Source: a virus
Length of the DNA: 49,863 nucleotides
Direction: 5' to 3' (one strand)
Virus genome (UHGV): UHGV-1522688
This document shows positions 1 to 49,863 of the stretch, piece by piece (within the stretch, counting starts at the first letter, position 1; each line of letters begins with the position of its first letter). The notes under the pieces are model-generated. The model saw only the letters and a program-made list of their open reading frames with translations, ran no database searches and had not been told where the DNA came from. The translations under genes and the position numbers were made by a program.

Positions 1-151
1 ATTTAAATAATTCACTTTAAATTCAATCATATAATCACACAAATACATCCAGAATCCAAATTAAGGGCGCATTTAGGTACACATTAACCTACGCGCCCTC
101 TCTTTTAGTTACCACCTATACTTTCAGTCTGACATATGGCTGGAGGTTTTT

Positions 152-823
152 ATGTGTGGACGTTTTTCACAGTCAATGACGCGTGAAGACTATCTAGCCC
201 TTCTCGCTGAAGAAGTCGAACGAGACATTCCATATGGCCCTGAACCGATCGGACGTTTCAACGTTGCGCCCGGAACCAAAGTTCTGCTACTGAGCGAACG
301 TGATGAGAAACTCCATCTTGATCCAGTTATCTGGGGATACGCCCCCGGGTGGTGGGATAAACCACCACTAATTAATGCACGCTCTGAAACTGCGGCCACC
401 AGCAGAATGTTTAAACCACTCTGGCAGTATGGTCGTGCAATTTGCTTTGCTGATGGATGGTATGAATGGAAAAAGGAAGGTGACAAAAAGCAGCCCTACT
501 TCATTCATCGAGCCGATGGCCAGCCGATATTCATGGCGGCGATCGGCAGAACACCATTCGAACGTGGAGATGAAGCAGAAGGATTCCTGATAGTGACGGC
601 TGCTGCAGACAAAGGGCTGGTAGATATTCACGACAGGCGGCCGCTGGTTCTGTCACCAGAAGCCGCTCGCGAATGGATGAGGCAGGACATTGGAGGGAAA
701 GAAGCTACGGTAATTGCGGCTGACGGTTCCGTGCCGGCTGATAAATTTTCATGGCATGCTGTAATGCGTGCCGTCGGGAATGTTAAGAATCAAGGACCAG
801 AGTTAATAGAAACTATGCGTTGA
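152..823 (+). CDS. yedK: SOS response-associated peptidase YedK (SRAP family, abasic-site processing)
   Basis: 223 aa starting MCGRF (Cys2 nucleophile signature of SRAP/YedK); collinear with enterobacterial YedK as recalled. Confidence 0.9.
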   Translation: MCGRFSQSMTREDYLALLAEEVERDIPYGPEPIGRFNVAPGTKVLLLSERDEKLHLDPVIWGYAPGWWDKPPLINARSETAATSRMFKPLWQYGRAICFADGWYEWKKEGDKKQPYFIHRADGQPIFMAAIGRTPFERGDEAEGFLIVTAAADKGLVDIHDRRPLVLSPEAAREWMRQDIGGKEATVIAADGSVPADKFSWHAVMRAVGNVKNQGPELIETMR

Positions 824-1053
824 CGTACGAAGCGACAGAGAAAAACATCTGCTTTGAGCGAAAAGTGGCAGTTGAAGACAATCATGAACGATCTATGACT
901 CGATATTTACTTAATTCACTGTTATTCAAAGGGTTAAGTAAAAAAATATTATCTGTCACCTCAGTGCAATGCAATCTAAGGTTTCAAAGAACCCCCCTTT
1001 GAGTACACCGTAAGTTTTAAAATGTGAGGTAAGTTGATTTTACATATTTTCTA

Positions 1054-2124
1054 ATGCATTATCATACGTCCCTTAAAATAAATCATATTACTGAGAAAAA
1101 AATGTCCAACATTAATTTATTCGATGATGTAGTGCCTTTAGAAAAACAACATCCAATATATACAATGATGAAAGAAGAACGCTACAAACCGGAGAGAGAT
1201 GTAATTAATCAATGGGCAAAAGGATTTCAAGACCGAGACAATAAATTTGCTAAAGAATTTCAAACAAGTTTTGAACCTTGCCTATGGGAATTATATCTTT
1301 TTGCCTATCTGAAAGAATTAGGCTTAAGGAGCGACTTTTCATACGACGCTCCTGACTTCGTCGTCAATGATCCAGATTTTTGCATTGAGGCAACTATTGC
1401 ACTTCCAGCACAAGGAGACCTTGGGGCGCATGGTTTCAGTAAGGAAGATATGCCGAGAGATTTTAATAAATTTAATTCTGAAGCATCTATTCGACTTAGT
1501 AATAGCTTTATATCAAAGGTTAAAAAATTAAGATCGAGATATTCTCTACTTCCTCAATGTAAAGAAAAACCTTTTGTAATCGCCATAGCTTCATTCGACA
1601 GACCTTTTGCACACTTTGCAGCAGCTAGGCCCATACTTGCAACATTATATGGCCTATACCATGATGAAGAAGCAACCATTGAATCAGGGTCAAAGAGTAT
1701 AATTTCTTATAACGTCGATGCTGCAGTAAAAAAAGAAAATGTTAATATAGACATGGGGTTATTCTGCACACCTGAATATTCGGATGTAAGTGCTGTGATT
1801 TATAGTAGTTTAGCTACTTGGGGAAAAGTAAGAGCCCTTGCGGACAACCCTTCTGCTCTAACGATTTATACATCATTTACTCCAAAGGAAAACTCATTAT
1901 TTCCTGAAGTTCATCAAGCCTTAAAAAGTGATTATGTAGAACATCTAGCGGATGGGTTATATATTTTACACAACCCATTTGCCAAGCATCCATTGCCTAA
2001 AGAGACACTAAGTCATCCAAGAATAGCGCAAGGTTATATTGAGCCAGATGGATACGTTAATTTTATAGCGCCAGATGATTTTCTTTTATTGCGTTTTTTA
2101 CAATCGTTAAATTTGAAAGAGTAG
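1054..2124 (+). CDS. hypothetical protein, A+T-rich islet gene 1 (possible PD-(D/E)xK-like nuclease core)
   Basis: 356-aa ORF (alternative start at MSNINLFDD, about 1102); helix then 'DAPDFVVNDPDFCIEATIA' resembles a restriction-endonuclease-like strand motif; no family recognised. Confidence 0.5.
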   Translation: MHYHTSLKINHITEKKMSNINLFDDVVPLEKQHPIYTMMKEERYKPERDVINQWAKGFQDRDNKFAKEFQTSFEPCLWELYLFAYLKELGLRSDFSYDAPDFVVNDPDFCIEATIALPAQGDLGAHGFSKEDMPRDFNKFNSEASIRLSNSFISKVKKLRSRYSLLPQCKEKPFVIAIASFDRPFAHFAAARPILATLYGLYHDEEATIESGSKSIISYNVDAAVKKENVNIDMGLFCTPEYSDVSAVIYSSLATWGKVRALADNPSALTIYTSFTPKENSLFPEVHQALKSDYVEHLADGLYILHNPFAKHPLPKETLSHPRIAQGYIEPDGYVNFIAPDDFLLLRFLQSLNLKE

Positions 2125-2283
2125 TAATTATGGTCACATCTAATTACTTTACATAGATACCCACTAGAAAGGGGACTTTTCTTAAAACTCAGCCGTCAAA
2201 GATTTAGAGTGGTTATCTACTGGTATGCTTCCGAATCTGCCAGTGCGGCTGAGTGGATTTCTAGTACCCTCTAGAAGATTTAG

Positions 2284-3132
2284 TTGATTAAAACAGGTCA
2301 TGTATCATCTTCAGAGTCAACATATCGCCAACTGTCTATCATTCCATTGAGGAAAAGTATGTCATCAGAAAATTTTGTCACCTTCTGGCTCGCTAGAGCC
2401 GATCTTCCATACTTTCTTGAACCTCATGAATTTTACGTTTCGGAGGCCAAGCGTAGACTTCTATCGCAGTTTGGCGATTTAGAACAAGAAGCAGAAAGGA
2501 GGGAACAACAGTATTTGGAAGCTACCTCAAAATATTTCGATCCTGATAACGATGATCCAATGGCTGCCTACGAGCAAGCCTACCACGTGGGAATTAATTA
2601 TGTATGGTCGCTTCTGGAGATGCAAAATACCGTGTTGTTGGCATTAACGGCAGGAATGTACCACCAGTTTGATAAAAAACTAAGAGAACACACCATCAAA
2701 GAACTAAGTAACTGGTGCAAAAGAGAATTAATTACTCCCATGATCTGGAATATAACTTTCCATCAGCTTATTGATTTACTCGAATGGATTGGCCTCAAAA
2801 TCAATGGAACCGGATACGGAGAGAGGATCAAAGCCTGTAACTTGGTAGTAAACGTATACAAGCATGGGGACGGGCCTGCGCATCAAACACTATCATTCAA
2901 TCATCCTGAGTACTATCAACACCCTACCGATGTTCGAGGTACGCAGAACATACATGACCATGATGATTTACATGTATCAGAAGAGCAATTTGTAGAGTTT
3001 GCTGACGCAATAACTGAATTCTGGAAAGCAGTTCCAGAGAATTGCTATTACTCAGATCTCAAAGAAGAACCCAAATGGTTGAGTAAAGTCGTAACAAAAT
3101 TCGATAAAAAACAGAAGGGAAATAGGGACTAA
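2284..3132 (+). CDS. hypothetical protein, A+T-rich islet gene 2
   Basis: 282-aa ORF (alternative start MSSENF about 2359) directly downstream of gene 1 on same strand; no recognised family. Confidence 0.5.
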   Translation: MIKTGHVSSSESTYRQLSIIPLRKSMSSENFVTFWLARADLPYFLEPHEFYVSEAKRRLLSQFGDLEQEAERREQQYLEATSKYFDPDNDDPMAAYEQAYHVGINYVWSLLEMQNTVLLALTAGMYHQFDKKLREHTIKELSNWCKRELITPMIWNITFHQLIDLLEWIGLKINGTGYGERIKACNLVVNVYKHGDGPAHQTLSFNHPEYYQHPTDVRGTQNIHDHDDLHVSEEQFVEFADAITEFWKAVPENCYYSDLKEEPKWLSKVVTKFDKKQKGNRD

Positions 3133-3240
3133 TTACCCATCTCAAAACATCAAGTTTGCAGTGCCCTGCTCCCCGTTTATTAGTATGGAAGTTAACAATG
3201 TCTGCTTCTGACACATAACAGCCCTTAAGATGGTAACTCG

Positions 3241-3290
3241 CCGTCATGGGGTGTCGGGGGTCGGAGGTTCAAATCCTCTCGTGCCGACCA
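3241..3290 (+). other. partial tRNA-Pro (3' ~50 nt incl. T-arm, acceptor 3' strand and CCA); integration-site remnant
   Basis: 'ccgtcatggggtgtcgggggtcggaggttcaaatcctctcgtgccgacca' matches the 3' half of enterobacterial tRNA-Pro(CGG) as recalled; the 5' acceptor strand 'cggcacg' and D-arm are absent upstream. Confidence 0.7.
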
Positions 3291-3303
3291 AAAATCCTCG
3301 AAG

Positions 3304-3330
3304 AACCAGCCTGTTACGGCTGGTTTTTTT
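3304..3330 (+). terminator. rho-independent terminator following tRNA remnant
   Basis: 8-bp stem aaccagcc/ggctggtt with 6-nt loop followed by TTTTT. Confidence 0.55.
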
Positions 3331-3420
3331 ATGCCTGTTTTCTGAACGGGGAAGCAACGGGGAATAATTGGGGAAAAACCCCGACACAAAACATCGACTT
3401 TACCGTAAAGTTTCAGCTAT

Positions 3421-3810
3421 TCACATCACTGGGCAGTCATCAAACTCCGCGTTCCTGGCATCATTAATGATGTACGTGATAACACCAAATATTGCGTGTG
3501 AAGAATTATAGCCATCACCGTCTTCTGGCAGCACTTCTCTTCTCCCGTTCTCCAGATTTATCAGGTGGGGCTGAGGGTGAGTTCGGTATCGCTTGATCCT
3601 GAATTCCCCATCTATCGCGCATATCAGCAGCGAGCCATCACAGGCTGAAAGCGACGCGTCCACAACAAGTAGTGCCCCCTGGATTATCCCTTCCCTGAAA
3701 TGTGAACACGATGCCCGCATGAAATAAGTCGCTGCGGGCTGGCTGATTAGCTGTTGATCGAGGGAAATCCTTGTTTCAACGTAATCACTGGCAGGTGAAG
3801 GGAAGCCCAT
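3421..3810 (-). CDS. UmuD'-like protein, encoded without the N-terminal arm (begins at the position equivalent to UmuD Gly25)
   Basis: From internal ATG with GGAGG SD: MGFPSPASDYVETRISLDQQLISQPAATYF... aligns with E. coli UmuD residues 25 onward ([29 protein letters not shown]); C-terminal 'AIDGEFRIKRY...FGVITYII' matches UmuD fold; Lys of the Ser-Lys dyad retained, GDSM motif diverged to CSHF. Confidence 0.8.
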   Translation of the reverse strand: MGFPSPASDYVETRISLDQQLISQPAATYFMRASCSHFREGIIQGALLVVDASLSACDGSLLICAIDGEFRIKRYRTHPQPHLINLENGRREVLPEDGDGYNSSHAIFGVITYIINDARNAEFDDCPVM

Positions 3811-3812
3811 GG

Positions 3813-4055
3813 CTATAGTCCTCCGTTTGGATTGAAAAGCTGAAAGGTACGGTTCTCCCCTTCCTGCGTTGATACATCGCGGAATGATGTCACATACCAC
3901 TCGATCCATTCGTTAGCCTGCTTCATCGTCCAGTTCCAGTTAACCTTGCTCAGTTCCTGGACAAACCGCTGTGTGGTGACGGTCTTCCGGCCATTAGGTT
4001 CTTGCTGTATCGAAGCATGCCAGGCCATTTCAATATCGCTGCGTCGTGGCATCAA
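3813..4055 (-). CDS. hypothetical protein, upstream partner of UmuD'-like gene
   Basis: 80-aa ORF ending 2 nt before the UmuD'-like ATG; not UmuC-like. Confidence 0.45.
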   Translation of the reverse strand: MMPRRSDIEMAWHASIQQEPNGRKTVTTQRFVQELSKVNWNWTMKQANEWIEWYVTSFRDVSTQEGENRTFQLFNPNGGL

Positions 4056-4094
4056 TTAACCCCTCTTGAATACCGGATAAAAACACAGTATAAA

Positions 4095-4114
4095 TACTGT
4101 ATATCCATCCAGTA
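4095..4114. promoter_or_regulatory. putative LexA box (SOS operator) in divergent promoter region
   Basis: TACTGTATATCCATCCAGTA: CTGT-N8-CCAG, same variant half-site as the E. coli dinI box as recalled; sits 17 nt upstream of the dinI-like start. Confidence 0.55.
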
Positions 4115-4130
4115 AAGATGACTACAAGAA

Positions 4131-4373
4131 ATGTTCGTGGAACTCGTTTATGACAAAAGGAATTTTGATGGGCTGCCTGGTGCAAAAGATATCATTCTGG
4201 GCGAATTGACCAAGAGGGTTCACCGGATCTTCCCCGATGCTGATGTTCGGGTTAAACCGATGATGACACTGCCGGCGATCAACACTGACGCCAGCAAGCA
4301 TGAGAAGGAACAGATAAGCCGTACTGTTCAGGAAATGTTTGAAGAAGCTGATATGTGGCTGGTTTCAGATTAA
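4131..4373 (+). CDS. DinI-family protein (DNA damage-inducible protein I-like)
   Basis: 80 aa; C-terminal '...EQISRTVQEMFEEADMWLVSD' parallels DinI '...QRISEILQETWESADDWFVSE'. Confidence 0.7.
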   Translation: MFVELVYDKRNFDGLPGAKDIILGELTKRVHRIFPDADVRVKPMMTLPAINTDASKHEKEQISRTVQEMFEEADMWLVSD

Positions 4374-4501
4374 ACACCTTGAACCGTCATATTGCTTAAG
4401 TACAATCCGCCGTGACTGGCAATCATTCAATACTCGCACTATCGAACGTTCGCCAGTCGGCCGCAATCATGCTCTTGCATACGGCGTGGTTGCGGCAACC
4501 G

Positions 4502-6058
4502 TCAATTTTGCTGGCTACCTTTCAGCGTCTCAATCACATTCTTCAGGGAATTGAGTTCAGACATCTGTTCCTTCATCGCTCTGCCCATATAAACCATAGC
4601 GCATGCCATATCGGCCATAATGACATTATTATCAAGGGCAAGGGTATCGTCTTTGAGACCAACCTCAATCTGATGGTCAACATATTCGTTACCGGACTCA
4701 TCCACACCAACAACGTCCTCAAAAACAGGTCCACCAGGCACTATCTTTACGTACTGCGGATCAACTTTAGTCAGATCCTGGGCAATAAGGCCAAAACGCT
4801 GTGTATCCGACCCCTTATACTTAAACATGGTCGGTAACCACTGCATGACACGGTCGAAACTGTCTTTCCCGTCCCGATATTGGATATCTTCTTTTAGATC
4901 GCGGTCTGATGTCGCATTCTTGGCGAACACGTACGATCCCTGCCAGTTTGACCCGGATTCGTTCCATACGTCAGTAGTGATATCACCAGACTGAGGATTG
5001 AATCTGAACATCCTGTGATATCTGGCATCGCCCATAAAATGTAAGACGCCATGTGGCCAGCCATTGGCACCATTAGAAATGAGTCCCAGTGACAGACGAG
5101 TACTCCACCCACCCGATGCAGAAGAACCACCAGAAACGATTGGAGCCCAGCCACCATCATTTCCACCAACAATGGCGGACCAGTAAGGGGTGGTCCATGG
5201 ACCATCAACATCCCCCCAGCCACCCGATCCGCACTGTCCCCAGAAACCACGTGGTGATTGTATAACCCCACCATAACCAGAAAGAAAGTTGAAACGGTAT
5301 GTGTTCGCTCCTGCTCCAAAACTATTCGCGATTAGAGCAATGGCATCCAGATAATTACCCGCACCTCGTATCCCGCCAAACTGATAGAACGAATTCCCCA
5401 TCCACCCCTGCAGCTGGTTCATCATCCAGCCCAGTTCACCATCAACGTTATTCGACGTCAGTAAAATATCCTTCTTGACGCCAGCAGTGCTTTTGACGCC
5501 TGTACCCGACCCACCCGCCACCGAATTGACGCCACGGGTGCCAAGAACACTACCGAACGTAACATCCTGAGAGTTTCCCAAAGTGAGATTATCGCGGGCC
5601 GCATTTTTATCAGGCAGATCGGCCAGGGCCTGGCTTTTCAACAAAGCATTATTGATCTGATCAATAATGCTTTTCCATGATGGTCCTGTAAACTCCGTAT
5701 TGTCAGGAAGCCTGACAGTAATATTGCCGTTCGCAGAGAATAAAAGTTGCCAGTTCTGTTTGTCGTAATTCAGCCCCCGCAGCGCCTCCGTGTTCTGCAC
5801 CACCATTGCGGCAGTAACCATATTCAGCGCCACACGAGGAACAGCTGACCAGGCCGCGCCAGATTGGGTTGGCCCGGTGTAATTGCTGACCAGCGTCAAC
5901 GCTGTACCACTTTCCACGGACTTAACCGGAAGCGTATAGGGAACACCACCGACCGTAACAACAATAAAATCTCCGGCCGCCACCTCAGTGGTAAACGCGG
6001 TCCCGCTGCCAGCGACCGCAGCCGAGTTATTCATCAGGGTTAATGTTCCTGCTGACAT
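4502..6058 (-). CDS. side tail fiber protein with C-terminal intramolecular chaperone (peptidase S74-like) domain
   Basis: 518 aa; Gly/Ser-rich repeats; C-terminal 'SDRDLKEDIQY...RFGLIAQDL...' typical of auto-cleaving chaperone domain of phage fibers. Confidence 0.75.
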   Translation of the reverse strand: MSAGTLTLMNNSAAVAGSGTAFTTEVAAGDFIVVTVGGVPYTLPVKSVESGTALTLVSNYTGPTQSGAAWSAVPRVALNMVTAAMVVQNTEALRGLNYDKQNWQLLFSANGNITVRLPDNTEFTGPSWKSIIDQINNALLKSQALADLPDKNAARDNLTLGNSQDVTFGSVLGTRGVNSVAGGSGTGVKSTAGVKKDILLTSNNVDGELGWMMNQLQGWMGNSFYQFGGIRGAGNYLDAIALIANSFGAGANTYRFNFLSGYGGVIQSPRGFWGQCGSGGWGDVDGPWTTPYWSAIVGGNDGGWAPIVSGGSSASGGWSTRLSLGLISNGANGWPHGVLHFMGDARYHRMFRFNPQSGDITTDVWNESGSNWQGSYVFAKNATSDRDLKEDIQYRDGKDSFDRVMQWLPTMFKYKGSDTQRFGLIAQDLTKVDPQYVKIVPGGPVFEDVVGVDESGNEYVDHQIEVGLKDDTLALDNNVIMADMACAMVYMGRAMKEQMSELNSLKNVIETLKGSQQN

Positions 6059-6071
6059 GGATATCTCCTGA

Positions 6072-6100
6072 ATTAAGATAATAAAAAACCCGCCGGAGCG
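6072..6100. terminator. bidirectional rho-independent terminator
   Basis: stem aacccgc/gcgggtt with loop cgga, flanked by A-run on one side and T-run on the other. Confidence 0.5.
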
Positions 6101-6116
6101 GGTTATTTTTGGTATT

Positions 6117-6356
6117 TCATTGAGGGCAATTCGAACTGGTGAAATTATTTTTATTCACCCATCGCCAGTTAAAGGGATAACCGGCCCTGTACTCAGTCTG
6201 ATTAACAACTTTTTGCACACCGTAAATTTGCACTGACTGGGGCTGTCCACCAAGCACTAACTCAGCCTGACAAACCGGTTTCTGTTTCTCCAGAACAGGT
6301 CCTGAACAGGCTGAAAGCACCAGGCAGACAATAACTGGAATAATTATATTTTTCAT
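6117..6356 (-). CDS. small lipoprotein, possibly Cor-like superinfection-exclusion protein
   Basis: 79 aa; signal peptide with lipobox LSAC; located immediately after tail fiber genes, the usual cor position; function inferred from position only. Confidence 0.45.
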   Translation of the reverse strand: MKNIIIPVIVCLVLSACSGPVLEKQKPVCQAELVLGGQPQSVQIYGVQKVVNQTEYRAGYPFNWRWVNKNNFTSSNCPQ

Positions 6357-6464
6357 TTCGATACCAGAGTTAATTATTTAAACAAAAAATAACCAATGGC
6401 ATTGAATAATAAAAATAGTTTTAATAGATCAATATTCTAAAATTGATCGTTTAAATCGATCAGT

Positions 6465-7139
6465 TTAATCATATGCAGCTGTGTTTATCGCCGTTATCAC
6501 AATTCCACTATTTGTCGTACCGATTGAAGAGCCGCTTGCTGTTGTTGATGTAAGTCCTTTTATTCTCGTTCCCGCACCTTCATTGAAGCAACCTGTACCC
6601 ACATCCACAGACTGAATGATTGGCTGTCCACCAGGTGCCGAACCAGCATGAAGGAGAACAGATCCCAGCCCCATCGGATTTATGGCCCATTTGCCTGCCA
6701 TGTATGTATCAATGTTAAGCCCACCACTTACAGCACCTGGTGAACCAATAGTTGTAAGGTCGCTTAATACCCGGGACTCATTCGTAAGTACCAGTGTCCC
6801 TTCGGCATCCCATATAGCCACCCCCCAGGCAGGAAGCGTAAGCGGATATATGGCAAAAAAATAGGCCTCAAGGACAAAAGCCGATCCCCTGTAATTAGAC
6901 GCATTAACACTGAACGTATTGCCACTTTTTGAAGCTGATATCTTCGCCGGGGCGCTGGTTCGTGCAAATGCAATCCCTCCCTTCTGACCGTCGATAGTAA
7001 CAGACGCCGAAACACTGTTAAAATTCCCCCCAAAAGTTGAGTTTACAGTGACTTTCCGGTAAAGCGTCATTGGTGTGGAATCAGGCGTGATAAAAGGGTT
7101 CCCGTTAGGTAATGAAATCAATGCGCCATATTTAGCCAT
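6465..7139 (-). CDS. hypothetical phage protein (tail-associated by position)
   Basis: 224-aa ORF between J and tail fiber, contiguous with upstream ORF. Confidence 0.5.
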   Translation of the reverse strand: MAKYGALISLPNGNPFITPDSTPMTLYRKVTVNSTFGGNFNSVSASVTIDGQKGGIAFARTSAPAKISASKSGNTFSVNASNYRGSAFVLEAYFFAIYPLTLPAWGVAIWDAEGTLVLTNESRVLSDLTTIGSPGAVSGGLNIDTYMAGKWAINPMGLGSVLLHAGSAPGGQPIIQSVDVGTGCFNEGAGTRIKGLTSTTASGSSIGTTNSGIVITAINTAAYD

Positions 7140-7454
7140 CTACGCAGTCTCCGCAAAAACGATTAACTGCACTTTGACTGCCGGGTAATCATTAATCCCA
7201 TCACTACCTGAAGGCTGTATTGTTATGGTGTTTCCAGATGCAATAATATTTCTTTTATCTGTGTAACTTATTGTCCCTTTATCCTCCAGAGTACCAACCG
7301 CAAAACCGACCTTTAAACCGGGCTCGAGGTTGAACTGGTAGCTTCCCGTTTTCTGACCTAAAGCAAGATCGATGATTCCCACCACGGTTACAGGTTTAAT
7401 GCCATAGTTATTCGGGACACCGTTAGCGTCCCATGTCTGAATTCCCCATGTCAT
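7140..7454 (-). CDS. hypothetical phage protein (tail-associated by position)
   Basis: 104-aa ORF immediately downstream of J. Confidence 0.5.
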   Translation of the reverse strand: MTWGIQTWDANGVPNNYGIKPVTVVGIIDLALGQKTGSYQFNLEPGLKVGFAVGTLEDKGTISYTDKRNIIASGNTITIQPSGSDGINDYPAVKVQLIVFAETA

Positions 7455-10400
7455 CAGAATACCCCTGTTAATTTGCCAATCTGCACGCGGAGAACGCCAT
7501 TGCCATCTTTAACGCTGTAATTCAGATTGGTCATTTTCGTTGCCCCCTCCCCGGCAACAGCCCCATTCATTTCAAACGTTCCGTCTGATTTCATAATGGT
7601 GCCTGTTTGTCCCTGAACATAATTAGCGGAGCGCAGTTCGCCAATTTTTGCCAGAGTGATTTGACTATACTGAATAAAAGCATCGCTGATAAACACCTGA
7701 CCATTAATAGAAGCAAACGGAGAATATTGTGTATCACCGCTGCCACTCATCAGGACGAACTGATTGGCGTTAAAGCCGACACGGGTGACTACCGGCTTAC
7801 CCGCTTCGGCCAGCACGGCAATCGACATCCCGGCGTTATACATCACACCGTTTATTCGAACTCCGGTTTTAAGAGTGTAAATTGCAGATGCCCCGGTCGC
7901 ATCAACCACGGCGGTGAGCTTATCTTCCAGCGCGGCAGTCACATCATTGAACTGCGCCTGCACCTGCGTCGACATTTCAGCCATGGCTTTATCGACCTGC
8001 GCAATGGTCGTTTTAACCACCAGAATATCCGCGCGTACCTCGCCGTACTGCGCCCACTGGTGTTCCACGGTTGCATGGTTGGCCAGCGCGTTCTGCAATG
8101 CGGCTTCGAGATTGGTATCAATGTCGCCAGTCAGGCGGTCACCGTCGGCAGATGTCAGGAAGTCATCAGCAATATCGCCCAGGTAGTCGTCAGCATTCGC
8201 ATTAGATTCACCACGAACCCAGTCGGTCCAGTCACTCTGATTACCAATGCGATCAACCAGACGAGCCCGGTACCAGAACTCCTGACCTGCCTTCAAACCC
8301 AGTTGGGTATATGTGTGTTGAGGATACGGAACTCCTGCAAGCAGCAGAGGATTATCCCCATTTCCGTTTGCTGAATACTGCAGTTCGGTCTGGAGAGTAT
8401 CACCTGTATCCGCCGGAAAGGACCAGTCAGCCTGTATGCCCCAGTTGATTGCTGTGGTGCGCAGACCAACCGGCTTGGGAACATCCCCAGTACGTCCAGT
8501 GAGATGAGTCAGCACAGAAGAGGTCCACAAACTGGACGCTCCACCAGAGTTAATGGCGCGGACTCTCACGAGGTAATCGCCTGAGAAAATCCCGGCGATC
8601 TCTATATTGCGCAAGCCTGTTTCGGGAATGTTGATCCACTCATTATCACCACGTTTCCACTGTGCCTGATACGCGACAATATCCGCCTGAGGTTTCCCGT
8701 TTTTATCTACTGGCGCATCCCAACTCGCAACCATGGTTGCAATACGCTGCCCCTGCCGGACCGAGTCGTAACTGCTAATCGCGATATTCGTGGGCTGGCT
8801 AACCAGGCCTATCGGTAACAGACTAATCGGCGGCGTATCCAGCCGGGCGTTGTTATCAACGGCATCGTACTTAGCCCCGTTGTACTCTGCACCGGTGATA
8901 CTGTAGGTGTTCTCTTCATCGTTAAATGTCAGATTGGTTACACGGAAATACTGGAGGCGCAACTGGCCTGCATCGATAACAAAAATGGCATTAGGTTGTG
9001 GCTCAGCGGTAAAGGCAGTAGCCAGTATCAGTTGCTGGCCGTTAACCGCCTGAATGGTTCTGCTCTCAACGGTACCGCCCAGGGTACGAATCATCAGCGT
9101 ATCACCCGCCACCGCACTCGTGCCGCGATCGGTAGTTACTGACTTCAACCCTGCATCGTAATCAGTAATACGTCCACCATAGACACGCCCAGACAGCCGC
9201 TCATCTGCAAACGCAAATACGGTCCCCGGCACATAAGCGAAGCCATCGAGTCCCGTCTGGACAGTGATAATACGGTCCAGAGAATTGGAGTACACTGCCC
9301 AACCACCCCGGCGCTGAGCTTCGCTTTCACGTGTGCAGCCAATCGCGGTTAGCTGAGTCTGCTTAAACTTGAACTGCTTAACCAGATCGGGAAACATCAC
9401 TGCAGTAGTGCGATCCTGATAGTGGTTATCCGGGTCACTAAAGTTAATCAGCGCTGAGCTATAGCGATTCTTTTCACTGCCGCTGGAATAGGTTGGTTTC
9501 CCGACCACAGAGGCACGGGTGAGGATCTGAAGTTTTGACGTATCCGCAGGCATATCAGAGACAACATTGAACATGTTGTTGCCCCAGAAAGTCATTCCGT
9601 TGAAGCCCGCGGCAATATCTTTAATCACCTGCCAGGCATCAGCCTGGGACTGGATGTAAACGTCAAACATGAAGCGTGGCTCGGTAACGCTTCCGCCTTT
9701 CCCGTCGGGTACCTTCTGGTCGCAGCGCTGGGCGATGCGATAGAGCTCCCACTTATCGAGCATTTCTGGCGTCACGCGGCGCCCAAGACCGAAGCGCGGC
9801 TCAGTCACAACATCGAACCAAATCCACGCCGGGTTATTCGTCCAGCCCCATTTAAACGTCCCGTCCCATGTTCCGCTATAAGTCCGCGCTATTGGATCAT
9901 AGTTCGAAGGGATTCGGATGATGCGCCCCTTCGGCATGCAGGAAATCTTAGGGATGTTGTTGAATGACTTTGCGTTAAAGGACACGTACAGCAGCGCTGT
10001 GTGTGGATATCGTAGGCGAGCATCGATCACCTCAGTAATCGCTTGCACCTGCGTTTTGTTCTGCAGCATCTGGCTGGTGCTGTCATCGGTGTCACGCACC
10101 ACTCGAATTTGCCAGCCAGTGCTGGCTTTGGGAAGATTAATACGGTGGGTTAGTTCATAGAGCGAACTGAGCTTCTCTGTGACGGTTTTAGTCATGACTG
10201 TCGAGTAAGCGCCACCGTCCACCGCAAGGTCAATATGGTACTGAACCGTGGTGCCGACAATATCCCCATCGTTTTCCTGCTGCTGTAACCCAGGGATGCC
10301 AATACGAACCAGCACCGCGTCAATCTGGGTGTTACTCAGTGCGCGGGTCCATGGTGTGGCCTTTGTCAGCGATACGCCAACCGTAGTTTCATTCTCGACT

Positions 10401-10663
10401 GCAGGGAATCCCGGTATTGGTGTCTGTGTCTGTGTGCCAGGCCGGAATTCCCATGACACATTTTCAAAATTCATCGTTCCGTCGGGGTTTCCCAACGGCG
10501 TACCGTCCAGGAATATCCGGGTCGCATCCAGGCCACCAGCAAACTCACCCTCCCCGAGCGCCAGCAGCATGCGGCAGCGCGCCATTGACTGAGCCGAATC
10601 GGGCTGTTCTACAGGTGTATGCTGCTTCTGGCTGCCACCCTTTGCACCAGTGATCACTTCCAT
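7454..10663 (-). CDS. J: host specificity protein J (central tail fiber / tail tip)
   Basis: Start taken at MEVITGAKGGSQKQHTP; long blocks similar to lambda gpJ (e.g. 'IPSNYDP...YSGTWDGTFK', 'DKWELYRIAQRCDQKVPDG'). Confidence 0.9.
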   Translation of the reverse strand: MEVITGAKGGSQKQHTPVEQPDSAQSMARCRMLLALGEGEFAGGLDATRIFLDGTPLGNPDGTMNFENVSWEFRPGTQTQTPIPGFPAVENETTVGVSLTKATPWTRALSNTQIDAVLVRIGIPGLQQQENDGDIVGTTVQYHIDLAVDGGAYSTVMTKTVTEKLSSLYELTHRINLPKASTGWQIRVVRDTDDSTSQMLQNKTQVQAITEVIDARLRYPHTALLYVSFNAKSFNNIPKISCMPKGRIIRIPSNYDPIARTYSGTWDGTFKWGWTNNPAWIWFDVVTEPRFGLGRRVTPEMLDKWELYRIAQRCDQKVPDGKGGSVTEPRFMFDVYIQSQADAWQVIKDIAAGFNGMTFWGNNMFNVVSDMPADTSKLQILTRASVVGKPTYSSGSEKNRYSSALINFSDPDNHYQDRTTAVMFPDLVKQFKFKQTQLTAIGCTRESEAQRRGGWAVYSNSLDRIITVQTGLDGFAYVPGTVFAFADERLSGRVYGGRITDYDAGLKSVTTDRGTSAVAGDTLMIRTLGGTVESRTIQAVNGQQLILATAFTAEPQPNAIFVIDAGQLRLQYFRVTNLTFNDEENTYSITGAEYNGAKYDAVDNNARLDTPPISLLPIGLVSQPTNIAISSYDSVRQGQRIATMVASWDAPVDKNGKPQADIVAYQAQWKRGDNEWINIPETGLRNIEIAGIFSGDYLVRVRAINSGGASSLWTSSVLTHLTGRTGDVPKPVGLRTTAINWGIQADWSFPADTGDTLQTELQYSANGNGDNPLLLAGVPYPQHTYTQLGLKAGQEFWYRARLVDRIGNQSDWTDWVRGESNANADDYLGDIADDFLTSADGDRLTGDIDTNLEAALQNALANHATVEHQWAQYGEVRADILVVKTTIAQVDKAMAEMSTQVQAQFNDVTAALEDKLTAVVDATGASAIYTLKTGVRINGVMYNAGMSIAVLAEAGKPVVTRVGFNANQFVLMSGSGDTQYSPFASINGQVFISDAFIQYSQITLAKIGELRSANYVQGQTGTIMKSDGTFEMNGAVAGEGATKMTNLNYSVKDGNGVLRVQIGKLTGVF

Positions 10664-10718
10664 ATTACATCCATAAAAAAAGCACCCAATTGGGTGCTTG
10701 ATATTCAGAAAGGAGTTT

Positions 10719-11312
10719 TCAGATGTCTTCTGCGACGATGCCAGCACTGATGATGGCGCCGCCAATCTCGCGCTCACCATAAAGAAGCGCGACCGGGTTA
10801 CCCATCGCAAGGGTGTTCACCGAGCCACCGAAGGCATATGAGGGTCTATTGTCAGGATCGTCTCGCCCCTGTAGTCCTTTGGGCTGGGGCGAAAGCATCT
10901 GGTAAATCCCACCAGCCATCATTCCGATACCAGCGGAGACCATACCCGCGCCAATGATACCTGCTGAACCGAACGTCATGCCCGTGACGACGATGCCCGC
11001 CACAACCATGACAGCACCCAATATTGTCTGGAACAAACCCGCTTTTTTTGCCCCTTCCATCACGGGTGCTATGCGAATATCGGTGCTTCCGGCTAGGTTC
11101 TTAAAATCATCCGCGCCAATGTTGCGCCTGCCGCGAAACACCGCGAACGTCATACCATTCTTTTTGGCGTTCAAAAGATAGCTTTCCAGCCCGTCCAGGT
11201 TGATACATAACGCCTTCACGGCTTCCGCTGACGTCTGCACCGCCAGTTTATGCACGCGCCCAAATCGCGCACCCAGCGCACCGTACAATCGAATCGTGGT
11301 TAAGCGCGCCAT
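10719..11312 (-). CDS. I: tail assembly protein I
   Basis: 197 aa, position between K and J, Gly/Ala-rich hydrophobic C-terminal half typical of gpI. Confidence 0.7.
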   Translation of the reverse strand: MARLTTIRLYGALGARFGRVHKLAVQTSAEAVKALCINLDGLESYLLNAKKNGMTFAVFRGRRNIGADDFKNLAGSTDIRIAPVMEGAKKAGLFQTILGAVMVVAGIVVTGMTFGSAGIIGAGMVSAGIGMMAGGIYQMLSPQPKGLQGRDDPDNRPSYAFGGSVNTLAMGNPVALLYGEREIGGAIISAGIVAEDI

Positions 11313-12031
11313 GGCTGAATCTCCTGCGGCAAATATTTATGACGAACGCAGATCATCATCCTGTCTTTGAAATAACCTCGCGCATACGGCGTGATGCAGG
11401 ATGGTTGCCCGTACAGATGGTGAAGCAGCTCGCCTTCCTCGGTAATGATCCCCGCGTGGTTCCACTTACTGGATTCAACCTGCATGATGACCATACAGCC
11501 TGGCGACGGGTCGCATTCGACAAACCCCTCCCGTTCCCAGTTATCGAAATAGAGGTTGTCAGGGTACTGGCTTTCCCACCACGGGTATTCAACGCGAAAA
11601 TCAGTCAGCATTACACCCTGGGTGGCATGCCAGTCCATGATCAGCCCCCAGCAGTCGTGAGAGCCAAGGATGAACGGGCGTCCTATCAGCGGGATAGCGT
11701 CCGGCGTTAACTCAGCATATTCATCGCAGTCCGGCGCGTAGATGCCCCAGACCACACTGGAGTTATTGCACTGCTGGCGGTCCAAATCGGACGGAATAGG
11801 CCGGGCACCGTCGCCTGGGTGGGAGTGTATGACTCTAATAATGGTTCCTGCGTCCTCGGCATTTGCCCAGTGCTCACCATCAATACGGAAATGCTCAGAT
11901 GGGTTTTCATGACTGTTCGGTACCGGAATATATCGCTGACGCCTTCCTGACTGGATGACAAAGCCGCAGCACTCGCGTGGCGATTCCTCCATAGCATGCG
12001 CCCGGATAGCGTTCATTATCGTTTTGTTCAT
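11300..12031 (-). CDS. K: tail assembly protein K (NlpC/P60 + JAB/MPN-like)
   Basis: 243 aa; 'VIHSHPGDGARPIPSDLD' (JAMM-like) and 'GSHDCWGLIMDWH' (NlpC/P60 Cys-His); position between L and I. Confidence 0.8.
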   Translation of the reverse strand: MNKTIMNAIRAHAMEESPRECCGFVIQSGRRQRYIPVPNSHENPSEHFRIDGEHWANAEDAGTIIRVIHSHPGDGARPIPSDLDRQQCNNSSVVWGIYAPDCDEYAELTPDAIPLIGRPFILGSHDCWGLIMDWHATQGVMLTDFRVEYPWWESQYPDNLYFDNWEREGFVECDPSPGCMVIMQVESSKWNHAGIITEEGELLHHLYGQPSCITPYARGYFKDRMMICVRHKYLPQEIQPWRA

Positions 12032-12043
12032 ATTGAAGTCCGG

Positions 12044-12817
12044 TTATCGGGAGAAGAGAACAGTTGCCGGGAATCCCCCAAAATCGAGGGTGGCAGTATT
12101 GGGTTCAGCCAGGCCCGCACCAAATCGCTTGCGGCAATCGCTCAGGCAACCACCGCACACGTCCAGCGCAGGGTCAGCGACCACATTCCCCCTCGCATCA
12201 AAATATGCTGTTCCATTGTAGGTGCAGCCGTCACCGCCGCGGTACTGGCCGCGCAGCGCCCACTCGCACAGCGATGTAATTTGACGGGTGGGAATAACCA
12301 GGTTCTGCAGGTCTGCAGGACTACTCAACGCCCACGTCACCTCTTCATCATCTTCAGAGGTTTTAGTGTCCAGCCAGAAGGTCTGCAGGGAGAACATCGT
12401 CGGGTCTGCTGTCGGATTCACCCCGCCCGGGAAGTTCACCGCATCGAGGTAAACAGCGTAGGTGTCGATAATACTCACCTTTGCATTCACCATATCCTTG
12501 AACTGGAGGCACAACGCAGTGATATGCCCGTCAAGGTTCGATACGCTCAGCTTCGGTTCTGCGGCCTGGTCGGTTGAAAGTGCGAGGTCAGAAATCTGGA
12601 AGGGCCAGAAGTCGAAGGTTTTGCCATCCCAGATGATGGGCTTTGGTCCAAGCTTAGCTTCATCTCCGTTCGCCGCTTCAATCTCGGCGGGCGTATGGGG
12701 AAACGGACTGTAGTGAAAGCGGTGAATACCGCCGCTGAACTCTGAAGCATCTACTTCAACCAGCCGGACTCTACCGCCCGGCGCCAGCATTGCAGCTGTA
12801 TCAATCAGTGCTGTCAT
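12044..12817 (-). CDS. L: minor tail protein L
   Basis: 257 aa; Cys cluster 'CTYNGTAYFDARGN...CGGCLSDCRKRFG' as in lambda gpL. Confidence 0.85.
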   Translation of the reverse strand: MTALIDTAAMLAPGGRVRLVEVDASEFSGGIHRFHYSPFPHTPAEIEAANGDEAKLGPKPIIWDGKTFDFWPFQISDLALSTDQAAEPKLSVSNLDGHITALCLQFKDMVNAKVSIIDTYAVYLDAVNFPGGVNPTADPTMFSLQTFWLDTKTSEDDEEVTWALSSPADLQNLVIPTRQITSLCEWALRGQYRGGDGCTYNGTAYFDARGNVVADPALDVCGGCLSDCRKRFGAGLAEPNTATLDFGGFPATVLFSR

Positions 12818-12825
12818 GCTCCACC

Positions 12826-13176
12826 TCAGGCATAGACGCCATAGGCGCGCTTAATCGTGAATGTCAGCTCAGCGAATTTGCTGCTGAGTTGGTTTTTACG
12901 CACCGAATCGGTCACGACGCGATACAGACCCATCTCCTCGCCCGGCGGCGTGATGACGAATGCTTTAACGGTATGTGCCAGAAGGAAGTCACGAACAGTA
13001 TTCACTTCTGAGTCAGCGCCCACATGCTTCATCGGTATCTGAATCGCCGTGGAATTAATGCCGTTCTCAGCCACCTGCTCGTAGCCATCACCAAACTGCG
13101 CCGAGCGCACCGTTTGACTGTATTCGACAGCACCCGCGCCGAGTTGCGAGTGCCAGTTGTAGGTATCAACTGCCAT
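12826..13176 (-). CDS. M: minor tail protein M
   Basis: 116 aa; 'FGDGYEQ' motif as in lambda gpM; position. Confidence 0.75.
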   Translation of the reverse strand: MAVDTYNWHSQLGAGAVEYSQTVRSAQFGDGYEQVAENGINSTAIQIPMKHVGADSEVNTVRDFLLAHTVKAFVITPPGEEMGLYRVVTDSVRKNQLSSKFAELTFTIKRAYGVYA

Positions 13177-13369
13177 ATATACTCCATAAAAAAAACCCAG
13201 CCTGAGCTGGGTTAAACATTAGGTTATTGATTAAGCTGATGAAAAATTAACCTGAAATAACATCCTTGAAAAAAGAATTAGTTACTTCACACATATAAAA
13301 TGATGAAATATGCGACACTCCGTCAATATTTTTATCCATCATAGCTAACCAATTCACAGGGATAGTTTA

Positions 13370-14983
13370 ATGAATATTGTGCATTATGCAGCCATTGGAG
13401 CTGTAGCTTTCGTAGTTGTTCTAACAATTTTGGTGATAAACATCATTAAATTAAAGTCAGCCAAGGCTGATGCAGCAGAAAAGGCGGCAAAACTTGAGCG
13501 TTACGCGTCAATCACCAATGCTGAAACAGAAGCTGAACGAATCGTGAATGCAGCTAAGCAAACCGCAGAAGAGTTAATTATTGATTCGCAGAATAACCTT
13601 GACGAGGCAAAAGCTGAAGCAGCCAACACTATTGCAGCCAGTGAAAAAGATGCAAGATCTATAACACAGCGTGCGGAGGATATTCTATCAGATGCGCGTT
13701 TAGCAGCTAAGCGAATGAACGCAGAGGCGCTGACCGCTGTAGAAACACAAAGAGTCAAGCGTGCAGAAATTGAAAAACAGATTGATGAATTGCGTAAATC
13801 CTATCGTGAGAAAAAAATCACTTACGATGAGCTGACGGAAGCCCTGTCAATTTATAAAGATGATATGGAATTTGCTGACATGGGGTTCTATGCACCACAC
13901 TTCGATTTTGATACCTCGGCTAGTTTTCAGGATGCGATCAAGGCATGTCGCGAACGGCAAAAAAATCTGCTACGTGACAAAACTGAATTTGGCGCAATAC
14001 ATTGCCCTACTGAATGGACGGTTGGCGGCTCTAAAAGTGAAGGTCGGAAAATGACCACTCGCGGCATTCAGATGACAGCACGTGCATTCAATGGTGAGTG
14101 TGATGCAGCTATTGCAAACTGCACATTTAAAAACGTTTATCAAATGGAGCAAAGAATTTATAAAGCCTTTGATGCCTTGAATAAGATGAATGAGGTTAAC
14201 CAGATTTACATCAATCGTGCTTTTTTAGATTTGAAGCTGGATGAACTTCGACTTACACATGAATATCGTTTGAAAAAACAAGAAGAACGAGAAGAACAAC
14301 GTGAAATCCGCGCTCAGATGGCTGAGGAGAAGCGAGCTCAAGCCGAAATTGATCGTGCACTTCGAGAGGCTGAAGATGAAGAACGCCGCGCCCAAAAAGC
14401 GTTGGATAAAGCCCGAAAAGAAATGGAATCGAAGCTAGCCCAAATGACAGCTGAGCAAGTTGAGAAACACCAAGCGAAGGTATCCGAATTAGAACATGCC
14501 TTAGAAGAGGCATTGTTGAAAGGCCAAAAAGCTCTTTCTATGGCTCAACAAACTAAACGCGGCCACGTGTACGTTATCTCTAATATTGGTTCGTTTGGTG
14601 ATGATGTTTTTAAAATAGGAATGACACGTCGACTTGACCCTCAAGATCGAGTGGATGAACTGGGTAGTGCATCAGTCCCATTCCTGTTCGATGTTCATGC
14701 AATGATTTTCAGTGAAGATGCACCAACAATGGAAAACATGCTCCACCAGCGTTTCAATGAGCAACGCACTAACCTAGTTAATAAGCGTAAAGAGTTTTTC
14801 AATGTAAAATTAAGCGATATCAAAGATGCTGTGTTTGAGATCGCAGGTAAAGATGTAGATTTTATCGAAACAGCAACTGCTCAGCATTATTATGAAACAA
14901 AGGCAATTCGTAAGCAGAAAGCGGATATCATTTCAGTTGTTCCTCAAGAGGAAAAACTACCTAAATTTGCGGACGCAATATAA
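13370..14983 (+). CDS. membrane-anchored coiled-coil protein with DUF4041-like region and C-terminal T5orf172/MUG113 (GIY-YIG-like) domain; candidate defence/exclusion factor
   Basis: 537 aa; N-terminal hydrophobic helix (AIGAVAFVVVLTILVINII); long Ala/Glu/Lys/Arg-rich helical stretches; C-terminal 'GHVYVISNIGSFGDDVFKIGMTRRLDPQDRVDEL...VPF...LHQRFNEQRTNLVNKRKEFF' matches T5orf172 signature as recalled; opposite strand to the tail operon; A+T-rich. Confidence 0.7.
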   Translation: MNIVHYAAIGAVAFVVVLTILVINIIKLKSAKADAAEKAAKLERYASITNAETEAERIVNAAKQTAEELIIDSQNNLDEAKAEAANTIAASEKDARSITQRAEDILSDARLAAKRMNAEALTAVETQRVKRAEIEKQIDELRKSYREKKITYDELTEALSIYKDDMEFADMGFYAPHFDFDTSASFQDAIKACRERQKNLLRDKTEFGAIHCPTEWTVGGSKSEGRKMTTRGIQMTARAFNGECDAAIANCTFKNVYQMEQRIYKAFDALNKMNEVNQIYINRAFLDLKLDELRLTHEYRLKKQEEREEQREIRAQMAEEKRAQAEIDRALREAEDEERRAQKALDKARKEMESKLAQMTAEQVEKHQAKVSELEHALEEALLKGQKALSMAQQTKRGHVYVISNIGSFGDDVFKIGMTRRLDPQDRVDELGSASVPFLFDVHAMIFSEDAPTMENMLHQRFNEQRTNLVNKRKEFFNVKLSDIKDAVFEIAGKDVDFIETATAQHYYETKAIRKQKADIISVVPQEEKLPKFADAI

Positions 14984-15001
14984 CATTTCAATGACAAATT
15001 T

Positions 15002-15028
15002 AAGGGCGGTTTTTAATCGCCCTTTTAT
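15002..15028 (+). terminator. rho-independent terminator after moron gene
   Basis: stem aagggcg/cgccctt, loop gtttttaat, followed by TTTTATGTT. Confidence 0.55.
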
Positions 15029-15043
15029 GTTAAAAGTCATTAG

Positions 15044-15532
15044 TTACATGTTTTTGTAATAGCCGACTTTAGAATCAAAGTCCTGTTTTGCGAGTGGCGT
15101 TTGGCTTGTCACATAAGTCTCCCAGGAGCTGTACGCCTCTACGAGCGCGCGCTTTTCTTCTGCATCCTTAGTACTCGATTTCATTATTTCAAACACTCCA
15201 GAAGCATTCTCTTTGCGTTTGTTTTTTCTGTTAGCGCCGCAAGTCGCTATTGCATCGGCTACAGAATTATTCCACCCAACCAACTGCAGGATCTCCATTC
15301 TCTTTTGAATCACGAACTGATCCGCAGACGCATTCCGTGCCTGAGTCGACAGGTATTCAGCAAACTCCATTTTGTTCATTGGCACTTTGGAGACTGACTC
15401 AATATTTACGTCACACTTCGAAAGCTCATCATACTTGGCTTGTTTTTGCGCGTTGTTGACTGGACCATTGCCCGCGCACGCAGAAAGAGCCATTGCTAAC
15501 ACCACTGTCGTGAAGACCTTTTTCATTATCAT
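15044..15532 (-). CDS. lipoprotein of unknown function (moron)
   Basis: 162 aa; MKKVFTTVVLAMALSAC lipobox signal peptide; convergent with 13370-14983; A+T-rich. Confidence 0.6.
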   Translation of the reverse strand: MIMKKVFTTVVLAMALSACAGNGPVNNAQKQAKYDELSKCDVNIESVSKVPMNKMEFAEYLSTQARNASADQFVIQKRMEILQLVGWNNSVADAIATCGANRKNKRKENASGVFEIMKSSTKDAEEKRALVEAYSSWETYVTSQTPLAKQDFDSKVGYYKNM

Positions 15533-15626
15533 CCCCTGATTAGTATGGTTTTGACATAATAACCATGGGAGGCATCGGTGTAACCAGGTACGGGTTATAT
15601 TGCCATATCAGAATTTACGACGATGC

Positions 15627-18600
15627 CTATTTTGGCTGGAACTGCCTACCAAGGAGGCCATCACTTCGAGTTGCCCTCATAAGGATCTCCGTCACCTTAG
15701 TTTCTATTTCCTTCCCTAACGCCCGCGCTGCTGCGCCTCCGTCTCCAGATGTGTTAGATGTTGCATTGCCCTTATTATCGACATAAATATCAATGTTGAC
15801 CTGCGGCTGGGCTCCACCTCCACCCTGCGCCCTTACACCAAGTCTTCCAGCAGAATCCCGTGTCAGCGGCATGATGGCCTCTTCACCTGCCTCAGCAAAA
15901 ACTCCACCTTTGGCGAATTTAGATGCCCCTTGGAAGGTGAAATACTGAGGAGAGTCGTAGACGCCATTCACGTACTTACTGAGGCCCGGAGACTCATAGA
16001 CTCCGCCTTTTGCGTTCGGGGTGAATGATGGAACAGCGAATGATTGCCCGCCCCCAGCCGAAGCAACAGAGCCACCACTGATCCACCCCATTGCGGCCTG
16101 CACTGCATAGGCAACCATGAGGCGGTTCGTCACATCAAGGATCATCTTGAGCATGGATTTGCCGAATTCTTTAACTGATGCTTTGCCAGTGGTCATCAGC
16201 TCAGTCAGCATGTCGCCCAAGCCAGTCAGCGTGGAGCTGGCGACGTTTTTCACAGCATCGTATGTGTTAGTGGCAGCGTCCAGATACTCATTCCATCCGC
16301 TTAAAGCACCAGCCTTCCAATCACCGCGAAGCTTATCCTCTTCGGCGTAGTAGTTACGAAGGGCTGCCAGCTCTTTCTCATAGCCAGCATCTTCTAGCTT
16401 TCCGCCACCATTCAGCCATCCCTGACGAAGCTGCGCTTCTTCGGTCATTCGCTGAGCCATACGACTGCTTAAACCTGACCCGCTACGTAACGCCTCAGAC
16501 TTTTCAGCCATCTGCGTTACATACTTATTAGCCTGCTGTGCCAGGCCGTTAATCTTCTGCTGGGCCTCTACTTCTTTGTTCTTCTGATCCACAACCTTCG
16601 CGGCATTCAGAATGGCTTCTCGGCTAGACAGGAGTGACTTCTCCTGCGCGGTCAGTGCGCGGGTTTTGGCAGCCTCGTCCAGTTCCACAAAGCGTGACTG
16701 TTGTTTGCTGAATTCGGTATTTTTGGCGTGAATATCGCCGGTCTGACGCAGGGTTTCGAGGGTTTCCGTTAAGGTCCTTGCCTGCGCCCGGTAGTTCTCC
16801 AGGGTGCGATCGCCAGCATCGAGTGTTGCTTTCGCTTCTTTTGTCTTTTTGGCTGAGTCTTCTGCAAGCTTCGAGACTGCGTTTCTCGACTCGCGGCTCG
16901 AGCCCCCTTCCCCTTTAACGCTGGCACCTCGCGCTTCGGCTTCATAGCTTGCCTGTGCATTAGGCGCAGTGACCCGCTTCCAGAGTTCATCGTAGCGTTT
17001 TTTGTTCGCTGCGATCTCTTTGTCAGCTTCCGCCCCGGCCTTTTTCATAGCCTCAACATCCATGCCGAGGAAGTCGGTTATTGCTCCGCCGCCCGGGATT
17101 TTCTCAGCCCATCCTGCAATGGTCCCAGTAAACTTGGAATCCAGAGAGGTAATGTTGAGGAACAGGTCCTTTATCGAAGCTTCAACCAGGTTGAAAATAT
17201 CGATCACCTGATTTCCCCAGGCGCGGACAGTAATCCCGATATCATCAAAGGAGTCAGATGCTGTTTTCTTCAACCACTGCCAGGACTGCCCAATATTGTC
17301 GGTGGCCCTGTTGGTCTCTTCTGCGCGCTTTGCCATAACGCCAGCAAACAGGTTGATGGCTTCGTTTACCGCCGCCTGCTCCCCCTTCTGCTTACGCAAC
17401 TGGATGATGTGCTTCATCATGGCTTCATCAACAAAGCCATACTGCTCATTCAGGCTGGCCAGCCCTTTCACCGGGTCGCTGACAATCTTGCCGAAGTCGG
17501 ACATCGCCGTTTTGGTGTCACTGCCAGCCTTGCCCATCAGAGTGATGGACGTGGCGATCTGCTTCATCTGGCTGGCGGTATATTTACCAGTGTCATTCAG
17601 CGTAACCAGCGTATCTACGGTGGAACTGATGGATGTATTCGTCTTGCCGGCCACCTCTTCAGCAGCCTCATTGAGCTTCTGCATTGAGGAAAAACCAGCG
17701 CCACCCATCATGATGACCGATCGCGCCACTTGGTCGAATTGCTCGGATGAACTATATGCCGCAGTAGCCAGCAGACCAACCGTACCGACCAGACCTGCCA
17801 GCGCAATAGTGGTTGGGTTAATCATCCCAGCCATGCTGCGGATGTATTCGCCGACGCCAGTGAGCGCCCCCTGAACCCCGCCAAACTGGTCTTTAATCTG
17901 CCCGCCCTGTTGCAGCAGGATCAGGAAAGGAGACTGCCCACCAGCCAGCTGCGTGGCGATATCGGTGAACTGTGCTGGTAGTGTGCGCATTGCTGCGCTG
18001 TACTGGCCGACAGATATACCGGCACGACGCGCCGCAGCCTCCTGGCGAGATAGTGCCTCTGGCAGCACGTCAGCCACGCCAGACAGGCGCTCACGCGTCT
18101 GGTTCAGGATTGTATTGAAGTGCTCGAACTGCGCGCCGTTAATACGCCCCGCTTCGAAGTGTGCCACCAACTGCGCATGCTGCTCATCCAGCGAGTTAAA
18201 CGCGCGGATAGTCGGGTCGATAGAGCCCAGCAGGTTTTTCAGTGCTGCTGATTGTTTCTCGGCAGCCTGGGTCGCGGCCAGTTCTGCCTGGGCGCGCGCC
18301 GCTGCTTCTCCGGTATCCGTCAGTTTTAACCGGGTCTCGTCCAGGATTTTGTTGTAGTGCTGAAAATCATCAGTATCCAGGAAACCTTTGGTCTGGAAGT
18401 TGCGCAGTGCGGCCTGTTGTTCATCCAGCCGGTTCAGCGCCTTGTTAACTGGATCGATATTCTCCAGCAGCCCCTTCAGCGCGATCTGCTGTTCCTTGAT
18501 ACCTTCAGTGCCCTGTTTCGCAGACTCAGCACCAGCACGGAATACGCTATTAAGGTCATCAGCTTTGCCTACGGCACCCGCCGCGGCTTCACCGAGTTTA

Positions 18601-18674
18601 TCCAGCTCGTTGCTGGCTGTTTTCAGGTCAGAAACATCGGCCCGTAAAGTAATCGAGGCGATCTGGTCAGTCAT
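15627..18674 (-). CDS. H: tail tape measure protein H
   Basis: 1015 aa, coiled-coil-rich, position between GT and M. Confidence 0.9.
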   Translation of the reverse strand: MTDQIASITLRADVSDLKTASNELDKLGEAAAGAVGKADDLNSVFRAGAESAKQGTEGIKEQQIALKGLLENIDPVNKALNRLDEQQAALRNFQTKGFLDTDDFQHYNKILDETRLKLTDTGEAAARAQAELAATQAAEKQSAALKNLLGSIDPTIRAFNSLDEQHAQLVAHFEAGRINGAQFEHFNTILNQTRERLSGVADVLPEALSRQEAAARRAGISVGQYSAAMRTLPAQFTDIATQLAGGQSPFLILLQQGGQIKDQFGGVQGALTGVGEYIRSMAGMINPTTIALAGLVGTVGLLATAAYSSSEQFDQVARSVIMMGGAGFSSMQKLNEAAEEVAGKTNTSISSTVDTLVTLNDTGKYTASQMKQIATSITLMGKAGSDTKTAMSDFGKIVSDPVKGLASLNEQYGFVDEAMMKHIIQLRKQKGEQAAVNEAINLFAGVMAKRAEETNRATDNIGQSWQWLKKTASDSFDDIGITVRAWGNQVIDIFNLVEASIKDLFLNITSLDSKFTGTIAGWAEKIPGGGAITDFLGMDVEAMKKAGAEADKEIAANKKRYDELWKRVTAPNAQASYEAEARGASVKGEGGSSRESRNAVSKLAEDSAKKTKEAKATLDAGDRTLENYRAQARTLTETLETLRQTGDIHAKNTEFSKQQSRFVELDEAAKTRALTAQEKSLLSSREAILNAAKVVDQKNKEVEAQQKINGLAQQANKYVTQMAEKSEALRSGSGLSSRMAQRMTEEAQLRQGWLNGGGKLEDAGYEKELAALRNYYAEEDKLRGDWKAGALSGWNEYLDAATNTYDAVKNVASSTLTGLGDMLTELMTTGKASVKEFGKSMLKMILDVTNRLMVAYAVQAAMGWISGGSVASAGGGQSFAVPSFTPNAKGGVYESPGLSKYVNGVYDSPQYFTFQGASKFAKGGVFAEAGEEAIMPLTRDSAGRLGVRAQGGGGAQPQVNIDIYVDNKGNATSNTSGDGGAAARALGKEIETKVTEILMRATRSDGLLGRQFQPK

Positions 18675-18961
18675 TATTTCGTCTCCTTATGCATTACCTT
18701 GAGAGCCTCGCTTTCCATAATCTGAAGGTCAGCCATGCAGGCCGCCGCATCCTCAACCCCGTGTAACTTAAACATCCAGGGGAGAACATTGTAATCAAGG
18801 CCGGTCGCCCCGCTCGCACCAACGCGCCATTGAGTCGCCAGTACAGAGAAGATGGTGAAGGCTTTCCATACCGACGGCAGGATCCCCACCTCTTCCTCCA
18901 CGTCCTCAGGCATCAAACCAAAAGCGCTCAACTCCGCGAGAGTCGGTCCCGGCGTGTACAA
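18674..18961 (-). CDS. T: T-frame extension of tail assembly chaperone (expressed as G-T fusion by -1 frameshift)
   Basis: ORF in -1 frame relative to G, overlapping G stop; joins at A AAA AAC heptamer. Confidence 0.6.
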   Translation of the reverse strand: MYTPGPTLAELSAFGLMPEDVEEEVGILPSVWKAFTIFSVLATQWRVGASGATGLDYNVLPWMFKLHGVEDAAACMADLQIMESEALKVMHKETK

Positions 18962-18978
18962 CGCTGCGGCGACCTGCC

Positions 18979-19317
18979 TCAGTTTTTTTCGCGGATACCC
19001 ATCAGTTCTTTGGTGTAGGCCAGACCGATGCTGTCGAAAGCGCGAGGATAGTTCTTCAGGAGGACAATTACGTTATCGCGAGTGAACTCGTCAGGCAGGG
19101 CCCAGCCTTCGACGATTTCCATCAAGTAATCGGCCTGCGGTTCGACGGGGGCTTTTTTACCTTCAGCTGATTTCTGCAACTTCTCATCCATTACGCGCAG
19201 CTCTTCGAGCGTCTTATGGCGGGAAGTGAAGGTCAGTTTGCCGTCTTCAGCGCCGGCGCGCGGGATGCTGGCGGTTACGGAAAAGGTAGGATTCGGGATC
19301 AGAGAGAATTTGGTCAT
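18979..19317 (-). CDS. G: tail assembly chaperone G
   Basis: 112 aa; position between V and H; frameshift architecture. Confidence 0.65.
   Translation of the reverse strand: MTKFSLIPNPTFSVTASIPRAGAEDGKLTFTSRHKTLEELRVMDEKLQKSAEGKKAPVEPQADYLMEIVEGWALPDEFTRDNVIVLLKNYPRAFDSIGLAYTKELMGIREKN
18982..18988 (-). promoter_or_regulatory. candidate -1 programmed ribosomal frameshift slippery heptamer (A AAA AAC) at end of G
   Basis: Minus strand reads ...CGC GAA AAA AAC TGA; shifting -1 continues KKLRQVAAALYTPGPTLAEL into the T frame. Confidence 0.55.
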
Positions 19318-19358
19318 GAAGTTATCTCAGAATGGCCCGGCGAACCGGGCATAATTGG

Positions 19359-20291
19359 TTAGCTGATAGTGACAACGCACGCAGCCGATGTGATGGTTTT
19401 GCCTGCGGCGTCGGTGACTTCGCAGGTGTAAGAGCCAGCATCACCGGATGCCACAGACGGGATGTTGAACGTCGAGGCCGTTTTGCCCGGAATGGCTGTG
19501 CCACCCTTCTTCCACACGTAGGTGTAAGGTGCTGAACCGCCCTGCATGACCACAGCCAGGTCCAGAGCTGAGCCAGTAGCAACAGATTTTGTTGGGGACA
19601 GGTCAGTCAGGAATGCCAGCGGCACAGCGGAGGAATCAGCGATCGGGTAAATCTGCATATCCGATTCGAAGTTCATGCGCGCTTCGTTACTTTCCACGGC
19701 ATTGATTTCGGTACGTGGTACCTTCTGGAAGGACACTTTGGCAGAGTAGTAGCGATCAGCTTTACCGCGTGGGTTATGGAACCATACCGCCGTAGTATCG
19801 CTCGACTCGTCGAGTTCAATCAGGCGTTTGTAGATAGCCAACTGCGGGTCATGAGCGAAAGTGTAGACCTGCACCACAGCGTTTTTAAACGTCGGGATAG
19901 TACGGGCCTTATCATCCTCCAGGAACTGGATGCTGATAGTCTGCTGGTCACCACCTTCGGTAGATAAGGTCATGACCTGAGGCATGGTGATCCACGAATC
20001 GATTTTACGAAGCGTACCCGCACCGGTACCTGCCGGAAATTTCGTGGTATCGGTGGTATCGAACGCTTCCAGCACGATTTTAGTACCGGTGACTGATTTG
20101 ACGCGCACCACCATGTTGTCGAGCTTCAGCCAGCCAGAGCTGACCTGGACGACATCACCCGCGAGGATGCCAGCCGCAGAGGCAACGGTCAGTTCGCATT
20201 CCGTTGCATTGGATGCCGCAGTGAAGACAATCGGCGCAAGATAGGCCTTGGCCACGTTTACACGCGACCCGTTAGGGATTGCGAATGCCAT
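19359..20291 (-). CDS. V: major tail protein V with C-terminal Ig-like domain
   Basis: 310 aa; C-terminal 'GSAPYTYVWKKGGTAIPGKTASTFNIPSVASGDAGSYTCEVTDAAG' is Big_2/Ig-like; strong SD. Confidence 0.85.
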   Translation of the reverse strand: MAFAIPNGSRVNVAKAYLAPIVFTAASNATECELTVASAAGILAGDVVQVSSGWLKLDNMVVRVKSVTGTKIVLEAFDTTDTTKFPAGTGAGTLRKIDSWITMPQVMTLSTEGGDQQTISIQFLEDDKARTIPTFKNAVVQVYTFAHDPQLAIYKRLIELDESSDTTAVWFHNPRGKADRYYSAKVSFQKVPRTEINAVESNEARMNFESDMQIYPIADSSAVPLAFLTDLSPTKSVATGSALDLAVVMQGGSAPYTYVWKKGGTAIPGKTASTFNIPSVASGDAGSYTCEVTDAAGKTITSAACVVTIS

Positions 20292-20306
20292 AGCATTCTC
20301 CTGAAT

Positions 20307-20786
20307 TTAAGTAATAAAAAACCCACCAGATAGTGGGCAGTAATCAGCGCGGTACTGCATGCTGACGGGGATGGAGTAGGTGATGGAGCCGCTGCTGCCG
20401 TTTGGTGCAGAGGTCGGACGGTCCTGTATTGGTGAACGAATCTGTGGCGGTCCGTTGATGTAAGTCGTGAGGTCACCATCCACCAGCGGTAGCCCTTCGG
20501 GGAAAGCGTCAGCGATGGACTGAGCCAGTCCTCTGGCCTGAGTCACGCCGCTACCCGCCGGAGCGATAATGTTGAGCTGGAGAATGCCCTGATAGGTTCG
20601 CAGTTGGCCTTCCATATCTTGCCCAACTGTTTGAGCCGGCAAGATGTAAACGCGCCCGTACGGCGCATTATTCGGAGGGGTGAACGCGATATTAGGCCAG
20701 GCGACAGGCAGACCGAGCGATGAGCAGATAACCGCGACACGGCTTTCCAGCAGGTCAGCGATCCGCATTGACTGTTCACCGACCAT
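20307..20786 (-). CDS. tail terminator / tail completion protein (U-like, by position)
   Basis: 159-aa ORF immediately upstream of V. Confidence 0.45.
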   Translation of the reverse strand: MVGEQSMRIADLLESRVAVICSSLGLPVAWPNIAFTPPNNAPYGRVYILPAQTVGQDMEGQLRTYQGILQLNIIAPAGSGVTQARGLAQSIADAFPEGLPLVDGDLTTYINGPPQIRSPIQDRPTSAPNGSSGSITYSIPVSMQYRADYCPLSGGFFIT

Positions 20787-21375
20787 TGCGCACCTCGCTC
20801 ATAGCCTCACGGAACAGCTGCGCGGCATCCAGCGCAGTTATGCCAACCATGCCGCCAGGCGCCTGTCCAGAATGCCCATTCTCCAGGGCTATGGCATAAG
20901 GCAGGTTATTGGTGAAGTAAATCGAATTAACCTGCCCTACTCTGAACACCTCCAGGACCTCCATTCCACGTGAGTTAGAACCCTGCCCGGACGCATCTGG
21001 CGTCTCGTTCGATTCGGTTGGCTGACTATCAAATCCCACGTACCAGTTATTTTTGAAACGGCCTCCAACATACCCATCAGGCTTTTTGATATCCATCGAG
21101 TCATTAACACGCAGCCCGCGCTTAAGTCGCCCTGACTTTGTGAGGTTGTCCGGGTCATCACGCAAAGCCGCGTTATGTTCCCGAACCGCAGTGTTGTAAG
21201 AGGTTGCCGTCTGGTTCACCTGCCAGATATCCGGCTGCCCGACGGGCGACATATCCACCAGCCGTCCGAGTATTTTGATACCTGTCCGGCGCACCACCTG
21301 GTCTATGTCCTCCTTTGAGCCATCGACGAACAGCTGAATAGCAGCCAGGAACGGCTGATTAGCAGTGTCAGCCAT
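20776..21375 (-). CDS. head-tail joining / tail completion protein (HK97 gp10-like or Z-like, by position)
   Basis: 199-aa ORF in head-tail connector block. Confidence 0.45.
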   Translation of the reverse strand: MADTANQPFLAAIQLFVDGSKEDIDQVVRRTGIKILGRLVDMSPVGQPDIWQVNQTATSYNTAVREHNAALRDDPDNLTKSGRLKRGLRVNDSMDIKKPDGYVGGRFKNNWYVGFDSQPTESNETPDASGQGSNSRGMEVLEVFRVGQVNSIYFTNNLPYAIALENGHSGQAPGGMVGITALDAAQLFREAMSEVRNGR

Positions 21376-21377
21376 AG

Positions 21378-21728
21378 TTACGCCCTCAGTTGGATGTTGT
21401 AGGAGATCAGTACATCAGCAGGCTTGACCGCATTCGGCTGCACCACGCGCCATTTCTTGCCGTCGATTTCGATGCGGTCATCGATACGCACTTCCGTTTC
21501 GAACGTGGCTGCCAGTTTTTTATCGCCCGTGGCGATCAGGGAACCGTCGATTTCTCGGGATGAGTATTCGGTGATAACGCCGGTGACGGTTGCTGTTACT
21601 GCAGGTGTTGTGACTTCCTTGCCGAACTGATCTCGAATGGCGCTTCCGCCGCGGGTTAGTTGGTATGCCTTCCCGTTCTCGGTCAGCAGCCGGGTTGCGG
21701 TCGCGCGCATGCGCAGATAGCTAATTGC
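21378..21728 (-). CDS. head-tail adaptor / head closure protein (by position)
   Basis: Start taken at MAISYLRMRATATRL (117 aa); ORF track offers longer N-extension overlapping upstream gene. Confidence 0.45.
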   Translation of the reverse strand, partial: AISYLRMRATATRLLTENGKAYQLTRGGSAIRDQFGKEVTTPAVTATVTGVITEYSSREIDGSLIATGDKKLAATFETEVRIDDRIEIDGKKWRVVQPNAVKPADVLISYNIQLRA

Positions 21729-21732
21729 CATA

Positions 21733-22215
21733 TCAGCCCCTTTCGATACGGATCTGATTGCCGCCGACCACCAGCCCGCGCAGCGAGGAATAGAACCAAG
21801 GGAATGACGGCGCCGCCTTGTTGGTGCCCACTTCATACTGAACAGTCACAGCACCCTCGACACGTTCCATCGTCACCGCACCACCACCGGCAACCGAAGG
21901 CATTAAGTCAATCTCCTGCGACTCGATAGCCATGCGGCACTGCGCGTCAACCAACCGCTGTGGGATAGCATCATCCGGCAGGTCAACACCATCGAAGCGA
22001 ACGCCAGAGCGAGGCCAAGATAGCGGCTGTGAAGCAACGCTGCGCTGCCCGCGCCATGACTTACCTTCCAGATAATCCATCGCCTGCATCAGCATCTGGT
22101 CGCACTCAGCATCATCGGTAGGTACGGTATATCCGCGCCCCGCTGCGAACGCACGCAGGTCAATAACGCCAGCGTAGGTGTTAAAGTCTGGCGAATGAGG
22201 ATCGGCCACCAGCAT
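21733..22215 (-). CDS. head-tail connector / DNA packaging-associated protein (by position)
   Basis: 160-aa ORF downstream of capsid gene. Confidence 0.45.
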   Translation of the reverse strand: MLVADPHSPDFNTYAGVIDLRAFAAGRGYTVPTDDAECDQMLMQAMDYLEGKSWRGQRSVASQPLSWPRSGVRFDGVDLPDDAIPQRLVDAQCRMAIESQEIDLMPSVAGGGAVTMERVEGAVTVQYEVGTNKAAPSFPWFYSSLRGLVVGGNQIRIERG

Positions 22216-22217
22216 GG

Positions 22218-22439
22218 TTATTCCTCCAGACGCCAGTCCAGCGCCAACCAGTTATCCACTTCGGCAGGGTGAACCTCAGCACTCAGCGGACCGTTGGGAA
22301 ACTCTGGAATATCACGCACCATGACAACCAACTCAATACCAGGCTGTTCCTGCTGGGCAGGCGCATGTTCAGCGCCGTTCTGCGCAGCAAGCTTTTCAGC
22401 CTCACGCAGCGCGCGCTGCTCTTTGGTCAATCCGGCCAT
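22218..22439 (-). CDS. hypothetical small phage head protein
   Basis: 73-aa ORF between capsid and connector genes. Confidence 0.4.
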   Translation of the reverse strand: MAGLTKEQRALREAEKLAAQNGAEHAPAQQEQPGIELVVMVRDIPEFPNGPLSAEVHPAEVDNWLALDWRLEE

Positions 22440-22478
22440 TGGGCCTCCTGAATAACAAAGGGGCCAAAGCCCCTGCGG

Positions 22479-23615
22479 TTAGCCCATGATGATGGCGGAA
22501 TGCTCTTCCTGAACAGATGCAACGCCCCACGCCACACCGACTTCGTAACGCACCTGACGGTACTGACGGTACAGAGCGATCTGGAAGGTGATGCCAGAGA
22601 CAGGATCGGTTACGTTCATCACATCGTCAGCGGTATCACCGCCTTTTGGCATGGCAGGAGTACGGCAAGCCAGCAAAAATGCGTTACGGTCAAAGGCAAC
22701 GTTTGGCGCGAACTCGCTCAGCACAGTGACAGTTGCCTGGTCCGCCAGATCCTGACGCAGGCCCGGTGCGCCAATGGTGATGCTCGATGAGGTTGCAGCA
22801 ACGACCATGTACTGGTTGTCATCACCGTCGAACTTCACCGCTGTGCCTACAGCGATCCCACCAGTACCAGCAGAGATAGCAACAATGATGTCTCCCTCTT
22901 TCTTCGCGCCGTTGACCTTGTAGCCAGCCGCAGTGCTTTTCGCGGTACGCTTGATGTTGGCGGATTCATGCAGGTTAAAGCCCATCACTCGACCGATGAT
23001 GCCTTCGCGCAGCAACTGATCGGTACCGGCTTCGTTTGCTTTGAACAGTACGGACTGCTTACCACGAATGGATGCCATCGCTTCGCCACCCAGTACCATG
23101 CGCAGGTCAGTAGTTGGTGCGCCGTTATCCACCAAAATCTGGCGGGCCAGCGCAGCATCGGATAGATCGTCTTTTACGCTGAACGGGGTATTTTTCGGCG
23201 TTCCGACGGCGCGGGAAGATTTGTAGGCCAGCGCCGCCAGGTCAGCATCCATTTCGTTGCTCAGTGCGCGGAAGGCCTGAGAGAACTGGTCAGCCAGGAC
23301 AATGTCATAGGTACCTGATGGCCCGATAGCAAGCTGTTCTTCACCATTCCATTTGACTGGGGCCATTTTAGATTTGGTGATTTTGACGTCCACGGTACCG
23401 ATGTTCTGATCGCCGTCGTTTGGCGCGGTTGCCGCCGGGGTGATATCAACGGTGGAGGTTTTCGGTGCAACGGGCGCGGTCACGGTCTGGTCTTTAGCTG
23501 CGGCATCGGCCTTAGCGTTACGGGCAACCGCCGGGATAAAGCCCACCTGCTCGCGGGATACGCGATTAAGCGCGGTGAAGATGGTTGGGATGAGGCCAGT
23601 AAGAGTATTGGACAT
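22479..23615 (-). CDS. major capsid protein
   Basis: 378 aa, downstream of scaffold gene, upstream terminator-less tight packing; composition typical of HK97-fold coat proteins. Confidence 0.75.
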   Translation of the reverse strand: MSNTLTGLIPTIFTALNRVSREQVGFIPAVARNAKADAAAKDQTVTAPVAPKTSTVDITPAATAPNDGDQNIGTVDVKITKSKMAPVKWNGEEQLAIGPSGTYDIVLADQFSQAFRALSNEMDADLAALAYKSSRAVGTPKNTPFSVKDDLSDAALARQILVDNGAPTTDLRMVLGGEAMASIRGKQSVLFKANEAGTDQLLREGIIGRVMGFNLHESANIKRTAKSTAAGYKVNGAKKEGDIIVAISAGTGGIAVGTAVKFDGDDNQYMVVAATSSSITIGAPGLRQDLADQATVTVLSEFAPNVAFDRNAFLLACRTPAMPKGGDTADDVMNVTDPVSGITFQIALYRQYRQVRYEVGVAWGVASVQEEHSAIIMG

Positions 23616-23631
23616 TCAAGTTTCCTTTCGA

Positions 23632-24423
23632 TTAATCAACGATGCTCGTGCCACCGCCAATGACCGTTTGTTGTTCAACTGGCGGTAAGGCGTCGAAAGC
23701 AGCGCGTTTCATGGTTTTCTGCCCGGCCTGATGCTGCGACTGGTGAGAGCCACCGCCGCTGTTGCCGGACGATTTGAGGATGTAGTCTTTCTGCGGATGC
23801 AACTCGACCAGCGATTCCAGCGCTTCATCGAAGCTGGCCAGTTCGCCAGGCTTGGTGCGGGAGAACACCTTGTTGCCCTGCCCGTCGTAGGCCACGACCT
23901 TGCCGTCTTCGATTTTGAAGTTCTGCCCGAAGTGAGAACGCACGAACTCAGCCGGGATCGCCATCTTCTCGGAGATGAACTTCGAACCGCCGAAGCGGCT
24001 GCAGATCATCTCGTTGTAGAGTTGGGTTTCCAGTTTCTGGTTCTTGCCGTTCGCTTCGTCCAGTTGCTGCTGGAAGACCTTGGTGATCTCAGCCTTCACC
24101 TGGTCAACGGCGCCAGCATCGATCAGTTTCTTCTGGTCGATTTTGGTCACCATCTCCAGGGCTTCGAGCGCCTTGGTCGGGTCGGTGATGCCAGCGAATT
24201 TCGCGAGACCGGCTTCCGCTGTTTCCTTCGCCTCACGGTGAGTTTTGGCTTCACTATTCAGGGAGGTAATTTTGGTCATCGCTGCGACCGCGTCGAACGG
24301 AATCTCTTTGCCGTCGTCATGGACGTACACAGGCATACCGTTTTCAACGACCACATTTCCGTTAACATCGAGTTTGAGTTTCATTGTTTTGCTCCAGCCT
24401 TCCGGCCATTGGTAGTGGGTCAT
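23632..24423 (-). CDS. scaffolding protein
   Basis: 263 aa, helical/charged, between head morphogenesis and capsid genes (alternative start MKLKLDV). Confidence 0.6.
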   Translation of the reverse strand: MTHYQWPEGWSKTMKLKLDVNGNVVVENGMPVYVHDDGKEIPFDAVAAMTKITSLNSEAKTHREAKETAEAGLAKFAGITDPTKALEALEMVTKIDQKKLIDAGAVDQVKAEITKVFQQQLDEANGKNQKLETQLYNEMICSRFGGSKFISEKMAIPAEFVRSHFGQNFKIEDGKVVAYDGQGNKVFSRTKPGELASFDEALESLVELHPQKDYILKSSGNSGGGSHQSQHQAGQKTMKRAAFDALPPVEQQTVIGGGTSIVD

Positions 24424-24508
24424 CCGACCCGGTCACCGCGTCGCATCCGCTCAGCGGCAGGCATAAAAAAGGCCACCCGAAGGCAGCCTGATGTTGATTA
24501 GGTTTACG

Positions 24509-25612
24509 TTACTCGAATGCCGACGCATCCACACGGCGCAGTTCCTCCAGGGTCATGAACTCCCCTGCATCGTTGAACAATTCCGGCACAGTGATTTTAC
24601 CGTCACGCAGCATCTGCGCACGGGTGACGCCCAGCACCTGCTCCTGTCGCGCGTACGGCTGCCGGGTAAGCCAGTCGGCATAGCTGGTATGCGCTGGTAC
24701 CTGCCCGTCCATTGACGCGCGAGTGGCGTTGCTCAGCTCGCCAGAGGGTATCTGCAATTCCTCCCACGATTTGGTGATCAGGATTTCGCCGGAGCGGCAG
24801 CAGAAGTGGATTTTGCCGGGGCCGCGCAGATACGGGATTGCATGGCCCAGCGGCCTGCCGTCAAGAGTGTAGAGCTTGCGGTCTCGAATGATGCACCACT
24901 GACTGGTATGCGTATCCAGCGTGGATGACCATTGCTTAGCCTTGACGATATCGCTGTTGGCCTGGGCGAACTCCTGGCGCGCCGTTGCGGCCATATGATT
25001 CACCGCGGTGCGGGTCACCACTGCCAGGTCACGGCGAGAAGTGTTAATAATTCCGTTCTGGCGGTTAAGTTGCGGCGTGCCGGCGACGCGCTTCACGATC
25101 TGCTCGACGGTTTCACCCTGAAGAAATCCGGAACGCACGGCATTGGTGATTTTATCCAGCCGGTCGGCTTCAAGCTTCTGTCCCCACTCTTTTAGCAATC
25201 GCCCCTGAAACGGCTGCGCTGCTGCAGCGGCGTAGACCTGCTCTGATGCGATGCTCTGCAGCGGAACGTGCTTCAGGATCTGCTTAGGAATGATGCTGCT
25301 GAACAGGTCAATCTGATACCCGGTCTCATACTCAACGTAGCGCGTCAGCTCGCGAGCCAGCGCCTCGTTAACTGGCCCATAGGCCTGCTGGTTCAGGTCA
25401 CGCACACCAGTCAGCAGAGAAGCCAGGCGGCGGGCGCTGTAGGTATCCGCCCGCTTGCCGTCCAGCAGCACTAACAGTTTCGCGGCTAGTTCTGCATCCA
25501 GTTTGTTCAGCAGCGCCACCATGCGTCGGGCGACGCTTGTGCCGTAGCGCGTCACATACAGGCCGTGAGCAATGGTCTCGTCCTGCAGGCGGTCATTGAC
25601 GGAGCGCACCAT
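24509..25612 (-). CDS. phage head morphogenesis protein (SPP1 gp7 / Mu F-like)
   Basis: 367 aa immediately downstream of portal; sequence pattern of minor head protein family. Confidence 0.7.
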   Translation of the reverse strand: MVRSVNDRLQDETIAHGLYVTRYGTSVARRMVALLNKLDAELAAKLLVLLDGKRADTYSARRLASLLTGVRDLNQQAYGPVNEALARELTRYVEYETGYQIDLFSSIIPKQILKHVPLQSIASEQVYAAAAAQPFQGRLLKEWGQKLEADRLDKITNAVRSGFLQGETVEQIVKRVAGTPQLNRQNGIINTSRRDLAVVTRTAVNHMAATARQEFAQANSDIVKAKQWSSTLDTHTSQWCIIRDRKLYTLDGRPLGHAIPYLRGPGKIHFCCRSGEILITKSWEELQIPSGELSNATRASMDGQVPAHTSYADWLTRQPYARQEQVLGVTRAQMLRDGKITVPELFNDAGEFMTLEELRRVDASAFE

Positions 25613-25613
25613 G

Positions 25614-27017
25614 TCACACCTCGTCCGGTGGTGGTTCGGTCAGCGAAGATGACTCTGTCAATAGCTCGCTCAGCACCAAATCGGGATCCGCATCAGCATC
25701 AATAAGGTTGAGCTTCTGCAGGGCTTTAATCGCATCGATACGGCGGAGGTCACCACCCTGACGCAGTGACTGAATAGCCAGCGCAGCAGGCGGGTTGAAC
25801 TCTTTCGACTCTACATCCAGTTCAGTGCGGACATCGACGTTGCCACCCTCCTTCTCGCCGATGTACTCAGCCATGATTTGCAGGATGTTGTCGATCGCAT
25901 CTTCCAGGCTGGTTGCCATGGTGTAGAGCGGCGACTGTTCCTGCATTTTCTCTTCCGAGGTCTGGTCTACGGACTTGGTTGAAGTGTTGTCGGTGCGCAG
26001 CAGCTTTGCGCCCGCCTGGCGCATCTGCTCTACCAGGTCGGTTAGGGACTCTTTACCAGCACTGATCGAAGTACCTGTGTGTTCGACGTATTCAAGCCCC
26101 TGTTTCTGTCGATCGGAGAATTGAGTTGCAGACGAAGAACCGATAACCAACTCTTGCCCCTCCTCCAGTCCGAATACTGTTAGTAGCGGCACCCGCGCGA
26201 CGTGCAGGATGTTGTCCTGCTCACTCTGGCTCTGCCAATGCTTGATGTTCAGCAGCGCCATGTTCAGCAGCGGCGGAGAAGCGCACATAAACCCGGTGCG
26301 CTTGGTGTAGAGCGTTACCAAGGTGATATCCCTGCGAGAGGTTTGCCATTCGTCGTGTAACGCCCAGGTGGCCTGCCCTTCTGCACCGGTAGACTTCCGG
26401 TAAATCTGCACCATGCCCGGCGTCAGGAGGCGGATCTGTTCGACTTTCGTCTGCCCGAAGTCATCGCCATCCTCGACAATCACCTCTTTGATGCGCAGCT
26501 CGGTCAATACGACCTTGCCGCCGGTCATCTTAGATTTCCAGCCGATCAGCTGTCGGGGATTCAGCATCGTTACGTACGGTCGTGCGCCAGTGGCTTTCTC
26601 ATCCGCCTTGGTCTTCACTTGCTCGGCGTCCACCCGGGGGTAGTCCACCAGCGCATGGGAAAGCCCATACTGCATCGCCAGGCTGAAGAACGACTGCGCC
26701 CATACATCCAGGCGGGTGCCTTCAAGGTCCACGTCTTTTGCGAACTCGCGCAGCTGATCTGGGACGTTCTCGCCCAATTGGATGGGTTCAGCAAATACGC
26801 GCCCAACATTCTGGTTGATCGTCTCTTCGTAGGCAGGGAGAAGCGTGGCCACTGCCAGGCGCTTTTTGTAATCCTCTTTATCTTCCTTCGGCCAGCGCGG
26901 CAGATAGGCCTCACCCAGCTGACGCATGTACAGCGTGCCGCCCATCAGGGCGTCGTTAATGTCCCACGCCTGCACCATGTTCCCATAGTCCAGATTGGGT
27001 GTTGAAATATCAGGCAT
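25614..27017 (-). CDS. portal protein
   Basis: Start taken at MPDISTPNLDYGN just after terminase stop; ~468 aa; position. Confidence 0.8.
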   Translation of the reverse strand: MPDISTPNLDYGNMVQAWDINDALMGGTLYMRQLGEAYLPRWPKEDKEDYKKRLAVATLLPAYEETINQNVGRVFAEPIQLGENVPDQLREFAKDVDLEGTRLDVWAQSFFSLAMQYGLSHALVDYPRVDAEQVKTKADEKATGARPYVTMLNPRQLIGWKSKMTGGKVVLTELRIKEVIVEDGDDFGQTKVEQIRLLTPGMVQIYRKSTGAEGQATWALHDEWQTSRRDITLVTLYTKRTGFMCASPPLLNMALLNIKHWQSQSEQDNILHVARVPLLTVFGLEEGQELVIGSSSATQFSDRQKQGLEYVEHTGTSISAGKESLTDLVEQMRQAGAKLLRTDNTSTKSVDQTSEEKMQEQSPLYTMATSLEDAIDNILQIMAEYIGEKEGGNVDVRTELDVESKEFNPPAALAIQSLRQGGDLRRIDAIKALQKLNLIDADADPDLVLSELLTESSSLTEPPPDEV

Positions 27018-27021
27018 GGAG

Positions 27022-28593
27022 TTAAATCCGTAGGTTAGTGACTTTGCCGACTTTCTTCGGCGGTGAATGTAATACGGCGTAGCGCGTACCATCCCAGTCG
27101 TGGTCTTCTTGCTGGGTGTCAACGTCATCAGGGTTCTTGCTGTCGCGAACGAGTACCGGCACACGGCTTATCCAGCCCCGGCAGTAATCAAACACGTAAA
27201 ATGCTGGCTTCTCAGGCATGCCTGACTCCAGCTTCTTGCCCTCAATGACGGCCTCGAGCATGTCAGCAAATAATGCTGCGCCGTTCACGCGCGATCCGGG
27301 TTTCTTATTGGATGGCACCCATTTAACGCCCTGCGATTCCATCTTCTGGGCAATGGATAGCTCATCATCGCCGGTGTTGTATATAGCCCCATCAGCCGGG
27401 CCGGAACTAACCTGCTTGCAGATGCCCGGCATTATGTTCAGTTGTCCCTGCGTCACGCCGTTGAGCTTTATCTCATCCGGCTCAGCAAGTTCTATTCCCT
27501 TAAGACGTTTATCAACCCATGCCACGCCTTTTGCGACGTTCGTCGAGGACATATTCAGACCTTTGTTCAGCTCATCAGGCGGGCAGCCGTACCACTCACC
27601 TATCAGAATCAGCGACCCGGCAGGTGGGCAGAACTGGCGACCGTCCGACAGCTCTGCGGCGGTGCCGTCAGTACGCGCCCACCATAGATTAGAGAAGGGT
27701 TTCGATTCGCCCCAGTCATGGGAGCGGTCGACGGTCCAGCTATCCGGTATCCGGAACGGTTTGATAACGTGTAGTGACGCATTCCACAGGTGGTCAAAGC
27801 GTCCGCCGCTGGTGACGTCCCAAGAGCCCTCTACCCACGCTTTACGCCGGTTAGGGTCTTTGATAGCCATCAACGTCGCTATGTATTGCGGATCGAGATA
27901 CGGGTTCTCTTTAAATGAGCCGTGAATCGCAACGCGGGTAAGCGTTACATCCTCTTCCCGCTCCGTCTGCGGGTTAAACACCTTCTGCGTTTCGCGAATG
28001 ATGGTGCCGCGCGGTGCTGGCTCAATGAAGCGCTTCTTCACCCAGGTATGGCCGATGCCAAACGGGTTCGTCGTGCTGAACGTTTCCAGGGGAATAGGCT
28101 TCAGCATGCTACCGTCAGGCAGCGGATAGTTTTCTGGCCGGAACGACGAGCGACGGCATGAGAACATCATTTCGTAGAACTCGGCAGACTGCTGTTTTGT
28201 AAGTTCGTTAAAGCCGATAAACGGGAACTCCTGTCCGTGATAGTCCCAGTAGTCGCTCTCTTCTTTCCCGAAGCGGAAAAGCAGCTCCTCTCCGGTCGGC
28301 CAAACCCATCGCAATTCACTGGCGGATGCAAGATATCGAGCCCCGTCGTTAAACAGGCGATACATACGTTTTGACTGGGTAATGATGTCGGTGAGGTTTT
28401 TATACTCGGTATCGAAAATGACACCTCGCCAGAACGAGCCATAGCCCAGGCCAACCAGTCGACGAAAGCGCGCCAACTGCGCAGCAGTCTTACCAGGTCC
28501 GCGCGTCCCCTCGTAGAGGATTTCGTTACATGGGCAACTCAGGGAGAGCGATTGCGACCCCGGCAAAGGTTTCCAGACGGCTTTATAATTCAT
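27022..28593 (-). CDS. terminase large subunit
   Basis: 523 aa; Walker A 'GTRGPGKT'; C-terminal nuclease-like region. Confidence 0.9.
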   Translation of the reverse strand: MNYKAVWKPLPGSQSLSLSCPCNEILYEGTRGPGKTAAQLARFRRLVGLGYGSFWRGVIFDTEYKNLTDIITQSKRMYRLFNDGARYLASASELRWVWPTGEELLFRFGKEESDYWDYHGQEFPFIGFNELTKQQSAEFYEMMFSCRRSSFRPENYPLPDGSMLKPIPLETFSTTNPFGIGHTWVKKRFIEPAPRGTIIRETQKVFNPQTEREEDVTLTRVAIHGSFKENPYLDPQYIATLMAIKDPNRRKAWVEGSWDVTSGGRFDHLWNASLHVIKPFRIPDSWTVDRSHDWGESKPFSNLWWARTDGTAAELSDGRQFCPPAGSLILIGEWYGCPPDELNKGLNMSSTNVAKGVAWVDKRLKGIELAEPDEIKLNGVTQGQLNIMPGICKQVSSGPADGAIYNTGDDELSIAQKMESQGVKWVPSNKKPGSRVNGAALFADMLEAVIEGKKLESGMPEKPAFYVFDYCRGWISRVPVLVRDSKNPDDVDTQQEDHDWDGTRYAVLHSPPKKVGKVTNLRI

Positions 28594-29153
28594 CCACCAA
28601 GAACCTCGCTCTGCTGTTTCTGTGCTGCTGCTTCCCAGCTATCCACATTGTCGCTGGTCGGTACCAGAATAACGTTGTGGGTCGCCACGACTTTCTGTTC
28701 GACCTGCTCTTTGAAGGCCTGCACCTTGATGTGCTTGCCGAGCAGTTCAAGGTTCTTGACCTTATCCGGCCACTTAATCTTCTTGAGCAGTGCGGCGGTG
28801 TTTCCCTCGGCGGACATCTCGACGACATCCAGCCCGGATAATGTCGTCCTCCAGACCTTCGGCCACTGTGACACTGGCCTGAGTTCACCGGTCGAGGTCA
28901 GGATGTCCAGCACGTCCATCTGGTCTATCTCAACGAGACGATTCAGGACGTATGTCGCATTTATGCCAACCAGATCATTGCGTTGCGCTTTAAGTTCGGC
29001 AATTCTGGCCTGGATGTCAGGTTTTGACAGGTTTTCGGACGCAGTGCGGTTAGCTGTCTTTGCGCTGTACCCCGCCCGAATAGCCGCTTGCGTGGCGTTT
29101 AAATCGATGAGGTACTCGCGACAGAACATCTCTTGTTTGTCGGTAAGTGCCAT
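28590..29153 (-). CDS. terminase small subunit
   Basis: Start taken at MALTDKQEMFCREYLIDLNATQAAIRAGYS (HTH); overlaps start of large subunit. Confidence 0.7.
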   Translation of the reverse strand: MALTDKQEMFCREYLIDLNATQAAIRAGYSAKTANRTASENLSKPDIQARIAELKAQRNDLVGINATYVLNRLVEIDQMDVLDILTSTGELRPVSQWPKVWRTTLSGLDVVEMSAEGNTAALLKKIKWPDKVKNLELLGKHIKVQAFKEQVEQKVVATHNVILVPTSDNVDSWEAAAQKQQSEVLGG

Positions 29154-29175
29154 GTTTACCTTCAAGGAGCAGGAT

Positions 29176-29367
29176 ATGAGTAATTATAAAATTGGTGACA
29201 AAGTGAAACTTAAATCCGGCGGACCGGTTATGACTGTTCATGACACCAATGTGCAAGTCCCAAAATATCGGGGAAACTTACGGTGCCAATGGTTTGCAGG
29301 AAAGAAACTTGAAGAAGGTTATTTCCCGGATGACTCACTTGAGGAAGTCGGGGATGACGAACAATAA
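29176..29367 (+). CDS. DUF2158 (YodC-like) family small protein
   Basis: 63 aa 'MSNYKIGDKVKLKSGGPVMTV...CQWFAGKKLEEGYFPDDSLEEV' matches DUF2158 pattern; SD AGGAG; divergent from terminase. Confidence 0.6.
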   Translation: MSNYKIGDKVKLKSGGPVMTVHDTNVQVPKYRGNLRCQWFAGKKLEEGYFPDDSLEEVGDDEQ

Positions 29368-29626
29368 GGATCAAACCATCCTCTGGATGCTTGAACATCT
29401 CAAAAAAGACGGATGTCTATATCAAGATGATGTAGTCGATCATTTGGTTAAAACTAAAAATGAAGACCTTTTAGTTGAGAATGCCGACGGAAATTTAGCT
29501 TTGAGTCGTCAGATTCTTACTTTGTTTATGAAACATACAGCAGACGATGTTGTTTGGGTTAAGCCGCAGCGTTATTGGCGCTATCGTGTCGCTGAGGATG
29601 AACCTGGTCGTGAGGCCCGTGGGTAA
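29354..29626 (+). CDS. hypothetical protein
   Basis: 90-aa ORF from ATG overlapping upstream stop, SD GAGGAAG; followed by hairpin terminator. Confidence 0.5.
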   Translation: MTNNKDQTILWMLEHLKKDGCLYQDDVVDHLVKTKNEDLLVENADGNLALSRQILTLFMKHTADDVVWVKPQRYWRYRVAEDEPGREARG

Positions 29627-29929
29627 ATTAAAGGGCGATCATTCGCCCTTTTCTTCGACACTCTCTTCCAATGGCGTGAACTGCACGCGCTTTACATCGG
29701 CCGGAGCAAAATACAGCCACTGGCCCGTTTCCGTCGCCAGCGGCACAAAACCGTTAACCAACTCAGGCTGACGTCTCGACATCTTACCAGTGAAGGTTTC
29801 GCCTGTTTAGGTAGTGAAGAGATGTGGTAGATGTAGGACATTGAGCGCCTCTTTATCCGCTGGTAGGGATATCTAGTTTATTATCCGCTGTAGGGGATAA
29901 TGAAAAACTCACGTTCAATCATGCAATGT

Positions 29930-29954
29930 AAAAAACCCCGGCAGAGCGGGGTTT
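29930..29954 (-). terminator. rho-independent terminator of 29972-30466 gene
   Basis: minus-strand hairpin ccccgc..gcgggg followed by T-run. Confidence 0.5.
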
Positions 29955-29971
29955 GAAAGTGCCATTAAGAA

Positions 29972-30466
29972 TTAGAGTTCTCTTTTGAAAATACGCGCAG
30001 AGGCTACTTTATCTGTGCCGTTCATTCCATACGGATGTTGCGTATGGTACTTACGAAGCAGTAAATCGCATACCTCTTGATGTCTTGAGAGAAGAATTTT
30101 GTCAACATCACCCTGGTTTTTTGCATCAGGGAATACGTCTAGGTTGACCAAAAACAAAAAGTCATCTTCACCATGCGGGGTGTGAGCCACATACAGATAT
30201 CCTTCATCTGCGATTTTAATTGCTGTAAAGCCTGTAACCGATGAAGGCTCAATATATTTATCAATTTCGCCTGGAGGAAGTAAACCTAGAGCATCACGAA
30301 CCAATGTGGTGCAGAAAGCCACATCATTAGGATCGTCAAAGTTAACAGCTCGCGTCGCTTGGTTTTTACCAAATGTCTGAAGAATCTTTTCTTCACTATA
30401 ACCTTCTTGGTCCAAATATCTAATCCACTGATATAGGTGCGCCCAAGGATTTCTTTTCCAGCCCAT
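29972..30466 (-). CDS. hypothetical protein (A+T-rich moron)
   Basis: 164-aa ORF with own terminator; no recognised family. Confidence 0.5.
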   Translation of the reverse strand: MGWKRNPWAHLYQWIRYLDQEGYSEEKILQTFGKNQATRAVNFDDPNDVAFCTTLVRDALGLLPPGEIDKYIEPSSVTGFTAIKIADEGYLYVAHTPHGEDDFLFLVNLDVFPDAKNQGDVDKILLSRHQEVCDLLLRKYHTQHPYGMNGTDKVASARIFKREL

Positions 30467-31179
30467 TTCACTCTCCTTTTACCAAAGAAATCCAATAGTA
30501 CCGTATATATGTTAGTTCTGTGAAATCTGTAAAATTTAATTAAGACACTGTTCTTTGACGTAGTCCTGCAGATACCCAACCTGCTTCGTCACTGTGACGA
30601 TTTGCCCTCTGAGGGTGAAATAATCCTGTTCGACGGCTCAATAAGTTGGGTCGTTACCATCATCCTTACCGATGATGTTGTCTGTTTCACTCACTCAGTA
30701 GTTAGTATGGTTCTGCATTGTCCCTTCACTAATGTCGTGCTGCGATATAATTTCACGGAGGGACATCACTCCGGCACAGCACGCCGTCCCGATGGCCTCC
30801 CAGTCCGGCTTGCTCATGCTTCTTTCCTATTAAAGTAATCCCATTGATGACCTATGGTAAGACGGAAGTAAACCTGTCATCTATGCTACCGAGGAAATTC
30901 TCGATGGACGAAACAATTACTGAAAATGCTATTAAGCAAGCATATAGCGTTACCATCATGCAGCTTTTTAATGTCTATCTAAATTCAGCAAACGATCCCA
31001 ACGCATCAGCAAGATTTCAGGAAGGGCTTCGTCTTGCGATACAAGTCCGAGATGCCTGTATGCAAATCGCCTCCCAAAACCATGCGCCATGAATTTATTA
31101 GCGGCTATTCACAAACTGCCATTACGATGGGGCTACCCATGGTGATGGCAATAAAAAACCGCCCGAAGGCGGCTTGTTA

Positions 31180-31407
31180 TCAATTACTTAATAACTTTTC
31201 GATATTGGATGGGATCGGAGCTCCAGGCTCTGCTTTCAGCTTGCTTAGTCTTATGATAATAGCCTGCTTCTCCGCCTCACTCGCTGCTTGGTAATAGGGT
31301 TTTATCCCTTTAATGATATCGTCAACTGTAGCAGTAGAACCAACGCCAGCGCCTGGCTCGTTTTTATTCAAAGCGCTGTAAATAATTTCCTCAATAGCCT
31401 GATTCAT
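31180..31407 (-). CDS. hypothetical small protein
   Basis: Start taken at MNQAIEEIIYSALNK (~75 aa). Confidence 0.35.
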   Translation of the reverse strand: MNQAIEEIIYSALNKNEPGAGVGSTATVDDIIKGIKPYYQAASEAEKQAIIIRLSKLKAEPGAPIPSNIEKLLSN

Positions 31408-31515
31408 AGTTATTACCCAAAATGAGTGGCGACATACCACAACCTGTATATCGATGTAATACTCGTTGCCCTGTTCAAACTGCTCATGCTGGGGTTTAAG
31501 GATGCCCACGCTTTC

Positions 31516-31734
31516 CTACGCAGTATCGCCGTCAGCCGGTGAGGCAGCTTCAACCACAACCACGTGTGACATCTGGCTTTGCGCAGTTTTTTGCGCAGCT
31601 GGCTTTTTGATATAGCGCCGCGCAGATGTGTAATTCAGTCCCTGCTCTTCGCACCAATCTTTCGGGGAAATACCTGATTTGGCATGGTCGGACAGGAACC
31701 GTTGCTGAAGCTCGCCCCAGTCCGGTTTTGCCAT
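31516..31734 (-). CDS. small HTH-containing protein
   Basis: 72 aa 'MAKPDWGELQQRFL...GISPKDWCEEQGLNYTSARRYIKK' helix-turn-helix-like. Confidence 0.4.
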   Translation of the reverse strand: MAKPDWGELQQRFLSDHAKSGISPKDWCEEQGLNYTSARRYIKKPAAQKTAQSQMSHVVVVEAASPADGDTA

Positions 31735-32090
31735 GATTATTCACCAAGTGATCAATATCTATTATCGTAAGGAGGAATAACGTGTATTTTACAAAGTTTG
31801 TATTTTTATGCTCAGAGCGTAACCATGATCATCGAAGAAGCTAGAGGCTTTTTATTTCAACAAGGTATGCTGGAAGAATGTGTTAAACATCCTATTTATA
31901 TAATTAACGGAAGTACGGATAAGCAGGATGACCCAGTGGTTTTATCTGAATATCTAATCATGATAAATAGCAACGGGGACACCATTGCTGGGCGTTCACC
32001 AAATAGTCAATGGAGCATGTACCCCATCGCTATTAAAGACACGCACCCTAATATAACAAGTCATCTGCACGCTATAACTATCCCATAATT

Positions 32091-32651
32091 TTATTGGGCG
32101 GCATTCGCGTTGACTTGTCTCAGCATTTCAATTTCCCGGATGCCCGCTAGCTGGTTATTCGCCTTCTCAATGGTAGCCAGCAGCGGATTAATCCATAGAA
32201 CAGCCTGACAGTACGTTATTGAGCTGGCGGCAGCGGTGCTATCACCGGCTGCGTCAGCGTTCCCGGTATCGGGTTGCATTGCGCTGGCACGTAAACGGTA
32301 CGCGTATTTGAGCAGCCCACCAGCAACATCAGCAGGCACAGGCAGATCACAGTTTTTTTCACGTCGTAGAATCTCCCGGTATTTGATGACTGTTCTCTCT
32401 GTGCCGGCATCTATCAGCGAATTCATGCGGCTGGCGTTCTCTGCTACTTGGTTAAACCGGTTGAAGTTGAAAGCCTGTGTAGTTATTACCGTCGCCTGTA
32501 ATGCGTTATCGCTGCGCAGTACCCGGTTGTCATTCTCGAACGCGGTCAGCGCCGCATTGCTGCGTACCAGCAGAACACAGAGCACCGCAATGATGGTTAC
32601 GACGACCACCAGCAGAATCGCGACAATCGTAATTTTGCTGGTTTTCATCAA
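32091..32651 (-). CDS. Rz: i-spanin (Rz-like)
   Basis: 186 aa; N-terminal TM; coiled-coil periplasmic domain; embedded Rz1; directly after endolysin. Confidence 0.8.
32216..32362 (-). CDS. Rz1: o-spanin (Rz1-like lipoprotein) embedded in Rz in alternate frame
   Basis: GTG start; '[17 protein letters not shown]' lipobox signal; Pro-rich mature part. Confidence 0.7.
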   Translation of the reverse strand: MKKTVICLCLLMLLVGCSNTRTVYVPAQCNPIPGTLTQPVIAPLPPAQ

Positions 32652-33220
32652 AATACCCCCGGAACTGATACCGGAATGCCTGGGTTAAGCGGCCCGAGCC
32701 CATCACCAAGAACCTGCGGTTTTTCTGCCCACAGGCAAACTTCACGCTCAATCTCACGCCGGGTGATTAAACCCTTCCACTGTTTGCCACCGGCATATGT
32801 CCAGCGCCGTAATTGTTCGCAAGCCCCTTTTGTGTCGCCCAGGTTGATTTTGCGTAGCAGCGTGGAGGTTTTGAAGTTGCCAGCACCGACGTTGTACGCG
32901 AATGAGTAAAGTGCACCCCGCATTGTTGCCGGGATCGGAACCTTGATGTAGGGGTCAATCTGACGTGCGATGGTATTCAGATCTTTTGTGAGCAGAATGG
33001 CACACTCTGTCTCGGTGTACGTCTTCCCGATTTTGACGTCGCTGCCAGTGTGCCCGTAGCATACCGTCCAAACCCCAACTACATCCCGATAAGGCTGATA
33101 GCGCACACCTTCAAGGCCATCATTACCCGTTGGACCAATAATCAACGCCGCTGCGATAGCAATAGCGCCAGCGGGTATAGCTGCAATAACGCTATTCTTC
33201 AGCTTTGGTGGCATAGCCAT
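32648..33220 (-). CDS. R: SAR endolysin (GH24 lysozyme)
   Basis: 190 aa; N-terminal weakly hydrophobic Gly/Ala-rich SAR segment '[19 protein letters not shown]'; lysozyme catalytic region '[23 protein letters not shown]'. Confidence 0.85.
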
Positions 33221-33470
33221 TGCGCCGATCCTCCCGTTCTTTCCAGCGGAAATACCAGTTCACTGCACAGGTAATAACTGTGCATGCGATACCGACAATA
33301 ATTGCCCAGTCGCTCAGGCTTAACCCTGCAATTCTGTCGGCCAACATCCAGGACACCTCTTTTGCTGTTTTAGCTGTTTCGGCATATGCCTTCGCTGATA
33401 CACCGCAGCCGGTCAGCGTGGTTCCTGTTCCATATGAAAGTCTGCTGTAAATGGTGCTCATTCTGGTCAT
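33192..33470 (-). CDS. S: holin (phage 21 S-like pinholin, class II)
   Basis: Start taken at [11 protein letters not shown]; two TMDs; C-terminal '[13 protein letters not shown]' resembles S21. Confidence 0.7.
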
Positions 33471-33850
33471 AGCCTCACCTCCGATTTTTCGGATGGCGCT
33501 GTGTGTGATGAAAGGGTCAGGCTTCACGGGCTGGATTTATCAACAAAGCACGTAGTAATTGATTCCCGTGAGCCTGAAATGAAAAAGGCCGCCATTTGGC
33601 AGCCTCGAAAAAAAATAAGATTGTTTAAATCGACATATTAAGTGGATTACCAAAAACCTCTGACATAGCGATAAGACAAATGATGTCGCTATAAGTAACA
33701 TGTCATATACCAACGACTGATTTTCCTTTCAGCCTCCTAACAGAGGTATCCGTGCAATGCGCTATCTGAATAGCTCATCACGTACGATACAGCAACATTC
33801 TTCTGTATTAAAATCTATGAAATGAGCAACTGATAATAGTGGTTCAAATA

Positions 33851-34096
33851 CTATCGGCATGAAGCGCTGGTACTGCATTGTAGTGTATCAGTAGGCACCC
33901 ATTTACCATTGCTACATACGAATTTCTTCACTCCAGGAAAACCACCTGAAGTTGCACACGTATAGCATTTCTCTTGCCCATTTACACATGCAGATTGTAT
34001 TTGGTTGGGTGATTTATCAATTGTGGAAGAGTTTGTGCTGCATGCTGATAGAAAAAACGCTGATAAAACAGTGGAGTAAAAAATTATCTTATGCAT
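33851..34096 (-). CDS. Cys-rich secreted lipoprotein (moron between Q and lysis genes)
   Basis: 81 aa; 'MHKIIFYSTVLSAFFLSAC' lipobox; 8 Cys in mature part; A+T-rich. Confidence 0.55.
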   Translation of the reverse strand: MHKIIFYSTVLSAFFLSACSTNSSTIDKSPNQIQSACVNGQEKCYTCATSGGFPGVKKFVCSNGKWVPTDTLQCSTSASCR

Positions 34097-34301
34097 TTTT
34101 TATACCTTCATAAGATTATTAATATTATATATTTATCATTATAGGCGCCTTTAAAAATCCTTCCAACCGACATTCAGAATGCTTTTTCTTACTCTCCAGA
34201 AACGCAAAAACCCAAGGCGTCAACCTCAGGCTTGAAAACTCATTTACTGCCAGTGCATACAACAATGGCACAATATCAGATTTACACGAAATATATCCAT
34301 T

Positions 34302-34991
34302 TCAGTTCGGTTTTGCAAGACTTACATCCAAATTTGTCGCCTTTTGTTGTGAACGTGATCGCGAAACAGAAAGGAGCGCCTGATTATCAAGGTGCACGAA
34401 TTCTTGTTTCATCGCCAGCCAGTGCGGGAGGTAGGTTTCAGTCCAAGTTGGCTTTGATACCCCTACCAGTTGCGCCAGCTGCTGGTACTCGTATGTGCTG
34501 CGCCCTGCTAGTTCTGCTTTCACATCCTGAGCAGCAAGCCAAATTAACGCCTTCAACCGTTCGATGGTTTTACCAGCTATCTTTCGAGACCCCATCTGCG
34601 ACTTGAATTCAGCCCACGCCCACTGAGTAATCAACACCTGACTCTCCCAGCTTACGTTCTCGCTGTAGTTCCACAGTAGCCAGGCCTTCTGGGGTTCTTC
34701 AAGTGACATCAGCGCCCGGCGCCACGATGCGGTGTAGAATTCTACCGGCTGCACCAGGGGAATATGTGAACCCTTGGCATGCGACTGTTTGCCCGGTATT
34801 GGTGGGTTATCCAGCGTAATCATTTTCCCGGTCACTTCATCATACACACGGAGCTTCTTACGTTTAAACGTTCCCGTATCAAACTGGGCGTTCTCAAGCC
34901 ACGCCATCAACTGCCCTTTCGTCGCACCACTTAAATCGGCGGTGGCCACCATCAGCTGCTGGCGCACGTATTCGAGAAATTGAGTGTTCAT
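34302..34991 (-). CDS. Q: late gene antitermination protein Q
   Basis: 229 aa, immediately upstream of lysis cassette region; family assignment by position and size. Confidence 0.7.
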   Translation of the reverse strand: MNTQFLEYVRQQLMVATADLSGATKGQLMAWLENAQFDTGTFKRKKLRVYDEVTGKMITLDNPPIPGKQSHAKGSHIPLVQPVEFYTASWRRALMSLEEPQKAWLLWNYSENVSWESQVLITQWAWAEFKSQMGSRKIAGKTIERLKALIWLAAQDVKAELAGRSTYEYQQLAQLVGVSKPTWTETYLPHWLAMKQEFVHLDNQALLSVSRSRSQQKATNLDVSLAKPN

Positions 34992-35121
34992 ACAGTACCG
35001 CCTATGGTTTTAATGTAGTTCTTCAGTATTCGGTAGTCCGTCAGCACAGAGCCGGGGAAATGGTATAAGCGCAATCGCTGCCAGCGAACGCGGAGGTGAT
35101 CGGCAAGGTAGGTTTCGAATG

Positions 35122-35763
35122 TCACACTGCCTCCTGTTTTCTTGGGCCGACATACTCGCCATATAAAGGCGCTCTACCTCGTGCCTTCGTGTGCCGATGA
35201 GTTACCTTTGGTGAAAACAATGCATCTTCCACACTCATTCCTTGCTTCAGGCGTAGCTTGATTGTGTTACCAGCTACAGAAACCCTAGGGTCCCTTGACC
35301 ATTCGGTAGCTGTTTTTGTTTCTCCAGAGAACGTAATTCCGGTTCGCCCTTTTTTGGTATGTTCTGGAATGTGAACCCGAGATCGCATGACATTGCATGC
35401 ACGACAAAGAACCCTCAGATTTGACTCGTCATTGTTGTCCACAACCTCATCAATGTGATCGATATGCACCGTCTTCCATGTGACAGTCTTTCCGCATTTC
35501 TCACACGGAGGTAGCGCCTCGCCATGTCGGTCATAGATAACCTTCCGATGCTCATAAACGAACCCATTCGCCATTACCAACGGATGATCTGGCATCTTGA
35601 GCATCTGGTAACCCTTACCATTCCTCTGTCTGGTCTTTCCCTTTCCAACTTTTGTAAGTTCGTAGGTTCCGTAGCGCATCATCCTGAAGTAATGCATTTG
35701 ACAGATGCCCTTTCCCGGGTAGTGCTTGCATTCACGATCACAACCTTCAACTTTGCATTTCAT
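35122..35763 (-). CDS. HNH endonuclease
   Basis: 213 aa; Cys-rich N-terminus 'CKVEGCDRECKHYPGKGICQMHYFR', 'HIDHIDE...NLRVLCRACN' HNH motif. Confidence 0.75.
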   Translation of the reverse strand: MKCKVEGCDRECKHYPGKGICQMHYFRMMRYGTYELTKVGKGKTRQRNGKGYQMLKMPDHPLVMANGFVYEHRKVIYDRHGEALPPCEKCGKTVTWKTVHIDHIDEVVDNNDESNLRVLCRACNVMRSRVHIPEHTKKGRTGITFSGETKTATEWSRDPRVSVAGNTIKLRLKQGMSVEDALFSPKVTHRHTKARGRAPLYGEYVGPRKQEAV

Positions 35764-35774
35764 GCAGCACTCTC

Positions 35775-36407
35775 CTAGGCTTTTTGACGACGCTTACTCA
35801 GCGCATTCGCTCTGCGGGAAAAAATTGACTTCATTCTCTTCAGGTAGTGGATGTCGAACCGGCGCGGCTCGTTGTCGGATTCAAGGCGCTCGACACGTTC
35901 CAGGCCAATGCGTTCAATCAGGCGAATGCGATACTCAACGGTATTTCCGCTTAATTGGCGGTTGCACCGTGTACAGGCTGAATGAACGTTAAAGACGTTG
36001 AATTTGAGATGTGACGCAGCACCGCGCGAACGGTAATGACTGGCATCGATGGCACTACCAGTCAGATAGTTGCTTTTGCCAATGAGCGGATTGCCGCAAC
36101 TGACACGGTCTTTCCCCTCATCACGAATCCTGATGTACCGATTGAAAGCGGACTGAGCCTCTTTATCCCACTGGGATTTAGTCTTCAATGACTCGCGCAC
36201 CCTCTGGCGACGTTGGCGTTCTTTTTTCTCGGCTGCGCGCTTTTTGGCAGACTCCTTGCGTTGTGCCGCCTCCCTGACCTTTCTGGTCTGCTCTTTTCCA
36301 ACCGCGCTAGCGCACTCATAACCGCAGACAGTCTGCGTATCGCGAACAGGATGGAACCACTGGCGGCATTCTTTGTTGGCGCACTTCCGGCGCGGTAACT
36401 TAGCCAT
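35775..36407 (-). CDS. ninG: NinG-like recombination protein
   Basis: Start taken at MAKLPRRKCANKECRQWF; Cys motifs and basic region as in lambda NinG family. Confidence 0.75.
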   Translation of the reverse strand: MAKLPRRKCANKECRQWFHPVRDTQTVCGYECASAVGKEQTRKVREAAQRKESAKKRAAEKKERQRRQRVRESLKTKSQWDKEAQSAFNRYIRIRDEGKDRVSCGNPLIGKSNYLTGSAIDASHYRSRGAASHLKFNVFNVHSACTRCNRQLSGNTVEYRIRLIERIGLERVERLESDNEPRRFDIHYLKRMKSIFSRRANALSKRRQKA

Positions 36408-36409
36408 AA

Positions 36410-36616
36410 TCACCCCCAGACCTTTTGCCGAAAGGTTCTTGGTGTACGCGCCGGATGCTCGCATTCAGGTAATTTTGCGCTAACAGTCCAGGTGATATTG
36501 TCGCGATTCAGGCTGCGTTCTACCGTGGCGCCGCGGCGTCGGTAACAGGCAATAAGTTCGTCGGCCTGCTCGGTTGTGCATTCGTGATGGTGGAACCAGG
36601 AAAATTTCATCGCCAT
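36410..36616 (-). CDS. hypothetical small nin-region protein
   Basis: 68 aa from ATG overlapping upstream stop (TGATG coupling). Confidence 0.45.
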   Translation of the reverse strand: MAMKFSWFHHHECTTEQADELIACYRRRGATVERSLNRDNITWTVSAKLPECEHPARTPRTFRQKVWG

Positions 36617-37218
36617 CACCCCGCAAAACTCATAAGCTGCGCAGCGGCGTTTTCCGCTTCTCGCTGAGTCTTGAATGCCCGGGACAATACCCAGCGCCAC
36701 AGAACATCGAGCGCGGCTTTGTAAAGTTGCTGGAACTCGGTTTCGTCCATGTTGGCGAAAGCTATGCTGCGGGGGTGTTTACGAAGAGTTCCGTCAGGTA
36801 GTTGAATTGCGTCGTAGTGGCCGGCCTCGACAATTACCCAGGCACGGTACGCGTCAAAGGATTTACACAGGCTGATCCCATTGGTAACTCGGCGACTGGC
36901 TACCTGCTCCAGATACTGCTCGGCAGCATCCAGCAGTGCGCCTTCGTTTCCACCAAATGCCGCGAGGAATTTAGCATAACCATTTACGAGCTTACGCTCA
37001 TTGCTGGATATCGCCCCTCCAGTAGGTTCCCAGTATTCAAACCCGAGATTCAGGAGCGCAAAAAAACGGCGATGGAATGCGGGATTCCTCACCTGGCGAA
37101 ATTCGGCTACCAGCACGGCACCGAGTTTGATTTTTGATTGCAGAATATCGCTGGTCTCCGGCGTCGCGGGGATCAGGATTCCTGATGACTGCTTGATGAG
37201 TTGTAGTTCGTGCGCCAT
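36616..37218 (-). CDS. nin-region protein (DUF1367-like?)
   Basis: 200-aa ORF; family guess from memory only. Confidence 0.45.
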   Translation of the reverse strand: MAHELQLIKQSSGILIPATPETSDILQSKIKLGAVLVAEFRQVRNPAFHRRFFALLNLGFEYWEPTGGAISSNERKLVNGYAKFLAAFGGNEGALLDAAEQYLEQVASRRVTNGISLCKSFDAYRAWVIVEAGHYDAIQLPDGTLRKHPRSIAFANMDETEFQQLYKAALDVLWRWVLSRAFKTQREAENAAAQLMSFAG

Positions 37219-37300
37219 GGTATTCCCCGTGGCGCATAATTGTCAGGTTACTGGTTGTTCAGGCCAGTGACAGAATTATGATTGGGTACGTAGCATTAAG

Positions 37301-37522
37301 TCAATTTTTAGAAGTCATCTCCCTTACAACTTCCATGATGGTTTCTTTGGACCAGTACAATTCATCTCTGGATAATTTTCTGTTAGTTACAGAACCGGCC
37401 TTGGCTGAAAGGATGTAGCGTTCATCCGCTGCAAGTCCGAAAGACAAAAGCTCCCGACCTTTCCCATCGGTTATGATCACCCGTAAATTATCAGCAAGAT
37501 CTGATTGGGCTATATCTGCCAC
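37301..37522 (-). CDS. hypothetical small protein
   Basis: 73-aa ORF. Confidence 0.4.
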   Translation of the reverse strand: MADIAQSDLADNLRVIITDGKGRELLSFGLAADERYILSAKAGSVTNRKLSRDELYWSKETIMEVVREMTSKN

Positions 37523-37631
37523 TTAATCCCCCTGAGCGACATACAGACGCGATTAAAGAATGTCGGCAGCAGCATCAAAGGGATACACATTTTGGTATTC
37601 TGATAAATGCGCGCCAGCCTTAAGCGCAATT

Positions 37632-37865
37632 CTAATAAAACCAGTCGTCAGCGCTTTCCCAGGTATCCTGGAGGATTGATTCAATTTTCTTTTTATCGTC
37701 CTTGTCACCGCCAAAAACACTTAACCCATCCGACCCGGCACGGCGGATTGTGAGCCTGCAATTGTCATAGTGATCATTCAGGCGCTTAAGCAATTCTTTC
37801 TCCAGTGCAGGAACCGCGCCTTTAGGAAGTTCTTTCATACGATCAATGGTTAATTCAACTTTCAT
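37632..37865 (-). CDS. DinI-family protein (second copy)
   Basis: Start at ATG with GGAGG SD: MKVELTIDR...; C-terminal 'KKKIESILQDTWESADDWFY' nearly identical to DinI 'QRISEILQETWESADDWFVSE'. Confidence 0.8.
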   Translation of the reverse strand: MKVELTIDRMKELPKGAVPALEKELLKRLNDHYDNCRLTIRRAGSDGLSVFGGDKDDKKKIESILQDTWESADDWFY

Positions 37866-37883
37866 AATGGCCTCCAATGCATA

Positions 37884-37903
37884 TACTGTGTTTTTATACA
37901 GTA
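37884..37903. promoter_or_regulatory. LexA box upstream of second dinI-like gene
   Basis: TACTGTGTTTTTATACAGTA: perfect CTGT-N8-ACAG, 19 nt upstream of start codon. Confidence 0.65.
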
Positions 37904-38172
37904 TACCTATGAGAGGAAATGATCAACGTTTTAAGAGCACAAATTGTTAATTTCCTGTCAGGAATAAAAAAAGAAAACCCGCCGTAGCGGGTTGAATTCG
38001 TGATGGTTTATAAAGATGTAATTTCTTTCTACTGACAAATCTATGGCTACCCATTTACCCTCAAACGTGAATACAGCATACGCGCCGACATACTGATTAT
38101 CTCTTTGTGGATCGGGATATGATCAACCTTCTGCCAGAACGTAAAACTTGATGCCGCTGACAAATAAACAGC

Positions 38173-38433
38173 TCATTGTTTCTTCTCGTTCTGGGCTGCC
38201 ATATCCAGATAGCGCGGGTCGGATGCTCTCGGTAATGTCAGACTTTGCTCGCGATAGTAGCGCACACGCTCCATGAAGTATTCGCGGAGATGCTCTGGCT
38301 GATCACGGGCTTCCTGTTCAGCGATAACCGGCATGTTCAGGCGCTCTTTGTCCGCTACTCCGGATGCTGCAAAGTCAACGTTAACCTTGTCCTGCTCTTC
38401 TTTCGGCTTGGCTGCAATGTTATGGTTGGACAT
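38173..38433 (-). CDS. hypothetical small acidic protein
   Basis: 86-aa ORF. Confidence 0.4.
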   Translation of the reverse strand: MSNHNIAAKPKEEQDKVNVDFAASGVADKERLNMPVIAEQEARDQPEHLREYFMERVRYYREQSLTLPRASDPRYLDMAAQNEKKQ

Positions 38434-38523
38434 GGTAATCTCACCGGTTAGCTGAGGGAACGATTCTCCTCAACTTGATCATTCAATCTGATTTGTAATC
38501 TTCCGAAATTTGAAATAACATCT

Positions 38524-38928
38524 TTACTTTAATTTATATATTAAACAATCCACAATATCCAAACCATTAACCATACTATTTGAAAGTCGAACTTTGCTAT
38601 TTTCAATAGAGAATGCTCCTTTCATCATTTTATAAATAAAAGCAGACTCTCCTTTAGCTTCGATTGCTTCAAGTGGTATGGAATGGTATTTATTTGATCT
38701 ATTATCTCTATTGATTTGACTTATAAGGCTATAAACGAATGTAGGCCCTTTCTCCTCAAGATCACTTATTACCAAAATATATTTCCAAGAAAACATTTCC
38801 CCATAAAAAAACCACATGGCAGCGGATAAAGCTACTCCTTTCTTCTCTAACTCTTTCATTAGAAATTGGCCAGAATTTTCCATAGAGGTCGTCATTGAGT
38901 GACCTATTACCAGTGACTTCTTACCCAT
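38524..38928 (-). CDS. hypothetical protein (A+T-rich cassette, downstream gene)
   Basis: 134-aa ORF overlapping the upstream gene by 22 nt. Confidence 0.5.
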   Translation of the reverse strand: MGKKSLVIGHSMTTSMENSGQFLMKELEKKGVALSAAMWFFYGEMFSWKYILVISDLEEKGPTFVYSLISQINRDNRSNKYHSIPLEAIEAKGESAFIYKMMKGAFSIENSKVRLSNSMVNGLDIVDCLIYKLK

Positions 38929-39329
38929 TGCAAAACTCCAGATTGATTATTCTCAGCTGCTTCGATGAGCTGCTCCGCCATAGCCCGACTGATAGTAGTT
39001 TCGTAGCGGAGTTGTTCACTCCAATCCTTCATAACAGTCCAAAATATTTCAAACTGCCCATCCTGGGCAGCTAATTGTCTATGTGATAGTTGTAGGCTCG
39101 CCACCTGCATGAGCTTTGTTAGATCATGAACATGTGAGTCCATGGCTAACTTCTTGTCAGGAAATTGAAATGCCGTCACATTTTTTGCTATACATGCTTT
39201 AAGAGCGCACTCAACTGCGTATCCGCAGAGGTAGTATGCACCATGATATAATCCATTCTGTAACAGACATTTTGCTTCCGTTAACCTTATACCAGTTAAA
39301 ACTTCTAGGTCAGATTTATTCATTTGCAA
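38907..39329 (-). CDS. hypothetical protein, possibly HEPN-like helical domain (A+T-rich cassette, upstream gene)
   Basis: 140 aa; 'GAYYLCGYAVECALKACIA' resembles first helix of HEPN-type domains; canonical Rx4-6H not clearly seen. Confidence 0.45.
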   Translation of the reverse strand: MQMNKSDLEVLTGIRLTEAKCLLQNGLYHGAYYLCGYAVECALKACIAKNVTAFQFPDKKLAMDSHVHDLTKLMQVASLQLSHRQLAAQDGQFEIFWTVMKDWSEQLRYETTISRAMAEQLIEAAENNQSGVLQWVRSHW

Positions 39330-39441
39330 ATATTCTAATTTTCTTTCATAGGCACATGGTACTCATTGAGTGTAATTCTTTCCAACAAATTATCAGATAT
39401 ATACGATAAAAGGTCGCTTGATCAATTTTCGGAGCTAGGAG

Positions 39442-39894
39442 CTAAATGATGTGAAGGCGCGGCTCCCCGTTTTTCGGCTCAGGCCACTGACGCTGCTTAT
39501 TCACCGCCAACTTTTCTACCATCGCCTGGTTAATCTGCTCGTCACTGATACCGGCACGACGTTGCGCATCCCATAACAGGAATTGCATGTCAGCCCATTC
39601 GCTAAGGTCGCCTGGTTCAGCAGCAGCCTCGAGTGCTTCTTTGGAAAGGTGCTTCAGCGGACCAACTGGACCGACATCGCCGAAAGTAGCCAGTGACCAC
39701 GCTGCATGTTCACGGCGTACTTGTTCGCGGGCCATCGACTCCAGAACCCCATTAAACACCTTCACAGCATCAGCCATTGCGTAGCCGAGATTGCCGCCGT
39801 CGCTTTGTGCTGCTGCTTTGCTGAGTATTTCTCTTATCTGGTGCAGGCGATTGAGTGATACAGGACCGTTCGCCGGGTGGTTGTTAGTGGTCAT
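39442..39894 (-). CDS. MazG-like nucleotide pyrophosphohydrolase (DUF550-like)
   Basis: Start taken at MTTNNHPANG; 'EALEAAAEPGDLSEWADMQFLLWDAQRRAG' resembles MazG-type fold. Confidence 0.55.
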   Translation of the reverse strand: MTTNNHPANGPVSLNRLHQIREILSKAAAQSDGGNLGYAMADAVKVFNGVLESMAREQVRREHAAWSLATFGDVGPVGPLKHLSKEALEAAAEPGDLSEWADMQFLLWDAQRRAGISDEQINQAMVEKLAVNKQRQWPEPKNGEPRLHII

Positions 39895-40202
39895 ACTGAT
39901 GCTCTCCCGTAAAATGCCAGAACCCGCTTCATCGCCGGACTTGTACGGCATACTGAAGTAACCATGTTTTTTCTCATGTTCGATTTGATCTGCTTGATAT
40001 TCAGTTCCCCGCCTAGTTGCAGCGAATAGACCGGGTGATGTGGCTCCCCAGCGCGAATAACTACTGCCCTACGTACCAGGTGAAGCAGCAGGTTGTGTGC
40101 TTTCTTGCAGTCGCATCCCAGCAGGTTCTGAACCTGACGCGGGGTTATGGTCTGGTTAACCCGAAGGAAATCGACAATTGCCCACAGTGATTTGCTTGCC
40201 AT
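39891..40202 (-). CDS. hypothetical protein (replication-region)
   Basis: 103-aa ORF, 4-nt overlap with downstream gene. Confidence 0.45.
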   Translation of the reverse strand: MASKSLWAIVDFLRVNQTITPRQVQNLLGCDCKKAHNLLLHLVRRAVVIRAGEPHHPVYSLQLGGELNIKQIKSNMRKNMVTSVCRTSPAMKRVLAFYGRASV

Positions 40203-40220
40203 AGTGATTTTCCCTCGCGG

Positions 40221-40970
40221 TTATTTAACGATCCGGAGATGGCTAACGTTCTTGCGATAGCTGCCCCAGTCAAAGTTCACCCACATCCCGCCATCCATCT
40301 GGAGGCGATCGATAACCCGCGCACCCAACGCGCCGAGAAGTTCGTCGTGGTTCAGATTCGTCAGAACGCCAACCGGGCGCATTGATGACAGCCGACGGTC
40401 AATAACCTGATTCAGAATGACTTTCTCCCCGTTGCTACCGCGCTGAATACCGACTTCATCCAGCACCAGCAGATCGACTTTGCAGAGGTCATCCAAAAGT
40501 GAAGCCTCGGATTGACCACCGTCGTAGCACTCGCGAACGCGCAGCATCAGATCAGGGATTGTCACCACCAACACAGATTGCCCACCGGACAGGAGATGAT
40601 TCCCGATTGCCGCTGCCAGATGGTTTTTCCCGGTACCAGGACCGCCACTGAATACAAAACTCGCAAAGCCGGCTCCAAAGTTCTGCGCGTAGCTCTTTGC
40701 CATGGTATAGGCCTTGCGCTGTTGCTCCCCGGACACTTCGTAGTTGGCGAACGTGCAGCTGCGGTGCAGGCTTTGAATTCCTGAGCGGCCGAAGATTTTC
40801 TCTGTGCGCGCTTTCTGATTCAGCTTGTCCAACTCTTCGCAATGTTTCAGGCCTTCTTCCCGCTGCCACGCCAGCAGCTCTGCTGCGCTGGTGAACTTCG
40901 GCTGAACGCCTGGCGGAATGAGTTTTTTCAGGCGCTCAAGAGCGCTGCCGGAATTAACAATGTTTTTCAC
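40221..40970 (-). CDS. DnaC-like helicase loader (IstB-like ATPase)
   Basis: 249 aa; Walker A 'SGGPGTGKNHLAAAIG', Walker B 'LLVLDEVG'. Confidence 0.85.
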   Translation of the reverse strand: MKNIVNSGSALERLKKLIPPGVQPKFTSAAELLAWQREEGLKHCEELDKLNQKARTEKIFGRSGIQSLHRSCTFANYEVSGEQQRKAYTMAKSYAQNFGAGFASFVFSGGPGTGKNHLAAAIGNHLLSGGQSVLVVTIPDLMLRVRECYDGGQSEASLLDDLCKVDLLVLDEVGIQRGSNGEKVILNQVIDRRLSSMRPVGVLTNLNHDELLGALGARVIDRLQMDGGMWVNFDWGSYRKNVSHLRIVK

Positions 40971-40972
40971 CG

Positions 40973-41917
40973 TTACCCCCTGAATCCGGTTGGGATGGTT
41001 TTATCTGGCTCGGAAATGCGGTTCACATCCCTCCCCGTTTTGCGGTCGTTGAGAGCGAACTTCGGTTTGAACAGTCCCTGGTATCCGTTGGCGATACTGG
41101 TGTTGATCACATCAACCGGGTCATGCCCTTCGTCCAGGCAAGCCTTGAGCAACTTGAAAGCTTTGGTGACCGTCATTTCGGTCTTGATGGCTTTGCCAGA
41201 CTGTTGGCGGTAGGCAACCCACTCATTCCAGGACACAGAATCAAGCCACTCAGGAACGGGAATCGTCAACGGGTCAAACTTACCCCTCCCCTTTGGGGGA
41301 TTAGAGGGGGTTAGATCTGTATTTATATTTGTATTTGGAAGAATGTCTTTGGTGTTCCCTGTTTTCAGGGATACCTCTCCCTGTTTTTGGGGATGGTTAT
41401 CCCCGTTTTCAGGGATGGTTGAATGGGTAAAATTGCTATCCCTGAATTCGGGGATGGTAATTACCCATGTAACAACTTCAGCAGCAGGAAACACCGCTGG
41501 ACACTTCATGCAATTTGGCTTGGTATACGCCCATTTATCCAGGCTGGTATTAATCCCTATGTATCTGGTTTGCCCAATGCGGCGCAGGATGATGATGTTC
41601 CGATAGGCAAGGCTCAACACGGCCTCAGAGACGTGCTTCACCTTCAGCGTCGTTTTATCTGCAATGAGGCTATTGGCGATGCGGTCAGAACTCTTAGACC
41701 AGCCATAGGTCAGACGAACGATAGCATTCAGCACCCGAAACTCACGCCCGGATAGTTCGACGATACACAGGGCATCCTGAATCTGGTTGGCCAGGCGCAA
41801 ATAGCCTTTCTCCAGATCAGCCATGCTGCTCTCCTGTTTCCCCTGCTGTGTGGGGAATTTGAATATTTCAGCGGTATTTGACATACTGTTCCCCGCAATC
41901 ACTTTCCGTTTTTGCAC
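40973..41917 (-). CDS. O: replication initiator O-like protein
   Basis: N-terminal region 'LRLANQIQDALCIVELSGREFRVLNAIVRLTYGWSKSSDRIANSLIADKTTLKVKHVSEA' parallels lambda O; contains iterons internally. Confidence 0.8.
   Translation of the reverse strand: MQKRKVIAGNSMSNTAEIFKFPTQQGKQESSMADLEKGYLRLANQIQDALCIVELSGREFRVLNAIVRLTYGWSKSSDRIANSLIADKTTLKVKHVSEAVLSLAYRNIIILRRIGQTRYIGINTSLDKWAYTKPNCMKCPAVFPAAEVVTWVITIPEFRDSNFTHSTIPENGDNHPQKQGEVSLKTGNTKDILPNTNINTDLTPSNPPKGRGKFDPLTIPVPEWLDSVSWNEWVAYRQQSGKAIKTEMTVTKAFKLLKACLDEGHDPVDVINTSIANGYQGLFKPKFALNDRKTGRDVNRISEPDKTIPTGFRG
41356..41454. repeat. origin iterons: four ~16-bp internally palindromic repeats (TCCCTGTTTTCAGGGA variants) next to an A/T-rich stretch, inside O gene
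   Basis: Copies at about 41356, 41378, 41400, 41439; adjacent 'atctgtatttatatttgtatttgg'. Confidence 0.7.
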
Positions 41918-41968
41918 CTGAAGGCCGTTGGTGTTCGAGCACCGCGGCTTTCGCCATTTTTAAACCCG

Positions 41969-42508
41969 TCATACAACCCCCAGCATCAACTGCACCATCT
42001 CCATCAGCGGACCGGTTAAGCCAGGGTCAACGCGGTACATCTCCACGATCCCCTCGCTCAGCTCTTTCAGCTTCTGATGACGCGGCGCATCCATTGCGAC
42101 AGCTATCTTCGCTTCGCTGGTTTCCTTCTCCATACGTGCCAGGCGAGCCATGATGTTGTCTTCTGGCAGCAGGCGGTTGCGGTATTCAATCGGCAGAACT
42201 GCGAGGATTGCGGGAGTCAGCTGGCGAACGTTCTCGCGGTACCGCTCGCTGTTGAAATGGTTATCGAGGAAGCGGAAAAGCTTCTGGCGCTTTCGGCAGA
42301 GATCATCAGGGAAAGTGATGTCGTCACCACCCTGCGCCTGGTACTCTTCGATGATCAGAGCAGTAACTACGTCCTGACCATCAGCACCAGCCCAGGAGCG
42401 AACCGCATCACGAATATCTTCGTGGCTCGGCCCCCTGCGTGCTTGAGCGCGATTTATCATTACCCCTTGAGTAATATCGCTATCATTCTGATAAGTAAGT
42501 GTCTGCAT
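41969..42508 (-). CDS. YdaT-like (DUF1019) protein in cII position
   Basis: 179 aa; 'VVTALIIEEYQAQGG...LTPAILAVLPIEYRNRL' resembles Rac YdaT as recalled. Confidence 0.55.
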   Translation of the reverse strand: MQTLTYQNDSDITQGVMINRAQARRGPSHEDIRDAVRSWAGADGQDVVTALIIEEYQAQGGDDITFPDDLCRKRQKLFRFLDNHFNSERYRENVRQLTPAILAVLPIEYRNRLLPEDNIMARLARMEKETSEAKIAVAMDAPRHQKLKELSEGIVEMYRVDPGLTGPLMEMVQLMLGVV

Positions 42509-42519
42509 GATTAAGCCTC

Positions 42520-42738
42520 CTAACGTGGCAAACCATCTGTTGGGTTTGGGTAAATATCACTACGGACCTCATGCGGAGTGATTTTCCAATCGAGTAAACG
42601 GCAAATTGGAAGCACGCGGTGCGCAGGAACCTCGTGGTTTAACCAAAGGCTGACCGCTTGAGACGTAGTGCCAAGATTTTTCGCTATTTCTGTTTGCGTC
42701 ATAACCGCACAAACACGTTGTTTAATGGAATTTGTCAT
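42520..42738 (-). CDS. Cro/YdaS-like HTH regulator
   Basis: Start taken at MTNSIKQRVCAVMTQTEIAKNLGTTSQAVSLW; HTH; divergent from repressor. Confidence 0.7.
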   Translation of the reverse strand: MTNSIKQRVCAVMTQTEIAKNLGTTSQAVSLWLNHEVPAHRVLPICRLLDWKITPHEVRSDIYPNPTDGLPR

Positions 42739-42847
42739 ATGCAACCCTCGGATATTGAAATTCAAGATTACAACATGAAAAAAATATTTTCAATCCTGAA
42801 TGAAAATAATCTTTGCAATGCGGAATGAAAGGCTACCTTGTAGAATG
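42739..42847. promoter_or_regulatory. immunity-region divergent promoter/operator with inverted repeats
   Basis: Palindrome TTGAAATTCAA (42755-42765) and TTTTCA-N8-TGAAAA (42787-42806) between cro-like and repressor genes. Confidence 0.4.
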
Positions 42848-43264
42848 GAAGACATGAAAAAAGCACCCAACGAAGCGTTTGCCTACCGACTTCAGCTCGT
42901 CAGAGATGAGTTCGGTTGGAACATGTCAGATATAGCCCGGAGAGCGATGGTTACTCCCCAGGCAGTGCAGCAATGGGCCAAAGGAGAGTCAGCTCCAAGA
43001 GGTGAGCGCTTAAAGCGTCTCGCTGCAGCTGCTGGAAAGCCCGAACATTGGTTTTTCATGCCACCAAATACCGAAGGTGAAGATGCTGGGGTGCATGAGC
43101 CACCGCGGCAACTGGATGAAAAAGAAATCGCACTGCTTACGTTGTTCAATCAAATGCCAGAAGCTGAAAAGCTACGTTTGATAGTGCATGCCAAGGCTAC
43201 CTTGAGAGAGCTTGATCTCCTCAAAGATGATGTGTCTAGCATCATTCAAAGTATTCAGAAGTAA
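42800..43264 (+). CDS. CI-like / XRE-family prophage repressor
   Basis: 154 aa (alternative start 42845); HTH 'WNMSDIARRAMVTPQAVQQWAKGESAP'; divergent from cro-like gene. Confidence 0.75.
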   Translation: MKIIFAMRNERLPCRMEDMKKAPNEAFAYRLQLVRDEFGWNMSDIARRAMVTPQAVQQWAKGESAPRGERLKRLAAAAGKPEHWFFMPPNTEGEDAGVHEPPRQLDEKEIALLTLFNQMPEAEKLRLIVHAKATLRELDLLKDDVSSIIQSIQK

Positions 43265-43281
43265 AATCCCCCCTTCTTTTT

Positions 43282-43310
43282 AATGCAATCAGTCAGTTGA
43301 TTGCATTTTC
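43282..43310 (+). terminator. hairpin with T-run after repressor gene
   Basis: perfect 10-bp inverted repeat aatgcaatca/tgattgcatt with 6-nt loop, followed by TT. Confidence 0.4.
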
Positions 43311-43457
43311 ACGCCATCAATTGAAATTATTATTTTCATTTCGCTTGCATATTGCAATTTTCATTTGTATTGTTACTGACATCGACAACAAGCGCATCGT
43401 TGTCAGGTTCAAGAAACGTTCCGCCAGCCTGGCGACAAGGGCAAAGAGGGGATTGAG

Positions 43458-43658
43458 ATGCAAAACAACCACACAATACCAAACAGCGGCCGCGCAGTTG
43501 CAATGCGTAACCAGCGCACCGGCGCAGCATGGCTGGTCTCTTTTGATTACCGCGAAAGCATGTACTGGCACGAACCGCAGGGCAACCTGCGCCACATCCG
43601 CCGCCCGTATGCTTCCCGCACCATTGAACCGAATCTGGTTCTGGCTGGTACGCACTGA
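43458..43658 (+). CDS. hypothetical small protein
   Basis: 66-aa ORF in early-left region. Confidence 0.3.
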   Translation: MQNNHTIPNSGRAVAMRNQRTGAAWLVSFDYRESMYWHEPQGNLRHIRRPYASRTIEPNLVLAGTH

Positions 43659-43860
43659 TGAACACTCTTTTCGCGTTAGTGCTGACCATTGGCATGACCA
43701 ACGGTGATTATCAGGATGTTGTACTGGGTGTTTATGGCGACCAGCAGCAATGTGAGCAGGCAGCTGTTGAGCAGCAGGTTTCAGGTAGCTGCTACCCAGT
43801 TGAAAGGATCATCAGTAGTGAAGAATTACCTGCTCAGGCAGACGTTAAGTTCTGAGGAAA

Positions 43861-44024
43861 TGATGATGCAGACCAAATGCGGTTATTGCAACAAGCCGGT
43901 TAAACCGGAAGAAGTAATCAAAAGCACCCTTCTCTATCGCAACGGCTCACAGCTGGCACGCAAAGAGAAAGAGTATTGTTCCAAACGTTGCGCTTCGCAC
44001 GACCAGATGGCTCACGAAGGCTAA
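43861..44024 (+). CDS. hypothetical small Cys-containing protein (zinc-ribbon-like)
   Basis: MMMQTKCGYCNKPV...CSKRCASH: CxxC...CxxxC. Confidence 0.35.
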
Positions 44025-44163
44025 CGTAAAACCCGCGCAAGGCGGGATCTACGTCCGGTGCCACCGACCAAAGTTACACCGGAAACAACATCAAAACCAA
44101 AGTTAACCCAATGGGCGCTATCAATGGTCCGGGGATTCTAACACCCAAAAATGAGGATCTCAC

Positions 44164-47094
44164 ATGGAATTTCCATATGTAGTTAAAGCCACACAAAAGT
44201 CGGGAAAGCCTGATGCTTTTGTCTGGTTCACTGCAAAAACTGAGGCTCGCGCCAACCTGATGCTGGACGTTGCTCTGGAAGACGCTGGCATCGAAACCGG
44301 CCGTGGTAAGGACTACGCCAAGCCTATCCGCACTGACTTCCCAGTTGTTGATGACCTTCCGGAAGAAGGTGAAGTTGATTTCACCTGGTGTGATCGTTAC
44401 GAACTGCAGGACGACGGGCGCATCTGGCTGCCAAAGGCCGCTGGCGACGTTGTCACCACTATCCCTGCCGATGTAAAAAATACCGATGAAGTAGCGACAT
44501 CTGACGAGAATGTATCGTTAGAAAACCGCACTCCAGCAGTCCGTTTTGCCTTCCATCTGATGAGCGATAAATACCAGACTCACGTCACTAAAGAGCAGCA
44601 GCTGGCTGCCAGCGAAATGTCACTGGACGAAAGCAATACCTATCTCCAGAACTTGCTGCAGGTTAAAAATGATGTTCCTGAAATTGGCGAACTCAGTCTG
44701 AATGCTGAGTGGAAAATGATTCAGGCGATTAAAGACATCTTCGAACAGGGTGAAGAGCATGAACCTGAAGTGATCGCTGCTTTCATGTCTGACTGGGTGA
44801 ACGCAGAAGCAGGTGATCGCAATCAACTGGTTGAAGACTGGCGCAGTGGAAAGTTTCCTCTGCTCAAAACTGAAACCACCAGCGTTGGTGATGAAGTCGG
44901 TCCCGAAGAACAATCTCAGCAGCCAGAGCAGCCGAACCTGATCGTCGTAGCCACCCTGCCATTCCGTCAGCGCGTACTGGCTCAGTTCATCGGTAATGGT
45001 GAATATCTCTATCACGTCGATGCCGCGCAGAAAAAAGAGATTGTCCGCCTTGAGATGGACACTGATGACACGTACATCCAGAACCTGCTGCTGGCTGCTG
45101 AGAATGTGGAGGCATTCAAAAAAGCCATTGAGCACGATATTCATAAAGTCGTGAATGCCGTTAAGAAAGTCTTCCCTGTCGACGGTAAGAAACCGGAGCT
45201 GGCAACAGTTATCCAGTTCCTGACGGTGTGGTTCAAAACTGAATACATCGATCGCGGCCTGCTGGTCAAGGAATGGCAGAAAGGCAATCGTGTAACAACC
45301 ATTAATCGCACACCTTCAGGTGCGAACGCCGGCGGCGGCATTGTCTCTGACCGAAAATTCCCGCAAACCATTCTCGGTCTGGAGCATGAGATTGCTCTGG
45401 CGTTACGTGCCCGTGACCGCGAATTTGATATTTACAACGTCCCTCTGGATATAGAACTACAGGCAAACTCCATCATGAATAAGATGGACGATCCCGAATG
45501 GCTGGCGACTCGAGAGAGATTCGTTTCAATTCCTGGTGGCCTGGACTACTCACGTGCCTGCATCATCGCAACAGTAAAAACCACACCAGAGGGGCTTTAT
45601 GCTGATCCTGTAAAACACCAAGAATATTTGAATAGAGTACTTACGGAAACCGACCACGCCAACCCAGATCCATTGCTCGTTGATATAGCCTGCGGTCGTT
45701 CGTCTATGCCTGTACCTATGAAACAGGAAAAAGTAACGGCCGAAGAGGTAAACAAAATTCTTGCAGCTTCCCGCGGAGAATATGTCGAGGGGATTAGTGA
45801 CCCTACAGACCCGAAATGGATCACAGAAGACCTCGCATTAACCGCCCAACAAATAGATGACCGTTCACCACTTAATAAGGAAACCACCAGCAATGTGCAG
45901 ATGGAAGAAACTGTCAGTGATGAAGAGCAGTCAGGCGAAAGCAGTCTGGAAACTGGTGAAGAGTCACATACCGGCCAGCAAGCCGATGTAAACCAGAATG
46001 CGGATTCTGTCGCCCAAAATAGCGATTTTGTAAACCAAACCGAACCGGTTGCGGCACAAATCAAGCCAGAATCTCATTCTGACGAACCGGCTGTTGTGTA
46101 CCCTGCTTACTTTGAGCCAGGCCGCTATGAAGGATTGTCGAACGAGGTTTATCACGCAGCGAACGGTATCAGCTCAACCCAGGTGAAAGACGCACGTGTC
46201 AGCCTGATGTTCTATCACGGCCGTCACGTGACCAAGACTATCCGTCGCGAAAGCAGCGAGGCGCTGACGTTAGGTAGCCTGGCGCACACCCTGGCCCTGG
46301 AGCCCGAAAAGCTCCACGAAGAGTTTGCGGTATTCCCAGGTATTCCGGCTGAGGCGTTTACCACCACCGACTCCATGAAGGCGTTCATTCGAGAATTTAA
46401 CGCGGATAAGCCAAAGGCCGAGCAACTGAAGCTCACCGGTAAGAAAGAAGAACTTCAGGCGGCGATACGCGCGGTCAGCCCGGAGGCCATTTTCGCTGAT
46501 GAATTTGAGCAGCAATGGCGTGATAGCGTTGATGGGAAAACCATCCTGTCCAGAGAACAACTGACGCTGGCCACGGCAATTCAGCAAGCCCTACTGAATC
46601 ATGAATCAGCCGGGAAACTGCTGCGCCATCCTTCCCGTTCAGTGGAAACCAGTTATTTCGGGATGGACGACGAAACCGGTCTGGAAGTCCGTGTGCGCCC
46701 TGACCTTGAGGTTGAAATCAACGGCGTTCGTATCGGTGTTGACCTGAAGACGATCAGCATGGGACGCGTTAAGCAAGACGGTTTGCGCGCCAAACTGCAC
46801 CGGGAAATCATCGACCGCGACTACCACCTCAGCGCTGGCATGTATTGCTCCGTTGCCGACTTTGATCAGTTCTTCTGGATCTTCGTCAACAAAGACGAGG
46901 GCTACCACTGGGTGGCGGTAATTGAGGCATCGGAAGATTTGCTCGACCTCGGGCTGCTGGAGTATCAGCGCACCATGCGTGCACTCGCAAATGCGTATGA
47001 CACCGATTGCTGGTCTGCACCGATAACCGAAGACTACACCGACGAACTGAACGACTTCGACCTGCGCTGCCTTGAAGCGCTGCGTCTGGCTTAA
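44164..47094 (+). CDS. RecE-like exonuclease (exodeoxyribonuclease VIII family)
   Basis: 976 aa; acidic linker; C-terminal region with '(D/E)xK'-type 'GVDLKTISMGRVK'; followed by annealing-protein gene. Confidence 0.6.
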   Translation: MEFPYVVKATQKSGKPDAFVWFTAKTEARANLMLDVALEDAGIETGRGKDYAKPIRTDFPVVDDLPEEGEVDFTWCDRYELQDDGRIWLPKAAGDVVTTIPADVKNTDEVATSDENVSLENRTPAVRFAFHLMSDKYQTHVTKEQQLAASEMSLDESNTYLQNLLQVKNDVPEIGELSLNAEWKMIQAIKDIFEQGEEHEPEVIAAFMSDWVNAEAGDRNQLVEDWRSGKFPLLKTETTSVGDEVGPEEQSQQPEQPNLIVVATLPFRQRVLAQFIGNGEYLYHVDAAQKKEIVRLEMDTDDTYIQNLLLAAENVEAFKKAIEHDIHKVVNAVKKVFPVDGKKPELATVIQFLTVWFKTEYIDRGLLVKEWQKGNRVTTINRTPSGANAGGGIVSDRKFPQTILGLEHEIALALRARDREFDIYNVPLDIELQANSIMNKMDDPEWLATRERFVSIPGGLDYSRACIIATVKTTPEGLYADPVKHQEYLNRVLTETDHANPDPLLVDIACGRSSMPVPMKQEKVTAEEVNKILAASRGEYVEGISDPTDPKWITEDLALTAQQIDDRSPLNKETTSNVQMEETVSDEEQSGESSLETGEESHTGQQADVNQNADSVAQNSDFVNQTEPVAAQIKPESHSDEPAVVYPAYFEPGRYEGLSNEVYHAANGISSTQVKDARVSLMFYHGRHVTKTIRRESSEALTLGSLAHTLALEPEKLHEEFAVFPGIPAEAFTTTDSMKAFIREFNADKPKAEQLKLTGKKEELQAAIRAVSPEAIFADEFEQQWRDSVDGKTILSREQLTLATAIQQALLNHESAGKLLRHPSRSVETSYFGMDDETGLEVRVRPDLEVEINGVRIGVDLKTISMGRVKQDGLRAKLHREIIDRDYHLSAGMYCSVADFDQFFWIFVNKDEGYHWVAVIEASEDLLDLGLLEYQRTMRALANAYDTDCWSAPITEDYTDELNDFDLRCLEALRLA

Positions 47095-47108
47095 TGGAGG
47101 ATTTGACC

Positions 47109-48149
47109 ATGCAAAATACCAACATCATTACGACCGAGCAGGCACCAAACACCATTTCCGCCAGCAACGCTGTGTTCAACGTGCAGGCACTCGGCCAGCT
47201 TACCTCTTTTGCTGAATTGATGGCGCAGTCTGTCGTCACCGTCCCCAAACACCTTGCGGGGAAACCCGCCGACTGTATGGCTATCGTCATGCAGGCTATG
47301 CAGTGGGGAATGAACCCATATGCAGTTGCCCAGAAAACACACCTGGTCAACGGTGTGCTGGGTTACGAAGCGCAGCTGGTTAACGCAGTGATCTCCAGTT
47401 CCAGCGCCATTATTGGCCGCTTCCATTACGAGTACGGCGGTGACTGGGAGAAGATCGCCGGGAAAAAAGACGGTCGTGATGAATTAGGTCTGTTTATCCG
47501 GGTTGGCGCCGTACTGCGCGGAGAAGAAGAAATTACCTGGGGCGAGCCAATCTACCTGGCAGATATCACCATACGTAACTCGCCACTGTGGAAAACAGCG
47601 CCGAAGCAGCAGATCGCTTATCTGGCAGTGAAGTACTGGGCTCGCCTGTACTGCCCAGAAGTCATCCTCGGCGTCTACAGTCCAGATGAAGTTGAGCCAC
47701 GCACTGAGAAAGAGATTAACCCGGCGCCGCAACGCGTTAGCCTGGCCGATATTTCAGGTGACACCGTCACAACCACGCAAAGCGCACAGGAATCGTCGGT
47801 AAATATCGACTCTCTTGCCGATGATTTCCGCGAACGAATCGATGCCGCTCAGGATGTTGATAGTGCAAAAGCACTGCGCGCTGATATCGAAAGCGCGAAG
47901 GCCACACTCGGATCAGCCCTGTTCACCGAGCTGAAGAATAAGGCAGTGAAACGCTATTACCTGGTTGATTCACGTAACAAGGTTGAGGCCGCGATCAACT
48001 CCCTGCCGTCTCCGGACGAACCGGATGCAGCTGAACGGTTTGGGGAAGTTGAGCGAGTTCTTGCAACTGCGAAACGTCATCTGGGCGACGAGCTGCACGA
48101 TCAGTTCAGCATCACCCTGGCGGATATGAAACCGGAATACGTTGGCTAA
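47109..48149 (+). CDS. RecT/Redbeta-superfamily single-strand annealing protein
   Basis: ATG with GGAGG SD just after recE-like stop; 'SPLWKTAPKQQIAYLAVKYWARLYCPEV' resembles RecT core. Confidence 0.55.
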   Translation: MQNTNIITTEQAPNTISASNAVFNVQALGQLTSFAELMAQSVVTVPKHLAGKPADCMAIVMQAMQWGMNPYAVAQKTHLVNGVLGYEAQLVNAVISSSSAIIGRFHYEYGGDWEKIAGKKDGRDELGLFIRVGAVLRGEEEITWGEPIYLADITIRNSPLWKTAPKQQIAYLAVKYWARLYCPEVILGVYSPDEVEPRTEKEINPAPQRVSLADISGDTVTTTQSAQESSVNIDSLADDFRERIDAAQDVDSAKALRADIESAKATLGSALFTELKNKAVKRYYLVDSRNKVEAAINSLPSPDEPDAAERFGEVERVLATAKRHLGDELHDQFSITLADMKPEYVG

Positions 48150-48188
48150 CTGGGTTGGGAGGGTTCGCCCTCCCACTGAGGAGATGTA

Positions 48189-48431
48189 ATGCGACTAATT
48201 AACCGTGCAAATCAGCAATCCCCGTTAGCGCGTCAGGCATGCGACATAGCACTGGCCACTCATGCAGAACGTTACGGCGACTATGGCCGCAGCAAGATGA
48301 AGGAAACGTACACGGTGAGAGTTGAAGGTGTGAAGGTCTGGGTGGAAGTGGTGAACCGTAAGGCTAGCTACGTGGCCACAGCAATGACAGGTATGCGTCG
48401 TTTGCGCGCGCTGCCGGGTCAGGTTTCTTGA
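48189..48431 (+). CDS. hypothetical small protein
   Basis: 80-aa ORF between recT-like and xis. Confidence 0.4.
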   Translation: MRLINRANQQSPLARQACDIALATHAERYGDYGRSKMKETYTVRVEGVKVWVEVVNRKASYVATAMTGMRRLRALPGQVS

Positions 48432-48476
48432 TATTACTTTTGGAAATGGCCCAGTTCGGGCCATTGGAGAAAAACG

Positions 48477-48677
48477 ATGGATGATATTTTGCTGACGTCA
48501 GACCTGACCAGTCGATACAAAATCTCACGTAAAACCCTTTGGTCATGGCAAAGCACAGACACGATGCCGCGGGGTTTTGCGAAGCCGTTCCCCGCCCCGG
48601 ACTTCCCCGGTAACCCTAACCGCTGGAAGTCGGAGTCAGTCAAAGAGTGGGAAGGTGTGAAACAGCCAATTAACTGA
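48477..48677 (+). CDS. xis: excisionase (AlpA/Xis-family HTH)
   Basis: 66 aa; '[12 protein letters not shown]' HTH typical of AlpA-type; adjacent to integrase. Confidence 0.7.
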
Positions 48678-49863
48678 ACGGCTCACCGATGATGTTTTCA
48701 AGATGGCTCTGCCAAACGTGGAGCCAGTGTTTTTGATCATCGATGTAGTCATGCAGGTTATAGTGCGCCATCACGCCAACCATTTGGTGACCAAGTAACT
48801 TTTCAATCACATGCGGCGGACAGCCAAGTTCTGAAAGATTTGTTGCGATTGTTCTTCTCATATCATGGAGAGACCAGGGCTCCATGCCGGATTCTGACCA
48901 AATATACCTGGCGTAGTTCGAAGCAACTGGCGGATGAACCGGGACGTCTTTAATTTCCCCATCCAATAAGCGCTGTGAAGTGACTAAATGCTTTGTGTTG
49001 ATCTTCTCAAGATGATTTTTTACCAGTCCCACCGCAGCATCAGAAAGAGCCCTTCTCATGTGCACTCGCGTTTTGTAACTTCCAGCAGGAACTATCCATT
49101 CATTTTCATCCAGCTTGAACCATGACCTTTCGCTTAACCGAATCTCTGCCGTCCTACAGCCGGTCAACATAATAAATTTCACAAGAAACACGGACTCTAT
49201 GGACATGCGGTTTTGCAGCCACCGATAAATAGCCACCAGCTCACGATCATCCAAGCGCCGCGTTCTCTTTTTCGGTTTTTGGCCAACGTCAGTGGGTAGC
49301 AATCCCTCGAGCGGATTGGTCGATATTACGCCTCGGTTAATACAGAACCTGAATGAGCGTTTGCACAGCGAAAGCATATAATGAGCCATCACCCTGCTTT
49401 CAATCTGATCAAAAACATCTATCCAGTGCCTTTTTGTCGAATTGTCGACTTTGACGTTTCGCATCGGTTCGGCGATATGCTTGGCAAATACCAACTGATA
49501 ATAACCTGTCTTTGTCAGTTGATTAGCGATGCAGTGTTTCTCGATCCAATAATTGAATGCTTCCGATACGGCCATGGAACCTTCGCGGGTCAATTTCTCC
49601 AGCTTTACTTGCTCTCGGGGATCGAGTCCTTCAGTAAGCCAGATTCTGAATTGCTGACGCCTTTCCCTTGCCTGAGCAATACTCATTGCTGGATAATCGC
49701 CGACATTGAGTTTTACAGCTTTGCCTGCCCATCTGTACCGGTAGAAGAAAGAGACCTTTCCGGCCAGACTGATTCTTGCGTTGAGTCCGTGAGAATCTGA
49801 AATAATTTCGATATCATCGCGTTTCTTGCCAAGGGCCTTCCTGAGCTTTGTGTCAGTGATCAT
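48670..49863 (-). CDS. int: tyrosine integrase (start at or beyond window edge)
   Basis: 397 aa; catalytic-domain motifs '[11 protein letters not shown]', 'LHDMRRT', 'MAHYNLH'; N-terminus 'TDTKLRKA' typical of P4-like integrases. Confidence 0.9.

What the first reader, a model, noticed from the sequence alone, without database searches (positions are those of the whole stretch)
824..3240. A+T-rich two-gene islet between yedK and the tRNA-Pro remnant
Two same-strand genes (about 340 and 260 aa) of strongly A+T-biased composition lie between the core gene yedK and a tRNA-Pro 3' fragment. The first protein has a helix followed by 'DAPDFVVNDPDFCIEATIA', suggestive of a PD-(D/E)xK nuclease-like core. 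Location at an integration hotspot and composition suggest horizontally acquired cargo, possibly a small defence system or the remains of an earlier element.
Basis: partly seen in the sequence, partly recalled or inferred. Interest (0 to 1): 0.55.

Follow-up and report, generated by a model that had tools for sequence, protein, structure and literature searches.

The report
Two stacked prophage defence-type gene cassettes
The A+T-rich islet is two unrelated single-gene cassettes stacked near one end of a resident prophage: a homologue of the known anti-phage nuclease gene PD-T7-5, and an uncharacterised gene whose predicted HEPN-like fold makes it a candidate second defence gene.

Summary
Two intact same-strand genes lie between an SRAP ("yedK-like") gene and a tRNA-Pro 3' fragment. 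They are gene 1 (1102-2124, 340 aa) and gene 2 (2359-3132, 257 aa). The islet is 37.7% G+C; its surroundings are about 51%.

Gene 1 is a full-length homologue of PD-T7-5 (PADLOC E 3.9e-102). PD-T7-5 is a single-gene E. coli anti-phage system with a PD-(D/E)xK-like motif.

The genes are not a two-gene system. Each occurs alone in other phages, and their similarity to those copies ends sharply, with a 10-nt overlap at 2291-2300.

The tRNA-Pro fragment is a fossil phage attachment arm, not a local tRNA remnant. Related loci keep the same flanks with different cargo.

Verdict: a known defence gene beside a modestly interesting candidate, in a variable cargo slot that most likely lies inside the resident prophage.

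The parts
65..104 (+). Hairpin between yciI and SRAP (GGGCGCATTTAGGTACACATTA...). It contains an integrase arm-like motif and is a candidate left attachment site of the integrated element.
   Evidence: The same 22-mer with one mismatch lies about 270 bp outside the identical integrase gene in L118, L120, L122 and L123. It is also present in the prophage-free C. braakii locus L010, so its role is unresolved.
152..823 (+). SRAP-family gene ('yedK-like'), the paralogue next to yciI/tonB.
   Evidence: Pfam SRAP 2e-50. Context is trpA..ompW-yciCBA-tonB-yciI. It is 91% identical to Citrobacter SRAPs. It is colinear with the prophage-free locus L010.
848..2300 (+). Gene 1 cassette: upstream region, gene and 176 nt downstream.
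   Evidence: The same ends occur at 92-93% nt identity in a P2-like prophage (L088) and a lambdoid nin region (L124). An E. coli island (L001) matches at 86%.
1102..2124 (+). Gene 1: PD-T7-5 homologue, 340 aa, a predicted PD-(D/E)xK-like nuclease. E63, P84-D85 and E96 are invariant.
2291..2300 (+). 10-nt AAACAGGTCA shared by the end of the gene 1 cassette and the start of the gene 2 cassette; the joint between the two.
   Evidence: It ends the gene 1 cassette in L001 (exact) and L088 (one mismatch), where gene 2 is absent. It starts the gene 2 cassette in L002 and L090, where gene 1 is absent.
2291..3161 (+). Gene 2 cassette.
   Evidence: Window 2291-3136 matches P1-like phage-plasmid contigs L002-L004 and L090 (84%). 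Window 2330-3161 matches L089 and L125 (86%).
2359..3132 (+). Gene 2: 257-aa member of an unannotated family (phrog_19541). It is all-helical with a HEPN-like fold. H169 is invariant within V164-N-x-x-K-H-G-x-G172, and R109 is also conserved.
3196..3242 (+). Conserved right-flank motif (GTCTGCTTCTGACACATAACAG...). It reads as a decayed 5' half of the tRNA.
   Evidence: Related motifs follow the cargo in L008, L013, L088, L116, L002 and L090.
3243..3296 (+). tRNA-Pro(GGG) 3' fragment, about positions 28-77. Not a functional tRNA.
   Evidence: ARAGORN finds none and Rfam finds none. A 50-nt stretch is identical to a repeat in Enterobacter L053 and matches intact tRNA-Pro genes in L053, L039, L082 and L083.
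3297..3420 (+). Terminator hairpin plus repeated ACGGGGAA/GGGGAA motifs: a phage-type attachment arm.
   Evidence: Conserved in phage Eeyore next to its integrase, in Gifsy-2, and in L008, L013, L116 and L117. The arm motifs are absent downstream of the chromosomal tRNA-Pro in L083.
3421..3909 (-). S24 (UmuD-like) peptidase gene, the first conserved prophage gene to the right of the slot.
   Evidence: Pfam Peptidase_S24 1.8e-09. Conserved with DinI and tail-fibre genes in L008, L013, L116, L117 and Eeyore.
4131..4373 (+). DinI-family gene.
   Evidence: Pfam DinI in the identical contig. Annotated as DinI in E. coli relatives.
48670..49863 (-). Tyrosine integrase at the far end of the prophage. 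The window ends at its start codon.
   Evidence: Arm-DNA-bind_3 plus Phage_integrase. The identical protein lies beside yciY-cls in L118-L123.

Best explanation
The islet is two independent single-gene cassettes placed side by side. They sit in the variable, attachment-site-proximal accessory arm of a lambdoid (HK639-like) prophage, in a bacterium whose SRAP gene and flanks are closest to the Citrobacter freundii group.

Gene 1 is a PD-T7-5-family protein. Its N-terminal region (about residues 58-107) has a PD-(D/E)xK-like nuclease core. The rest is an alpha/beta domain of unknown role. By inference from the E. coli prototype, it protects the lysogen against infecting phages, most likely by cutting nucleic acid.

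Gene 2 is a stand-alone member of a large unannotated family with a HEPN-like helical bundle and an invariant histidine. The most likely function, by inference only, is a second autonomous defence or abortive-infection effector, probably an RNase. That would resemble the solo HEPN proteins HepS and Tha, but with an atypical active site.

Shown: homology, folds, cassette boundaries, independence of the two genes, and the variable slot. Inferred: anti-phage activity here, the substrates, and that both genes are expressed from the prophage.
For: Gene 1:
- PADLOC PD-T7-5 3.9e-102 over 1-340 of 346 positions.
- PD-T7-5 was cloned as one CDS and validated (Vassallo 2022, Table S2).
- Its HHpred nuclease hits fall at residues 58-107. 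Our invariant E63, D85 and E96 lie there.

Gene 2:
- High-confidence model.
- H169 is invariant and N165, K168, G170, G172 and R109 are conserved at 90% or more across sequences 23-46% identical to gene 2.
- The family length is uniform at about 230-265 aa.

Independence:
- Gene 1 at 86-96% identity occurs alone in an E. coli island, a P2-like prophage and a lambdoid nin region.
- Gene 2 homologues occur alone in 25 IMG/VR loci, in a P1-like phage-plasmid and in chromosomal sites.
- HMM searches of all fetched loci find both genes together only in copies of this same contig.
- Neighbours of gene 2 homologues share no conserved partner.

Variable slot:
- C. murliniae L008 and C. braakii L013 keep window 700-861 and 3185/3201 onward. 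They carry a NUDIX gene or a 274-aa gene instead.
- The C. braakii locus L010 has yciI-SRAP followed by core genes, with no islet or prophage.

Defence context:
- Neighbours of gene 2 homologues include PD-T4-3, PDC-S25, ThsA-like, RT and PIN proteins.
- This prophage also carries a PD-Lambda-1 homologue.
Against: - No activity was measured for either protein.
- PD-T7-5 itself has no known mechanism.
- For gene 2, Foldseek against PDB gives nothing significant. There is no sequence link to any HEPN family. The canonical Rx4-6H arginine is replaced by a conserved valine.
- One gene 2 homologue sits beside a Tad2-like anti-defence gene, so an anti-defence role is possible.
- The left boundary of the prophage is not established, because the window ends at the integrase.
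Confidence: 0.68

Rival explanations
1. The two genes form one cooperative two-gene defence system, for example a nuclease plus a HEPN partner or regulator expressed as an operon.
For: They are adjacent, on the same strand and both A+T-rich, 234 nt apart. The arrangement recurs in 5 metagenomic contigs.
Against: Those 5 contigs are the same locus. Neither gene accompanies the other anywhere else: 25 viral loci and 5 other contexts for gene 2, and 3 contexts for gene 1. PD-T7-5 works as a single cloned gene. Each gene keeps its own upstream region and its own cassette ends.
Confidence: 0.06
2. The islet lies outside the prophage. On this reading it is a chromosomal island between a core SRAP gene and a tRNA-Pro attachment site, left by an earlier element.
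For: The fragment has the form of an att scar: the tRNA 3' part, plus a decayed 5' half. Intact tRNA-Pro genes lie next to SRAP genes in other genera, and L053 shows a tRNA...50-nt repeat pair around an SRAP gene. The SRAP flank is colinear with the C. braakii core locus.
Against: The prophage-free locus L010 has no tRNA or islet after SRAP. The same flanks and fragment occur at a second chromosomal site (L013) and inside an e14-like prophage at icd (L116). The sequence to the right of the fragment is the phage-type arm, as in Eeyore. The integrase of this prophage is not associated with tRNA-Pro.
Confidence: 0.2
3. Gene 2 is not a defence effector. It could be another kind of phage accessory protein, such as an anti-defence factor, a regulator or a nucleotide-binding protein built on a catalytically dead HEPN-like scaffold.
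For: The HEPN arginine is missing. There is no match to any defence HMM. A homologue lies next to a Tad2-like gene in a P1-like element. Some homologues sit in plain chromosomal contexts.
Against: An invariant His with conserved N, K and R suggests an active site. At 257 aa it is larger than typical anti-defence proteins (my own knowledge). It sits at prophage ends and in accessory regions alongside known defence genes.
Confidence: 0.3

Closest known systems
PD-T7-5 (Vassallo et al. 2022, Nat Microbiol; PMC9519451)
   Same: Gene 1 matches the family HMM end to end (E 3.9e-102). It has the same length class and the same nuclease-like motif position (residues about 58-107). It stands alone as a single gene and is carried on prophages and islands.
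   Different: This copy is in a Citrobacter-like lambdoid prophage rather than E. coli. It is about 90% identical to the E. coli copies found here. Its phage range and mechanism are untested.
PD-T7-1 (same study)
   Same: Weaker full-length similarity (E 1.9e-51) and the same type of weak PD-(D/E)xK prediction.
   Different: PD-T7-1 has an extra N-terminal region of about 100 residues. Gene 1 aligns to profile positions 99-436 of 452. It is a sister family, not the same one.
HepS, the solo HEPN abortive-infection protein of Gifsy-1 (Sargen et al. 2026, PMC13043305); also Tha of S. aureus prophages
   Same: Like gene 2 as predicted: a single-protein, prophage-encoded HEPN-fold protein with no conserved partner gene, in a prophage accessory region.
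   Different: [quoted passage not shown] Gene 2 has V-N-x-x-K-H. A profile search of PDB sequences found no similarity to any solved HEPN chain. Its activity is unknown.
HepT/MNT-type HEPN toxins (for example SO_3166, PDB 5yep; 7ae2)
   Different: They are about 130-140 aa with an RX4HXY motif and an adjacent MNT antitoxin. Gene 2 is 257 aa, has no MNT neighbour and lacks the arginine.
Defence and moron hotspots of temperate phages (P2/P4 hotspots, Rousset et al. 2022, PMC9122126; lambdoid accessory regions)
   Same: A fixed slot with conserved flanks and interchangeable cargo, including known defence genes. The same cassettes appear in P2-like, P1-like and lambdoid backgrounds.
   Different: This slot lies between an SRAP gene and a fossil tRNA-Pro attachment arm next to the UmuD-like and DinI genes. 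I did not find it described in the papers I searched.

Membership tests
PD-T7-5 defence family | Full-length match to the family profile | tested here: met
   PADLOC PDLC04110 E 3.9e-102, protein 20-351 (356-aa form) against profile 1-340 of 346.
PD-T7-5 defence family | Functions or occurs as a single gene without a conserved partner | tested here: met
   The prototype was cloned as one CDS. Homologues at 86-96% identity stand alone in L001, L088 and L124.
PD-T7-5 defence family | Nuclease-like motif at about residues 58-107 | tested here: met
   HHpred hits of the prototype fall at 58-107. E63, P84, D85 and E96 are invariant in 45 homologues.
PD-T7-5 defence family | Protects against phage (T7 in the original selection) | not testable with these tools
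   Requires a plaque assay.
PD-(D/E)xK nuclease superfamily (gene 1) | [quoted passage not shown] | tested here: inconclusive
PD-(D/E)xK nuclease superfamily (gene 1) | Catalytic D...(D/E)-x-K signature | tested here: inconclusive
   P84-D85 and E96 are invariant, but the third position is T98 (E-A-T). A lysine would have to come from elsewhere; K139 is invariant.
HEPN superfamily (gene 2) | Four-helix up-down bundle of the HEPN type | tested here: met
HEPN superfamily (gene 2) | Rx4-6H catalytic motif | tested here: not met
   The conserved motif is V164-N165-x-x-K168-H169. H169 is invariant and N165 is at least 90% conserved. The arginine position holds a conserved valine. R161 is not conserved and lies 7 residues away.
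HEPN superfamily (gene 2) | Sequence match to any described HEPN family | tested here: not met
   No Pfam family at E<=1 for gene 2 and none at E<=0.1 for 74 diverse members. No PADLOC HEPN system matches. The PDB profile search finds no HEPN chain.
HepS family | Sequence homology to STM14_3211 and the R100/H105 motif | not tested
   I could not identify the HepS sequence in the LT2 Gifsy-1 record. Only the motif difference and the negative PDB sequence search bear on this.
Two-gene defence operon | Conserved co-occurrence of both genes | tested here: not met
   Both genes are found together only in copies of this contig.
Functional tRNA-Pro gene | Complete cloverleaf detectable by tRNA finders | tested here: not met
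   ARAGORN finds 0 genes. Rfam finds no match at E<=1. Only about positions 28-77 are intact.

The most novel reading that the evidence does not exclude
Gene 2 would found a new, widespread family of stand-alone HEPN-like defence effectors (at least 1,361 clusters at 50% identity). Their active site would have lost the canonical arginine, using V-N-x-x-K-H plus a distal conserved R109. They would be carried as a mobile one-gene cassette that hops between P1-like, lambdoid and other prophages at short shared sequences.
Probability: 0.3. Interest if true: 0.55.

Novelty: new member of a known kind. Interest (0 to 1): 0.35.

Why it matters
Gene 1 only adds a Citrobacter prophage copy to a known but mechanistically unexplored defence family. 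The useful parts are three leads.
- Gene 2 is a large unannotated protein family with a confident model, an invariant histidine and a prophage-cargo lifestyle. It is a cheap candidate to test for anti-phage activity.
- The cargo slot is clearly delimited by conserved flanks (SRAP gene and fossil tRNA-Pro arm). Related prophages could be mined at this slot for further cargo.
- The cassettes have sharp, recurrent ends and a 10-nt joint. This hints at how single-gene defence cassettes move between unrelated phages.

Tried and rejected
1. I first read the divergence at the SRAP 3' end (about 797-808) as an attachment core inside SRAP. On re-reading, the C-terminal tails are homologous but diverged. 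No second copy of that core lies near the integrase in L118-L123. Rejected.
2. I first took the phage hits (Eeyore, Flotzy, Gifsy-2) to lie in gene 2. Those are query coordinates; the hits fall at window 3245-3386, the tRNA fragment and arm. This also explains the empty tblastn searches with gene 2.
3. E. coli KL53 carries a related integrase beside kch, but its other prophage end is rearranged to yecE. It does not help define attL.
4. Looking up the exact SRAP protein found only occupied copies of this locus, so no empty site from the same species was seen.
5. Foldseek against PDB for gene 2 gave nothing. The afdb50 library was unavailable.
6. Profile searches of PDB sequences gave nothing for either family.
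7. Promoter and terminator scans were at background level.
8. I could not pick out HepS in the LT2 Gifsy-1 record.
9. The alternative cargo genes in the same slot are not remote relatives of gene 1 or gene 2.
Full report
**What is there**

Window 1-3500 reads as follows. It starts with the end of the yciI region, including a hairpin at 65-104. Next is an SRAP-family gene (152-823, Pfam 2e-50). Two same-strand ORFs follow. After them come a tRNA-Pro 3' fragment (3243-3296) with a terminator, and then a prophage.

The prophage begins with an S24/UmuD-like gene (3421-3909, minus strand), a DinI gene (4131-4373) and a tail fibre gene. Its tail and head genes resemble phage HK639. It ends at a tyrosine integrase (48670-49863), exactly at the window edge.

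An identical 71-kb contig extends to the left of the window. It shows the chromosomal context trpA..ompW-yciC-yciB-yciA-tonB-yciI. The closest SRAP genes and flanks are from Citrobacter murliniae, C. werkmanii, C. braakii and C. youngae, at 85-91% identity.

The islet is 37.7% G+C, against 50.6% for SRAP and 50.9% for the prophage. ARAGORN and Rfam find no functional tRNA.

One correction applies to the label "yedK". This SRAP gene is the paralogue beside yciI. In C. braakii the ompS-dcm-vsr locus carries a second SRAP gene.

**Gene 1 (1102-2124, 340 aa)**

- It matches the PADLOC PD-T7-5 model end to end (E 3.9e-102), and PD-T7-1 more weakly. It also matches phrog_8571.
- PD-T7-5 came out of the functional selection of Vassallo et al. 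2022. It was cloned as one CDS and labelled "Nuclease". Its weak HHpred hits (Hjc, FokI_C, BsuBI/PstI, Vsr, PDDEXK_5, RmuC) fall at residues 58-107.
- In an alignment of 45 homologues, E63, P84-D85 and E96 are invariant.
- The signature reads E-A-T rather than E-x-K.
- No relative has a solved structure detectable by sequence.

The gene is an already named defence gene whose mechanism is still unknown.

**Gene 2 (2359-3132, 257 aa)**

- It has no Pfam, NCBIfam or PADLOC match. It matches phrog_19541, which has no known function.
- A word-indexed search found 73 homologues, all labelled hypothetical.
- An exhaustive profile search found 1,361 clusters at 50% identity with E<=1e-3. Nearly all of the 150 best-scoring representatives listed are stand-alone proteins of 230-265 aa.
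- None of 74 diverse members hits any Pfam family.
- Across these sequences (23-46% identical to gene 2), H169 is invariant. F25, F38, L85, R109, V164, N165, K168, G170, G172, L178, P183, F221, W222 and P226 are conserved at 90% or more.
- The model is confident and all-helical (pLDDT 90.2).
- Foldseek against PDB gives nothing significant, and there is no sequence link to any solved chain.
- The motif V-N-x-x-K-H has the spacing of the HEPN R-N-x-x-x-H. A conserved valine sits where the arginine should be.

I therefore call the fold HEPN-like. I do not file the protein as a canonical HEPN nuclease.

**The genes are not a unit**

- In E. coli, the match to gene 1 covers 1010-2300 and stops before gene 2. 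There the gene stands alone in an island next to IS5.
- A 96%-identical copy lies in a P2-like prophage between the tail genes R/S and V.
- A 93%-identical copy lies in a lambdoid nin region.
- Homologues of gene 2 occur in a P1-like phage-plasmid next to a Tad2-like gene, in chromosomal sites, and in 25 IMG/VR viral contigs. They are often within 1 kb of a contig end, and gene 1 is never present.
- HMM searches of every fetched locus find both genes together only in copies of this same contig.
- Neighbours of gene 2 homologues share no recurrent partner. They include tail, baseplate, integrase, resolvase and IS proteins. A handful are defence genes: PD-T4-3, PDC-S25, a ThsA-like SIR2 protein, reverse transcriptases, PIN and SocA.

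**Cassette anatomy**

- Similarity to the other gene 1 contexts runs from 848/855 to 2298/2300.
- Similarity to the other gene 2 contexts runs from 2291 or 2330 to 3136 or 3161.
- The two ranges overlap in the 10-nt AAACAGGTCA (2291-2300). This sequence ends the gene 1 cassette where gene 2 is absent, and starts the gene 2 cassette where gene 1 is absent.
- The two cassettes together fill the islet almost exactly.

**The slot and the tRNA fragment**

- C. murliniae (L008, same yciI-SRAP locus) and C. braakii (L013, the ompS-side SRAP locus) share window 700-861 and window 3185/3201 onward. The shared right-hand part covers the fragment, the S24 gene, DinI and the tail fibre.
- Between these flanks they carry other cargo: a NUDIX protein in L008 and a 274-aa protein in L013.
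- C. braakii L010 has yciI-hairpin-SRAP followed directly by core genes.
- The fragment, its terminator and the repeated ACGGGGAA/GGGGAA motifs lie next to the integrase in the complete genome of phage Eeyore, followed by UmuD-like, DinI, invertase and tail-fibre genes.
- They occur twice inside an e14-like prophage at icd in E. coli fEC.1, flanking cargo genes upstream of a phage-borne SRAP gene.
- They occur again in a prophage beside a tRNA gene annotated 'tRNA-OTHER' next to yodB, probably serU, in E. coli SC476.
- Downstream of a chromosomal tRNA-Pro (L083), the arm motifs are absent.
- The integrase of this prophage sits beside yciY-cls in other genomes, with no tRNA-Pro core nearby.

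The fragment is therefore a fossil attachment arm that travels with phage DNA. It is not a local tRNA remnant.

The true left end of the element is not resolved. One candidate is the hairpin at 65-104, which recurs about 270 bp outside the integrase in four genomes. That would make SRAP phage-borne. The other candidate is the sequence just after SRAP. Either way the islet lies inside the inserted DNA. I put this at about 0.7.

**Mechanism**

Shown: homology, folds, independence of the two genes, and a variable slot.

Inferred for gene 1: it acts as a PD-(D/E)xK-type nuclease defence, like its E. coli prototype.

Inferred for gene 2: it is an autonomous effector on a HEPN-like scaffold, probably an RNase. 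Functionally it would resemble the solo prophage HEPN proteins HepS and Tha. It differs in its active-site motif and is unrelated to them in sequence as far as could be tested.

An anti-defence or non-catalytic role for gene 2 remains open.

**Verdict**

The islet holds a known defence gene and a reasonable, untested candidate, stacked in a variable cargo slot that most likely lies inside the prophage. This is ordinary for temperate phages. Gene 2 and the cassette joints are the parts worth a follow-up.

Noticed in passing
window 13370-14983 (+): A 537-aa gene sits inside the tail-gene cluster, on the opposite strand to the surrounding genes. It is a full-length PD-Lambda-1 homologue (PADLOC 5e-201; Pfam DUF4041 plus T5orf172/MUG113). 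This is a second known single-gene defence system in the same prophage. The adjacent 162-aa ORF (15044-15532, minus strand) has no match.
   Followed up: partly
window 2291-2300; L001 8278; L002 5945; L090 9945: The 10-nt AAACAGGTCA is both the last bases of the PD-T7-5 cassette and the first bases of the gene 2 cassette in unrelated phages. It could be a recombination joint or a short shared core for cassette exchange.
   Followed up: partly
window 3196-3225; L008 9527; L013 9912; L088 11225; L116 4785; L002 6849; L090 10849: A motif of about 26 nt (consensus GTCCGCTTCTGGCACATAGCTGCCAT) follows the cargo genes in lambdoid, P2-like and P1-like contexts. In the P1-like loci it forms a perfect 9-bp hairpin. 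Next to the tRNA-Pro fragment it reads like a decayed 5' half of that tRNA. Its function is unknown.
   Followed up: partly
window 65-104; L118 4015-4055; L120/L122/L123 5693-5733: A hairpin between yciI and SRAP contains AGGTACACATT, the same motif as the integrase-proximal arm sites. It recurs about 270 bp outside the identical integrase gene in other genomes. It is a possible attL/attR pair, which would make the SRAP gene part of the prophage.
   Followed up: partly
L116 (E. coli fEC.1, NZ_CP085638.1) 3056-7964: An e14-like prophage at icd carries this order: icd' fragment, HNH (PtuB-like) nuclease, tRNA-Pro fragment, 261-aa unknown gene, tRNA-Pro fragment, SRAP, S24, DinI. The fossil tRNA-Pro arm is repeated and brackets cargo genes. 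The SRAP gene is clearly phage-borne there.
   Followed up: partly
L053 (Enterobacter sp. ECC-175) 5736-10799; L039, L082, L083: In several genera an intact tRNA-Pro(GGG) lies directly upstream of an SRAP gene. In L053 a 50-nt repeat of the tRNA 3' end lies 5 kb downstream, with the SRAP gene between the two copies. This looks like a small integrated element carrying SRAP.
   Followed up: no
L114/L115 (E. coli KL53, NZ_CP030919.1): A prophage with a related integrase (81% nt identity) abuts kch at one end and a truncated yecE (DUF72) beside yecD-aspS at the other. This suggests a chromosomal rearrangement between two prophage sites.
   Followed up: no
L112 7949-8817 and 10124-10885: One IMG/VR contig carries two members of the gene 2 family about 1.3 kb apart. 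One of them is broken into pieces.
   Followed up: no
L013 7992-8660 (C. braakii ATCC 51113): The SRAP gene at the ompS-side locus has an extra T near codon 5. This removes the MCGRF N-terminus, which includes the catalytic Cys2. It is either a pseudogene or a sequencing error.
   Followed up: no
window 41969-42508 (-), 44164-48149 (+): The early region of the prophage encodes a YdaT-toxin-domain protein and a RecE-like (976 aa) / RecT pair, as in Rac-type prophages.
   Followed up: no

Follow-up and report, generated by a model that had tools for sequence, protein, structure and literature searches.

A tRNA-Pro 3′ fragment inside a phi80-type prophage as a probable orphan attachment-site relic of proL-targeting lambdoid phages

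Phage attachment sites at the 3′ ends of tRNA genes, the mosaicism of lambdoid genomes and the existence of hotspots for accessory and defence genes are already established. Hotspots of the latter kind, which gather moron and defence genes in temperate phages, are exemplified by the lambda b region and the defence hotspots of P2/P4. Accessory and defence hotspots of temperate phages are also the subject of a separate report (bioRxiv 10.1101/2021.01.21.427644). The lambdoid phage phi80 uses an attB within the 3′ end of yciI (PMC13449921; PMC5727415). Other lambdoid phages integrate at the tRNA-Pro(GGG) gene proL; they are represented by the free phages Eeyore (PP925821) and Flotzy (PP925827), for both of which complete genomes exist, and by a prophage of E. 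coli FORC_042. The locus compared with these systems lies in the UHGV virus genome UHGV-1522688, a stretch of 49,863 nucleotides that was analysed at full length and is termed the window in the following; its features are compiled in Table 1.

With phi80 the window shares Int (84%), Xis (83%), both attP arms and the chromosomal position (PMC13449921), but phi80 is devoid of the tRNA-Pro piece and carries pinL and pseudogenes where the window has the SRAP gene, the PD-T7-5 gene and the tRNA-Pro piece. The flanks of the window were taken from contigs encoding exactly its first (L009) and its last (L018) protein. On the left side, L009 contains trpBA, ompW, yciCBA, tonB and yciI, the stop codon of the latter being placed directly before position 1; on the right side, L018, whose position 15700 corresponds to window 49863, continues from int into yciY, cls, yciU and opp. 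The same gap is filled in E. coli by a prophage with a homologous integrase, which is bordered by yciI on one side and by kch on the other. The att core at the 3′ end of yciI, ATTTAAGAAAGTGTTCT, was defined in E. coli from a lysogen in comparison with the empty K-12 site and carried over to the Citrobacter junctions by alignment, the cores of the two species differing at a few positions. In the window prophage the duplicated core is present at both junctions as TACAAAAAGGTTTTTT and TACAAAAAAGTATTTT. The left crossover core, TACAAAAAGGTTTTTT, overlaps the stop codon of yciI just left of position 1, and the second copy is located ca. 190 bp past the window end, before yciY-cls, the right-flank arm and this core together occupying 1–205 bp past 49863 (flank from L018). 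Both attP arms align with the attP of phi80 and with an E. coli lysogen. The int-side arm does so up to the annotated phi80 core (ACAATTTAAGAAAGTGT versus ACAATACAAAAAAGTAT), the int-distal arm contains the arm-type motif GGTACACA at 74–85, and joining of the two Citrobacter junctions rebuilds a phi80-like attP.

The only integrase gene of the window starts facing this attP, Int and Xis are homologous to their phi80 counterparts, and the layout of the module is as in phi80. The integrase is 96% identical to Citrobacter sequences, and the best E. coli DNA matches to the window are 78–89% identical and patchy; the DNA is not that of E. coli but stems from Citrobacter or a relative. Based on these alignments, we assign the whole window to one prophage with a phi80-type recombination module integrated at the 3′ end of yciI, and its integrase is predicted to be the active one of this prophage. 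An exact-word search missed the true core, which is imperfect and has its left copy just beyond the window edge; it emerged only when the E. coli lysogen was set against the unoccupied site of K-12, and through comparison with phi80. The only word of at least 12 bases shared between the int-upstream flank and positions 1–4500, TAGGTACACATT, was rejected as an att repeat, being an arm-type motif and not the core.

Table 1. Features of the window around the tRNA-Pro fragment and in the recombination module
Feature	Position	Strand	Basis or remark
phi80-type att arm, int-distal junction, phage side	1..115	+	aligns with NZ_CP104681 arm and phi80 attP
SRAP (SOS-response-associated peptidase) gene, accessory	152..823	+	Pfam PF02586, E 2e-50; phrog_1599
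PD-T7-5-family predicted anti-phage defence gene, first islet ORF	1054..2124	+	PADLOC PDLC04110, E 3.9e-102; phrog_8571
Second islet ORF	2284..3132	+	phrog_19541, E 1e-71, function-unknown PHROG; 257–282 aa
Decayed tRNA-Pro 5′ half	3211..3240	+	aligns to proL nt 2–27, same register as relatives
tRNA-Pro(GGG) 3′ block	3241..3290	+	50/50 identical to E. coli K-12 proL nt 28–77; att core region of proL-integrating lambdoid phages
Intrinsic terminator hairpin and T-run, A-tract upstream	3300..3331	+	folding; part of phage P′ arm
Three GGGGAA repeats, 11-nt spacing	3348..3375	+	putative arm-type integrase sites, P′ arm
UmuD-like S24 peptidase gene	3421..3909	-	Pfam PF00717; phrog_811; same position in Eeyore, Flotzy
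DinI-family gene	4131..4373	+	Pfam PF06183, E 4e-21; same order in Eeyore, Flotzy, L097
Tail-fibre gene with S74 chaperone domain, start of structural region	4502..6058	-	Pfam PF13884; L009 gene table
DUF4060 gene	48189..48431	+	Pfam; phrog_1852; same position in phi80
Excisionase gene	48477..48677	+	66 aa, 83% identical to phi80 Xis; gene called in L018
phi80-type integrase gene	48670..49863	-	84.3% identity over 99% of length to phi80 Int

The tRNA-Pro piece (CCGTCATGGGGTGTCGGGGGTCGGAGGTTCAAATCCTCTCGTGCCGACCA) sits 3.2 kb inside this prophage. The proL segment to which it corresponds spans the anticodon stem-loop, the variable loop, the T arm, the 3′ acceptor strand and CCA, and in the window together with its 10-kb flanks this core occurs as a single copy. 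ARAGORN found no whole tRNA gene in the window and Rfam, applied at the gathering score, no tRNA; in permissive mode the Rfam tRNA model reached 15 bits in the region of the block against a cut-off of 29. The complete cloverleaf of a functional tRNA-Pro gene is absent, the sequence being intact for nt 28–77 only and matching at 12 of 27 positions in the 5′ half (Fisher p 5e-9 for the two parts). Further downstream, the hairpin at 3300–3329 with its T-run has a folding energy of −17.5 kcal/mol (z = −4.4), and none of 200 shuffled sequences was as stable. A consensus terminator scan missed this hairpin, probably because the upstream A-tract pairs with the T-run and thereby extends the stem, and folding was therefore relied on instead; given the A-tract, the terminator is potentially bidirectional. 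The claim of the first-pass annotation that merely the 3′ ca. 50 nt of a tRNA-Pro are present, accompanied by a terminator, is thus borne out.

Past the CCA end, the proL flank of K-12 departs from the window soon after its terminator, whereas the terminator of the window and the next ca. 60 nt match phage sequences. The terminator and the DNA on its 3′ side consequently represent the P′ arm of a phage and not chromosomal DNA. In Eeyore and Flotzy the homologous segment is found directly 3′ of the integrase gene and is followed by a UmuD-like gene (−), a small ORF, a DinI gene (+) and a tail-fibre gene (−), which is the order at window 3421–6058. The terminator has homologous counterparts in Eeyore, Flotzy, Gifsy-2, FORC_042 and the IMG/VR contig L097, all of which also carry the GGGGAA array. 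The triple GGGGAA array with its 11-nt spacing is unique in the window and did not arise in any of 100 shuffles; it is kept in active attP (L022, L023) and active attL sites (L083, L088, L097) as well as in many orphans, and was seen downstream of the terminator in 36 fetched loci comprising active and orphan sites. The repeats are probably the arm-type binding sites of the proL-type integrase.

Lysogens illustrate how such a site is arranged after integration. In E. coli FORC_042, yejM is followed by a whole tRNA-Pro, the P′ arm, DinI and the tail fibres, the integrase being 43 kb away, and in the IMG/VR contigs L097 and L083 ARAGORN detects a tRNA-Pro(GGG) directly before the P′ arm. The relationship is close, as window 3231–4036 and the proL lysogen L097 share 97% identity. 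In proL lysogens the int-distal end, where the tail-fibre genes are, bears the whole tRNA, the 3′ duplicate being located beside int, and the tRNA-Pro(GGG) 3′ identity block of active sites comprises 46–49 nt, compared with 50/50 in the window. This architecture indicates that phages of the proL type contribute both the tRNA 3′ end and the terminator.

The window thus has the tRNA block, the terminator, the three GGGGAA repeats and the order of UmuD-like, DinI and tail-fibre genes in common with the att sites of Eeyore, Flotzy and FORC_042, but differs from them in several respects. A cognate integrase gene, which would end ca. 155 nt upstream and be accompanied by a P arm, is not found; an Eeyore-type P arm (ctgtttgcatatacag-type) is absent upstream of the window block; and the Int of the window is unrelated to that of Eeyore. 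Defence cargo and a decayed tRNA 5′ half are present instead, and the site is not positioned at the prophage end. Two further arrangements were observed among active or active-looking sites. FORC_042 carries a further core in front of a P4-like element, the lambdoid prophage and this element being arranged in tandem at proL (L030 3462–9302, core 4949) with a hybrid junction composed of the lambdoid P arm, the core and a P4-like P′ arm with its own terminator. In seven viral contigs (L038, L044, L046, L077, L079, L091, L107), 1.2–1.7 kb separate an Eeyore-family integrase from the tRNA-Pro core, which implies that cargo also gathers on the int side of otherwise active-looking sites.

The block is directly preceded on its 5′ side by 30–40 nt of a flank family that is common to orphan relics. 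Aligned with the 5′ half of the tRNA, this family follows the register GGCAC.TA..GC.GCC, a 7-nt insertion and TGGTA.C.C, and the window reads GaCACaTA--aCAGCC, the 7-nt insertion and TGGTAaCtCg. A first local alignment of the decayed 5′ half in the window to the tRNA was not significant (p = 0.32); with the register constrained, the window reached p = 0.04 and five relatives (L072, L074, L095, L085, L110) p ≤ 0.001, and the tRNA-like character of the 5′ half is accordingly proposed at the level of the family only. It hints at a descent of the relic from a whole-tRNA junction of the attL type. Some active P arms are, however, also faintly tRNA-like (p about 0.01–0.03), so that attL and attP origins are not cleanly separated and attL descent is hinted at rather than proven. 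The perfect 3′ block beside a decayed 5′ half could also mean that selection maintains the block, which would then not be a dead relic.

The structural data bear likewise on the idea that the fragment is expressed as RNA, either as a tRNA-like structure at the 3′ end of the cargo mRNA or as a tRNA-half decoy or processing signal. Since it follows cargo ORFs on the same strand and precedes a terminator, it would be transcribed as an mRNA 3′ end, and the anticodon and T arms are complete. Against this, the window and all orphan relatives are free of tRNA calls by ARAGORN and Rfam, the 92-nt pseudo-tRNA folds no better than shuffled sequences (z = −1.6), the D-arm is broken by the 7-nt insertion, and an att core accounts in full for the identical block. 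The sole lead from Rfam, a weak match to STnc50 antisense (22.5 bits, E 0.18), is not reproduced in the homologous segment of Gifsy-2 and was discarded as a terminator-driven chance match. A role as RNA is therefore extremely improbable.

Between the phi80-type arm and the fragment, the window carries an SRAP gene and an islet of two ORFs. SRAP genes occur in many other prophages, either beside S24/DinI genes or beside the relic. The islet is A+T-rich, with a GC content of 0.36–0.40 at 1001–3000, 5′ of the tRNA piece, and of 0.36 for the PD-T7-5-family gene itself. The match of the latter to PDLC04110 is full-length, residues 20–351 being aligned with profile positions 1–340 of 346. In L009 the two islet genes are called with starts at window 1102 and 2359, respectively. 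No match to Pfam or PADLOC was obtained for the second ORF, which could encode a partner of the PD-T7-5 gene product or a second defence gene. With a PD-T7-5 family member and PHROG families for both ORFs, the islet is classified as phage accessory cargo.

Comparison of relatives defines the islet more precisely. In the icd-integrated prophage of E. coli fEC.1, the SRAP and S24 genes abut. The IMG/VR contig L027 contains SRAP, 3 kb of other DNA, the relic and S24 in the vicinity of a tRNA-Ser att fragment (4660–4745), which is a 3′ tRNA-Ser fragment 97% identical to an annotated E. coli tRNA-Ser and suggests that a third integration specificity has been joined to the SRAP-cargo-relic-S24 block. 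In L049, L072, L074 and L095, SRAP is found 0.6–2.5 kb upstream of the relic with other cargo in between. The cargo between SRAP and the relic thus differs across relatives, which characterizes the interval as a variable cargo slot. The boundary between variable and conserved DNA is not at the core but ca. 44 nt 5′ of it, and downstream of the att site the UmuD-like gene opens the conserved block of proL-type phages. As in the hotspots of temperate phages, a variable A+T-rich defence gene (PD-T7-5) occupies a fixed, terminator-bounded slot beside an att site; the slot of the window differs from them in that one of its boundaries is formed by the fossil att site of a different family of integrases. 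As a side aspect, the UmuD-like S24 and DinI genes (3421–4373) and the SRAP gene (152–823) form an SOS-related trio around the relic whose members travel together in many prophages.

These findings decide on the origin of the fragment assumed in the first-pass annotation, which had taken it for an integration junction of the present chromosome, left by an older tRNA-Pro-associated islet beside which the prophage was inserted. Formulated as an explanation, the fragment would be the chromosomal distal att copy of an older tRNA-Pro island and the islet would be host DNA. The underlying description is accurate, as the 5′ side is A+T-rich and the sole integrase lies at the right edge on the minus strand. 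The islet is moreover found on that side of the fragment where a tRNA-targeting island is expected, and FORC_042 provides a real example of tandem arrays with hybrid junctions at proL. However, the phi80-type arm at 1–115, with yciI ending just before it, places the islet and the fragment inside the prophage, and neither K-12 nor any of the fetched loci has a tRNA in the yciI-kch/cls interval. On its 3′ side the fragment is bordered by the P′ arm of a phage instead of the proL flank, the SRAP-cargo-relic-S24 block also occurs in prophages at other sites, and both islet ORFs belong to phage protein families. An intact tRNA and a direct repeat would be expected near a chromosomal tRNA-linked island, but neither an intact tRNA nor a second tRNA-Pro core is found within 10 kb on either side, and we regard such an island as very improbable.

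The remaining expectations of the first-pass annotation fared unequally. It had correctly anticipated that the neighbouring integrase uses a different att site, which turned out to be the one of phi80 within the yciI 3′ end. The other att core is indeed present in the right flank past 49863, and flanking tRNA-Pro cores, which would have refuted its reading, were not found within 10 kb of the prophage. Its rule that the duplicated 3′ fragment lies at the int-distal end does not apply, the orientation being reversed in the proL-type family. Of the tandem or successive insertions it had proposed, successive events at tRNA-Pro are plausible, but the islet is not a chromosomal remnant next to the prophage.

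The fragment is homologous to a working att site that belongs to another family of integrases, is enclosed in a phi80-type prophage without the integrase belonging to it and borders variable cargo. We interpret it, with a probability of roughly 85%, as an orphan attachment-site relic, consisting of the tRNA core and a complete P′ arm, of a proL-targeting lambdoid lineage. The free proL-type phage has the order int, P arm, 46–49 nt tRNA 3′ block, terminator, GGGGAA array, UmuD-like, DinI and tail-fibre genes, and upon integration its tRNA 3′ block and terminator replace the 3′ end of the host proL. A scenario for the history of the relic can be outlined as follows. A proL-type ancestor of the window prophage may have lost int and the P arm and have gained a different int/att cassette and cargo, presumably in this order. 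The relic itself might stem from a whole-tRNA junction of the attL type, e.g. by imprecise excision or by recombination between prophages. The window prophage has kept the right half of a proL-type site but uses a phi80-type recombination module of its own (Int, Xis, DUF4060, attP arms) at yciI, and for this reason the relic is situated 3.2 kb inside, devoid of its cognate integrase and of an Eeyore-type P arm. Its present role is probably confined to terminating transcription between the cargo and umuD-like genes, which converge on it, and to marking a boundary of recombination homology with proL-type phages. The tRNA-Pro piece is an ordinary by-product of lambdoid module swapping and not a chromosomal integration junction.

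Orphan relics of the same kind are present in prophages at ssrA (E. coli ATCC 11775 and other strains), at icd (fEC.1) and at tRNA-Ser (L027), as well as in Gifsy-2. In ATCC 11775, the one context inspected in the survey of complete E. coli genomes, ssrA comes first, then three ORFs of cargo, the relic itself, DinI, a DUF262 gene and the tail-fibre genes. Gifsy-2 (L024, NC_010393 44207–44334) contains a degenerate core and P′ arm ca. 1.5 kb from the int-distal end, upstream of the effector gene sseI; this relic is unannotated in the record, and the phage record gives Gifsy-2 its own separate ends. In all of these, as in the window, a core and P′ arm lie in the accessory region that separates the int-distal att from the DinI/tail-fibre genes, the cargo 5′ of them being variable, and most of them also share the decayed-tRNA 5′ flank, but their active att sites and cargo differ, the copy number varies from 1 to 3 and the Gifsy-2 copy is more degenerate.

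The frequency of the pattern was estimated in two ways. All 5,426 of 5,426 complete E. coli genomes match the core via proL, with about 330 extra places, and relic and 5′ flank occur together in 113 complete E. coli genomes. In addition, viral (IMG/VR) contigs were scanned for the core, loci being collected by an exact 31-nt match to part of it, and 80 loci among the matches listed were classified. Two of these 80 carry a whole tRNA (attL type), nine an Eeyore-family integrase within 400 nt upstream and another nine an integrase 0.4–3 kb upstream, the window-type 5′ flank being found in none of these three groups. At least 25 are orphans, defined by at least 1.5 kb of available upstream sequence and the lack of an integrase within 3 kb as judged with a panel of only four integrases, and 12 of them have the window-type flank; for the remaining 35, with under 1.5 kb available upstream, the class is undecidable (six with this flank). 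Among the listed loci, the window-type flank is accordingly associated with 12/25 orphans versus 0/20 integrase- or whole-tRNA-linked sites. With at least 25 orphans among 80 listed, non-exhaustive viral contigs, the pattern is common.

Two to three direct copies of the relic exist at 3/84 loci, where they bracket single genes or SRAP plus cargo (fEC.1 (L007) at 6846 and 8018; L043 at 7520 and 8692; L049 at 1554, 2622 and 6077). These arrays invite the alternative that the relic is a working recombination site at which a proL-type integrase acting in trans, from a co-resident or co-infecting phage, inserts or swaps accessory-gene cassettes or recombines the prophage with proL. Such an activity is compatible with the intact core and whole P′ arm including the GGGGAA array, with the variation of the cargo directly 5′ of the relic between two conserved sides, with the bracketing copies, and with the ca. 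90% conservation of the first 22 nt of the core in orphans, where the 5′ flank is conserved to 67% and the P′ arm to 79%. The last estimate is biased, as a perfect match to 31 nt of the core had served to pick the loci, and core conservation is therefore not used as evidence of selection. The window moreover lacks the cognate integrase and the Eeyore-type P arm, multi-copy arrays are rare, the variable/conserved boundary lies ca. 44 nt 5′ of the core, and degenerate copies are found in Gifsy-2 and as copies 1 and 2 of L049. Taken together, a site still at work is quite unlikely.

A broader version of this idea, which we consider rather unlikely, would treat the orphan core plus P′ arm units as maintained cassette boundaries, between which genes might be shuffled by a proL-type integrase in trans or by Red/RecET acting on ca. 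150 bp of shared sequence. The two- to three-copy arrays of fEC.1, L043 and L049 are hints in this direction, as are a conserved flank with variable cargo next to it and a perfect core adjoining a decayed 5′ half. If true, defence and SOS-related genes could be inserted, duplicated and swapped across phages of different integration specificity in a loosely integron-like manner.

For the reading as an orphan attachment-site relic, a limited literature search revealed no description of this tRNA-Pro relic, and in the literature searched no fossil att site of another integrase family serving as a hotspot boundary was found. To phage genomicists the relic will be unsurprising; its chief use is to urge caution in boundary calling and to document a swap of integration modules. 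The boundaries of prophages and islands are widely called with the help of partial tRNA genes, but such a fragment may sit kilobases inside a prophage integrated elsewhere, and a boundary call at this position would cut off the SRAP and PD-T7-5 genes. The relic would further record how a lambdoid phage switches its integration specificity, a new int/att cassette being added and the old core and P′ arm being left behind, and the comparisons indicate that the slot beside it gathers variable defence cargo.

Two minor observations concern other parts of the window. An apparent second DinI-family gene near 37632–37877 is deduced from the gene table of L018. At 13370–14983 (+), a 537-aa ORF coincides with an A+T-rich patch (GC 0.41–0.43 versus ca. 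0.55 around it), runs antisense to the flanking tail genes and looks like another moron inserted into the structural region.

Follow-up and report, generated by a model that had tools for sequence, protein, structure and literature searches.

The arrangement of genes at positions 3421–4373 of the virus genome UHGV-1522688 (49,863 nucleotides, referred to in full as the window) raises the question of whether a UmuD′-like gene and a divergent DinI-family gene, placed around a common LexA-box region in a prophage, represent a new modulator of host RecA and Pol V or a system that is already known. All features that an original prediction had claimed for this locus were found in place, and their combination fits the HumD family, the first description of which came from phage P1. 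The module, HumD plus a DinI-like protein under DNA-damage-inducible LexA control, is known phage cargo, and this is an ordinary copy of it. We consider it likely that LexA represses the humD-like gene, ORF80, and the dinI-like gene as one bidirectional accessory ("moron") module, which occupies the att-proximal end of a lambdoid, Gifsy-like prophage; the host of the prophage is probably Citrobacter-type. As routine HumD-family SOS cargo, the locus does not call for special follow-up as if it were a "new" RecA/Pol V modulator.

A 78-bp region with the LexA box separates ORF80 and the humD-like gene from the divergent dinI-like gene (table 1). Among the 80 closest IMG/VR loci, 17 have the same three-gene module. 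All three genes are under purifying selection (dN/dS 0.01–0.11 overall; 0–0.12 for the dinI-like gene).

Table 1. Features of the humD module and its flank in the window. LexA bit scores hold for the position weight matrix (PWM) described in the text.
Feature	Position	Strand	Remarks
humD-like gene	3421–3810	−	129 aa; natively truncated UmuD′ homologue, HumD family
ORF80	3813–4052	−	79-aa conserved partner gene, predicted winged-helix fold, most likely start shown; automatic ORF list extends to TTG 4055
dinI-like gene	4131–4373	+	80 aa; MsgA-like paralogue
Shine-Dalgarno of humD (GGAGG)	3820–3824	−	9 nt 5′ of ATG, inside ORF80 codons N-G-G-L; read from sequence
Shine-Dalgarno of ORF80 (AGAGGGG)	4060–4066	−	7 nt 5′ of ATG 4052; read from sequence; region conserved in intergenic alignment
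Strong LexA box TACTGTATATCCATCCAGTA	4095–4114		24.2 bits by PWM; 16 nt 5′ of dinI-like ATG
Second, degenerate LexA-box-like site TACCGGATAAAAACACAGTA	4071–4090		17.2–17.6 bits by PWM; CCG replaces CTG; 4 nt from first
Candidate sigma-70 promoter, dinI-like gene	4066–4094	+	TTGAAT 4066–4071, 17-nt spacer, TATAAA 4089–4094; read by eye
Candidate sigma-70 promoter, ORF80-humD	4087–4116	−	TTTACT 4116–4111, 18-nt spacer, TATACT 4092–4087; scan 9/12, consensus match only
Stable hairpin and U-run (on + strand)	3300–3329		About 90 nt beyond humD stop
3′ fragment of tRNA-Pro gene (57 nt)	3241–3297	+	All 57 nt identical to tRNA-Pro genes annotated in E. coli (BLAST)

A HumD-Family Gene Starting at the Equivalent of UmuD Gly25

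The humD-like protein matched the NCBIfam equivalog NF051876 ("HumD family translesion DNA polymerase") with 223.3 bits at a cutoff of 120, and it did so from end to end (residues 1–129 on profile positions 1–129 of 129). Its score against the NCBIfam UmuD subfamily NF007621, 91.2 bits, lies below the cutoff of 110, and the Peptidase S24 domain (Pfam PF00717) was recognized with 35 bits at a gathering threshold of 23.3. Over 129 of 129 residues the protein is 69.8% identical to HumD of P1 and P7, and it shares 62–70% identity with N15 gp26 and the homologues of phiKO2, HK639, and HK140. The relationship to UmuD itself was recovered by phmmer against the PDB UmuD′ chain 1umu_A (E = 1e-22) and by hhalign (99.8% probability), in which the alignment begins at G25. 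HumD is described in the literature as a short, already activated UmuD under LexA control, which is what had been predicted here: a natively preprocessed UmuD′ form devoid of a cleavable arm.

The predicted start at the Gly25 equivalent, from an ATG with a GGAGG Shine-Dalgarno, is borne out by several lines of comparison. The N-terminus MGFPSPASDYVE pairs with UmuD G25–E35 in MAFFT, in phmmer (PDB UmuD′ chains), and in hhalign, leaving UmuD residues 1–24 without counterparts. MGFPSP is the exact start, and 129 aa the length, in 102 of 120 family cluster representatives and in all 80 viral loci, 79 of which have ATG at this place. Comparative analysis was also applied to the possibility of an upstream start, which would give a full-length cleavable protein; it lent no support to the 162-aa in-frame extension from ATG 3909. 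This extension was rejected: It is not conserved, homologous loci carry in-frame stops 4–19 codons 5′ of the humD start, and substitutions in the stretch 5′ of the humD ATG are at third codon positions when read in the frame of ORF80.

An absence of umuC after the UmuD homologue had likewise been predicted, and inspection of the neighboring ORFs revealed no ORF of umuC or Y-family polymerase size adjoining humD downstream; 3′ of the humD stop (3421) we found only the hairpin and the tRNA-Pro fragment listed in table 1.

Active-Site Residues of the HumD-Like Protein

The canonical G-D-S-M motif of UmuD is not kept in the humD-like protein, and it had been proposed that it diverged to CSHF with the dyad Lys retained. 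We aligned the protein to the UmuD family: K73 faces UmuD Lys97 in all alignments, whereas Ser60 faces S36 in MAFFT and the hhalign profile alignment, with Asp59 deleted, and H37 in phmmer. The claim for the lysine thus stands; the implied Ser-to-His loss depends on gap placement and is probably an alignment-register error. Among 110 family members, position 36 is occupied by S in 80, T in 29, and A in 1 (S or T in 109 of the 110), and position 73 is K in 108. The Ser60 equivalent is therefore probably retained as S36, as judged from these alignments, and the family conserves [S/T]-H...K despite having no cleavage substrate.

A LexA Box between Divergent Candidate Promoters

The LexA-box-like site predicted ahead of the DinI-family gene is well above background, with 24.2 bits under a PWM derived from a set of E. 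coli LexA boxes, on which the bit scores are conditional; when the window was shuffled 200 times by single nucleotides, the maxima averaged 12.5 ± 2.5 bits and the highest reached 19.9. The box fits 17 of 20 positions of the TACTG(TA)5CAGTA-type consensus (CTG-N10-CAG) and is conserved in a seven-locus alignment. All related loci of an initial set, and 21 of 26 species-level loci, had an equivalent box of ≥20 bits; among 80 viral loci, 78 had one of ≥18 bits. These comparisons agree with the predicted site, to which we infer that LexA would bind. Whether LexA also binds the adjacent degenerate site is uncertain; the e14-like E. coli loci L003 and L004 carry a good box, CACTGGATAAAAAAACAGCA (20.8 bits), at the corresponding position.

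The candidate promoter of the dinI-like gene was not reported by the consensus promoter scan, but its hexamers are conserved in six of seven aligned loci, and the strong LexA box begins directly 3′ of its −10 element. The candidate promoter of ORF80-humD overlaps both LexA sites. Beyond the humD stop, the hairpin has a fold energy of −17.5 kcal/mol (z = −5.6) on the + strand and −14.4 kcal/mol (z = −4.3) on the − strand, and could serve as a bidirectional terminator. The tRNA-Pro fragment is likely an att-core relic marking the prophage end; ARAGORN detected no complete tRNA in the window, and an Rfam scan of 2900–4600 returned only a subthreshold STnc50 match.

The Divergent Gene Resembles MsgA

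The predicted membership of the rightward gene in the DinI family was confirmed by Pfam PF06183 (75.5 bits, cutoff 24.2). Its score against the NCBIfam DinI equivalog NF007893 was 41.8 bits at a cutoff of 111, and by its sequence we classify it as an MsgA-like paralogue, not a DinI orthologue; the HK140 homologue is annotated as "similar to virulence protein msgA." The family is large (1,482 homologous clusters), and the protein has the acidic C-terminal helix EEMFEEADMW, with the C-terminus read as VQEMFEEADMWLVSD. Its ribosome-binding site, AGATGA, is weaker than the AGAGG of its relatives. In Salmonella, a LexA box lies 14 bp from the ATG of the DinI paralogue msgA, and nalidixic acid induces this gene 3.4-fold (PMC8072944).

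Proposed Mechanism

In the undamaged cell, LexA would sit on the strong box, and possibly also on the degenerate site, occluding two back-to-back promoters; upon DNA damage, RecA* would drive LexA self-cleavage and both promoters would fire. Leftward transcription would yield a single mRNA for ORF80 and a translationally coupled HumD-family protein, and rightward transcription the DinI/MsgA-like protein. The HumD-family protein would be a UmuD′ equivalent made directly: Since it has no N-terminal arm and no Cys24/Gly25-type site, no RecA*-mediated self-cleavage should be needed. By homology with P1 HumD (70% identity), which reportedly complements UmuD′, we infer that it may complement in the same manner and that it most likely dimerizes and binds host UmuC and RecA filaments, and that a Pol V-type translesion polymerase would thereby receive its accessory subunit sooner than by the host pathway. 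The DinI-like protein most likely binds RecA filaments via its acidic C-terminal helix and tunes RecA* coprotease activity. The module may in this way affect RecA and Pol V and might benefit phage or host, and a preactivated UmuD′ supplied by phages or plasmids could influence damage-induced mutagenesis in clinical Enterobacterales. It should be noted that the role of HumD in vivo is uncertain, because P1 HumD is said to be poorly expressed and to complement well only from high-copy plasmids.

ORF80 Is a Conserved Partner Gene

The ORF preceding humD had been taken as an unrelated reading frame of 80 aa; this did not hold, and ORF80 is a conserved partner of HumD-type genes. Its start is most likely ATG 4052, giving 79 aa, because its homologues are of this length and AGAGGGG lies 7 nt upstream. 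The stop codon TAG (3813–3815) lies just 2 nt from the humD ATG, an arrangement also seen in loci L005, L010, L017, and L018, and this proximity suggests that ORF80 and humD are translationally coupled. A GF(P/A/V)SPA-type gene follows ORF80 within 8 nt in 22 of 26 species-level loci. About half of these partner genes encode "mini" HumD-like forms of 105–108 aa, which lack the S24 active-site (Ser-loop) region. Their match to the HumD and UmuD models is confined to the first ∼25 residues in one case and extends as far as residue 53 of the UmuD model in the other.

The ORF80 family corresponds to phrog_3893, and its structure was predicted confidently as a winged helix. A profile search of 1.84 billion representatives gave 161 matches, nearly all of ∼79 aa, and Pfam scans of the longer ones were uninformative. 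ORF80 itself had no match in Pfam or NCBIfam; its profile gave only spurious matches among PDB sequences (a 14-residue stretch of WD40 designs), and all Foldseek matches of the predicted structure in the PDB had E > 0.1. ORF80 was found on 1,097 plasmid records, mostly predicted conjugative (the one that was checked is IncX3), and in phages with other immunity systems. Among enterobacterial prophages and plasmids, the SOS-controlled ORF80–HumD pair is very common, and ORF80 is the sole unstudied part of the module. Nevertheless, of the 80 viral HumD loci closest to the one described here, 57 have no ORF80, so that HumD function does not need it. Together with the mini HumD-like partners, ORF80 hints at a function beyond that of a "UmuD′ surrogate."

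Comparison with Known Systems

The HumD genes of P1 and P7 resemble the gene described here in length (129 aa), sequence (70% identity), the start at the Gly25 equivalent, the absence of an adjacent umuC, and a LexA box directly upstream that is common to the divergent gene; the P1 record AF234173 annotates a LexA site that the divergent lxr and humD share. In P1, however, the divergent partner is lxr rather than a DinI gene and no ORF80 lies upstream, and P1 is a plasmid prophage, whereas here an integrated lambdoid prophage carries the humD-like gene at its att end. The layout is identical in HK140 (NC_019710; gp26-gp27-gp28), which, like the equivalent e14-like E. coli elements, shares the tail fibre, divergent DinI gene, 79-aa ORF, UmuD-like gene, and attP, with the same three genes at the same place between tail fibre and attP; the putative attP of HK140 lies directly after the UmuD-like gene. 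HK140 gp27 is the ORF80 homologue (hhalign probability 99%), and identities to the module are 69% for HumD, 37–39% for ORF80, and 62% for DinI. HK140 has one LexA box only (22.6 bits) and a longer leader before dinI.

With E. coli UmuD/UmuD′ (PDB 1UMU, 1AY9), the humD-like protein shares the S24 beta-fold, the GFPSPAxDYVE arm, the Lys97 equivalent, and probably the Ser60 equivalent; it differs in lacking residues 1–24, the Cys24/Gly25 site, and a umuC partner, and in adding a conserved C-terminal tail, NDARxxEFDDCPVM. The impCAB-type plasmid operons likewise join a DinI-family and a UmuD-family gene physically on mobile DNA; they encode a DinI-like ImpC, which is a homologue of DinI, a UmuD-like ImpA, and a UmuC-like ImpB. 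On one IncF plasmid of E. coli, a DinI-like gene overlaps a umuD homologue in an impCAB-like arrangement. The impCAB operons are codirectional and include a cleavable full-length UmuD homologue and a polymerase gene, whereas the module described here consists of divergent genes with a pretruncated HumD and no polymerase gene. A literature search returned no paper joining UmuD-like, DinI, prophage, and LexA.

A further LexA-controlled prophage locus with a DinI homologue is the Gifsy LexA-dinI-antirepressor-irsA operon (PMC3121763); in contrast to it, the humD module lacks an antirepressor homologue, and the operon of this type that the window also contains is found across the late region from the module, at its other end.

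The Induction Switch and Alternative Explanations

A separate Gifsy-type operon was found in the same window from 37903 down to 36616, with a LexA box of 24.8–25.3 bits under our PWM, a DinI homologue, a 73-aa ORF, and a DUF1367 (IrsA-like) gene. The GTG-start 73-aa ORF (37301–37522; GfoA/GftA-like) shares 79% identity with the region that follows the dinI homologues of Gifsy-1/2, which is where the Gifsy antirepressor genes are placed (Lemire et al. 2011; PMC3121763). The prophage repressor candidate (42800–43264, 154 aa) has an HTH_3 domain only and no S24 cleavage domain, which is why the prophage needs an antirepressor. The induction switch is this LexA/DinI/antirepressor operon, separate from the humD module. 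The original view that the module modulates RecA and Pol V during prophage induction thus loses its part on induction, and any effect on RecA or Pol V would be exerted as described under the proposed mechanism.

The need for an antirepressor, the small size and apparent LexA control of ORF80, and the linkage of known LexA-controlled antirepressors to DinI homologues (PMC3121763) could also be read as marking the module as the induction switch, with ORF80 as a LexA-controlled antirepressor like Tum (186), AntC (N15), or GfoA/GftA (Gifsy). With a complete Gifsy-type operon already present and ORF80 occurring on conjugative plasmids and in phages of other immunity systems, we consider this highly improbable; ORF80 as a Gifsy/186/N15-type antirepressor was rejected given that operon and the membership of ORF80 in a different family, phrog_3893. 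Scarcely credible is the view that the humD-like gene is a decaying, 5′-truncated umuDC remnant, or that its true product is the 162-aa ORF from ATG 3909, beginning MDRVVCDIIPRC. In some E. coli genomes PGAP labels the stretch from ORF80 to humD "S24 family peptidase, frameshifted," and some database entries have N-terminal extensions to 148–167 aa. Both would agree with this view, but the gene has a dN/dS of 0.09 (against three relatives), its length and MGFPSP start are conserved as given above, and the upstream stops and ORF80-frame substitutions argue in the same direction; the database extensions are translated ORF80 overlap or LexA-box region, unlike the UmuD arm.

The remaining alternatives concern ORF80 and HumD as a pair. 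They may form a dedicated two-gene SOS unit, including the undescribed 105–108-aa mini-HumD that keeps the GFPSPAxDY arm, rather than a simple Pol V activator, and could act as a DNA-targeted or RecA*-directed regulator; we hold this to be unlikely, and if true, such a unit would be spread over prophages, N15-like phage-plasmids, and more than 1,000 plasmids. It is distinctly unlikely that the pair is an SOS/RecA* modulator or regulatory complex and not primarily a Pol V activator, whereby the UmuD′-like beta-domain and GFPSPAxDY arm would act as a decoy or competitor by binding to RecA* or to UmuD/UmuC of the host, and the winged-helix ORF80 would target or regulate the HumD-like protein, possibly via DNA binding. 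The close spacing of the two genes, the mini forms without Ser-loop region, the confident winged-helix prediction, the pair being a backbone feature of many conjugative plasmids, and the conserved [S/T]-H...K are all consistent with such a modulator. However, the protein encoded here is a full-length HumD closely related to that of P1, with its reported UmuD′ complementation, ORF80 is missing from most of the closest viral HumD loci, and its binding to DNA or HumD is purely conjectural. We therefore favor the accessory module with a HumD-type Pol V subunit.

Annotation of HumD-Type Genes

The analysis also corrects a recurring misannotation of HumD-type genes and their partner ORF. Besides the frameshifted-peptidase label, PGAP names such genes "LexA family transcriptional regulator" and the partner ORF "DNA polymerase V," and its gene models are sometimes overextended at the N-terminus.

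The humD-Like Gene and Its Start

The humD-like gene encodes a 129-aa UmuD'-like protein that matches the NCBIfam equivalog NF051876 ("HumD family translesion DNA polymerase") with 223 bits (cutoff 120), collinear over 1-129/129, and falls under the UmuD subfamily cutoff (91 bits vs 110). It is 69.8% identical to the HumD proteins of P1 and P7 over the whole length, and 62-70% identical to N15 gp26 and the phiKO2, HK639, and HK140 proteins; solved UmuD' chains match it at E = 1e-22. The P1 protein reportedly forms dimers, binds both UmuC and RecA filaments, and rescues mutagenesis in strains unable to produce UmuD'. The central idea of the original prediction, a UmuD homologue encoded in its processed form, is correct and is not new, being the founding description of the HumD family.

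The match with UmuD begins at Gly25 in every aligner used. An upstream start, which the original prediction had named as the route to a cleavable protein, would have to use a 162-aa frame from ATG 3909. This is a chance open frame, as evidenced by in-frame stops 4-19 codons upstream in the P1, HK140, N15, Klebsiella, and Salmonella homologues, by MGFPSP as the first residues in 102 of 120 database cluster representatives, and by the substitution pattern of the upstream stretch, where 9 to 10 of 12 substitutions fall at third positions of the ORF80 frame. Where HumD database entries extend further, the added residues come only from translating sequence that overlaps ORF80 or belongs to the operator region. 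Annotation artefacts, drawn from E. coli loci L001, L003, and L004 and database entries P0062, P0063, P0067, and P0072, include an "S24 family peptidase, frameshifted" spanning ORF80 and humD in PGAP, and some HumD models over-extended upstream through the operator region; many entries carry the name "LexA family transcriptional regulator."

Divergence of the GDSM motif to CSHF, with the dyad Lys retained, had also been proposed. The canonical motif is indeed lost and the Lys kept (position 73, equivalent to Lys97, is K in 108/110 family members); the register differs, as a one-residue gap near GDSM has two possible placements. The proposed register is that of phmmer, with Ser60 opposite H37 (H in 102 and Y in 8 of 110 members), whereas MAFFT and HumD-profile hhalign place Ser60 opposite S36 and delete Asp59, which is the likelier reading; position 36 is S in 80, T in 29, and A in 1. 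Judged from these alignments, it is more likely that a Ser/Thr...Lys pair is kept and conserved in the HumD family, and the canonical G-D-S-M is not. These residues are conserved although HumD has no cleavage site.

Features of the module and of the prophage that carries it
Feature	Coordinates	Strand	Remarks
tRNA-Pro 3' fragment, 57 nt	3241-3297	+	one flank of module
humD-like gene	3421-3810	-	ATG start
ORF80	3813-4052	-	79 aa from ATG 4052; AGAGGGG 7 nt upstream
humD ribosome-binding site GGAGG	3820-3824	-	inside final ORF80 codons
Intergenic region, 78 bp			LexA box TACTGTATATCCATCCAGTA at 4095-4114
Candidate leftward promoter	4116-4087	-	TTTACT, 18 nt, TATACT; promoter scan
Candidate rightward promoter	ending 4094	+	TTGAAT, 17 nt, TATAAA; read by eye; hexamers conserved in aligned loci
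dinI-like gene	4131-4373	+	80 aa; diverges from humD-like gene and ORF80
Tail-fibre gene	4502-6058	-	Peptidase_S74 C-terminal domain; other flank
Gifsy-type SOS induction operon	36616-37903	-	complete
DUF1367 (IrsA-like) gene	36616-37218	-	last of operon
GTG-start 73-aa ORF	37301-37522	-	79% identity to Gifsy-1/2 region downstream of their dinI homologues
DinI homologue	37632-37865	-	Pfam 90.6 bits
LexA box TACTGTATAAAAACACAGTA	37884-37903	-	24.8-25.3 bits
Terminator-like hairpin	start of 37903-to-36616 operon	-	ahead of LexA box
Cro-like ORF, 81 aa	42520-42765	-	diverges from repressor candidate; immunity region 42520-43264
Repressor candidate, 154 aa	42800-43264	+	HTH_3 domain only
Integrase	48670-49863

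ORF80 and Mini-HumD

The ORF directly preceding the humD-like gene (ORF80) had been called unrelated, but it is a conserved partner: in 22 of the 26 species-level loci found with an ORF80 profile, an ORF starting MGF(P/A/V)SPA follows within 8 nt. In the window, 2 nt separate the ORF80 TAG stop from the humD ATG, and the humD GGAGG embedded in the last ORF80 codons suggests translational coupling. The family (phrog_3893) carries no functional annotation, and a confident AlphaFold2 model (pLDDT 90.8) predicts a winged-helix topology; homologues, often named "DNA polymerase V" at NCBI, occur across the Enterobacterales down to about 50% identity. An exhaustive profile search yielded only 161 representative clusters, none with an informative fusion. 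ORF80 is present in 1,097 plasmid records, 955 of them predicted conjugative, as well as in an N15-like linear Salmonella plasmid; in one IncX3 plasmid, IS26 interrupts the S24 gene downstream of it.

The downstream partner of ORF80 in these species-level loci is either of HumD size (125-129 aa) or a "mini" form of 105-108 aa. Across the loci listed below, mini-HumD measures 102-108 aa, begins MGFPSPAxDY(V/I)E, and is without the region holding the S24 Ser loop. Mini-HumD has no Pfam match and only sub-threshold matches to the HumD and UmuD models, N-terminal in each case (about 25 residues in one, to UmuD-model residue 53 in the other). It always follows an ORF80 homologue and lies behind a LexA box (loci L005, L010, L019, L020, L022, L026, L027, L033-L035, L037, L039, and L044 in other genomes), and from sequence it appears to be an uncharacterised derivative family. 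HumD is not generally dependent on ORF80, since 57 of 80 viral loci are without it; in E. coli locus L002 the same intergenic region occurs with ORF80 precisely absent.

Recurrence of the Module

Comparison with relatives shows strong purifying selection on each of the three genes (dN/dS: humD 0.09, ORF80 0.08-0.11, dinI 0-0.12). Phage HK140 carries this trio in an identical arrangement and location (tail fibre, divergent DinI, 79-aa ORF, UmuD-like gene, attP, int), its 79-aa ORF being an ORF80 homologue (hhalign probability 99%). In the GenBank entry for P1, the divergent genes lxr and humD share one operator, annotated as a LexA binding site in their regulatory region, and an E. coli IncF plasmid with a DinI-like gene overlapping umuD (impCAB-like) is a plasmid precedent for DinI-UmuD-family linkage. 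Among the 80 closest HumD loci in IMG/VR, with a LexA cut-off of 18 bits, 17 have divergent DinI, ORF80, HumD, and the box; 5 are without the divergent DinI and 14 without ORF80; 7 are P1-like with divergent lxr; and in 35 HumD stands alone behind the box. The remaining two, one with ORF80 and one without, have no box at this cut-off. The module is therefore of an already known kind, and the ORF80/mini-HumD pairing is the one loose thread worth recording. The original prediction is confirmed in its observation, with coordinates and sequence features correct, and partly supported in its interpretation.

The Shared Operator

On a PWM derived from a set of E. coli LexA boxes, on which bit scores depend, the box at 4095-4114 scores 24.2 bits, whereas the best sites in 200 mononucleotide shuffles of the window averaged 12.5 +/- 2.5 (maximum 19.9). 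The 49.9 kb hold a single further site with as high a score, that fronting the SOS operon at 36616-37903. All homologous loci of the first set have a box of at least 20 bits at the equivalent position, as do 21 of the 26 species-representative genome loci, and 78 of the 80 IMG/VR loci have one at 18 bits. A second, weaker LexA-like site, 4 nt from the first (4071-4090, 17.2-17.6 bits), has CCG instead of CTG; e14-like E. coli elements have a good box (20.8 bits) at the matching position, which makes tandem-operator ancestry likely, while the function of the window's weaker copy is uncertain. The dinI-like ribosome-binding region (4115-4130) reads AAAGATGACTACAAGAA-ATG, unlike the conserved AAAGAGGCAATAAGCA-ATG of all close relatives, and with the AGAGG Shine-Dalgarno lost, this copy may be translated more weakly than theirs.

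The comparisons above show the gene identities, the humD start, selection, operator conservation, and recurrence; for the module's protein-DNA and protein-protein interactions, and any physiological benefit, we infer the following. LexA on 4095-4114 would block both candidate promoters, and SOS induction would free transcription in both directions, leftward for ORF80 and HumD, rightward for the DinI/MsgA-like protein. By homology, HumD would serve as UmuD' without need of RecA*-mediated processing, and the DinI paralogue would bind and tune RecA filaments. In Salmonella, the paralogue msgA is induced by SOS from a box at a similar position (PMC8072944).

Prophage Context and Probable Neighboring Cargo

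The window is a Gifsy-like lambdoid prophage. No S24 cleavage domain was found in the repressor candidate, which fits antirepressor-driven rather than cleavage-driven induction. The operon at 36616-37903 corresponds exactly to the Gifsy induction operon of Lemire et al. (2011; PMC3121763), who placed the Gifsy-1/2 antirepressor genes downstream of dinI homologues. The prophage therefore has two DinI paralogues under two LexA boxes, and the module is its second SOS unit, an accessory one and not the induction switch.

The tRNA-Pro fragment shares 100% identity with the 3' portion of E. coli tRNA-Pro genes and is followed by a strong hairpin and U-run (3300-3329); no complete tRNA is present in the window. 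E14-like E. coli elements and several phage genomes contain the same fragment without annotation. A simple attR model would not predict the + orientation that the window's fragment has relative to the prophage. At a distance of 2.6 kb from humD is an SRAP/YedK-type "SOS response-associated peptidase" gene (152-823, +; Pfam 171.7 bits), and in e14-like E. coli elements the SRAP and HumD genes abut tail to tail, suggesting that DNA-damage-tolerance genes recur together as cargo. The intervening ORFs (1054-2124 and 2284-3132) have no Pfam match. A 537-aa ORF (13370-14983, +) on the opposite strand within the tail-gene block, with DUF4041 and T5orf172/MUG113 domains, is probably a further moron of a kind common among defence-type cargo.

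Follow-up and report, generated by a model that had tools for sequence, protein, structure and literature searches.

An N15/phi80-type cor and tail fiber module with a candidate OxyR/Dam-sensitive element in a probable lambdoid prophage

Results

Gene order of the locus

We analysed the virus genome UHGV-1522688 (49,863 nucleotides, the whole stretch being referred to as the window) around a 518-aa tail fiber gene and a neighboring 79-aa lipoprotein gene (Table 1). Both open reading frames are present on the minus strand at the positions of the preliminary description. Its heading, in which the lipoprotein gene follows the fiber gene, holds in plus-strand coordinates only: by transcription, the lipoprotein gene (cor) and a hairpin terminator precede the fiber gene, in agreement with the same description's remark that the lipoprotein is just upstream. 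In full, J is followed by two small genes, cor, the terminator, the fiber gene and umuD, and beyond the fiber gene a dinI gene is inserted on the opposite strand, unlike in N15 and phi80. N15 shows the same gene order (genes 21-26: J, gp22, gp23, cor, a stem-loop terminator, the gp25 tail fiber, and a umuD-like gene), and in phi80 the part between the second small gene and the fiber, both included, is arranged likewise (gp23-cor-terminator-stf); the module is therefore of an already known kind. When positions 4000..7500 were searched for near-identical DNA among phages and E. coli genomes, the dinI region alone matched, and cor and the fiber thus have no close sequenced relative in those collections. 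Rfam (at gathering thresholds) and ARAGORN identified no RNA genes in the whole window.

The prophage also contains an integrase, a repressor, CII, lysis genes, a full set of tail genes, and a Q-like antiterminator (34302..34991, E 3e-101). The phage is integrated beside a tRNA 3' fragment, whereas N15 is a linear plasmid. The locus very probably represents the distal end of the late (tail) operon of a lambdoid prophage with a tail module of the N15/phi80 type, and the host of the prophage is most likely a Citrobacter genome.

Table 1. Features of the cor and tail fiber locus, with positions in the window
Feature	Position	Strand	Basis or sequence
Side (lateral) tail fiber gene, 518 aa	4502..6058	-	ORF; PHROG 1980
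Peptidase_S74 intramolecular chaperone domain, residues 384-518	4505..4909	-	Pfam PF13884
Central and distal part of the fiber (residues 161-383), variable, presumed to bind the receptor	4910..5578	-	
N-terminal attachment region of the fiber (residues 1 to about 160), with a beta domain and a long helix	5579..6058	-	
Intrinsic terminator between cor and fiber	6077..6104	-	hairpin and TTTTATTATC
cor, 79-aa outer-membrane lipoprotein precursor	6117..6356	-	NF047972, PHROG 1119
Candidate cor promoter region	6373..6402	-	weak sigma-70-like ATGCCA-18-AATAAT
Conserved three-GATC element, predicted OxyR-binding/Dam-sensitive site	6415..6461	-	reads GATCGATTTAAACGATCAATTTTAGAATATTGATCTATTAAAACTAT
224-aa protein, N15 gp23/phi80 gp23 homolog	6465..7139	-	PHROG 425, E 5e-55
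104-aa protein, N15 gp22 homolog	7140..7454	-	PHROG 557, E 9e-25
J-like central tail fiber/tip attachment protein	7454..10663	-	Pfam, PHROG 31

The Cor lipoprotein and its terminator

The small lipoprotein had been proposed to be of the cor or lom type, at a position where lambdoid phages carry such genes. It is Cor and not lom, and its gene lies exactly where N15 and phi80 have cor. The protein matched the NCBIfam equivalog NF047972 ('phage exclusion lipoprotein Cor') with 136.7 bits against a cutoff of 31 (E 1.9e-40) as well as PHROG 1119 (E 4.3e-26), and it shares 57% identity with Cor of N15 and HK022, 53% with phi80 Cor, and 97% with an annotated Cor of Citrobacter braakii. A signal peptide (residues 1-16) and a lipobox (L-S-A-C, residues 14-17) precede a mature chain of 63 aa beginning at the predicted acylated Cys17. 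Three cysteines (C17, C29 and C77) were invariant in alignments of 23 and of 48 homologs, and the motif AGYPFNWRW was mostly invariant among Cor homologs, its remaining positions being at least 90% conserved.

The structural model of Cor (pLDDT 85.5) shows a small beta-barrel fold. Llp of phage T5 (8a60_B) was the sole full-length two-way match among the structure matches of the model (TM 0.56/0.57, 60 columns), although with a non-significant E of 0.21 and in tenth place among small barrels of the Tudor/chromo-like type. Cys29 and Cys77 parallel the Cys11-Cys58 disulfide of T5 Llp (PMC9586334). Like the Cor proteins of phi80, mEp167, HK022 and T1 and like T5 Llp (PDB 8A60), the protein is a small outer-membrane lipoprotein that adjoins receptor-binding genes and has two conserved cysteines near the ends of its mature chain.

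The terminator previously assigned to the lipoprotein gene itself was found as a 7-bp GC-rich hairpin, AACCCGC-TCCG-GCGGGTT (6104..6087), followed by TTTTATTATC. Ten related loci retain the hairpin at this position, their stems differing by compensatory changes (CCCGC/GCGGG, CCTCGC/GCGGGG and CCCTGC/GCAGGG), and the records of N15 and phi80 annotate a terminator at the same place. N15 has a region of roughly 200 nt with the STnc100 sRNA between cor and fiber; this sRNA was considered for the window and rejected, its 58-nt spacer holding the terminator only. The G+C content is 0.43 in cor and 0.22 in the spacer upstream of it (6357..6464), compared with 0.50 in the fiber gene and 0.53 in J, and cor would act as a moron, i.e., a separate, AT-richer unit with its own terminator. 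Constitutive expression of cor as a moron is the classical view. The phi80 record annotates a cor promoter, and the column aligned with its extended -10 (TGGTATTGT) is highly conserved. In the cor spacer of the window we saw only weak matches and no convincing sigma-70 consensus promoter for cor.

A conserved GATC element upstream of cor

The spacer upstream of cor contains an element of the pattern GATCG-N7-CGATCAA-N12-GATCT, with GATC sites beginning at plus-strand positions 6427, 6445 and 6458; they form the sole cluster of three GATC within 40 nt in the window. The sites are positioned inside OxyR-like half-sites, with a pair 13 bp apart, matching ATAGnTnnnAnCTAT repeats. The 37 bases from 6424 to 6460 agree with the OxyR consensus at 15/20 positions (14/20 for the E. 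coli agn43 site), a score reached by 33 of 5000 shuffles of the spacer. The element also aligns with the gtr regulatory region of P22, for which the OxyR/Dam switch and its half-sites have been experimentally defined (PMC2909390), and 1 of 2000 shuffles reached the score of this alignment. The block TGATCG-N7-CGATCAA is the same as the gtr half-sites OxyR(A) and OxyR(C), and the next 15-mer is identical to OxyR(B) at 12 of its 15 positions.

Two other observations were set aside. Only two sites in the window score at least 15 against the OxyR consensus, and the second (38688..38724, 16/20, one GATC) was treated as chance because it is situated inside a 134-aa ORF in AT-rich DNA. A reading of the element as an RNA hairpin or as the terminator of the upstream gene was rejected because the stem arms, unlike the loop, do not vary, there is no covariation, and no T-run comes after it.

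The element occurs with the same spacing in nine of 10 related cor-carrying genome loci, which had been picked by fiber homology, and is also found in phi80, mEp390, HK225, LAU1 and Fraca; at least 54 viral contigs have it in front of other cargo genes. As in the OxyR/Dam switches of P22 gtrABC, E. coli agn43 (flu) and Mu mom, a 15-mer OxyR half-site is bracketed by two GATCs spaced 13 bp, a further half-site follows about three helical turns away, and the gene downstream of the element is prophage-borne and modifies the cell surface. Unlike gtr, it has three GATCs and two half-sites only, and the half-sites are separated by 16 nt compared with 17 in gtr. The phi80 annotation places the element at -82 to -37, upstream of the promoter; in agn43, by contrast, the annotated start of the isrC/flu leader transcript is where the site begins. 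A literature search of incomplete coverage turned up no publication that connects cor with OxyR or Dam.

The conservation of the element and its match to the OxyR consensus make phase-variable expression of cor a testable, though unproven, lead. The element might instead be a linker at module boundaries for the recombination of cargo genes, or the operator of another protein, cor being expressed constitutively from a moron promoter, and we give such an explanation a chance not far short of even. It would account for the location of the element exactly at gene junctions, 0-4 nt past the upstream stop and sometimes sharing its TGA, and for the many unrelated cargo genes behind it in lambdoid, P2-like and other contigs. 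The record of HK022 annotates its cor as a phage-exclusion moron, and no third half-site overlapping the promoter, as OxyR(C) does in gtr, was recognised downstream of 6415. Against it stand the conserved positions, which are those of the OxyR half-sites, the identities with the gtr half-sites and the consensus score above that of agn43, and a host factor accounts for the presence of the element in unrelated types of phages. The degenerate elements of N15, HK022, mEp234 and mEpX2, which retain one GATC only, bear on both explanations: the loss of GATCs favors a linker or another protein's operator, yet in the HK022 type two GATCs were lost through the point changes GATC1 to GATT and GATC3 to TATC at an unchanged consensus score, which is the expected look of a 'locked' switch. 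We propose only tentatively, and at clearly less than even confidence, that the cor genes of this prophage, of phi80 and of many temperate enterobacterial phages may be under an OxyR/Dam switch, carried as a portable cassette of which the HK022 forms are locked.

Receptor-binding genes and the target of Cor

The gene of the J-like protein likely starts with the ATG at 10663, although the listed ORF opens at a TTG at 10810 (the PHROG 31 alignment starts at residue 50). The protein matched the Pfam families FNIII-A_GpJ, Phage-tail_3 and Phage_Tail_Tip; it is 56% identical to its N15 counterpart, and its C-terminal 248 aa share 78-81% identity with N15 gp21 and HK225 J. The 104-aa protein is 60% identical to N15 gp22 and the 224-aa protein 52% identical to N15 gp23, the latter having further homologs in phi80, the mEp phages, T1-like phages and Klebsiella phages. 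Both small genes accompany cor in all 10 of the cor-carrying related loci. Since neither protein has solved relatives, their proposed role in receptor binding is taken from the literature, where J has been described as followed by receptor-binding loci that include a cognate exclusion gene (PMC8594841); the 224-aa protein is a putative part of such a locus.

By analogy with its family, Cor probably blocks the phage's own receptor, which is most likely FhuA, and its exclusion phenotype is expected from family membership. N15 is FhuA-dependent. Phi80 and T1-type phages are named as FhuA users in published papers. Cor proteins inactivate FhuA according to Uc-Mass 2004, as cited in bioRxiv 10.64898/2026.03.26.714494; that the present Cor would block infection by FhuA-dependent phages as well as transport through FhuA is drawn from the phi80 and mEp167 work cited there. 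As the host is a bacterium other than E. coli, Cor might target a different TonB-dependent transporter, e.g., one of Citrobacter, with the J tip, the small proteins and cor having co-diverged. The identity of Cor to the Cor proteins of E. coli phages is only 53-57% and that of the two small proteins to their N15 counterparts only 52-60%, which would be in line with another receptor; small siphophage alleles downstream of J map to FhuA, BtuB, YncD, LptD and LamB (PMC8594841), and there are analogous small exclusion proteins for other receptors, such as Rtp45 for LptD. We nevertheless consider a receptor other than FhuA unlikely, given the assignment of Cor to its equivalog class at 136.7 bits, the homology of the 224-aa protein to that of phi80, a FhuA user, and a J C-terminus that is about 80% identical to that of N15.

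The tail fiber and its chaperone domain

The fiber matched PHROG 1980 ('tail fiber protein', E 3e-96) and is 93% identical to a 518-aa 'tail fiber domain-containing protein' of Citrobacter freundii that represents a cluster of 84 sequences. Its identity to N15 gp25 is 42% over 98% of the length and 81% over the first 134 residues. A ribosome-binding site, AGGAG, is present at 6069..6065. The N-terminal attachment region is the only part of the fiber kept across prophages (in Citrobacter, Enterobacter, Kluyvera and others, with 58-93% identity); residues 1-73 match PDB 23gd_B ('Distal tail protein gp20'), and positions 1-176 of the fiber family profile match the N-termini of solved phage depolymerases (7vz3, 7vyv and 7lzj). 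In the fiber model the block-mean pLDDT is 82-91 for residues 1-70 and lower beyond. Residues 161-383 are mosaic, and their best relatives outside Citrobacter are lateral fibers of virulent T1-like/T5-like phages (vojen, SFP17, CitS1 and FritzSarasin), which match over their C-terminal 63-70% with 51-57% identity. Unlike in N15 and phi80, the center of the fiber is replaced by a module common to these virulent phages. The stretch is presumed to be the receptor-binding part of the mature fiber, and residues 191-370 are beta-rich in the model (block-mean pLDDT 76-92).

That the fiber ends in an S74-type chaperone had been predicted from the motif SDRDLKEDIQY (residues 384-394), and a profile search agreed: Pfam PF13884 matched with 39.6 bits against a cutoff of 22 (E 6.5e-10), its positions 1-58 of 58 corresponding to residues 384-438. 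This match and the two profile matches of Cor lie well outside chance expectation. The domain comprises 135 residues at the extreme C-terminus and has a C-terminal helix (479-517) in the model. It begins with the motif T383|S384-x4-K389 (T383-S384-D-R-D-L-K389; Lys389 codon at 4892..4894), which is the same in T5 pb1, where T1263|S1264...K1269 is shown by an S1264A mutant and crystal structures (PMC4690869), and where the processed protein was shown to inhibit adsorption. In an S74 alignment of 87 sequences (the fiber of the window and 86 relatives), 76 have Ser at position 384 and the other 11 have Cys, and none lacks Lys389; N15 gp25 has Cys in place of the nucleophile Ser. The fiber family profile matched the C-terminus of DT57C LtfA (8hqz_d, residues 956-1074, domain E-value 5e-9) with Ser and Lys aligned, and the best Foldseek match of the monomer model, a weak and marginal one, was T5 pb1 with its chaperone (4uw8). 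As in T5 pb1 (PDB 4UW8), DT57C LtfA and the K1F endosialidase CIMCD, the C-terminal domain (about 133-135 aa) starts with Thr-Ser-x4-Lys and ends in a long helix. The fiber differs from T5 pb1 in length (518 vs. 1396 aa) and in a shaft and tip that are unrelated in sequence; the cleavage-sensor residues upstream of the Ser in T5 pb1 are Arg and Asp. Cleavage is predicted between T383 and S384, and we infer C-terminal processing from membership in the family. It is very improbable that the domain stays in the mature fiber without autoproteolysis or that the gene is a remnant in a defective prophage, as the low model confidence at residues 382-394 might suggest, given the Thr-Ser-x4-Lys motif with a Lys invariant in the family, an intact ORF of the same length as that of the 93%-identical Citrobacter relative, and the integrase, repressor, Q, lysis and full tail gene set of the prophage.

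Discussion

The locus can be read as a unit of host recognition and exclusion. During lytic growth, Q-antiterminated late transcription would reach the fiber gene past the terminator. The last 135 residues of the fiber would assist its folding as a trimer, and the chaperone would then sever itself from the fiber at the Thr383-Ser384 bond, in the manner of T5 pb1 and the K1F endosialidase, its release exposing the receptor-binding tip. The mature fiber probably binds a surface glycan reversibly, and J together with the two small proteins would engage the terminal receptor. Cor would be lipidated at Cys17, sorted to the periplasmic face of the outer membrane, and inactivate this terminal receptor, as do Cor of phi80, mEp167 and T1 and, at the structural level, T5 Llp, which would make the lysogen resistant to FhuA-dependent phages. 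In principle the module of fiber and cor offers nothing new, being a clean N15/phi80 host-recognition module in what is most likely a Citrobacter prophage, and the fiber shows an exchange of tips between temperate and virulent phages.

The GATC/OxyR-like element is the unexpected feature of the locus and the part worth following up. Occupancy of the element by OxyR would be blocked by Dam methylation, and the expression of cor in lysogens may then be heritably ON or OFF. If so, lysogens would split into receptor-blocking lineages, which are phage-resistant but probably without ferrichrome uptake, and receptor-open ones, and variants of the HK022 type without these GATCs would be naturally locked forms. 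In lambdoid and P2-like prophages, further cargo genes with surface-modifying products (other lipoproteins, a secreted TonB-C-like protein and a glycosyltransferase) would be driven by the same cassette, which would make it a portable regulatory unit for prophage cargo. Should the element work like those of gtr and agn43, receptor blocking by prophages would be a form of bet-hedging and not a constant trait, which would bear on how lysogens trade iron uptake against phage resistance, on escape in phage therapy, and on the reading of exclusion assays with phi80-type lysogens.

Organization of the prophage

The window is essentially one lambdoid prophage, since it holds tail, head and lysis genes and a Q-like antiterminator together with CII, a repressor and an integrase. 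The tail, head and lysis genes, the Q-like antiterminator and ninB/ninG lie upstream of the fiber gene on its strand, and CII, the repressor and the integrase are located beyond the ninB/ninG region. A tRNA 3' fragment, for which neither ARAGORN nor Rfam gave a call, is probably an att-site duplicate marking the prophage end. The nearest proteins come from Citrobacter: C. freundii has one that is 93% identical to the fiber, and C. braakii one that is 97% identical to Cor.

Features of the fiber-cor region and of the prophage boundaries
Feature	Coordinates	Strand	Remarks
J-like tip protein	7454..10663	-	listed ORF begins at TTG 10810
104-aa ORF	7140..7454	-	after J in transcription order
224-aa ORF	6465..7139	-	followed by 108-nt spacer before cor
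Three-GATC element	6461..6426	-	GATCGATTTAAACGATCAATTTTAGAATATTGATCT; directly after stop codon of 224-aa gene
79-aa ORF (cor)	6117..6356	-	followed by 58-nt spacer before fiber
518-aa ORF (fiber)	4502..6058	-	last of the listed minus-strand series
dinI gene	4131..4373	+	convergent with fiber
umuD-like gene	3421..3909		after dinI
tRNA 3' fragment, then terminator hairpin	about 3250..3330	+	T-arm and acceptor end, GGAGGTTCAAATCCTCTCGTGCCGACCA
Q-like antiterminator	34302..34991		same strand as tail genes, upstream
Integrase	48670..49863

Immediately outside the prophage end lie two low-G+C genes (0.36-0.40). The one at 1054..2124 (+) matches PADLOC model PD-T7-5 (E 4e-102), and for the one at 2284..3132 (+) neither Pfam nor PADLOC gave a match; an SRAP/YedK-type gene occupies 152..823. 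A 537-aa gene on the strand opposite the tail genes (13370..14983, +) is wedged between M (12826..13176) and the tape-measure region, in surroundings of low G+C (0.41-0.43). Its product matches Pfam DUF4041 and T5orf172/MUG113 as well as PADLOC PD-Lambda-1 (E 5e-201), and the gene looks like a defence gene borne as a moron within the tail operon.

The fiber and its chaperone domain

For the 518-aa product, PHROG 1980 'tail fiber protein' gave a match with E 3e-96, and residues 384-438 match Pfam Peptidase_S74 with 39.6 bits (gathering score 22), which bears out the preliminary description of a fiber ending in an S74-type chaperone motif; the motif quoted there starts at Ser384. In an alignment of the fiber with 86 relatives, Lys389 is invariant (87/87) and position 384 is Ser in 76 sequences and Cys in 11. 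The Cys sequences form the group of N15 gp25 and all retain the Lys; they may carry a version of the self-cleaving domain that works with a Cys-Lys pair. T5 pb1 shares the layout of the fiber (Thr1263, Ser1264, Lys1269); its S1264A mutant remains uncleaved, the Ser is released as part of the chaperone, and competition for the receptor is seen with the processed form alone (PMC4690869). A family profile derived from the fiber relatives also matches the C-terminus of DT57C LtfA (8hqz_d, residues 956-1074) with Ser and Lys aligned. The AlphaFold model (pLDDT 76.8) has an N-terminal beta domain and a long helix, then a middle part rich in beta structure, and last a C-terminal domain that terminates in a helix (479-517).

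Judged from its homologies, the fiber is a mosaic. Its N-terminal part, up to about residue 160, is shared by prophages from many Enterobacteriaceae at 58-93% identity; this part also matches a 199-aa 'distal tail protein gp20' and the N-terminal ends of depolymerases of known structure. Beyond about residue 150 the nearest sequences belong to lateral fibers of T1-like and T5-like virulent phages. A published study likewise found such fibers to be alike solely at the far N-terminus, the site of attachment, with variable O-antigen glycans as their probable ligands (PMC8594841).

Cor and the putative receptor-binding locus

The small lipoprotein, which had been placed at a cor- or lom-type position, is identified by its sequence as Cor: it scores 136.7 bits against the NCBIfam equivalog NF047972 (cutoff 31), matches PHROG 1119 (E 4e-26), and is 57% identical to Cor of N15 and HK022 and 53% identical to that of phi80. 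Among the homologs the lipobox Cys17, Cys29 and Cys77 are invariant, and the motif AGYPFNWRW is mostly invariant with the remainder at least 90% conserved. Residue +2 is Ser, which under the E. coli sorting rule directs lipoproteins to the outer membrane, and an outer-membrane location of Cor is therefore predicted. The mature protein was modelled as a small beta barrel (pLDDT 85.5) that matches T5 Llp (8a60_B) over its full length with TM 0.56, though not significantly (E 0.21); Llp and Cor share about 20% identity and a terminal disulfide (PMC9586334).

N15 (genes 21-26) has the same arrangement of J, gp22-like, gp23-like, cor, terminator, fiber and umuD, in that order; in phi80 the agreement extends from gp23 to the fiber. 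The 104-aa and 224-aa genes accompany cor in all ten cor-carrying related loci, which were fetched via fiber homology, and homologs of their products occur in phi80, mEp, T1-like and Dhillonvirus phages; no solved relatives of either protein were found. Loci downstream of J have been described as the true receptor-binding genes plus a cognate exclusion gene (PMC8594841), and over its last 248 residues J shows 78-81% identity to the J proteins of N15 and HK225. Taken with the small-protein homologs, these likenesses suggest FhuA as the most likely target of Cor; inactivation of FhuA by Cor proteins has been reported (cited in bioRxiv preprint 10.64898/2026.03.26.714494).

JMPW2 (L158), KarlBarth (L159) and ES18 (L160) have the gene that occupies the place of cor on the strand opposite the tail genes; its annotation is cor in ES18 and JMPW2 and hypothetical in KarlBarth. 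JMPW2 and KarlBarth are virulent T1-like/Dhillonvirus phages, and in all three the upstream region is unrelated and free of GATC sites; the gene has thus come under different control across phage lifestyles.

A terminator between cor and fiber

The lipoprotein gene does have its own terminator: a hairpin (6104..6087) followed by a T-run separates cor from the fiber gene and is kept in 10/10 related loci, with compensatory changes in the stem. G+C content is 0.43 in cor and 0.22 in its upstream spacer, against 0.50 in the fiber gene and 0.53 in J, and the fiber gene has a good AGGAG site. Since a Q-like antiterminator is present, the simplest reading is that in the lysogen cor would be transcribed alone, with transcription halting at the hairpin, and that during lytic growth antiterminated late transcripts would pass it into the fiber gene. 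In the window this spacer consists of the terminator only; in N15 and two other loci it has a length of about 200 nt, with a match to the sRNA family STnc100. The regions concerned are 5864-6049 in N15 (L001; 72.5 bits in Rfam) and 5809-5982 in a Pseudocitrobacter prophage (L022; 59.2 bits), and a viral contig (L119, 3018-3491) carries two STnc100 copies flanking a tRNA.

A three-GATC element upstream of cor

The spacer upstream of cor contains three Dam sites in the form GATCG-N7-CGATCAA-N12-GATCT; nowhere else in the window do three GATCs fall within 40 nt. The element recurs with the same spacing in nine of the ten related loci, whose choice was independent of the motif, and also in phi80, mEp390, HK225, LAU1 and Fraca; in N15 it is degenerate. 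A reading as an RNA hairpin was rejected, because the variation falls in the loops and the arms do not change, as expected of a DNA site. Scanning viral contigs for the exact pattern gave at least 120 matches; among those listed, cor starts 97-112 nt downstream in at least 66, and at least 54 elements precede other cargo, namely other lipoproteins, a secreted TonB-C-like protein, small membrane proteins, a family-25-like glycosyltransferase (250 aa), a Ner-like protein and, in P2-like phages, a cargo hotspot between the tail-fiber and sheath genes. Non-cor examples among the contigs L035-L154 are L103/L120 (+107), L131 (+88), L145 (+145), L138/L082 and L057/L132. At the P2-like hotspot the element is followed by conserved, apparently non-coding stretches, which had no match in Rfam.

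Read as 15-N7-15, the element agrees with the OxyR consensus at 15/20 positions (14 for the E. coli agn43 site, K-12 sequence), a score reached by 33 of 5000 spacer shuffles. The top consensus match in the window (38688..38724, 16/20, one GATC) was judged to be due to chance; it sits inside a 134-aa ORF (38524..38928) in AT-rich DNA. In the P22 gtr regulatory region the same block, TGATCG-N7-CGATCAA, forms each of the two half-sites with a GATC pair, and these bind OxyR experimentally unless methylated (PMC2909390). The 15-mer that comes next in the window, after a spacer of 16 nt (17 in gtr), is ATCTATTAAAACTAT; it agrees with the gtr half-site OxyR(B) at 12/15 positions, and the score of the window-gtr local alignment was reached by one of 2000 shuffles. 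Measured from the cor promoter and start site annotated for phi80, the element lies at -82 to -37, with a weak -35 and an extended -10 just downstream; LysR-type activators usually occupy such a position upstream of a promoter. In HK022 (L157), mEp234 (L162) and mEpX2 (L166), point changes have turned GATC1 into GATT and GATC3 into TATC, and the OxyR consensus match stays at 15/20 despite the loss of two GATCs; these may be natural 'locked' versions.

Discussion

The preliminary observation was confirmed and its interpretation supported. The fiber-cor module is well known in kind, and public annotations of Citrobacter already name near-identical proteins. What makes the module interesting is chiefly the conserved OxyR/Dam-like element upstream of cor, a plausible candidate switch that we regard as a lead rather than a result. 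Within a partial coverage of the literature, no paper was found that connects cor to OxyR and GATC, and the connection may already be known. If the element works as its relatives do, receptor blocking by prophages would be phase-variable.

Follow-up and report, generated by a model that had tools for sequence, protein, structure and literature searches.

A SNIPE (PD-λ-1) homologue carried as a compact cassette beside a phi80 MorF-like lipoprotein gene in a lambdoid tail operon

What is carried by the A+T-rich DNA that separates tail genes M and H in UHGV virus genome UHGV-1522688, and is it likely to protect the lysogen against other phages? In the window, i.e. the whole stretch of 49,863 nucleotides that was analysed, this interval spans 2.45 kb (13177-15626) and has a GC content of 41.6%, compared with 53.8% for genes J to M and 54.5% for H (Table 1). 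The value lies ~2 sd below those of other 2450-bp segments of the same sequence, and lower values occur only around positions 650-3400. In an identical locus (L003), J, I, K, and L are called downstream. A preliminary description of the sequence had reported a visibly A+T-rich insert holding a 537-aa plus-strand gene with its own terminator and a 162-aa minus-strand lipoprotein gene, and the insert and both ORFs were found where it had placed them. The insert is not a single unit: the interval consists of two separately acquired, independent modules, namely a SNIPE cassette of ~1.83 kb and a lipoprotein moron resembling phi80 morF. In megablast searches, the locus matched only M (HK639) and morF (phi80) among phage GenBank records, and among 5,426 complete E. 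coli genomes its sole match was the phi80 morF segment, found in two laboratory strains.

Table 1. Features of the M-H interval and its flanks
Feature	Position	Strand	Evidence or remarks
Minor tail protein M (left flank)	12826..13176	-	PF05939 (4.6e-19)
Terminator-like hairpin directly upstream of M, closing the cargo slot on the tail-operon strand	13194..13213	-	
SNIPE cassette, ~1.83 kb (upstream region, gene, terminator)	about 13216..15043		blastn and alignments; GC 40.5%
SNIPE / PD-λ-1 homologue, 537 aa	13370..14983	+	PADLOC; alignment to E. coli SNIPE; AlphaFold model
Codons of predicted N-terminal TM helix (residues ~6-26)	13385..13447	+	Hydropathy
DUF4041 (PF13250) Pfam core, residues 238-289	14081..14236	+	Pfam (1.2e-18)
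T5orf172/MUG113 (GIY-YIG clan) predicted nuclease domain, residues 398-490	14561..14839	+	Pfam
Intrinsic-terminator-like hairpin 3' of the SNIPE gene	15002..15024	+	10-bp stem with 5 GC pairs, then T-rich tail
MorF-like lipoprotein gene, 162 aa (160 aa if the start is at 15526)	15044..15532	-	Cys19 lipidation site
Promoter-like site of the MorF-like gene	15556..15584	-	-35 GTTACA, 17-nt spacer, -10 TATTAT
Tape measure protein H (right flank)	15627..18674	-	PF06791 (3.7e-54) and PF09718 (3.3e-20); PHROG 24 (1.6e-224)

The sequence of the 537-aa gene places it clearly among the homologues of SNIPE (PD-λ-1), a defence system that is already known. Residues 1-536 of its product matched profile positions 1-495 of 496 in the PADLOC PD-Lambda-1 model PDLC03977 (5e-201), and the second PD-Lambda-1 model, PDLC03976, was also matched (2.1e-178). 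The alignment with E. coli SNIPE (P0104, recognised as the characterised protein by carrying all 9 residues named in PMC13190303) runs from end to end with 49% identity (E = 3e-171). The defence or exclusion function guessed at in the preliminary description is thus borne out at the level of the family, which is an experimentally proven anti-phage system. Its remark that this architecture lacked functional characterisation was mistaken, since PD-λ-1 was found by functional selection in 2022 (Vassallo et al., PMC9519451) and its mechanism has been published under the new name SNIPE (Saxton et al., Nature 2026, PMC13190303).

The single N-terminal TM helix, the long helical regions, and the T5orf172/GIY-YIG-like C-terminus noticed previously were all recovered. 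The Kyte-Doolittle 19-residue maximum of the protein (2.88) falls at residues 8-26 and is followed by K27, K29, and K32, and the TM helix occupies the same place as in SNIPE. In the AlphaFold model, a helix at residues 3-44 precedes long helices at 51-170, 283-355, and 361-396, and the domain order (TM helix, stalk, globular DUF4041, helices, and α/β domain) matches the published one. Scanned with Pfam at relaxed settings, the N-terminal 174 residues yielded sub-threshold matches only (DUF948, DivIVA, and V-ATPase G) and no adapter domain; this region fits a generic membrane-anchored helical stalk. The globular DUF4041 region occupies residues ~184-282 of the model, and DUF4041 scored 67.2 bits (cutoff, 27) in the whole protein and 70.8 bits (8.5e-20) in the isolated region. 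In newer Pfam releases, PF13250 is named 'SNIPE' and is so listed for this exact protein. The C-terminal domain matched T5orf172 (residues 398-490; 57.7 bits, 1.9e-15) and MUG113 (residues 414-488; 65.6 bits, 6e-18), both of which, like DUF4041, exceed the Pfam gathering thresholds, and we take it to belong to the GIY-YIG clan as assigned by Pfam. This link rests on the clan assignment and on an HHpred result in PMC13190303. Comparison of our C-terminal profile with unverified N-terminal sequences of I-TevI and UvrC by hhalign was non-significant, with probabilities of 0.1 and 4.5%, respectively, from an alignment that was too shallow (Neff 1.6). No solved relative was found among PDB sequences by phmmer with the 537-aa protein or by an HMM of its C-terminal domain, and a PDB fold search with the full-length model returned only coiled-coil/axonemal noise (best E = 0.3), a search made uninformative by the elongated shape of the model (pTM 0.36). 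Catalytic residue E414 of SNIPE maps to E455, which is invariant in 37/37 homologues, as are Y401, R420, R421, H443, N468, N471, and E475; the invariance of these catalytic-domain residues among proteins sharing 49-84% identity indicates purifying selection. From the positive-inside rule and the PhoA/LacZα data obtained for the homologue (PMC13190303), the protein is predicted to have one N-terminal TM helix and an otherwise cytoplasmic chain (N-out/C-in).

SNIPE consists of a TM anchor, DUF4041, and a GIY-YIG nuclease and cuts siphovirus DNA at injection, engaging the tape measure protein (TMP); it is siphovirus-specific, interacts with TMP, and has no effect on prophage induction, and an E414A mutation abolishes defence (PMC13190303). 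PD-Lambda-1 homologues are active in Streptococcus thermophilus as well. By analogy, the 537-aa gene very probably encodes a prophage-borne member of this family that acts as an injection-stage superinfection exclusion system and that arrived as a ~1.83-kb cassette. At the site where a siphovirus injects its genome, DUF4041 would engage the incoming TMP and DNA, and the predicted nuclease would cut the DNA before infection begins, while the membrane tether would hold the nuclease off the chromosome. In a lysogen, rival siphoviruses would be excluded and the resident prophage would be unharmed, because SNIPE acts only during injection. A consensus scan upstream of the gene found no credible sigma-70 promoter, the sole plus-strand match overlapping the start codon; for this reason, we infer rather than observe its expression in the lysogen.

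The 537-aa protein and SNIPE share the arrangement of a TM helix, helical stalk, DUF4041, long helix, GIY-YIG-clan nuclease domain, and C-terminal tail (...FADAI) in one polypeptide, and identity rises to 67% in the DUF4041 core and likewise in the nuclease domain. Each gene resides in a lambdoid prophage (L005 for the characterised E. coli SNIPE) and is oriented against the genes around it. They differ in site, i.e. the H-M slot of the tail operon here and the replication/nin region for E. coli SNIPE, and in host, which here is not E. coli (0/5426 genomes), the nearest relatives being found in Kluyvera and Citrobacter. HK97 gp15 (Cumby et al. 2012, as cited in PMC13190303) is reportedly a small non-enzymatic inner-membrane protein that blocks DNA injection by superinfecting phages. 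It shares with the 537-aa protein the character of an inner-membrane product of a tail-cluster moron adjoining the tape measure gene, and with SNIPE a TMP-dependent block to DNA entry; however, gp15 blocks injection without an enzyme, whereas SNIPE destroys the DNA by means of a nuclease, and the two are unrelated in sequence. Compared with SNIPE, the stalk of the 537-aa protein is 37 residues longer (171 versus 134 residues ahead of the GFY motif), and identity falls to only 28% (27/95 aligned positions) over SNIPE residues 1-100, which belong to the N-terminal stretch described as associating with ManYZ (PMC13190303). The TMP-specificity positions W257, E264, K305, and I308 of SNIPE are replaced by R294, L301, Q342, and L345, respectively; in SNIPE, the W257R substitution confers a gain of function against the Bas14 TMP (PMC13190303). 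Given the diverged N-terminal region and the changed specificity positions, the target range of SNIPE is not transferable to the 537-aa protein, whose own target range and partner proteins are putative.

Relative to related phages that carry the MorF-like gene alone, the SNIPE cassette is an insertion. In one of these (L098), which has ~94 bp at the cassette site, homology ends just past the hairpin at ~13215 and restarts at 15044 with the stop codon of the MorF-like gene. Alignments with relatives revealed neither repeats flanking the cassette nor a target duplication. The hairpin upstream of M is conserved in L098, L053, and Kluyvera sichuanensis and is a terminator in the HK639 annotation. 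The 78 related phages compared, whose M shows 82% identity or more, have H-M gaps of 51 to 4403 bp. Of these phages, 3 carry SNIPE and 11 the MorF-like gene, SNIPE being absent from 8 of the 11; K. sichuanensis has SNIPE without the MorF-like gene. This comparison with relatives lacking the insert, which the preliminary description had suggested, gave clean cassette breakpoints and agrees with its view of the lipoprotein gene as an independent element. The same cassette occurs in several phages and in K. sichuanensis at 92-97% protein identity. The slot contains dozens of unrelated cargos in the relatives and is rich in small lipoproteins and membrane proteins; the H-M interval is a hypervariable cargo slot, or hot-spot. 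When ten further cargo proteins that recur in the slot were scanned with PADLOC and Pfam, a single Fic/DOC match was the only result. The SNIPE gene would thus have come as a self-contained unit and adjoined an older, independent lipoprotein moron of the MorF type.

The lipoprotein is 61% identical to phi80 MorF over its full length and matches PHROG 8179 (1.1e-47; residues 3-162, positions 1-159 of 159). Its lipobox, LSAC, lies at residues 16-19, and C19, C40, and C98 are invariant in the family alignment. By the Lol rule, Ala at +2 predicts sorting to the outer membrane, and the MorF-like protein, which has this residue, is probably an outer-membrane lipoprotein. Its promoter-like site, which is also conserved in L098 and L082, lines up with the -35/-10 annotated for phi80 morF. 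Phi80 MorF, as annotated (FN582354, annotation only), and the MorF-like lipoprotein both have a lipoprotein signal peptide and conserved -35/-10 elements and each constitute a self-contained moron within a lambdoid tail operon, but morF lies between I and J in phi80 and the MorF-like gene between H and M here.

Like Cor and Llp, the MorF-like protein would be a small outer-membrane lipoprotein encoded by and expressed from a prophage, and it may block a phage receptor or another envelope step and so exclude superinfecting phages as they do. This reading is possible but, in our judgement, rather doubtful. The predicted outer-membrane sorting, the conserved promoter of its own (for phi80 morF, a terminator of its own is annotated as well), the restriction of the family to Enterobacteriaceae prophages, and the abundance of other small lipoproteins and membrane proteins in the H-M slot of relatives all favour it. 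However, the mature protein, a helical bundle of ~140 aa (model pLDDT, 85.5), has no detectable relationship to Cor or Llp: homology to Cor (PHROG 1119) is confined to the signal peptide (residues 3-50; E = 0.003), with no stretch passing alone. The protein had no PADLOC match, and its model matched only generic helical bundles in PDB and BFVD (E > 0.4). A literature search on MorF function found nothing relevant. Moreover, phi80 already carries Cor for FhuA blocking, and a role in host fitness, e.g. Bor-like serum resistance, is equally possible.

The position of SNIPE beside the tape measure gene and an envelope lipoprotein gene might be non-accidental, the two products forming a two-layer entry barrier at the outer and inner membranes, or the SNIPE variant being tuned to TMP_2 tape measures of the lambda type while the resident phage's TMP co-evolves so as to escape it. 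We regard this idea as improbable. The variant features behind the notion of tuning are the longer stalk and R294 at the W257 specificity position. If TMP co-evolution were true, the phage would be able to shut out rivals and also to enter hosts that bear SNIPE.

It is similarly unlikely that the 537-aa gene is a relic or variant without protective effect, i.e. passive cargo that is inactive or that targets phages absent from this host. Near-identical PD-Lambda-1 homologues may be active or completely inactive, as in two S. thermophilus proteins that are 98.5% identical but differ completely in activity; divergence has affected the TMP-interface positions as well as the N-terminal adapter region, and the gene has no clear promoter upstream. 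Nevertheless, the ORF is intact, its catalytic-domain residues are invariant in the 37 homologues, and the cassette has been kept with little protein divergence in several phages and K. sichuanensis. An abortive-infection toxin, in which infection frees or activates the nuclease so that host DNA is degraded and the cell killed, is very unlikely. The nuclease can attack host DNA, since SNIPE becomes toxic and cleaves the chromosome once its TM helix is removed; yet cells infected in the presence of SNIPE survive and grow, which marks direct defence and contrasts with the PD-λ-3 abortive-infection control, and labelled phage DNA is cleaved during injection (PMC13190303). Still less credible is a selfish GIY-YIG/T5orf172 homing-endonuclease element that spreads through cuts at empty H-M junctions. 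GIY-YIG-clan domains are common in phage homing endonucleases, and the cassette is a discrete 1.83-kb insertion with clean boundaries, but the TM anchor, the 120-residue stalk, and DUF4041 are foreign to such enzymes, and the similarity to a proven defence protein is full-length. The edges lack visible repeats or target duplications, and the dozens of unrelated cargos in the slot suggest recombinational shuffling rather than homing. Finally, although both genes lie inside the tail operon and adjoin the tape measure gene, their sparse distribution (3/78 and 11/78), an H-M gap as small as 51 bp, the opposite strand of the SNIPE gene, and the atypical GC content of both rule out that either is a conserved part of tail structure or assembly.

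With injection-stage exclusion by a SNIPE-family protein as the preferred reading, the locus is of modest importance: it shows SNIPE moving as a compact ~1.8-kb cassette into a tail-operon slot of Kluyvera/Citrobacter-type lambdoid prophages, where it adjoins a gene for the protein class that SNIPE senses. In the published model, stalk length and the DUF4041 surface set the target range, and the 537-aa protein, with a stalk 37 residues longer and Arg at the W257 position, provides a natural variant for testing it. The H-M slot is a reasonable hunting ground for new entry-blocking factors, because many of its cargos, the MorF family among them, are uncharacterised small lipoproteins or membrane proteins recognised by no defence database.

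The window holds a lambdoid prophage with identifiable integrase, RecE/RecT, and tail fibre genes, and its late tail genes are encoded on the minus strand. Genes M and H are separated by 2,450 bp with a GC content of 41.6%, compared with 53.8 and 54.5% in the flanking tail genes. Every element that the preliminary description placed in this interval is present, i.e. both ORFs, the terminator, the lipoprotein signature, and the low GC content. The hairpin upstream of M is retained in related phages regardless of cargo, is annotated as a terminator in the HK639 record, and probably insulates M against moron transcription in the lysogen. Gene J was called mechanically at 7454-10810 (minus strand; 1118 aa, TTG start), overlapping the end of gene I by ~90 bp; translation probably begins at an internal ATG instead, because J is called as 1069 aa in the identical locus on a 71-kb metagenome contig (L003).

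Features of the prophage and of the compared loci (window coordinates unless a locus is named)
Feature	Position	Strand	Remarks
SRAP/YedK-type SOS-response-associated peptidase	152-823	+	2e-50; near PD-T7-5 gene
356-aa ORF, PD-T7-5 homologue	1054-2124	+	PADLOC E = 3.9e-102, positions 1-340 of 346
UmuD-like S24 peptidase	3421-3909	-	1.8e-09; near PD-T7-5 gene
Tail fibre	4502-6058		
Protein M	12826-13176	-	PF05939
Terminator-like hairpin, then T-run	13194-13213	-	immediately upstream of M start codon
537-aa ORF (SNIPE homologue)	13370-14983	+	
Terminator-like hairpin	15002-15024		3' of 537-aa ORF
162-aa ORF (MorF-like)	15044-15532	-	LSAC lipobox; convergent to 537-aa ORF
Promoter-like site of MorF-like gene	15584-15556	-	GTTACA, 17 nt, TATTAT
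Tape measure protein H	15627-18674	-	PF06791 + PF09718
RecE/RecT	44164-48149		
Integrase	48670-49863		
SNIPE with all nine published residues	L005 (Logan ERR10358452 contig) 5395-6897	+	
117-aa lipoprotein (VSGC lipobox) + 90-aa ORF	L006 7737-8353	-	Kluyvera sichuanensis H-M junction
Recurrent 130-aa TM protein	L034-L113, just upstream of 6001		H-M cargo; 23 loci
Recurrent 138-aa lipoprotein	as above		17 loci
Other lipoproteins	as above		LSGC and LTGC lipoboxes
Fic/DOC protein	as above		4 loci; Pfam 9.5e-12
Bro-N-like proteins	as above		

The 537-aa protein has a single strongly hydrophobic N-terminal segment (residues about 6-26, KD 2.88) and long predicted helices (H51-170, H283-355, and H361-396 in the AlphaFold model). 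A Pfam search returned DUF4041, T5orf172, and MUG113, each well over threshold, bearing out the earlier reading of a T5orf172/GIY-YIG-like C-terminus, and the PADLOC library matched the protein end to end with PD-Lambda-1 (PDLC03977, E = 5e-201). PD-λ-1 was obtained in a functional selection by Vassallo et al. 2022 (PMC9519451); its mechanism was established by Saxton et al. (Nature 2026; PMC13190303), who gave it the name SNIPE, so the earlier premise that this architecture lacked functional characterization was mistaken. We took P0104 (500 aa, 975 member sequences) as the characterized E. coli SNIPE because every one of the nine residues that the paper names is present in it. Its full-length alignment with the window protein (49% identity, E = 3e-171) pairs the catalytic E414 with E455, and Y401, R420, R421, H443, E455, N468, N471, and E475 of the window protein are invariant among 37 homologues. 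In the AlphaFold model (pLDDT 76.9), the domains follow one another as published, and in a newer Pfam release PF13250 carries the name 'SNIPE' for exactly this protein. It is a new, uncharacterized member of a known, mechanistically understood defence family and would be labelled as such in any run of PADLOC or DefenseFinder.

SNIPE cleaves λ DNA during, not after, injection, is associated with ManYZ and the tape measure protein, protects against siphoviruses and not against myoviruses or podoviruses, and leaves prophage induction unaffected; its defence is lost on E414A mutation or DUF4041 deletion, and without its TM helix it attacks the chromosome (PMC13190303). The best explanation, which we consider highly probable, is that the 537-aa protein is a SNIPE-type nuclease acting at the injection stage, which the prophage would use for superinfection exclusion of other siphoviruses and which would be harmless to its own prophage because only entering DNA is attacked. 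The anti-phage or exclusion function predicted earlier from the sequence alone thus appears correct, given the end-to-end PD-Lambda-1 match and the identity to P0104. Orientation, terminator, and homologue behaviour suggest expression in the lysogen; a scan for a promoter of this gene found no convincing candidate.

The differences from E. coli SNIPE fall where family variation has been placed (PMC13190303). Residues 1-100 of SNIPE share only 28% identity with the window protein, and the region before the GFY motif comprises 171 residues rather than 134, the 37 extra residues lying inside one confident 120-residue helix of the model. Positions with specificity-changing mutations also differ (W257 to R294, E264 to L301, K305 to Q342, and I308 to L345), R294 being the same change as the gain-of-function mutation W257R; the target range is therefore not transferable. 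The tape-measure-specificity columns vary across the family, whereas nuclease residues are fixed. In S. thermophilus, two PD-Lambda-1 homologues with 98.5% identity have completely different activity. An inactive or differently targeted variant is nevertheless less likely than an active SNIPE-type nuclease, as the ORF is intact and its catalytic-domain residues are invariant. An abortive-infection toxin is likewise less likely, and so is a homing endonuclease, given the match to PD-Lambda-1 over the whole protein.

The locus does not derive from E. coli (present in 0/5,426 complete genomes), and the closest reference genome is K. sichuanensis, with a SNIPE homologue of 92% identity. In total, 80 IMG/VR loci with an M protein at least 82% identical were collected. 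In 78 of these, M and H are both present, and 51 to 4,403 bp (median, 1,433 bp) lie between the H stop codon and the M start codon, with dozens of unrelated ORF families in the gap. SNIPE is present in 3 of the 78 loci; 11 carry the MorF-like gene, which in eight is not accompanied by SNIPE. In L098, which has the MorF-like gene only, homology to the window stops at ~13215, just past the conserved hairpin, and restarts at the MorF-like stop codon (15044), ~94 bp replacing 1.83 kb. In K. sichuanensis (L006), the SNIPE cassette occupies the same position, and a 117-aa lipoprotein and a 90-aa ORF replace the MorF-like gene; its tape measure protein diverges as well, in the central part. In HK639, three other unknown genes occupy the slot. 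The insert described earlier is thus real but consists of two independent modules rather than one, and HK639-like tail modules have a recombinational cargo hot-spot at their H-M junction, which rules out a structural role, such as that of a tail component, for either gene. Among 10 representative cargo proteins, none matched PADLOC and eight had no Pfam match. The gene for the characterized SNIPE is likewise carried by a lambdoid prophage (L005), but there it sits in the replication/nin region, on the strand opposite to its neighbours, with a Bro-N/P22_AR_C gene on one side and the O/P replication genes on the other.

The 162-aa lipoprotein shares 61% identity from end to end with MorF of phi80, annotated as a moron lipoprotein between I and J with its own promoter and terminator; the promoter-like site lines up with the -35 and -10 elements marked for phi80 and is kept in related phages. 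Citrobacter proteins are 98% identical to the lipoprotein. Members of this small family come only from Enterobacteriaceae prophages and are all annotated as hypothetical. C19, C40, and C98 are invariant; position +2 is occupied by Ala, from which the Lol sorting rule predicts an outer-membrane location. Modelling gave a confident helical bundle (pLDDT 85.5, pTM 0.76) with no significant fold match in PDB or BFVD, and the PADLOC scan gave none. Similarity to Cor is confined to the signal peptide. A literature search for MorF function found no functional study; a role in envelope exclusion is plausible but unsupported.

The PD-T7-5 gene, without a Pfam match, is the most A+T-rich in the window (35.8% GC) and lies past the tail-fibre end of the prophage; with it, the prophage has two known single-gene defence systems.

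The remaining interest is limited. The 537-aa protein, encoded next to the tape measure gene, is a SNIPE that varies naturally in its stalk and specificity positions, MorF represents a lipoprotein family that is still uncharacterized, and the H-M cargo slot is rich in small envelope proteins that databases fail to recognize.

Follow-up and report, generated by a model that had tools for sequence, protein, structure and literature searches.

A probable moron encoding a predicted cysteine-rich lipoprotein between the antiterminator Q and holin genes of a lambdoid prophage

Cor and T5 Llp are small phage lipoproteins which inactivate the receptor FhuA. By blocking the receptor on lysing cells and debris, Llp keeps the T5 progeny from being wasted. 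Phage lambda encodes the lipoprotein Bor, whose gene is located after Rz. As Bor illustrates, serum resistance can be conferred by a phage lipoprotein whose gene adjoins the lysis genes (PMC3594210). Morons are recognised by a deviating GC content, by the possession of their own promoter and terminator, and by their absence from relatives (PMC3594210). In Stx phages, stx stays linked to the antiterminator gene Q (PMC3430580).

The UHGV virus genome UHGV-1522688 (49,863 nucleotides, hereafter the window) harbours a cargo cassette in the interval 33528-34301, which is the entire gap separating two minus-strand genes, Q and the holin (Table 1). We consider this cassette to be a moron, that is, a horizontally acquired and self-contained cargo, which occupies the Q/PR'/tR'-lysis slot of an enterobacterial lambdoid prophage and encodes an exported lipoprotein; the probability of this reading is roughly 0.6. 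Morons are a well-known kind of element, and the protein itself is very rare and has no family. The Q gene of the window shares 90% DNA identity with the annotated Q of the E. coli CRE444 prophage. In the list of ORFs the holin begins at GTG 33527; the annotated 279-bp holins of relatives correspond to a start at ATG 33470, and the window holin matches those of mEp237, HK225 and E. coli prophages. Holin, SAR-like lysozyme, Rz and Rz1 form a lysis set which is complete without the cargo gene. No tRNA genes were found at the locus, and the Rfam search of 33000-35000 returned nothing credible.

Similar to the stx-type morons of the Q-lysis junction, the cargo gene follows Q, PR' and tR' and precedes the holin, in the orientation of the late operon, and the cassette has a foreign composition and a putative promoter of its own, and is absent from sister phages (PMC3594210; PMC3430580). 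It differs from them in that the cargo is a small lipoprotein unrelated to Stx and not a toxin, and in the absence of tRNA genes. With lambda Bor it shares the small size of a phage lipoprotein, an outer membrane location, which is predicted here, and the position of an accessory gene adjoining the lysis cassette. However, the two proteins have no sequence similarity, the cargo gene precedes the holin, and the cargo protein is rich in cysteine. Cor and T5 Llp are similar in having a mature lipoprotein of about 60 residues and in the masking of an outer-membrane receptor, which is only proposed for the cargo protein; unlike Cor, the cargo protein does not match phrog_1119 and is encoded at another genome position. 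A preliminary description of this DNA had placed the gene between Q and the holin, at the position occupied by stx in Stx phages, within an A+T-rich insert and with a terminator-like hairpin before the holin. The Pfam matches on either side, the order of Q, PR'-like promoter, tR'-like terminator, gene and holin (PMC3430580), the base composition and the folding of the hairpin are all in agreement with that placement.

Table 1. Coordinates of the features of the cargo locus and of related genes elsewhere in the window
Feature	Position	Strand	Basis or remark
Late-gene antiterminator Q, 229 aa	34302..34991	-	Pfam PF06323 Phage_antiter_Q, E=2e-100
PR'-like late promoter, TTGCAA-17-TATATT	34290..34318	-	9/12 consensus matches; -35 overlaps Q stop codon
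tR'-like intrinsic terminator	34198..34233	-	hairpin 34208-34233 + T tract; dG -12.9 kcal/mol
A+T-rich cargo cassette (probable moron), ~574 bp	33607..34180		low GC, absent from relatives
Cassette's own sigma-70-like promoter, TTGGAA-17-TATAAT	34138..34166	-	10/12 consensus matches, perfect -10
Shine-Dalgarno-like GAAGG	34105..34109	-	8 nt before ATG; read from sequence
Lipoprotein gene, 81-aa precursor, 63 aa mature	33851..34096	-	ORF + lipobox
Predicted signal peptide (residues 1-18) and Cys19 to be lipid-modified	34040..34096	-	lipobox L-S-A-C; Ser at +2
Cys-rich domain, C37 to C80	33857..33988	-	6 Cys in 44 residues, after tether
Untranslated cassette tail, 244 nt	33607..33850	-	no supported ORF, no Rfam family
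Second intrinsic terminator	33575..33606	-	hairpin 33606-33585; 9-bp G+C-rich stem, loop AAAU, T tract
Holin, 92 aa, first lysis-cassette gene	33192..33470	-	Pfam PF16080/PF04971; dual-start M-T-R-M, pinholin-type
Lysozyme, SAR-like	32648-33220		downstream of holin; hydrophobic N-terminus
Rz-like gene	32091-32651		downstream of holin
Rz1-like lipoprotein ORF	32216-32410		embedded in Rz-like gene
160-aa lipoprotein	15044-15526		lipobox scan of window; no function assigned
True Cor lipoprotein	6117-6356		phrog_1119, E=4.3e-26; usual place after J-type tail-fibre gene

The GC content is 0.358 at 33605-34204, compared with 0.50 for the window and 0.52 for Q, and the GC3 of the lipoprotein gene is 0.32 against 0.58 in Q. 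Megablast against phages and 5,426 E. coli genomes gave matches at the two ends of the interval only, and the cassette core was absent from the phage, plasmid and E. coli records searched. By local BLAST, similarity on the Q side reaches as far as about 34194 in the CRE444 prophage of E. coli, and that on the holin side as far as 33590-33604 in CRE444, mEp237 and HK225. While the flanks are common to many phages, the 574-bp core is present in just two other public records, namely the IMG/VR contig UViG_2568526234_000003 (L004), whose protein carries P54S, and a 627-nt ENA contig (L007), with I26F and P54S. Regarding the traits by which morons are recognised, the cassette is absent from otherwise related phages and its base composition is unlike that of the neighbouring genes. 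Its promoter is a consensus match within the cargo, and the strong hairpin downstream belongs to the conserved flank.

In IMG/VR, 393 relatives of the holin were found. For the comparison of the slot, 80 loci with holins 98-100% identical were fetched, and the 73 with enough upstream sequence were analysed. Of the 74 alignments that extend to the holin start, 60 have their right border of similarity at 33580-33613, level with the second hairpin or slightly above it; on the left, 21 of 28 alignments have their border at 34179-34206, immediately below the tR'-like hairpin. Several loci with a different Q have only the tR'-like hairpin in common with the window. Because the borders of similarity coincide with the hairpins across dozens of related loci, the Q-lysis site is a cargo slot delimited by two conserved terminators. 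The second hairpin is the conserved right-hand border of this slot and is located outside the insert.

The content of the slot is highly variable. Clustering of the 74 slot sequences, each comprising the 660 nt above the conserved flank, gave 39 clusters, with the window cargo as a singleton, and the distance from Q to the holin ranges from 404 to 2355 nt among related loci. Other cargo at this position includes unrelated proteins of 171 aa in CRE444, 213 aa in mEp237 and, on the opposite strand, 136 aa in HK225, for which neither a Pfam family nor a signal peptide was seen. Diverged lipoproteins were not found in the same slot of the 73 phages with a near-identical holin. The 244-nt tail behind the lipoprotein gene folds in an unremarkable way (z = -2.6) and occurs solely together with the cassette; a search for homologues in other places found none. 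The small ORFs 33762-33878 and 33540-33713 were rejected as genes, for lack of support.

Promoter and terminator sites were called by consensus scans in the minus-strand reading. The assignment of the first promoter-hairpin pair as PR' and tR' is inferred from its position immediately after Q. The PR'-like geometry is also present in L004 (TTGCAG-17-TATATT), despite the diverged 3' end of Q there, and the two differences in the tR'-like hairpin of L004 leave the pairing intact or make it stronger. The best promoter match of the region is the cassette's own sigma-70-like site, a consensus match only, which is located within cargo-specific DNA and has the counterpart TTGGAC-17-TATAAT in L004. 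Such hexamer pairs are not rare in DNA of 36% GC; five were found, compared with 3.1 expected. The second terminator (dG -16.3 kcal/mol, z = -4.0) was not equalled in folding by any of 200 shuffles. It is common to HK225, mEp237 and Klebsiella phages, and a C-to-T change in L004 retains a G-U pair.

The sole sizeable ORF in the interval encodes the precursor MHKIIFYSTVLSAFFLSAC followed directly by STNSSTIDKSPNQIQSACVNGQEKCYTCATSGGFPGVKKFVCSNGKWVPTDTLQCSTSASCR. Its predicted signal peptide has the lysine K3 in the n-region and a 13-residue hydrophobic h-region, IIFYSTVLSAFFL. The protein is in line with the bacterial lipoprotein rule of the PROSITE PS51257 type, which comprises a positive n-region, an uncharged hydrophobic h-region, the motif [LVI][ASTVI][GAS]C and a cysteine at 15-35; lipidation and cleavage themselves are only predicted. 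In E. coli, an aspartate at +2 keeps a lipoprotein in the inner membrane. Since the residue at this position is Ser and not Asp, sorting to the outer membrane is predicted. The 81-aa lipoprotein of the preliminary description is therefore well founded in the n-region lysine, the hydrophobic core, the lipobox and Cys19, while its count of eight cysteines in the mature part has to be corrected. The 81-aa protein contains seven cysteines (19, 37, 44, 47, 61, 74 and 80), and with Cys19 predicted to be lipid-modified six are free. The predicted mature part consists of a Ser/Thr/Asn-rich tether of about 17 residues and a 44-residue module which contains these six cysteines. The even number of free cysteines suggests a disulfide-bonded exported protein.

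The ORF 33851-34096 is real. Among 5000 shuffles of the 574-bp cargo, an ATG ORF of at least 81 aa appeared in 2.6%, and a lipobox ORF in 0.14%. Shuffles of the whole window yielded 1.2 loose lipobox ORFs per 50 kb, so a lipobox by itself is not decisive. Further support is given by the putative promoter and the Shine-Dalgarno sequence, by the free cysteines being even in number, and by the synonymous bias among the three alleles. The coding sequences of these alleles, which are about 98-99% identical, differ at five sites, three synonymous and two non-synonymous, with the ORF intact and all seven cysteines kept (dN/dS about 0.19, p=0.07). The flanking non-coding cargo has eight variable sites in 211 nt. 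This pattern is consistent with a constrained coding sequence, in a test that is underpowered. Besides the cargo gene, the lipobox scan of the window detected three further convincing lipoprotein ORFs, corresponding to Rz1, Cor and the 160-aa protein. The tail fibres encoded by the phage include a central one of the J type and a side fibre of 518 aa.

A total of three near-identical alleles was found among about 15 billion proteins searched. Whether the complete protein or its mature part served as query, the word-indexed search of 5.8 billion proteins returned nothing but the protein itself. An exact-sequence look-up among contigs gave no record for the allele of the window. The full HMMER scan of 1.84 billion representatives returned the protein itself and two giant repeat proteins, P0002 (14 repeats) and P0003 (8 Ig-like repeats), which were rejected as homologues because their scores are inflated by repeats and biased composition. 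The genome scan (32 million contigs) gave a single match, to the signal peptide and tether of a 192-aa lipoprotein of Spirabiliibacterium. The mature parts of both proteins are unrelated and the DNA alignment shows nothing further, and this lipoprotein was not accepted as a relative. The metagenome scan of 241 million records and the plasmid search in distant mode returned nothing.

Searches of Pfam, PHROGs, NCBIfam and PADLOC revealed no family for the cargo protein, which is therefore not Bor, Cor, a spanin or Stx. Sub-threshold matches to DUF6006, MapA and YgdI/YgdR were driven by the signal peptide. Bor (PF06291) gave no Pfam match at E<=0.1 with the whole protein or at E<=10 with the mature part, and the same thresholds returned no match for DUF4969, the label of the NCBI record DAZ53678.1 ('MAG TPA'). 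The cargo protein did not match Cor (phrog_1119) at E<=1, while the Cor of the window, used as positive control, was recovered. No PHROGs spanin was matched either; the gene is located upstream of the holin, and the phage has its own Rz1 inside Rz, which speaks against an outer-membrane spanin of the Rz1 type. In agreement with the earlier statement that the protein bears no resemblance to Shiga toxin, no Pfam matches to the RIP A subunit or the pentameric B subunit were obtained, and the architecture of an 81-aa lipoprotein differs from both. Homology to a phage lysis accessory protein, named in the preliminary description as an argument against its proposal, was looked for and not found, and none of the lysis families in PHROGs was matched. 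A T5 Llp chain was absent among the sequence and fold matches listed from the PDB.

The search of the PDB with phmmer revealed a similarity of the mature part to CCP/Sushi (SCR) proteins, with complement factor H matched at E=2e-4 and HpARI, a protein of helminth origin, at E=8e-4. Seven out of the ten matches listed for the mature part correspond to CCP/Sushi proteins, and with the 46-aa Cys-rich domain alone all seven matches were CCP proteins (HpARI, 1.6e-4; factor H, 2.3e-4). Factor H was matched in several PDB entries. The alignments share one register, G-x4-Y-x-C ... G ... C-x-N-G-x-W ... C, and the hallmark positions of the C-terminal half of the CCP module are matched by G40, Y45-x-C47, G55, C61-S-N-G-K-W66 and C74. 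None of six controls, comprising the reversed sequence, two complete shuffles and three in which Cys and Trp stayed fixed, gave a CCP match (best E 0.29), which argues against composition or cysteine spacing alone as the source of the signal. The individual module matches are weak (at most 12.6 bits), and the low E-values arise because scores sum over repeated modules.

The equivalents of the CCP residues C2, C3, W and C4 are present with typical spacing (Y45-x-C47, C61, W66 and C74). However, the N-terminal half of a CCP module (PF00084), with the first cysteine and the 'P..I.NG' stretch, is missing, and the cargo module has an extra cysteine pair (C44, C80), is predicted to be lipid-anchored, is prophage-encoded, and stays below the Pfam threshold. 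The canonical C1, 25-30 residues before C2, would coincide with Cys19, the residue predicted to carry the lipid and thus not free; C37 could stand in for it. The mature part did not match Pfam Sushi PF00084 even at E<=10. AF2 predicted a three-stranded beta sheet only, at low confidence (pLDDT 56, rising to 66.6 with the domain alone), and the top Foldseek match of the first model, factor H CCP1-4, was not significant (E=1.6). Neither the fold searches nor Pfam Sushi confirmed the likeness. We regard a real structural resemblance as somewhat short of an even chance, and treat it as a lead and not as family membership.

For the moron reading, the sequence signals suggest the following course. 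The 81-aa prolipoprotein would leave the cytoplasm through Sec, receive its lipid on Cys19 and be processed by signal peptidase II, and Lol would send it to the outer membrane. The tether would carry a beta-rich module, with up to three disulfides formed via DsbA/DsbC. In the lysogen, transcription would start at the cassette's own sigma-70 promoter and end at the hairpin just before the holin, so that no lysis gene would be expressed. On induction, RNA polymerase modified by Q would proceed from PR' through tR', the gene and the second hairpin, and the lipoprotein would become abundant, made alongside lysis and virion proteins. Judging from the arrangement of these sites, transcription is probably dual, lysogenic and late. 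The preliminary description had expected expression from the late promoter. Late expression does follow from the anatomy, since the late transcript must cross the lipoprotein gene to reach the lysis genes. Nonetheless, given the promoter-like site of the cassette, expression in the lysogen that stops before the holin is at least as likely as late-only expression.

A mini-domain on a tether, locked by disulfides as predicted here, suggests above all a binding module, and a role of this new, presumably exported and disulfide-rich lipoprotein in lysogenic conversion, through exclusion of phages or colicins, a change of the envelope or serum resistance, is plausible. Among the functions considered, receptor masking is favoured, followed by late-phase and serum or host roles. 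In this tentative proposal, the module may bind an envelope protein periplasmically and mask or inactivate a receptor, by which other phages or colicins would be excluded; we consider this possible, though with odds well below even. Homology gives no support for the function, and a genuine Cor is already encoded, so that a second receptor-masking lipoprotein would not be needed for self-exclusion of the FhuA type. The side tail fibre suggests a possible second receptor beyond the cover of Cor, which would suit a protein acting in lytic growth and not in lysogenic conversion, for example by blocking the receptor on debris or by modulating the envelope or the timing of lysis. The gene is co-oriented within the late operon directly upstream of the holin, and would thus be transcribed by the Q-modified polymerase. 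However, it is dispensable, being absent from about 390 phages with the same holin. The lysis set is complete without it, no lysis family of PHROGs was matched, and its putative own promoter, foreign GC content and pre-holin terminator favour expression from the prophage. A purely late-phase accessory role is thus unlikely.

A surface lipoprotein could instead shield the lysogen from complement, in the manner of Bor or via a mini CCP/Sushi-like mimic of complement regulators such as factor H or poxvirus VCP. This is consistent with the PDB matches of the mature domain, which were all to CCP-containing proteins and were seen with none of the six controls, with the non-significant Foldseek match to factor H, with the serum resistance that Bor can confer from a gene beside the lysis genes, and with the deposition of the sequence as a metagenome-assembled virus genome (NCBI label 'MAG TPA ... 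Caudoviricetes'). It is rendered rather improbable by the low scores of single modules, the missing PF00084 match and the missing N-terminal half, by the lack of similarity to Bor, and because surface exposure of lipoproteins sorted by Lol is exceptional in enterobacteria. Its most specific form, a lipid-anchored, truncated CCP/Sushi-like module which is displayed by a gut enterobacterial lysogen, binds complement or another host ligand and is produced in a burst on induction, is very improbable. Ranked last among the functions considered is a non-functional passenger, either a remnant in decay or an ORF arisen by chance in A+T-rich filler that was swapped in at a recombination hot spot. The extreme rarity of the protein (three records among some 15 billion proteins, with 241 million metagenome records yielding none), the tail of 244 nt without function behind the gene, and a purifying selection that is not statistically established (p=0.07) would fit such a passenger. 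Its chance is nevertheless low, since ORFs of this length and with a lipobox are infrequent in shuffled cargo (2.6% and 0.14%), a promoter-like site and a correctly spaced Shine-Dalgarno sequence are present, the ORF is intact with seven cysteines kept and three out of five changes synonymous in three alleles, and the CCP-like pattern is non-random and missing from shuffled controls.

The presence of a probable moron with a predicted exported lipoprotein at this site is of interest because cargo of the Q-lysis junction is made by lysogens and, in a burst, on induction, which is the reason why stx is so consequential there. The picture of a slot in which dozens of unrelated cargos are exchanged between two conserved terminator hairpins as borders also makes it easier to locate other cargo genes. 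The CCP-like pattern is the sole element able to raise the significance of the finding further. If it is real, an unusual animal-type extracellular module would be present in a phage of a gut bacterium. Should the complement-binding proposal be true as well, the protein would be a counterpart, in a bacterial virus, to the mimics by which poxviruses and helminths imitate complement regulators, with production in a burst as for Shiga toxin.

The recombination borders of the hypervariable slot between the antiterminator gene Q and the holin gene are, as judged from comparison with IMG/VR loci, the two terminator hairpins. Among 74 phages with a common holin (at least 98% identical), the slot carries 39 unrelated clusters of cargo. 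In some phages whose Q differs, the tR' hairpin, which forms the left border, is the sole shared part. The second terminator hairpin lies inside a 57-aa ORF, which reads through it. No family match and no conservation support were found for this ORF, which is probably spurious. The adjacent lysis cassette, including a holin of the P21-S/HP1 family with the dual start M-T-R-M and a lysozyme with a hydrophobic N-terminus, resembles by sequence a pinholin/SAR-endolysin system.

The Cys-rich lipoprotein encoded in the slot is deposited at NCBI as 'DUF4969' (DAZ53678.1). No such match was found in Pfam, so the label is probably an artefact that the signal peptide produced during automatic annotation. 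In a lipoprotein of Spirabiliibacterium falconis, the signal peptide and the start of the tether (FFLSACSTTSSIDK) are closely similar to their counterparts in the phage protein, but beyond this the two proteins show no relationship, either in their mature parts or at the DNA level.

Features of the slot, its surroundings and other regions of the window
Feature	Position	Strand	Remarks
UmuD-like gene	3421-3909		phrog_811; follows the 1-3400 stretch
Side tail fibre gene	4502-6058		518 aa
Cor superinfection-exclusion lipoprotein	6117-6356	-	79 aa; phrog_1119, E=4.3e-26
'Membrane associated protein' moron	6465-7139		224 aa; phrog_425
J-type central tail fibre gene	7454-10810		
DUF4041 and T5orf172/MUG113 (GIY-YIG-like) domain gene	13370-14983	+	537 aa
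Predicted lipoprotein, lipobox LSAC	15044-15526	-	160 aa; phrog_8179, E=1e-47; family of unknown function
Lysis cassette (holin, lysozyme)	32648-33470	-	
Hydrophobic ORF, TTG start	33540-33713	-	57 aa; AGGAGG...AAGGA 5' of start
Slot-bordering terminator hairpins	33575-33606; 34198-34233	-	comparison with loci L008-L087
S. falconis lipoprotein	6004-6582 of contig L005		192 aa; NZ_JABMIJ010000011.1

Part of the first 3400 nt matches all E. coli genomes (5,426/5,426), yet mostly at only 80-90% identity, which suggests a chromosomal flank from a related enterobacterium other than E. coli.

Within the tail-gene region, the DUF4041 gene is inserted in opposite orientation and looks like a defence-type moron. 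It adjoins the gene of the 160-aa lipoprotein, located among the virion genes directly downstream of a long ORF (15627-18674).

The cor gene is found downstream of the J-type fibre gene, flanked by the phrog_425 moron and the side tail fibre gene, and its predicted product is assigned as a genuine Cor. Its presence suggests that the phage uses FhuA as receptor.
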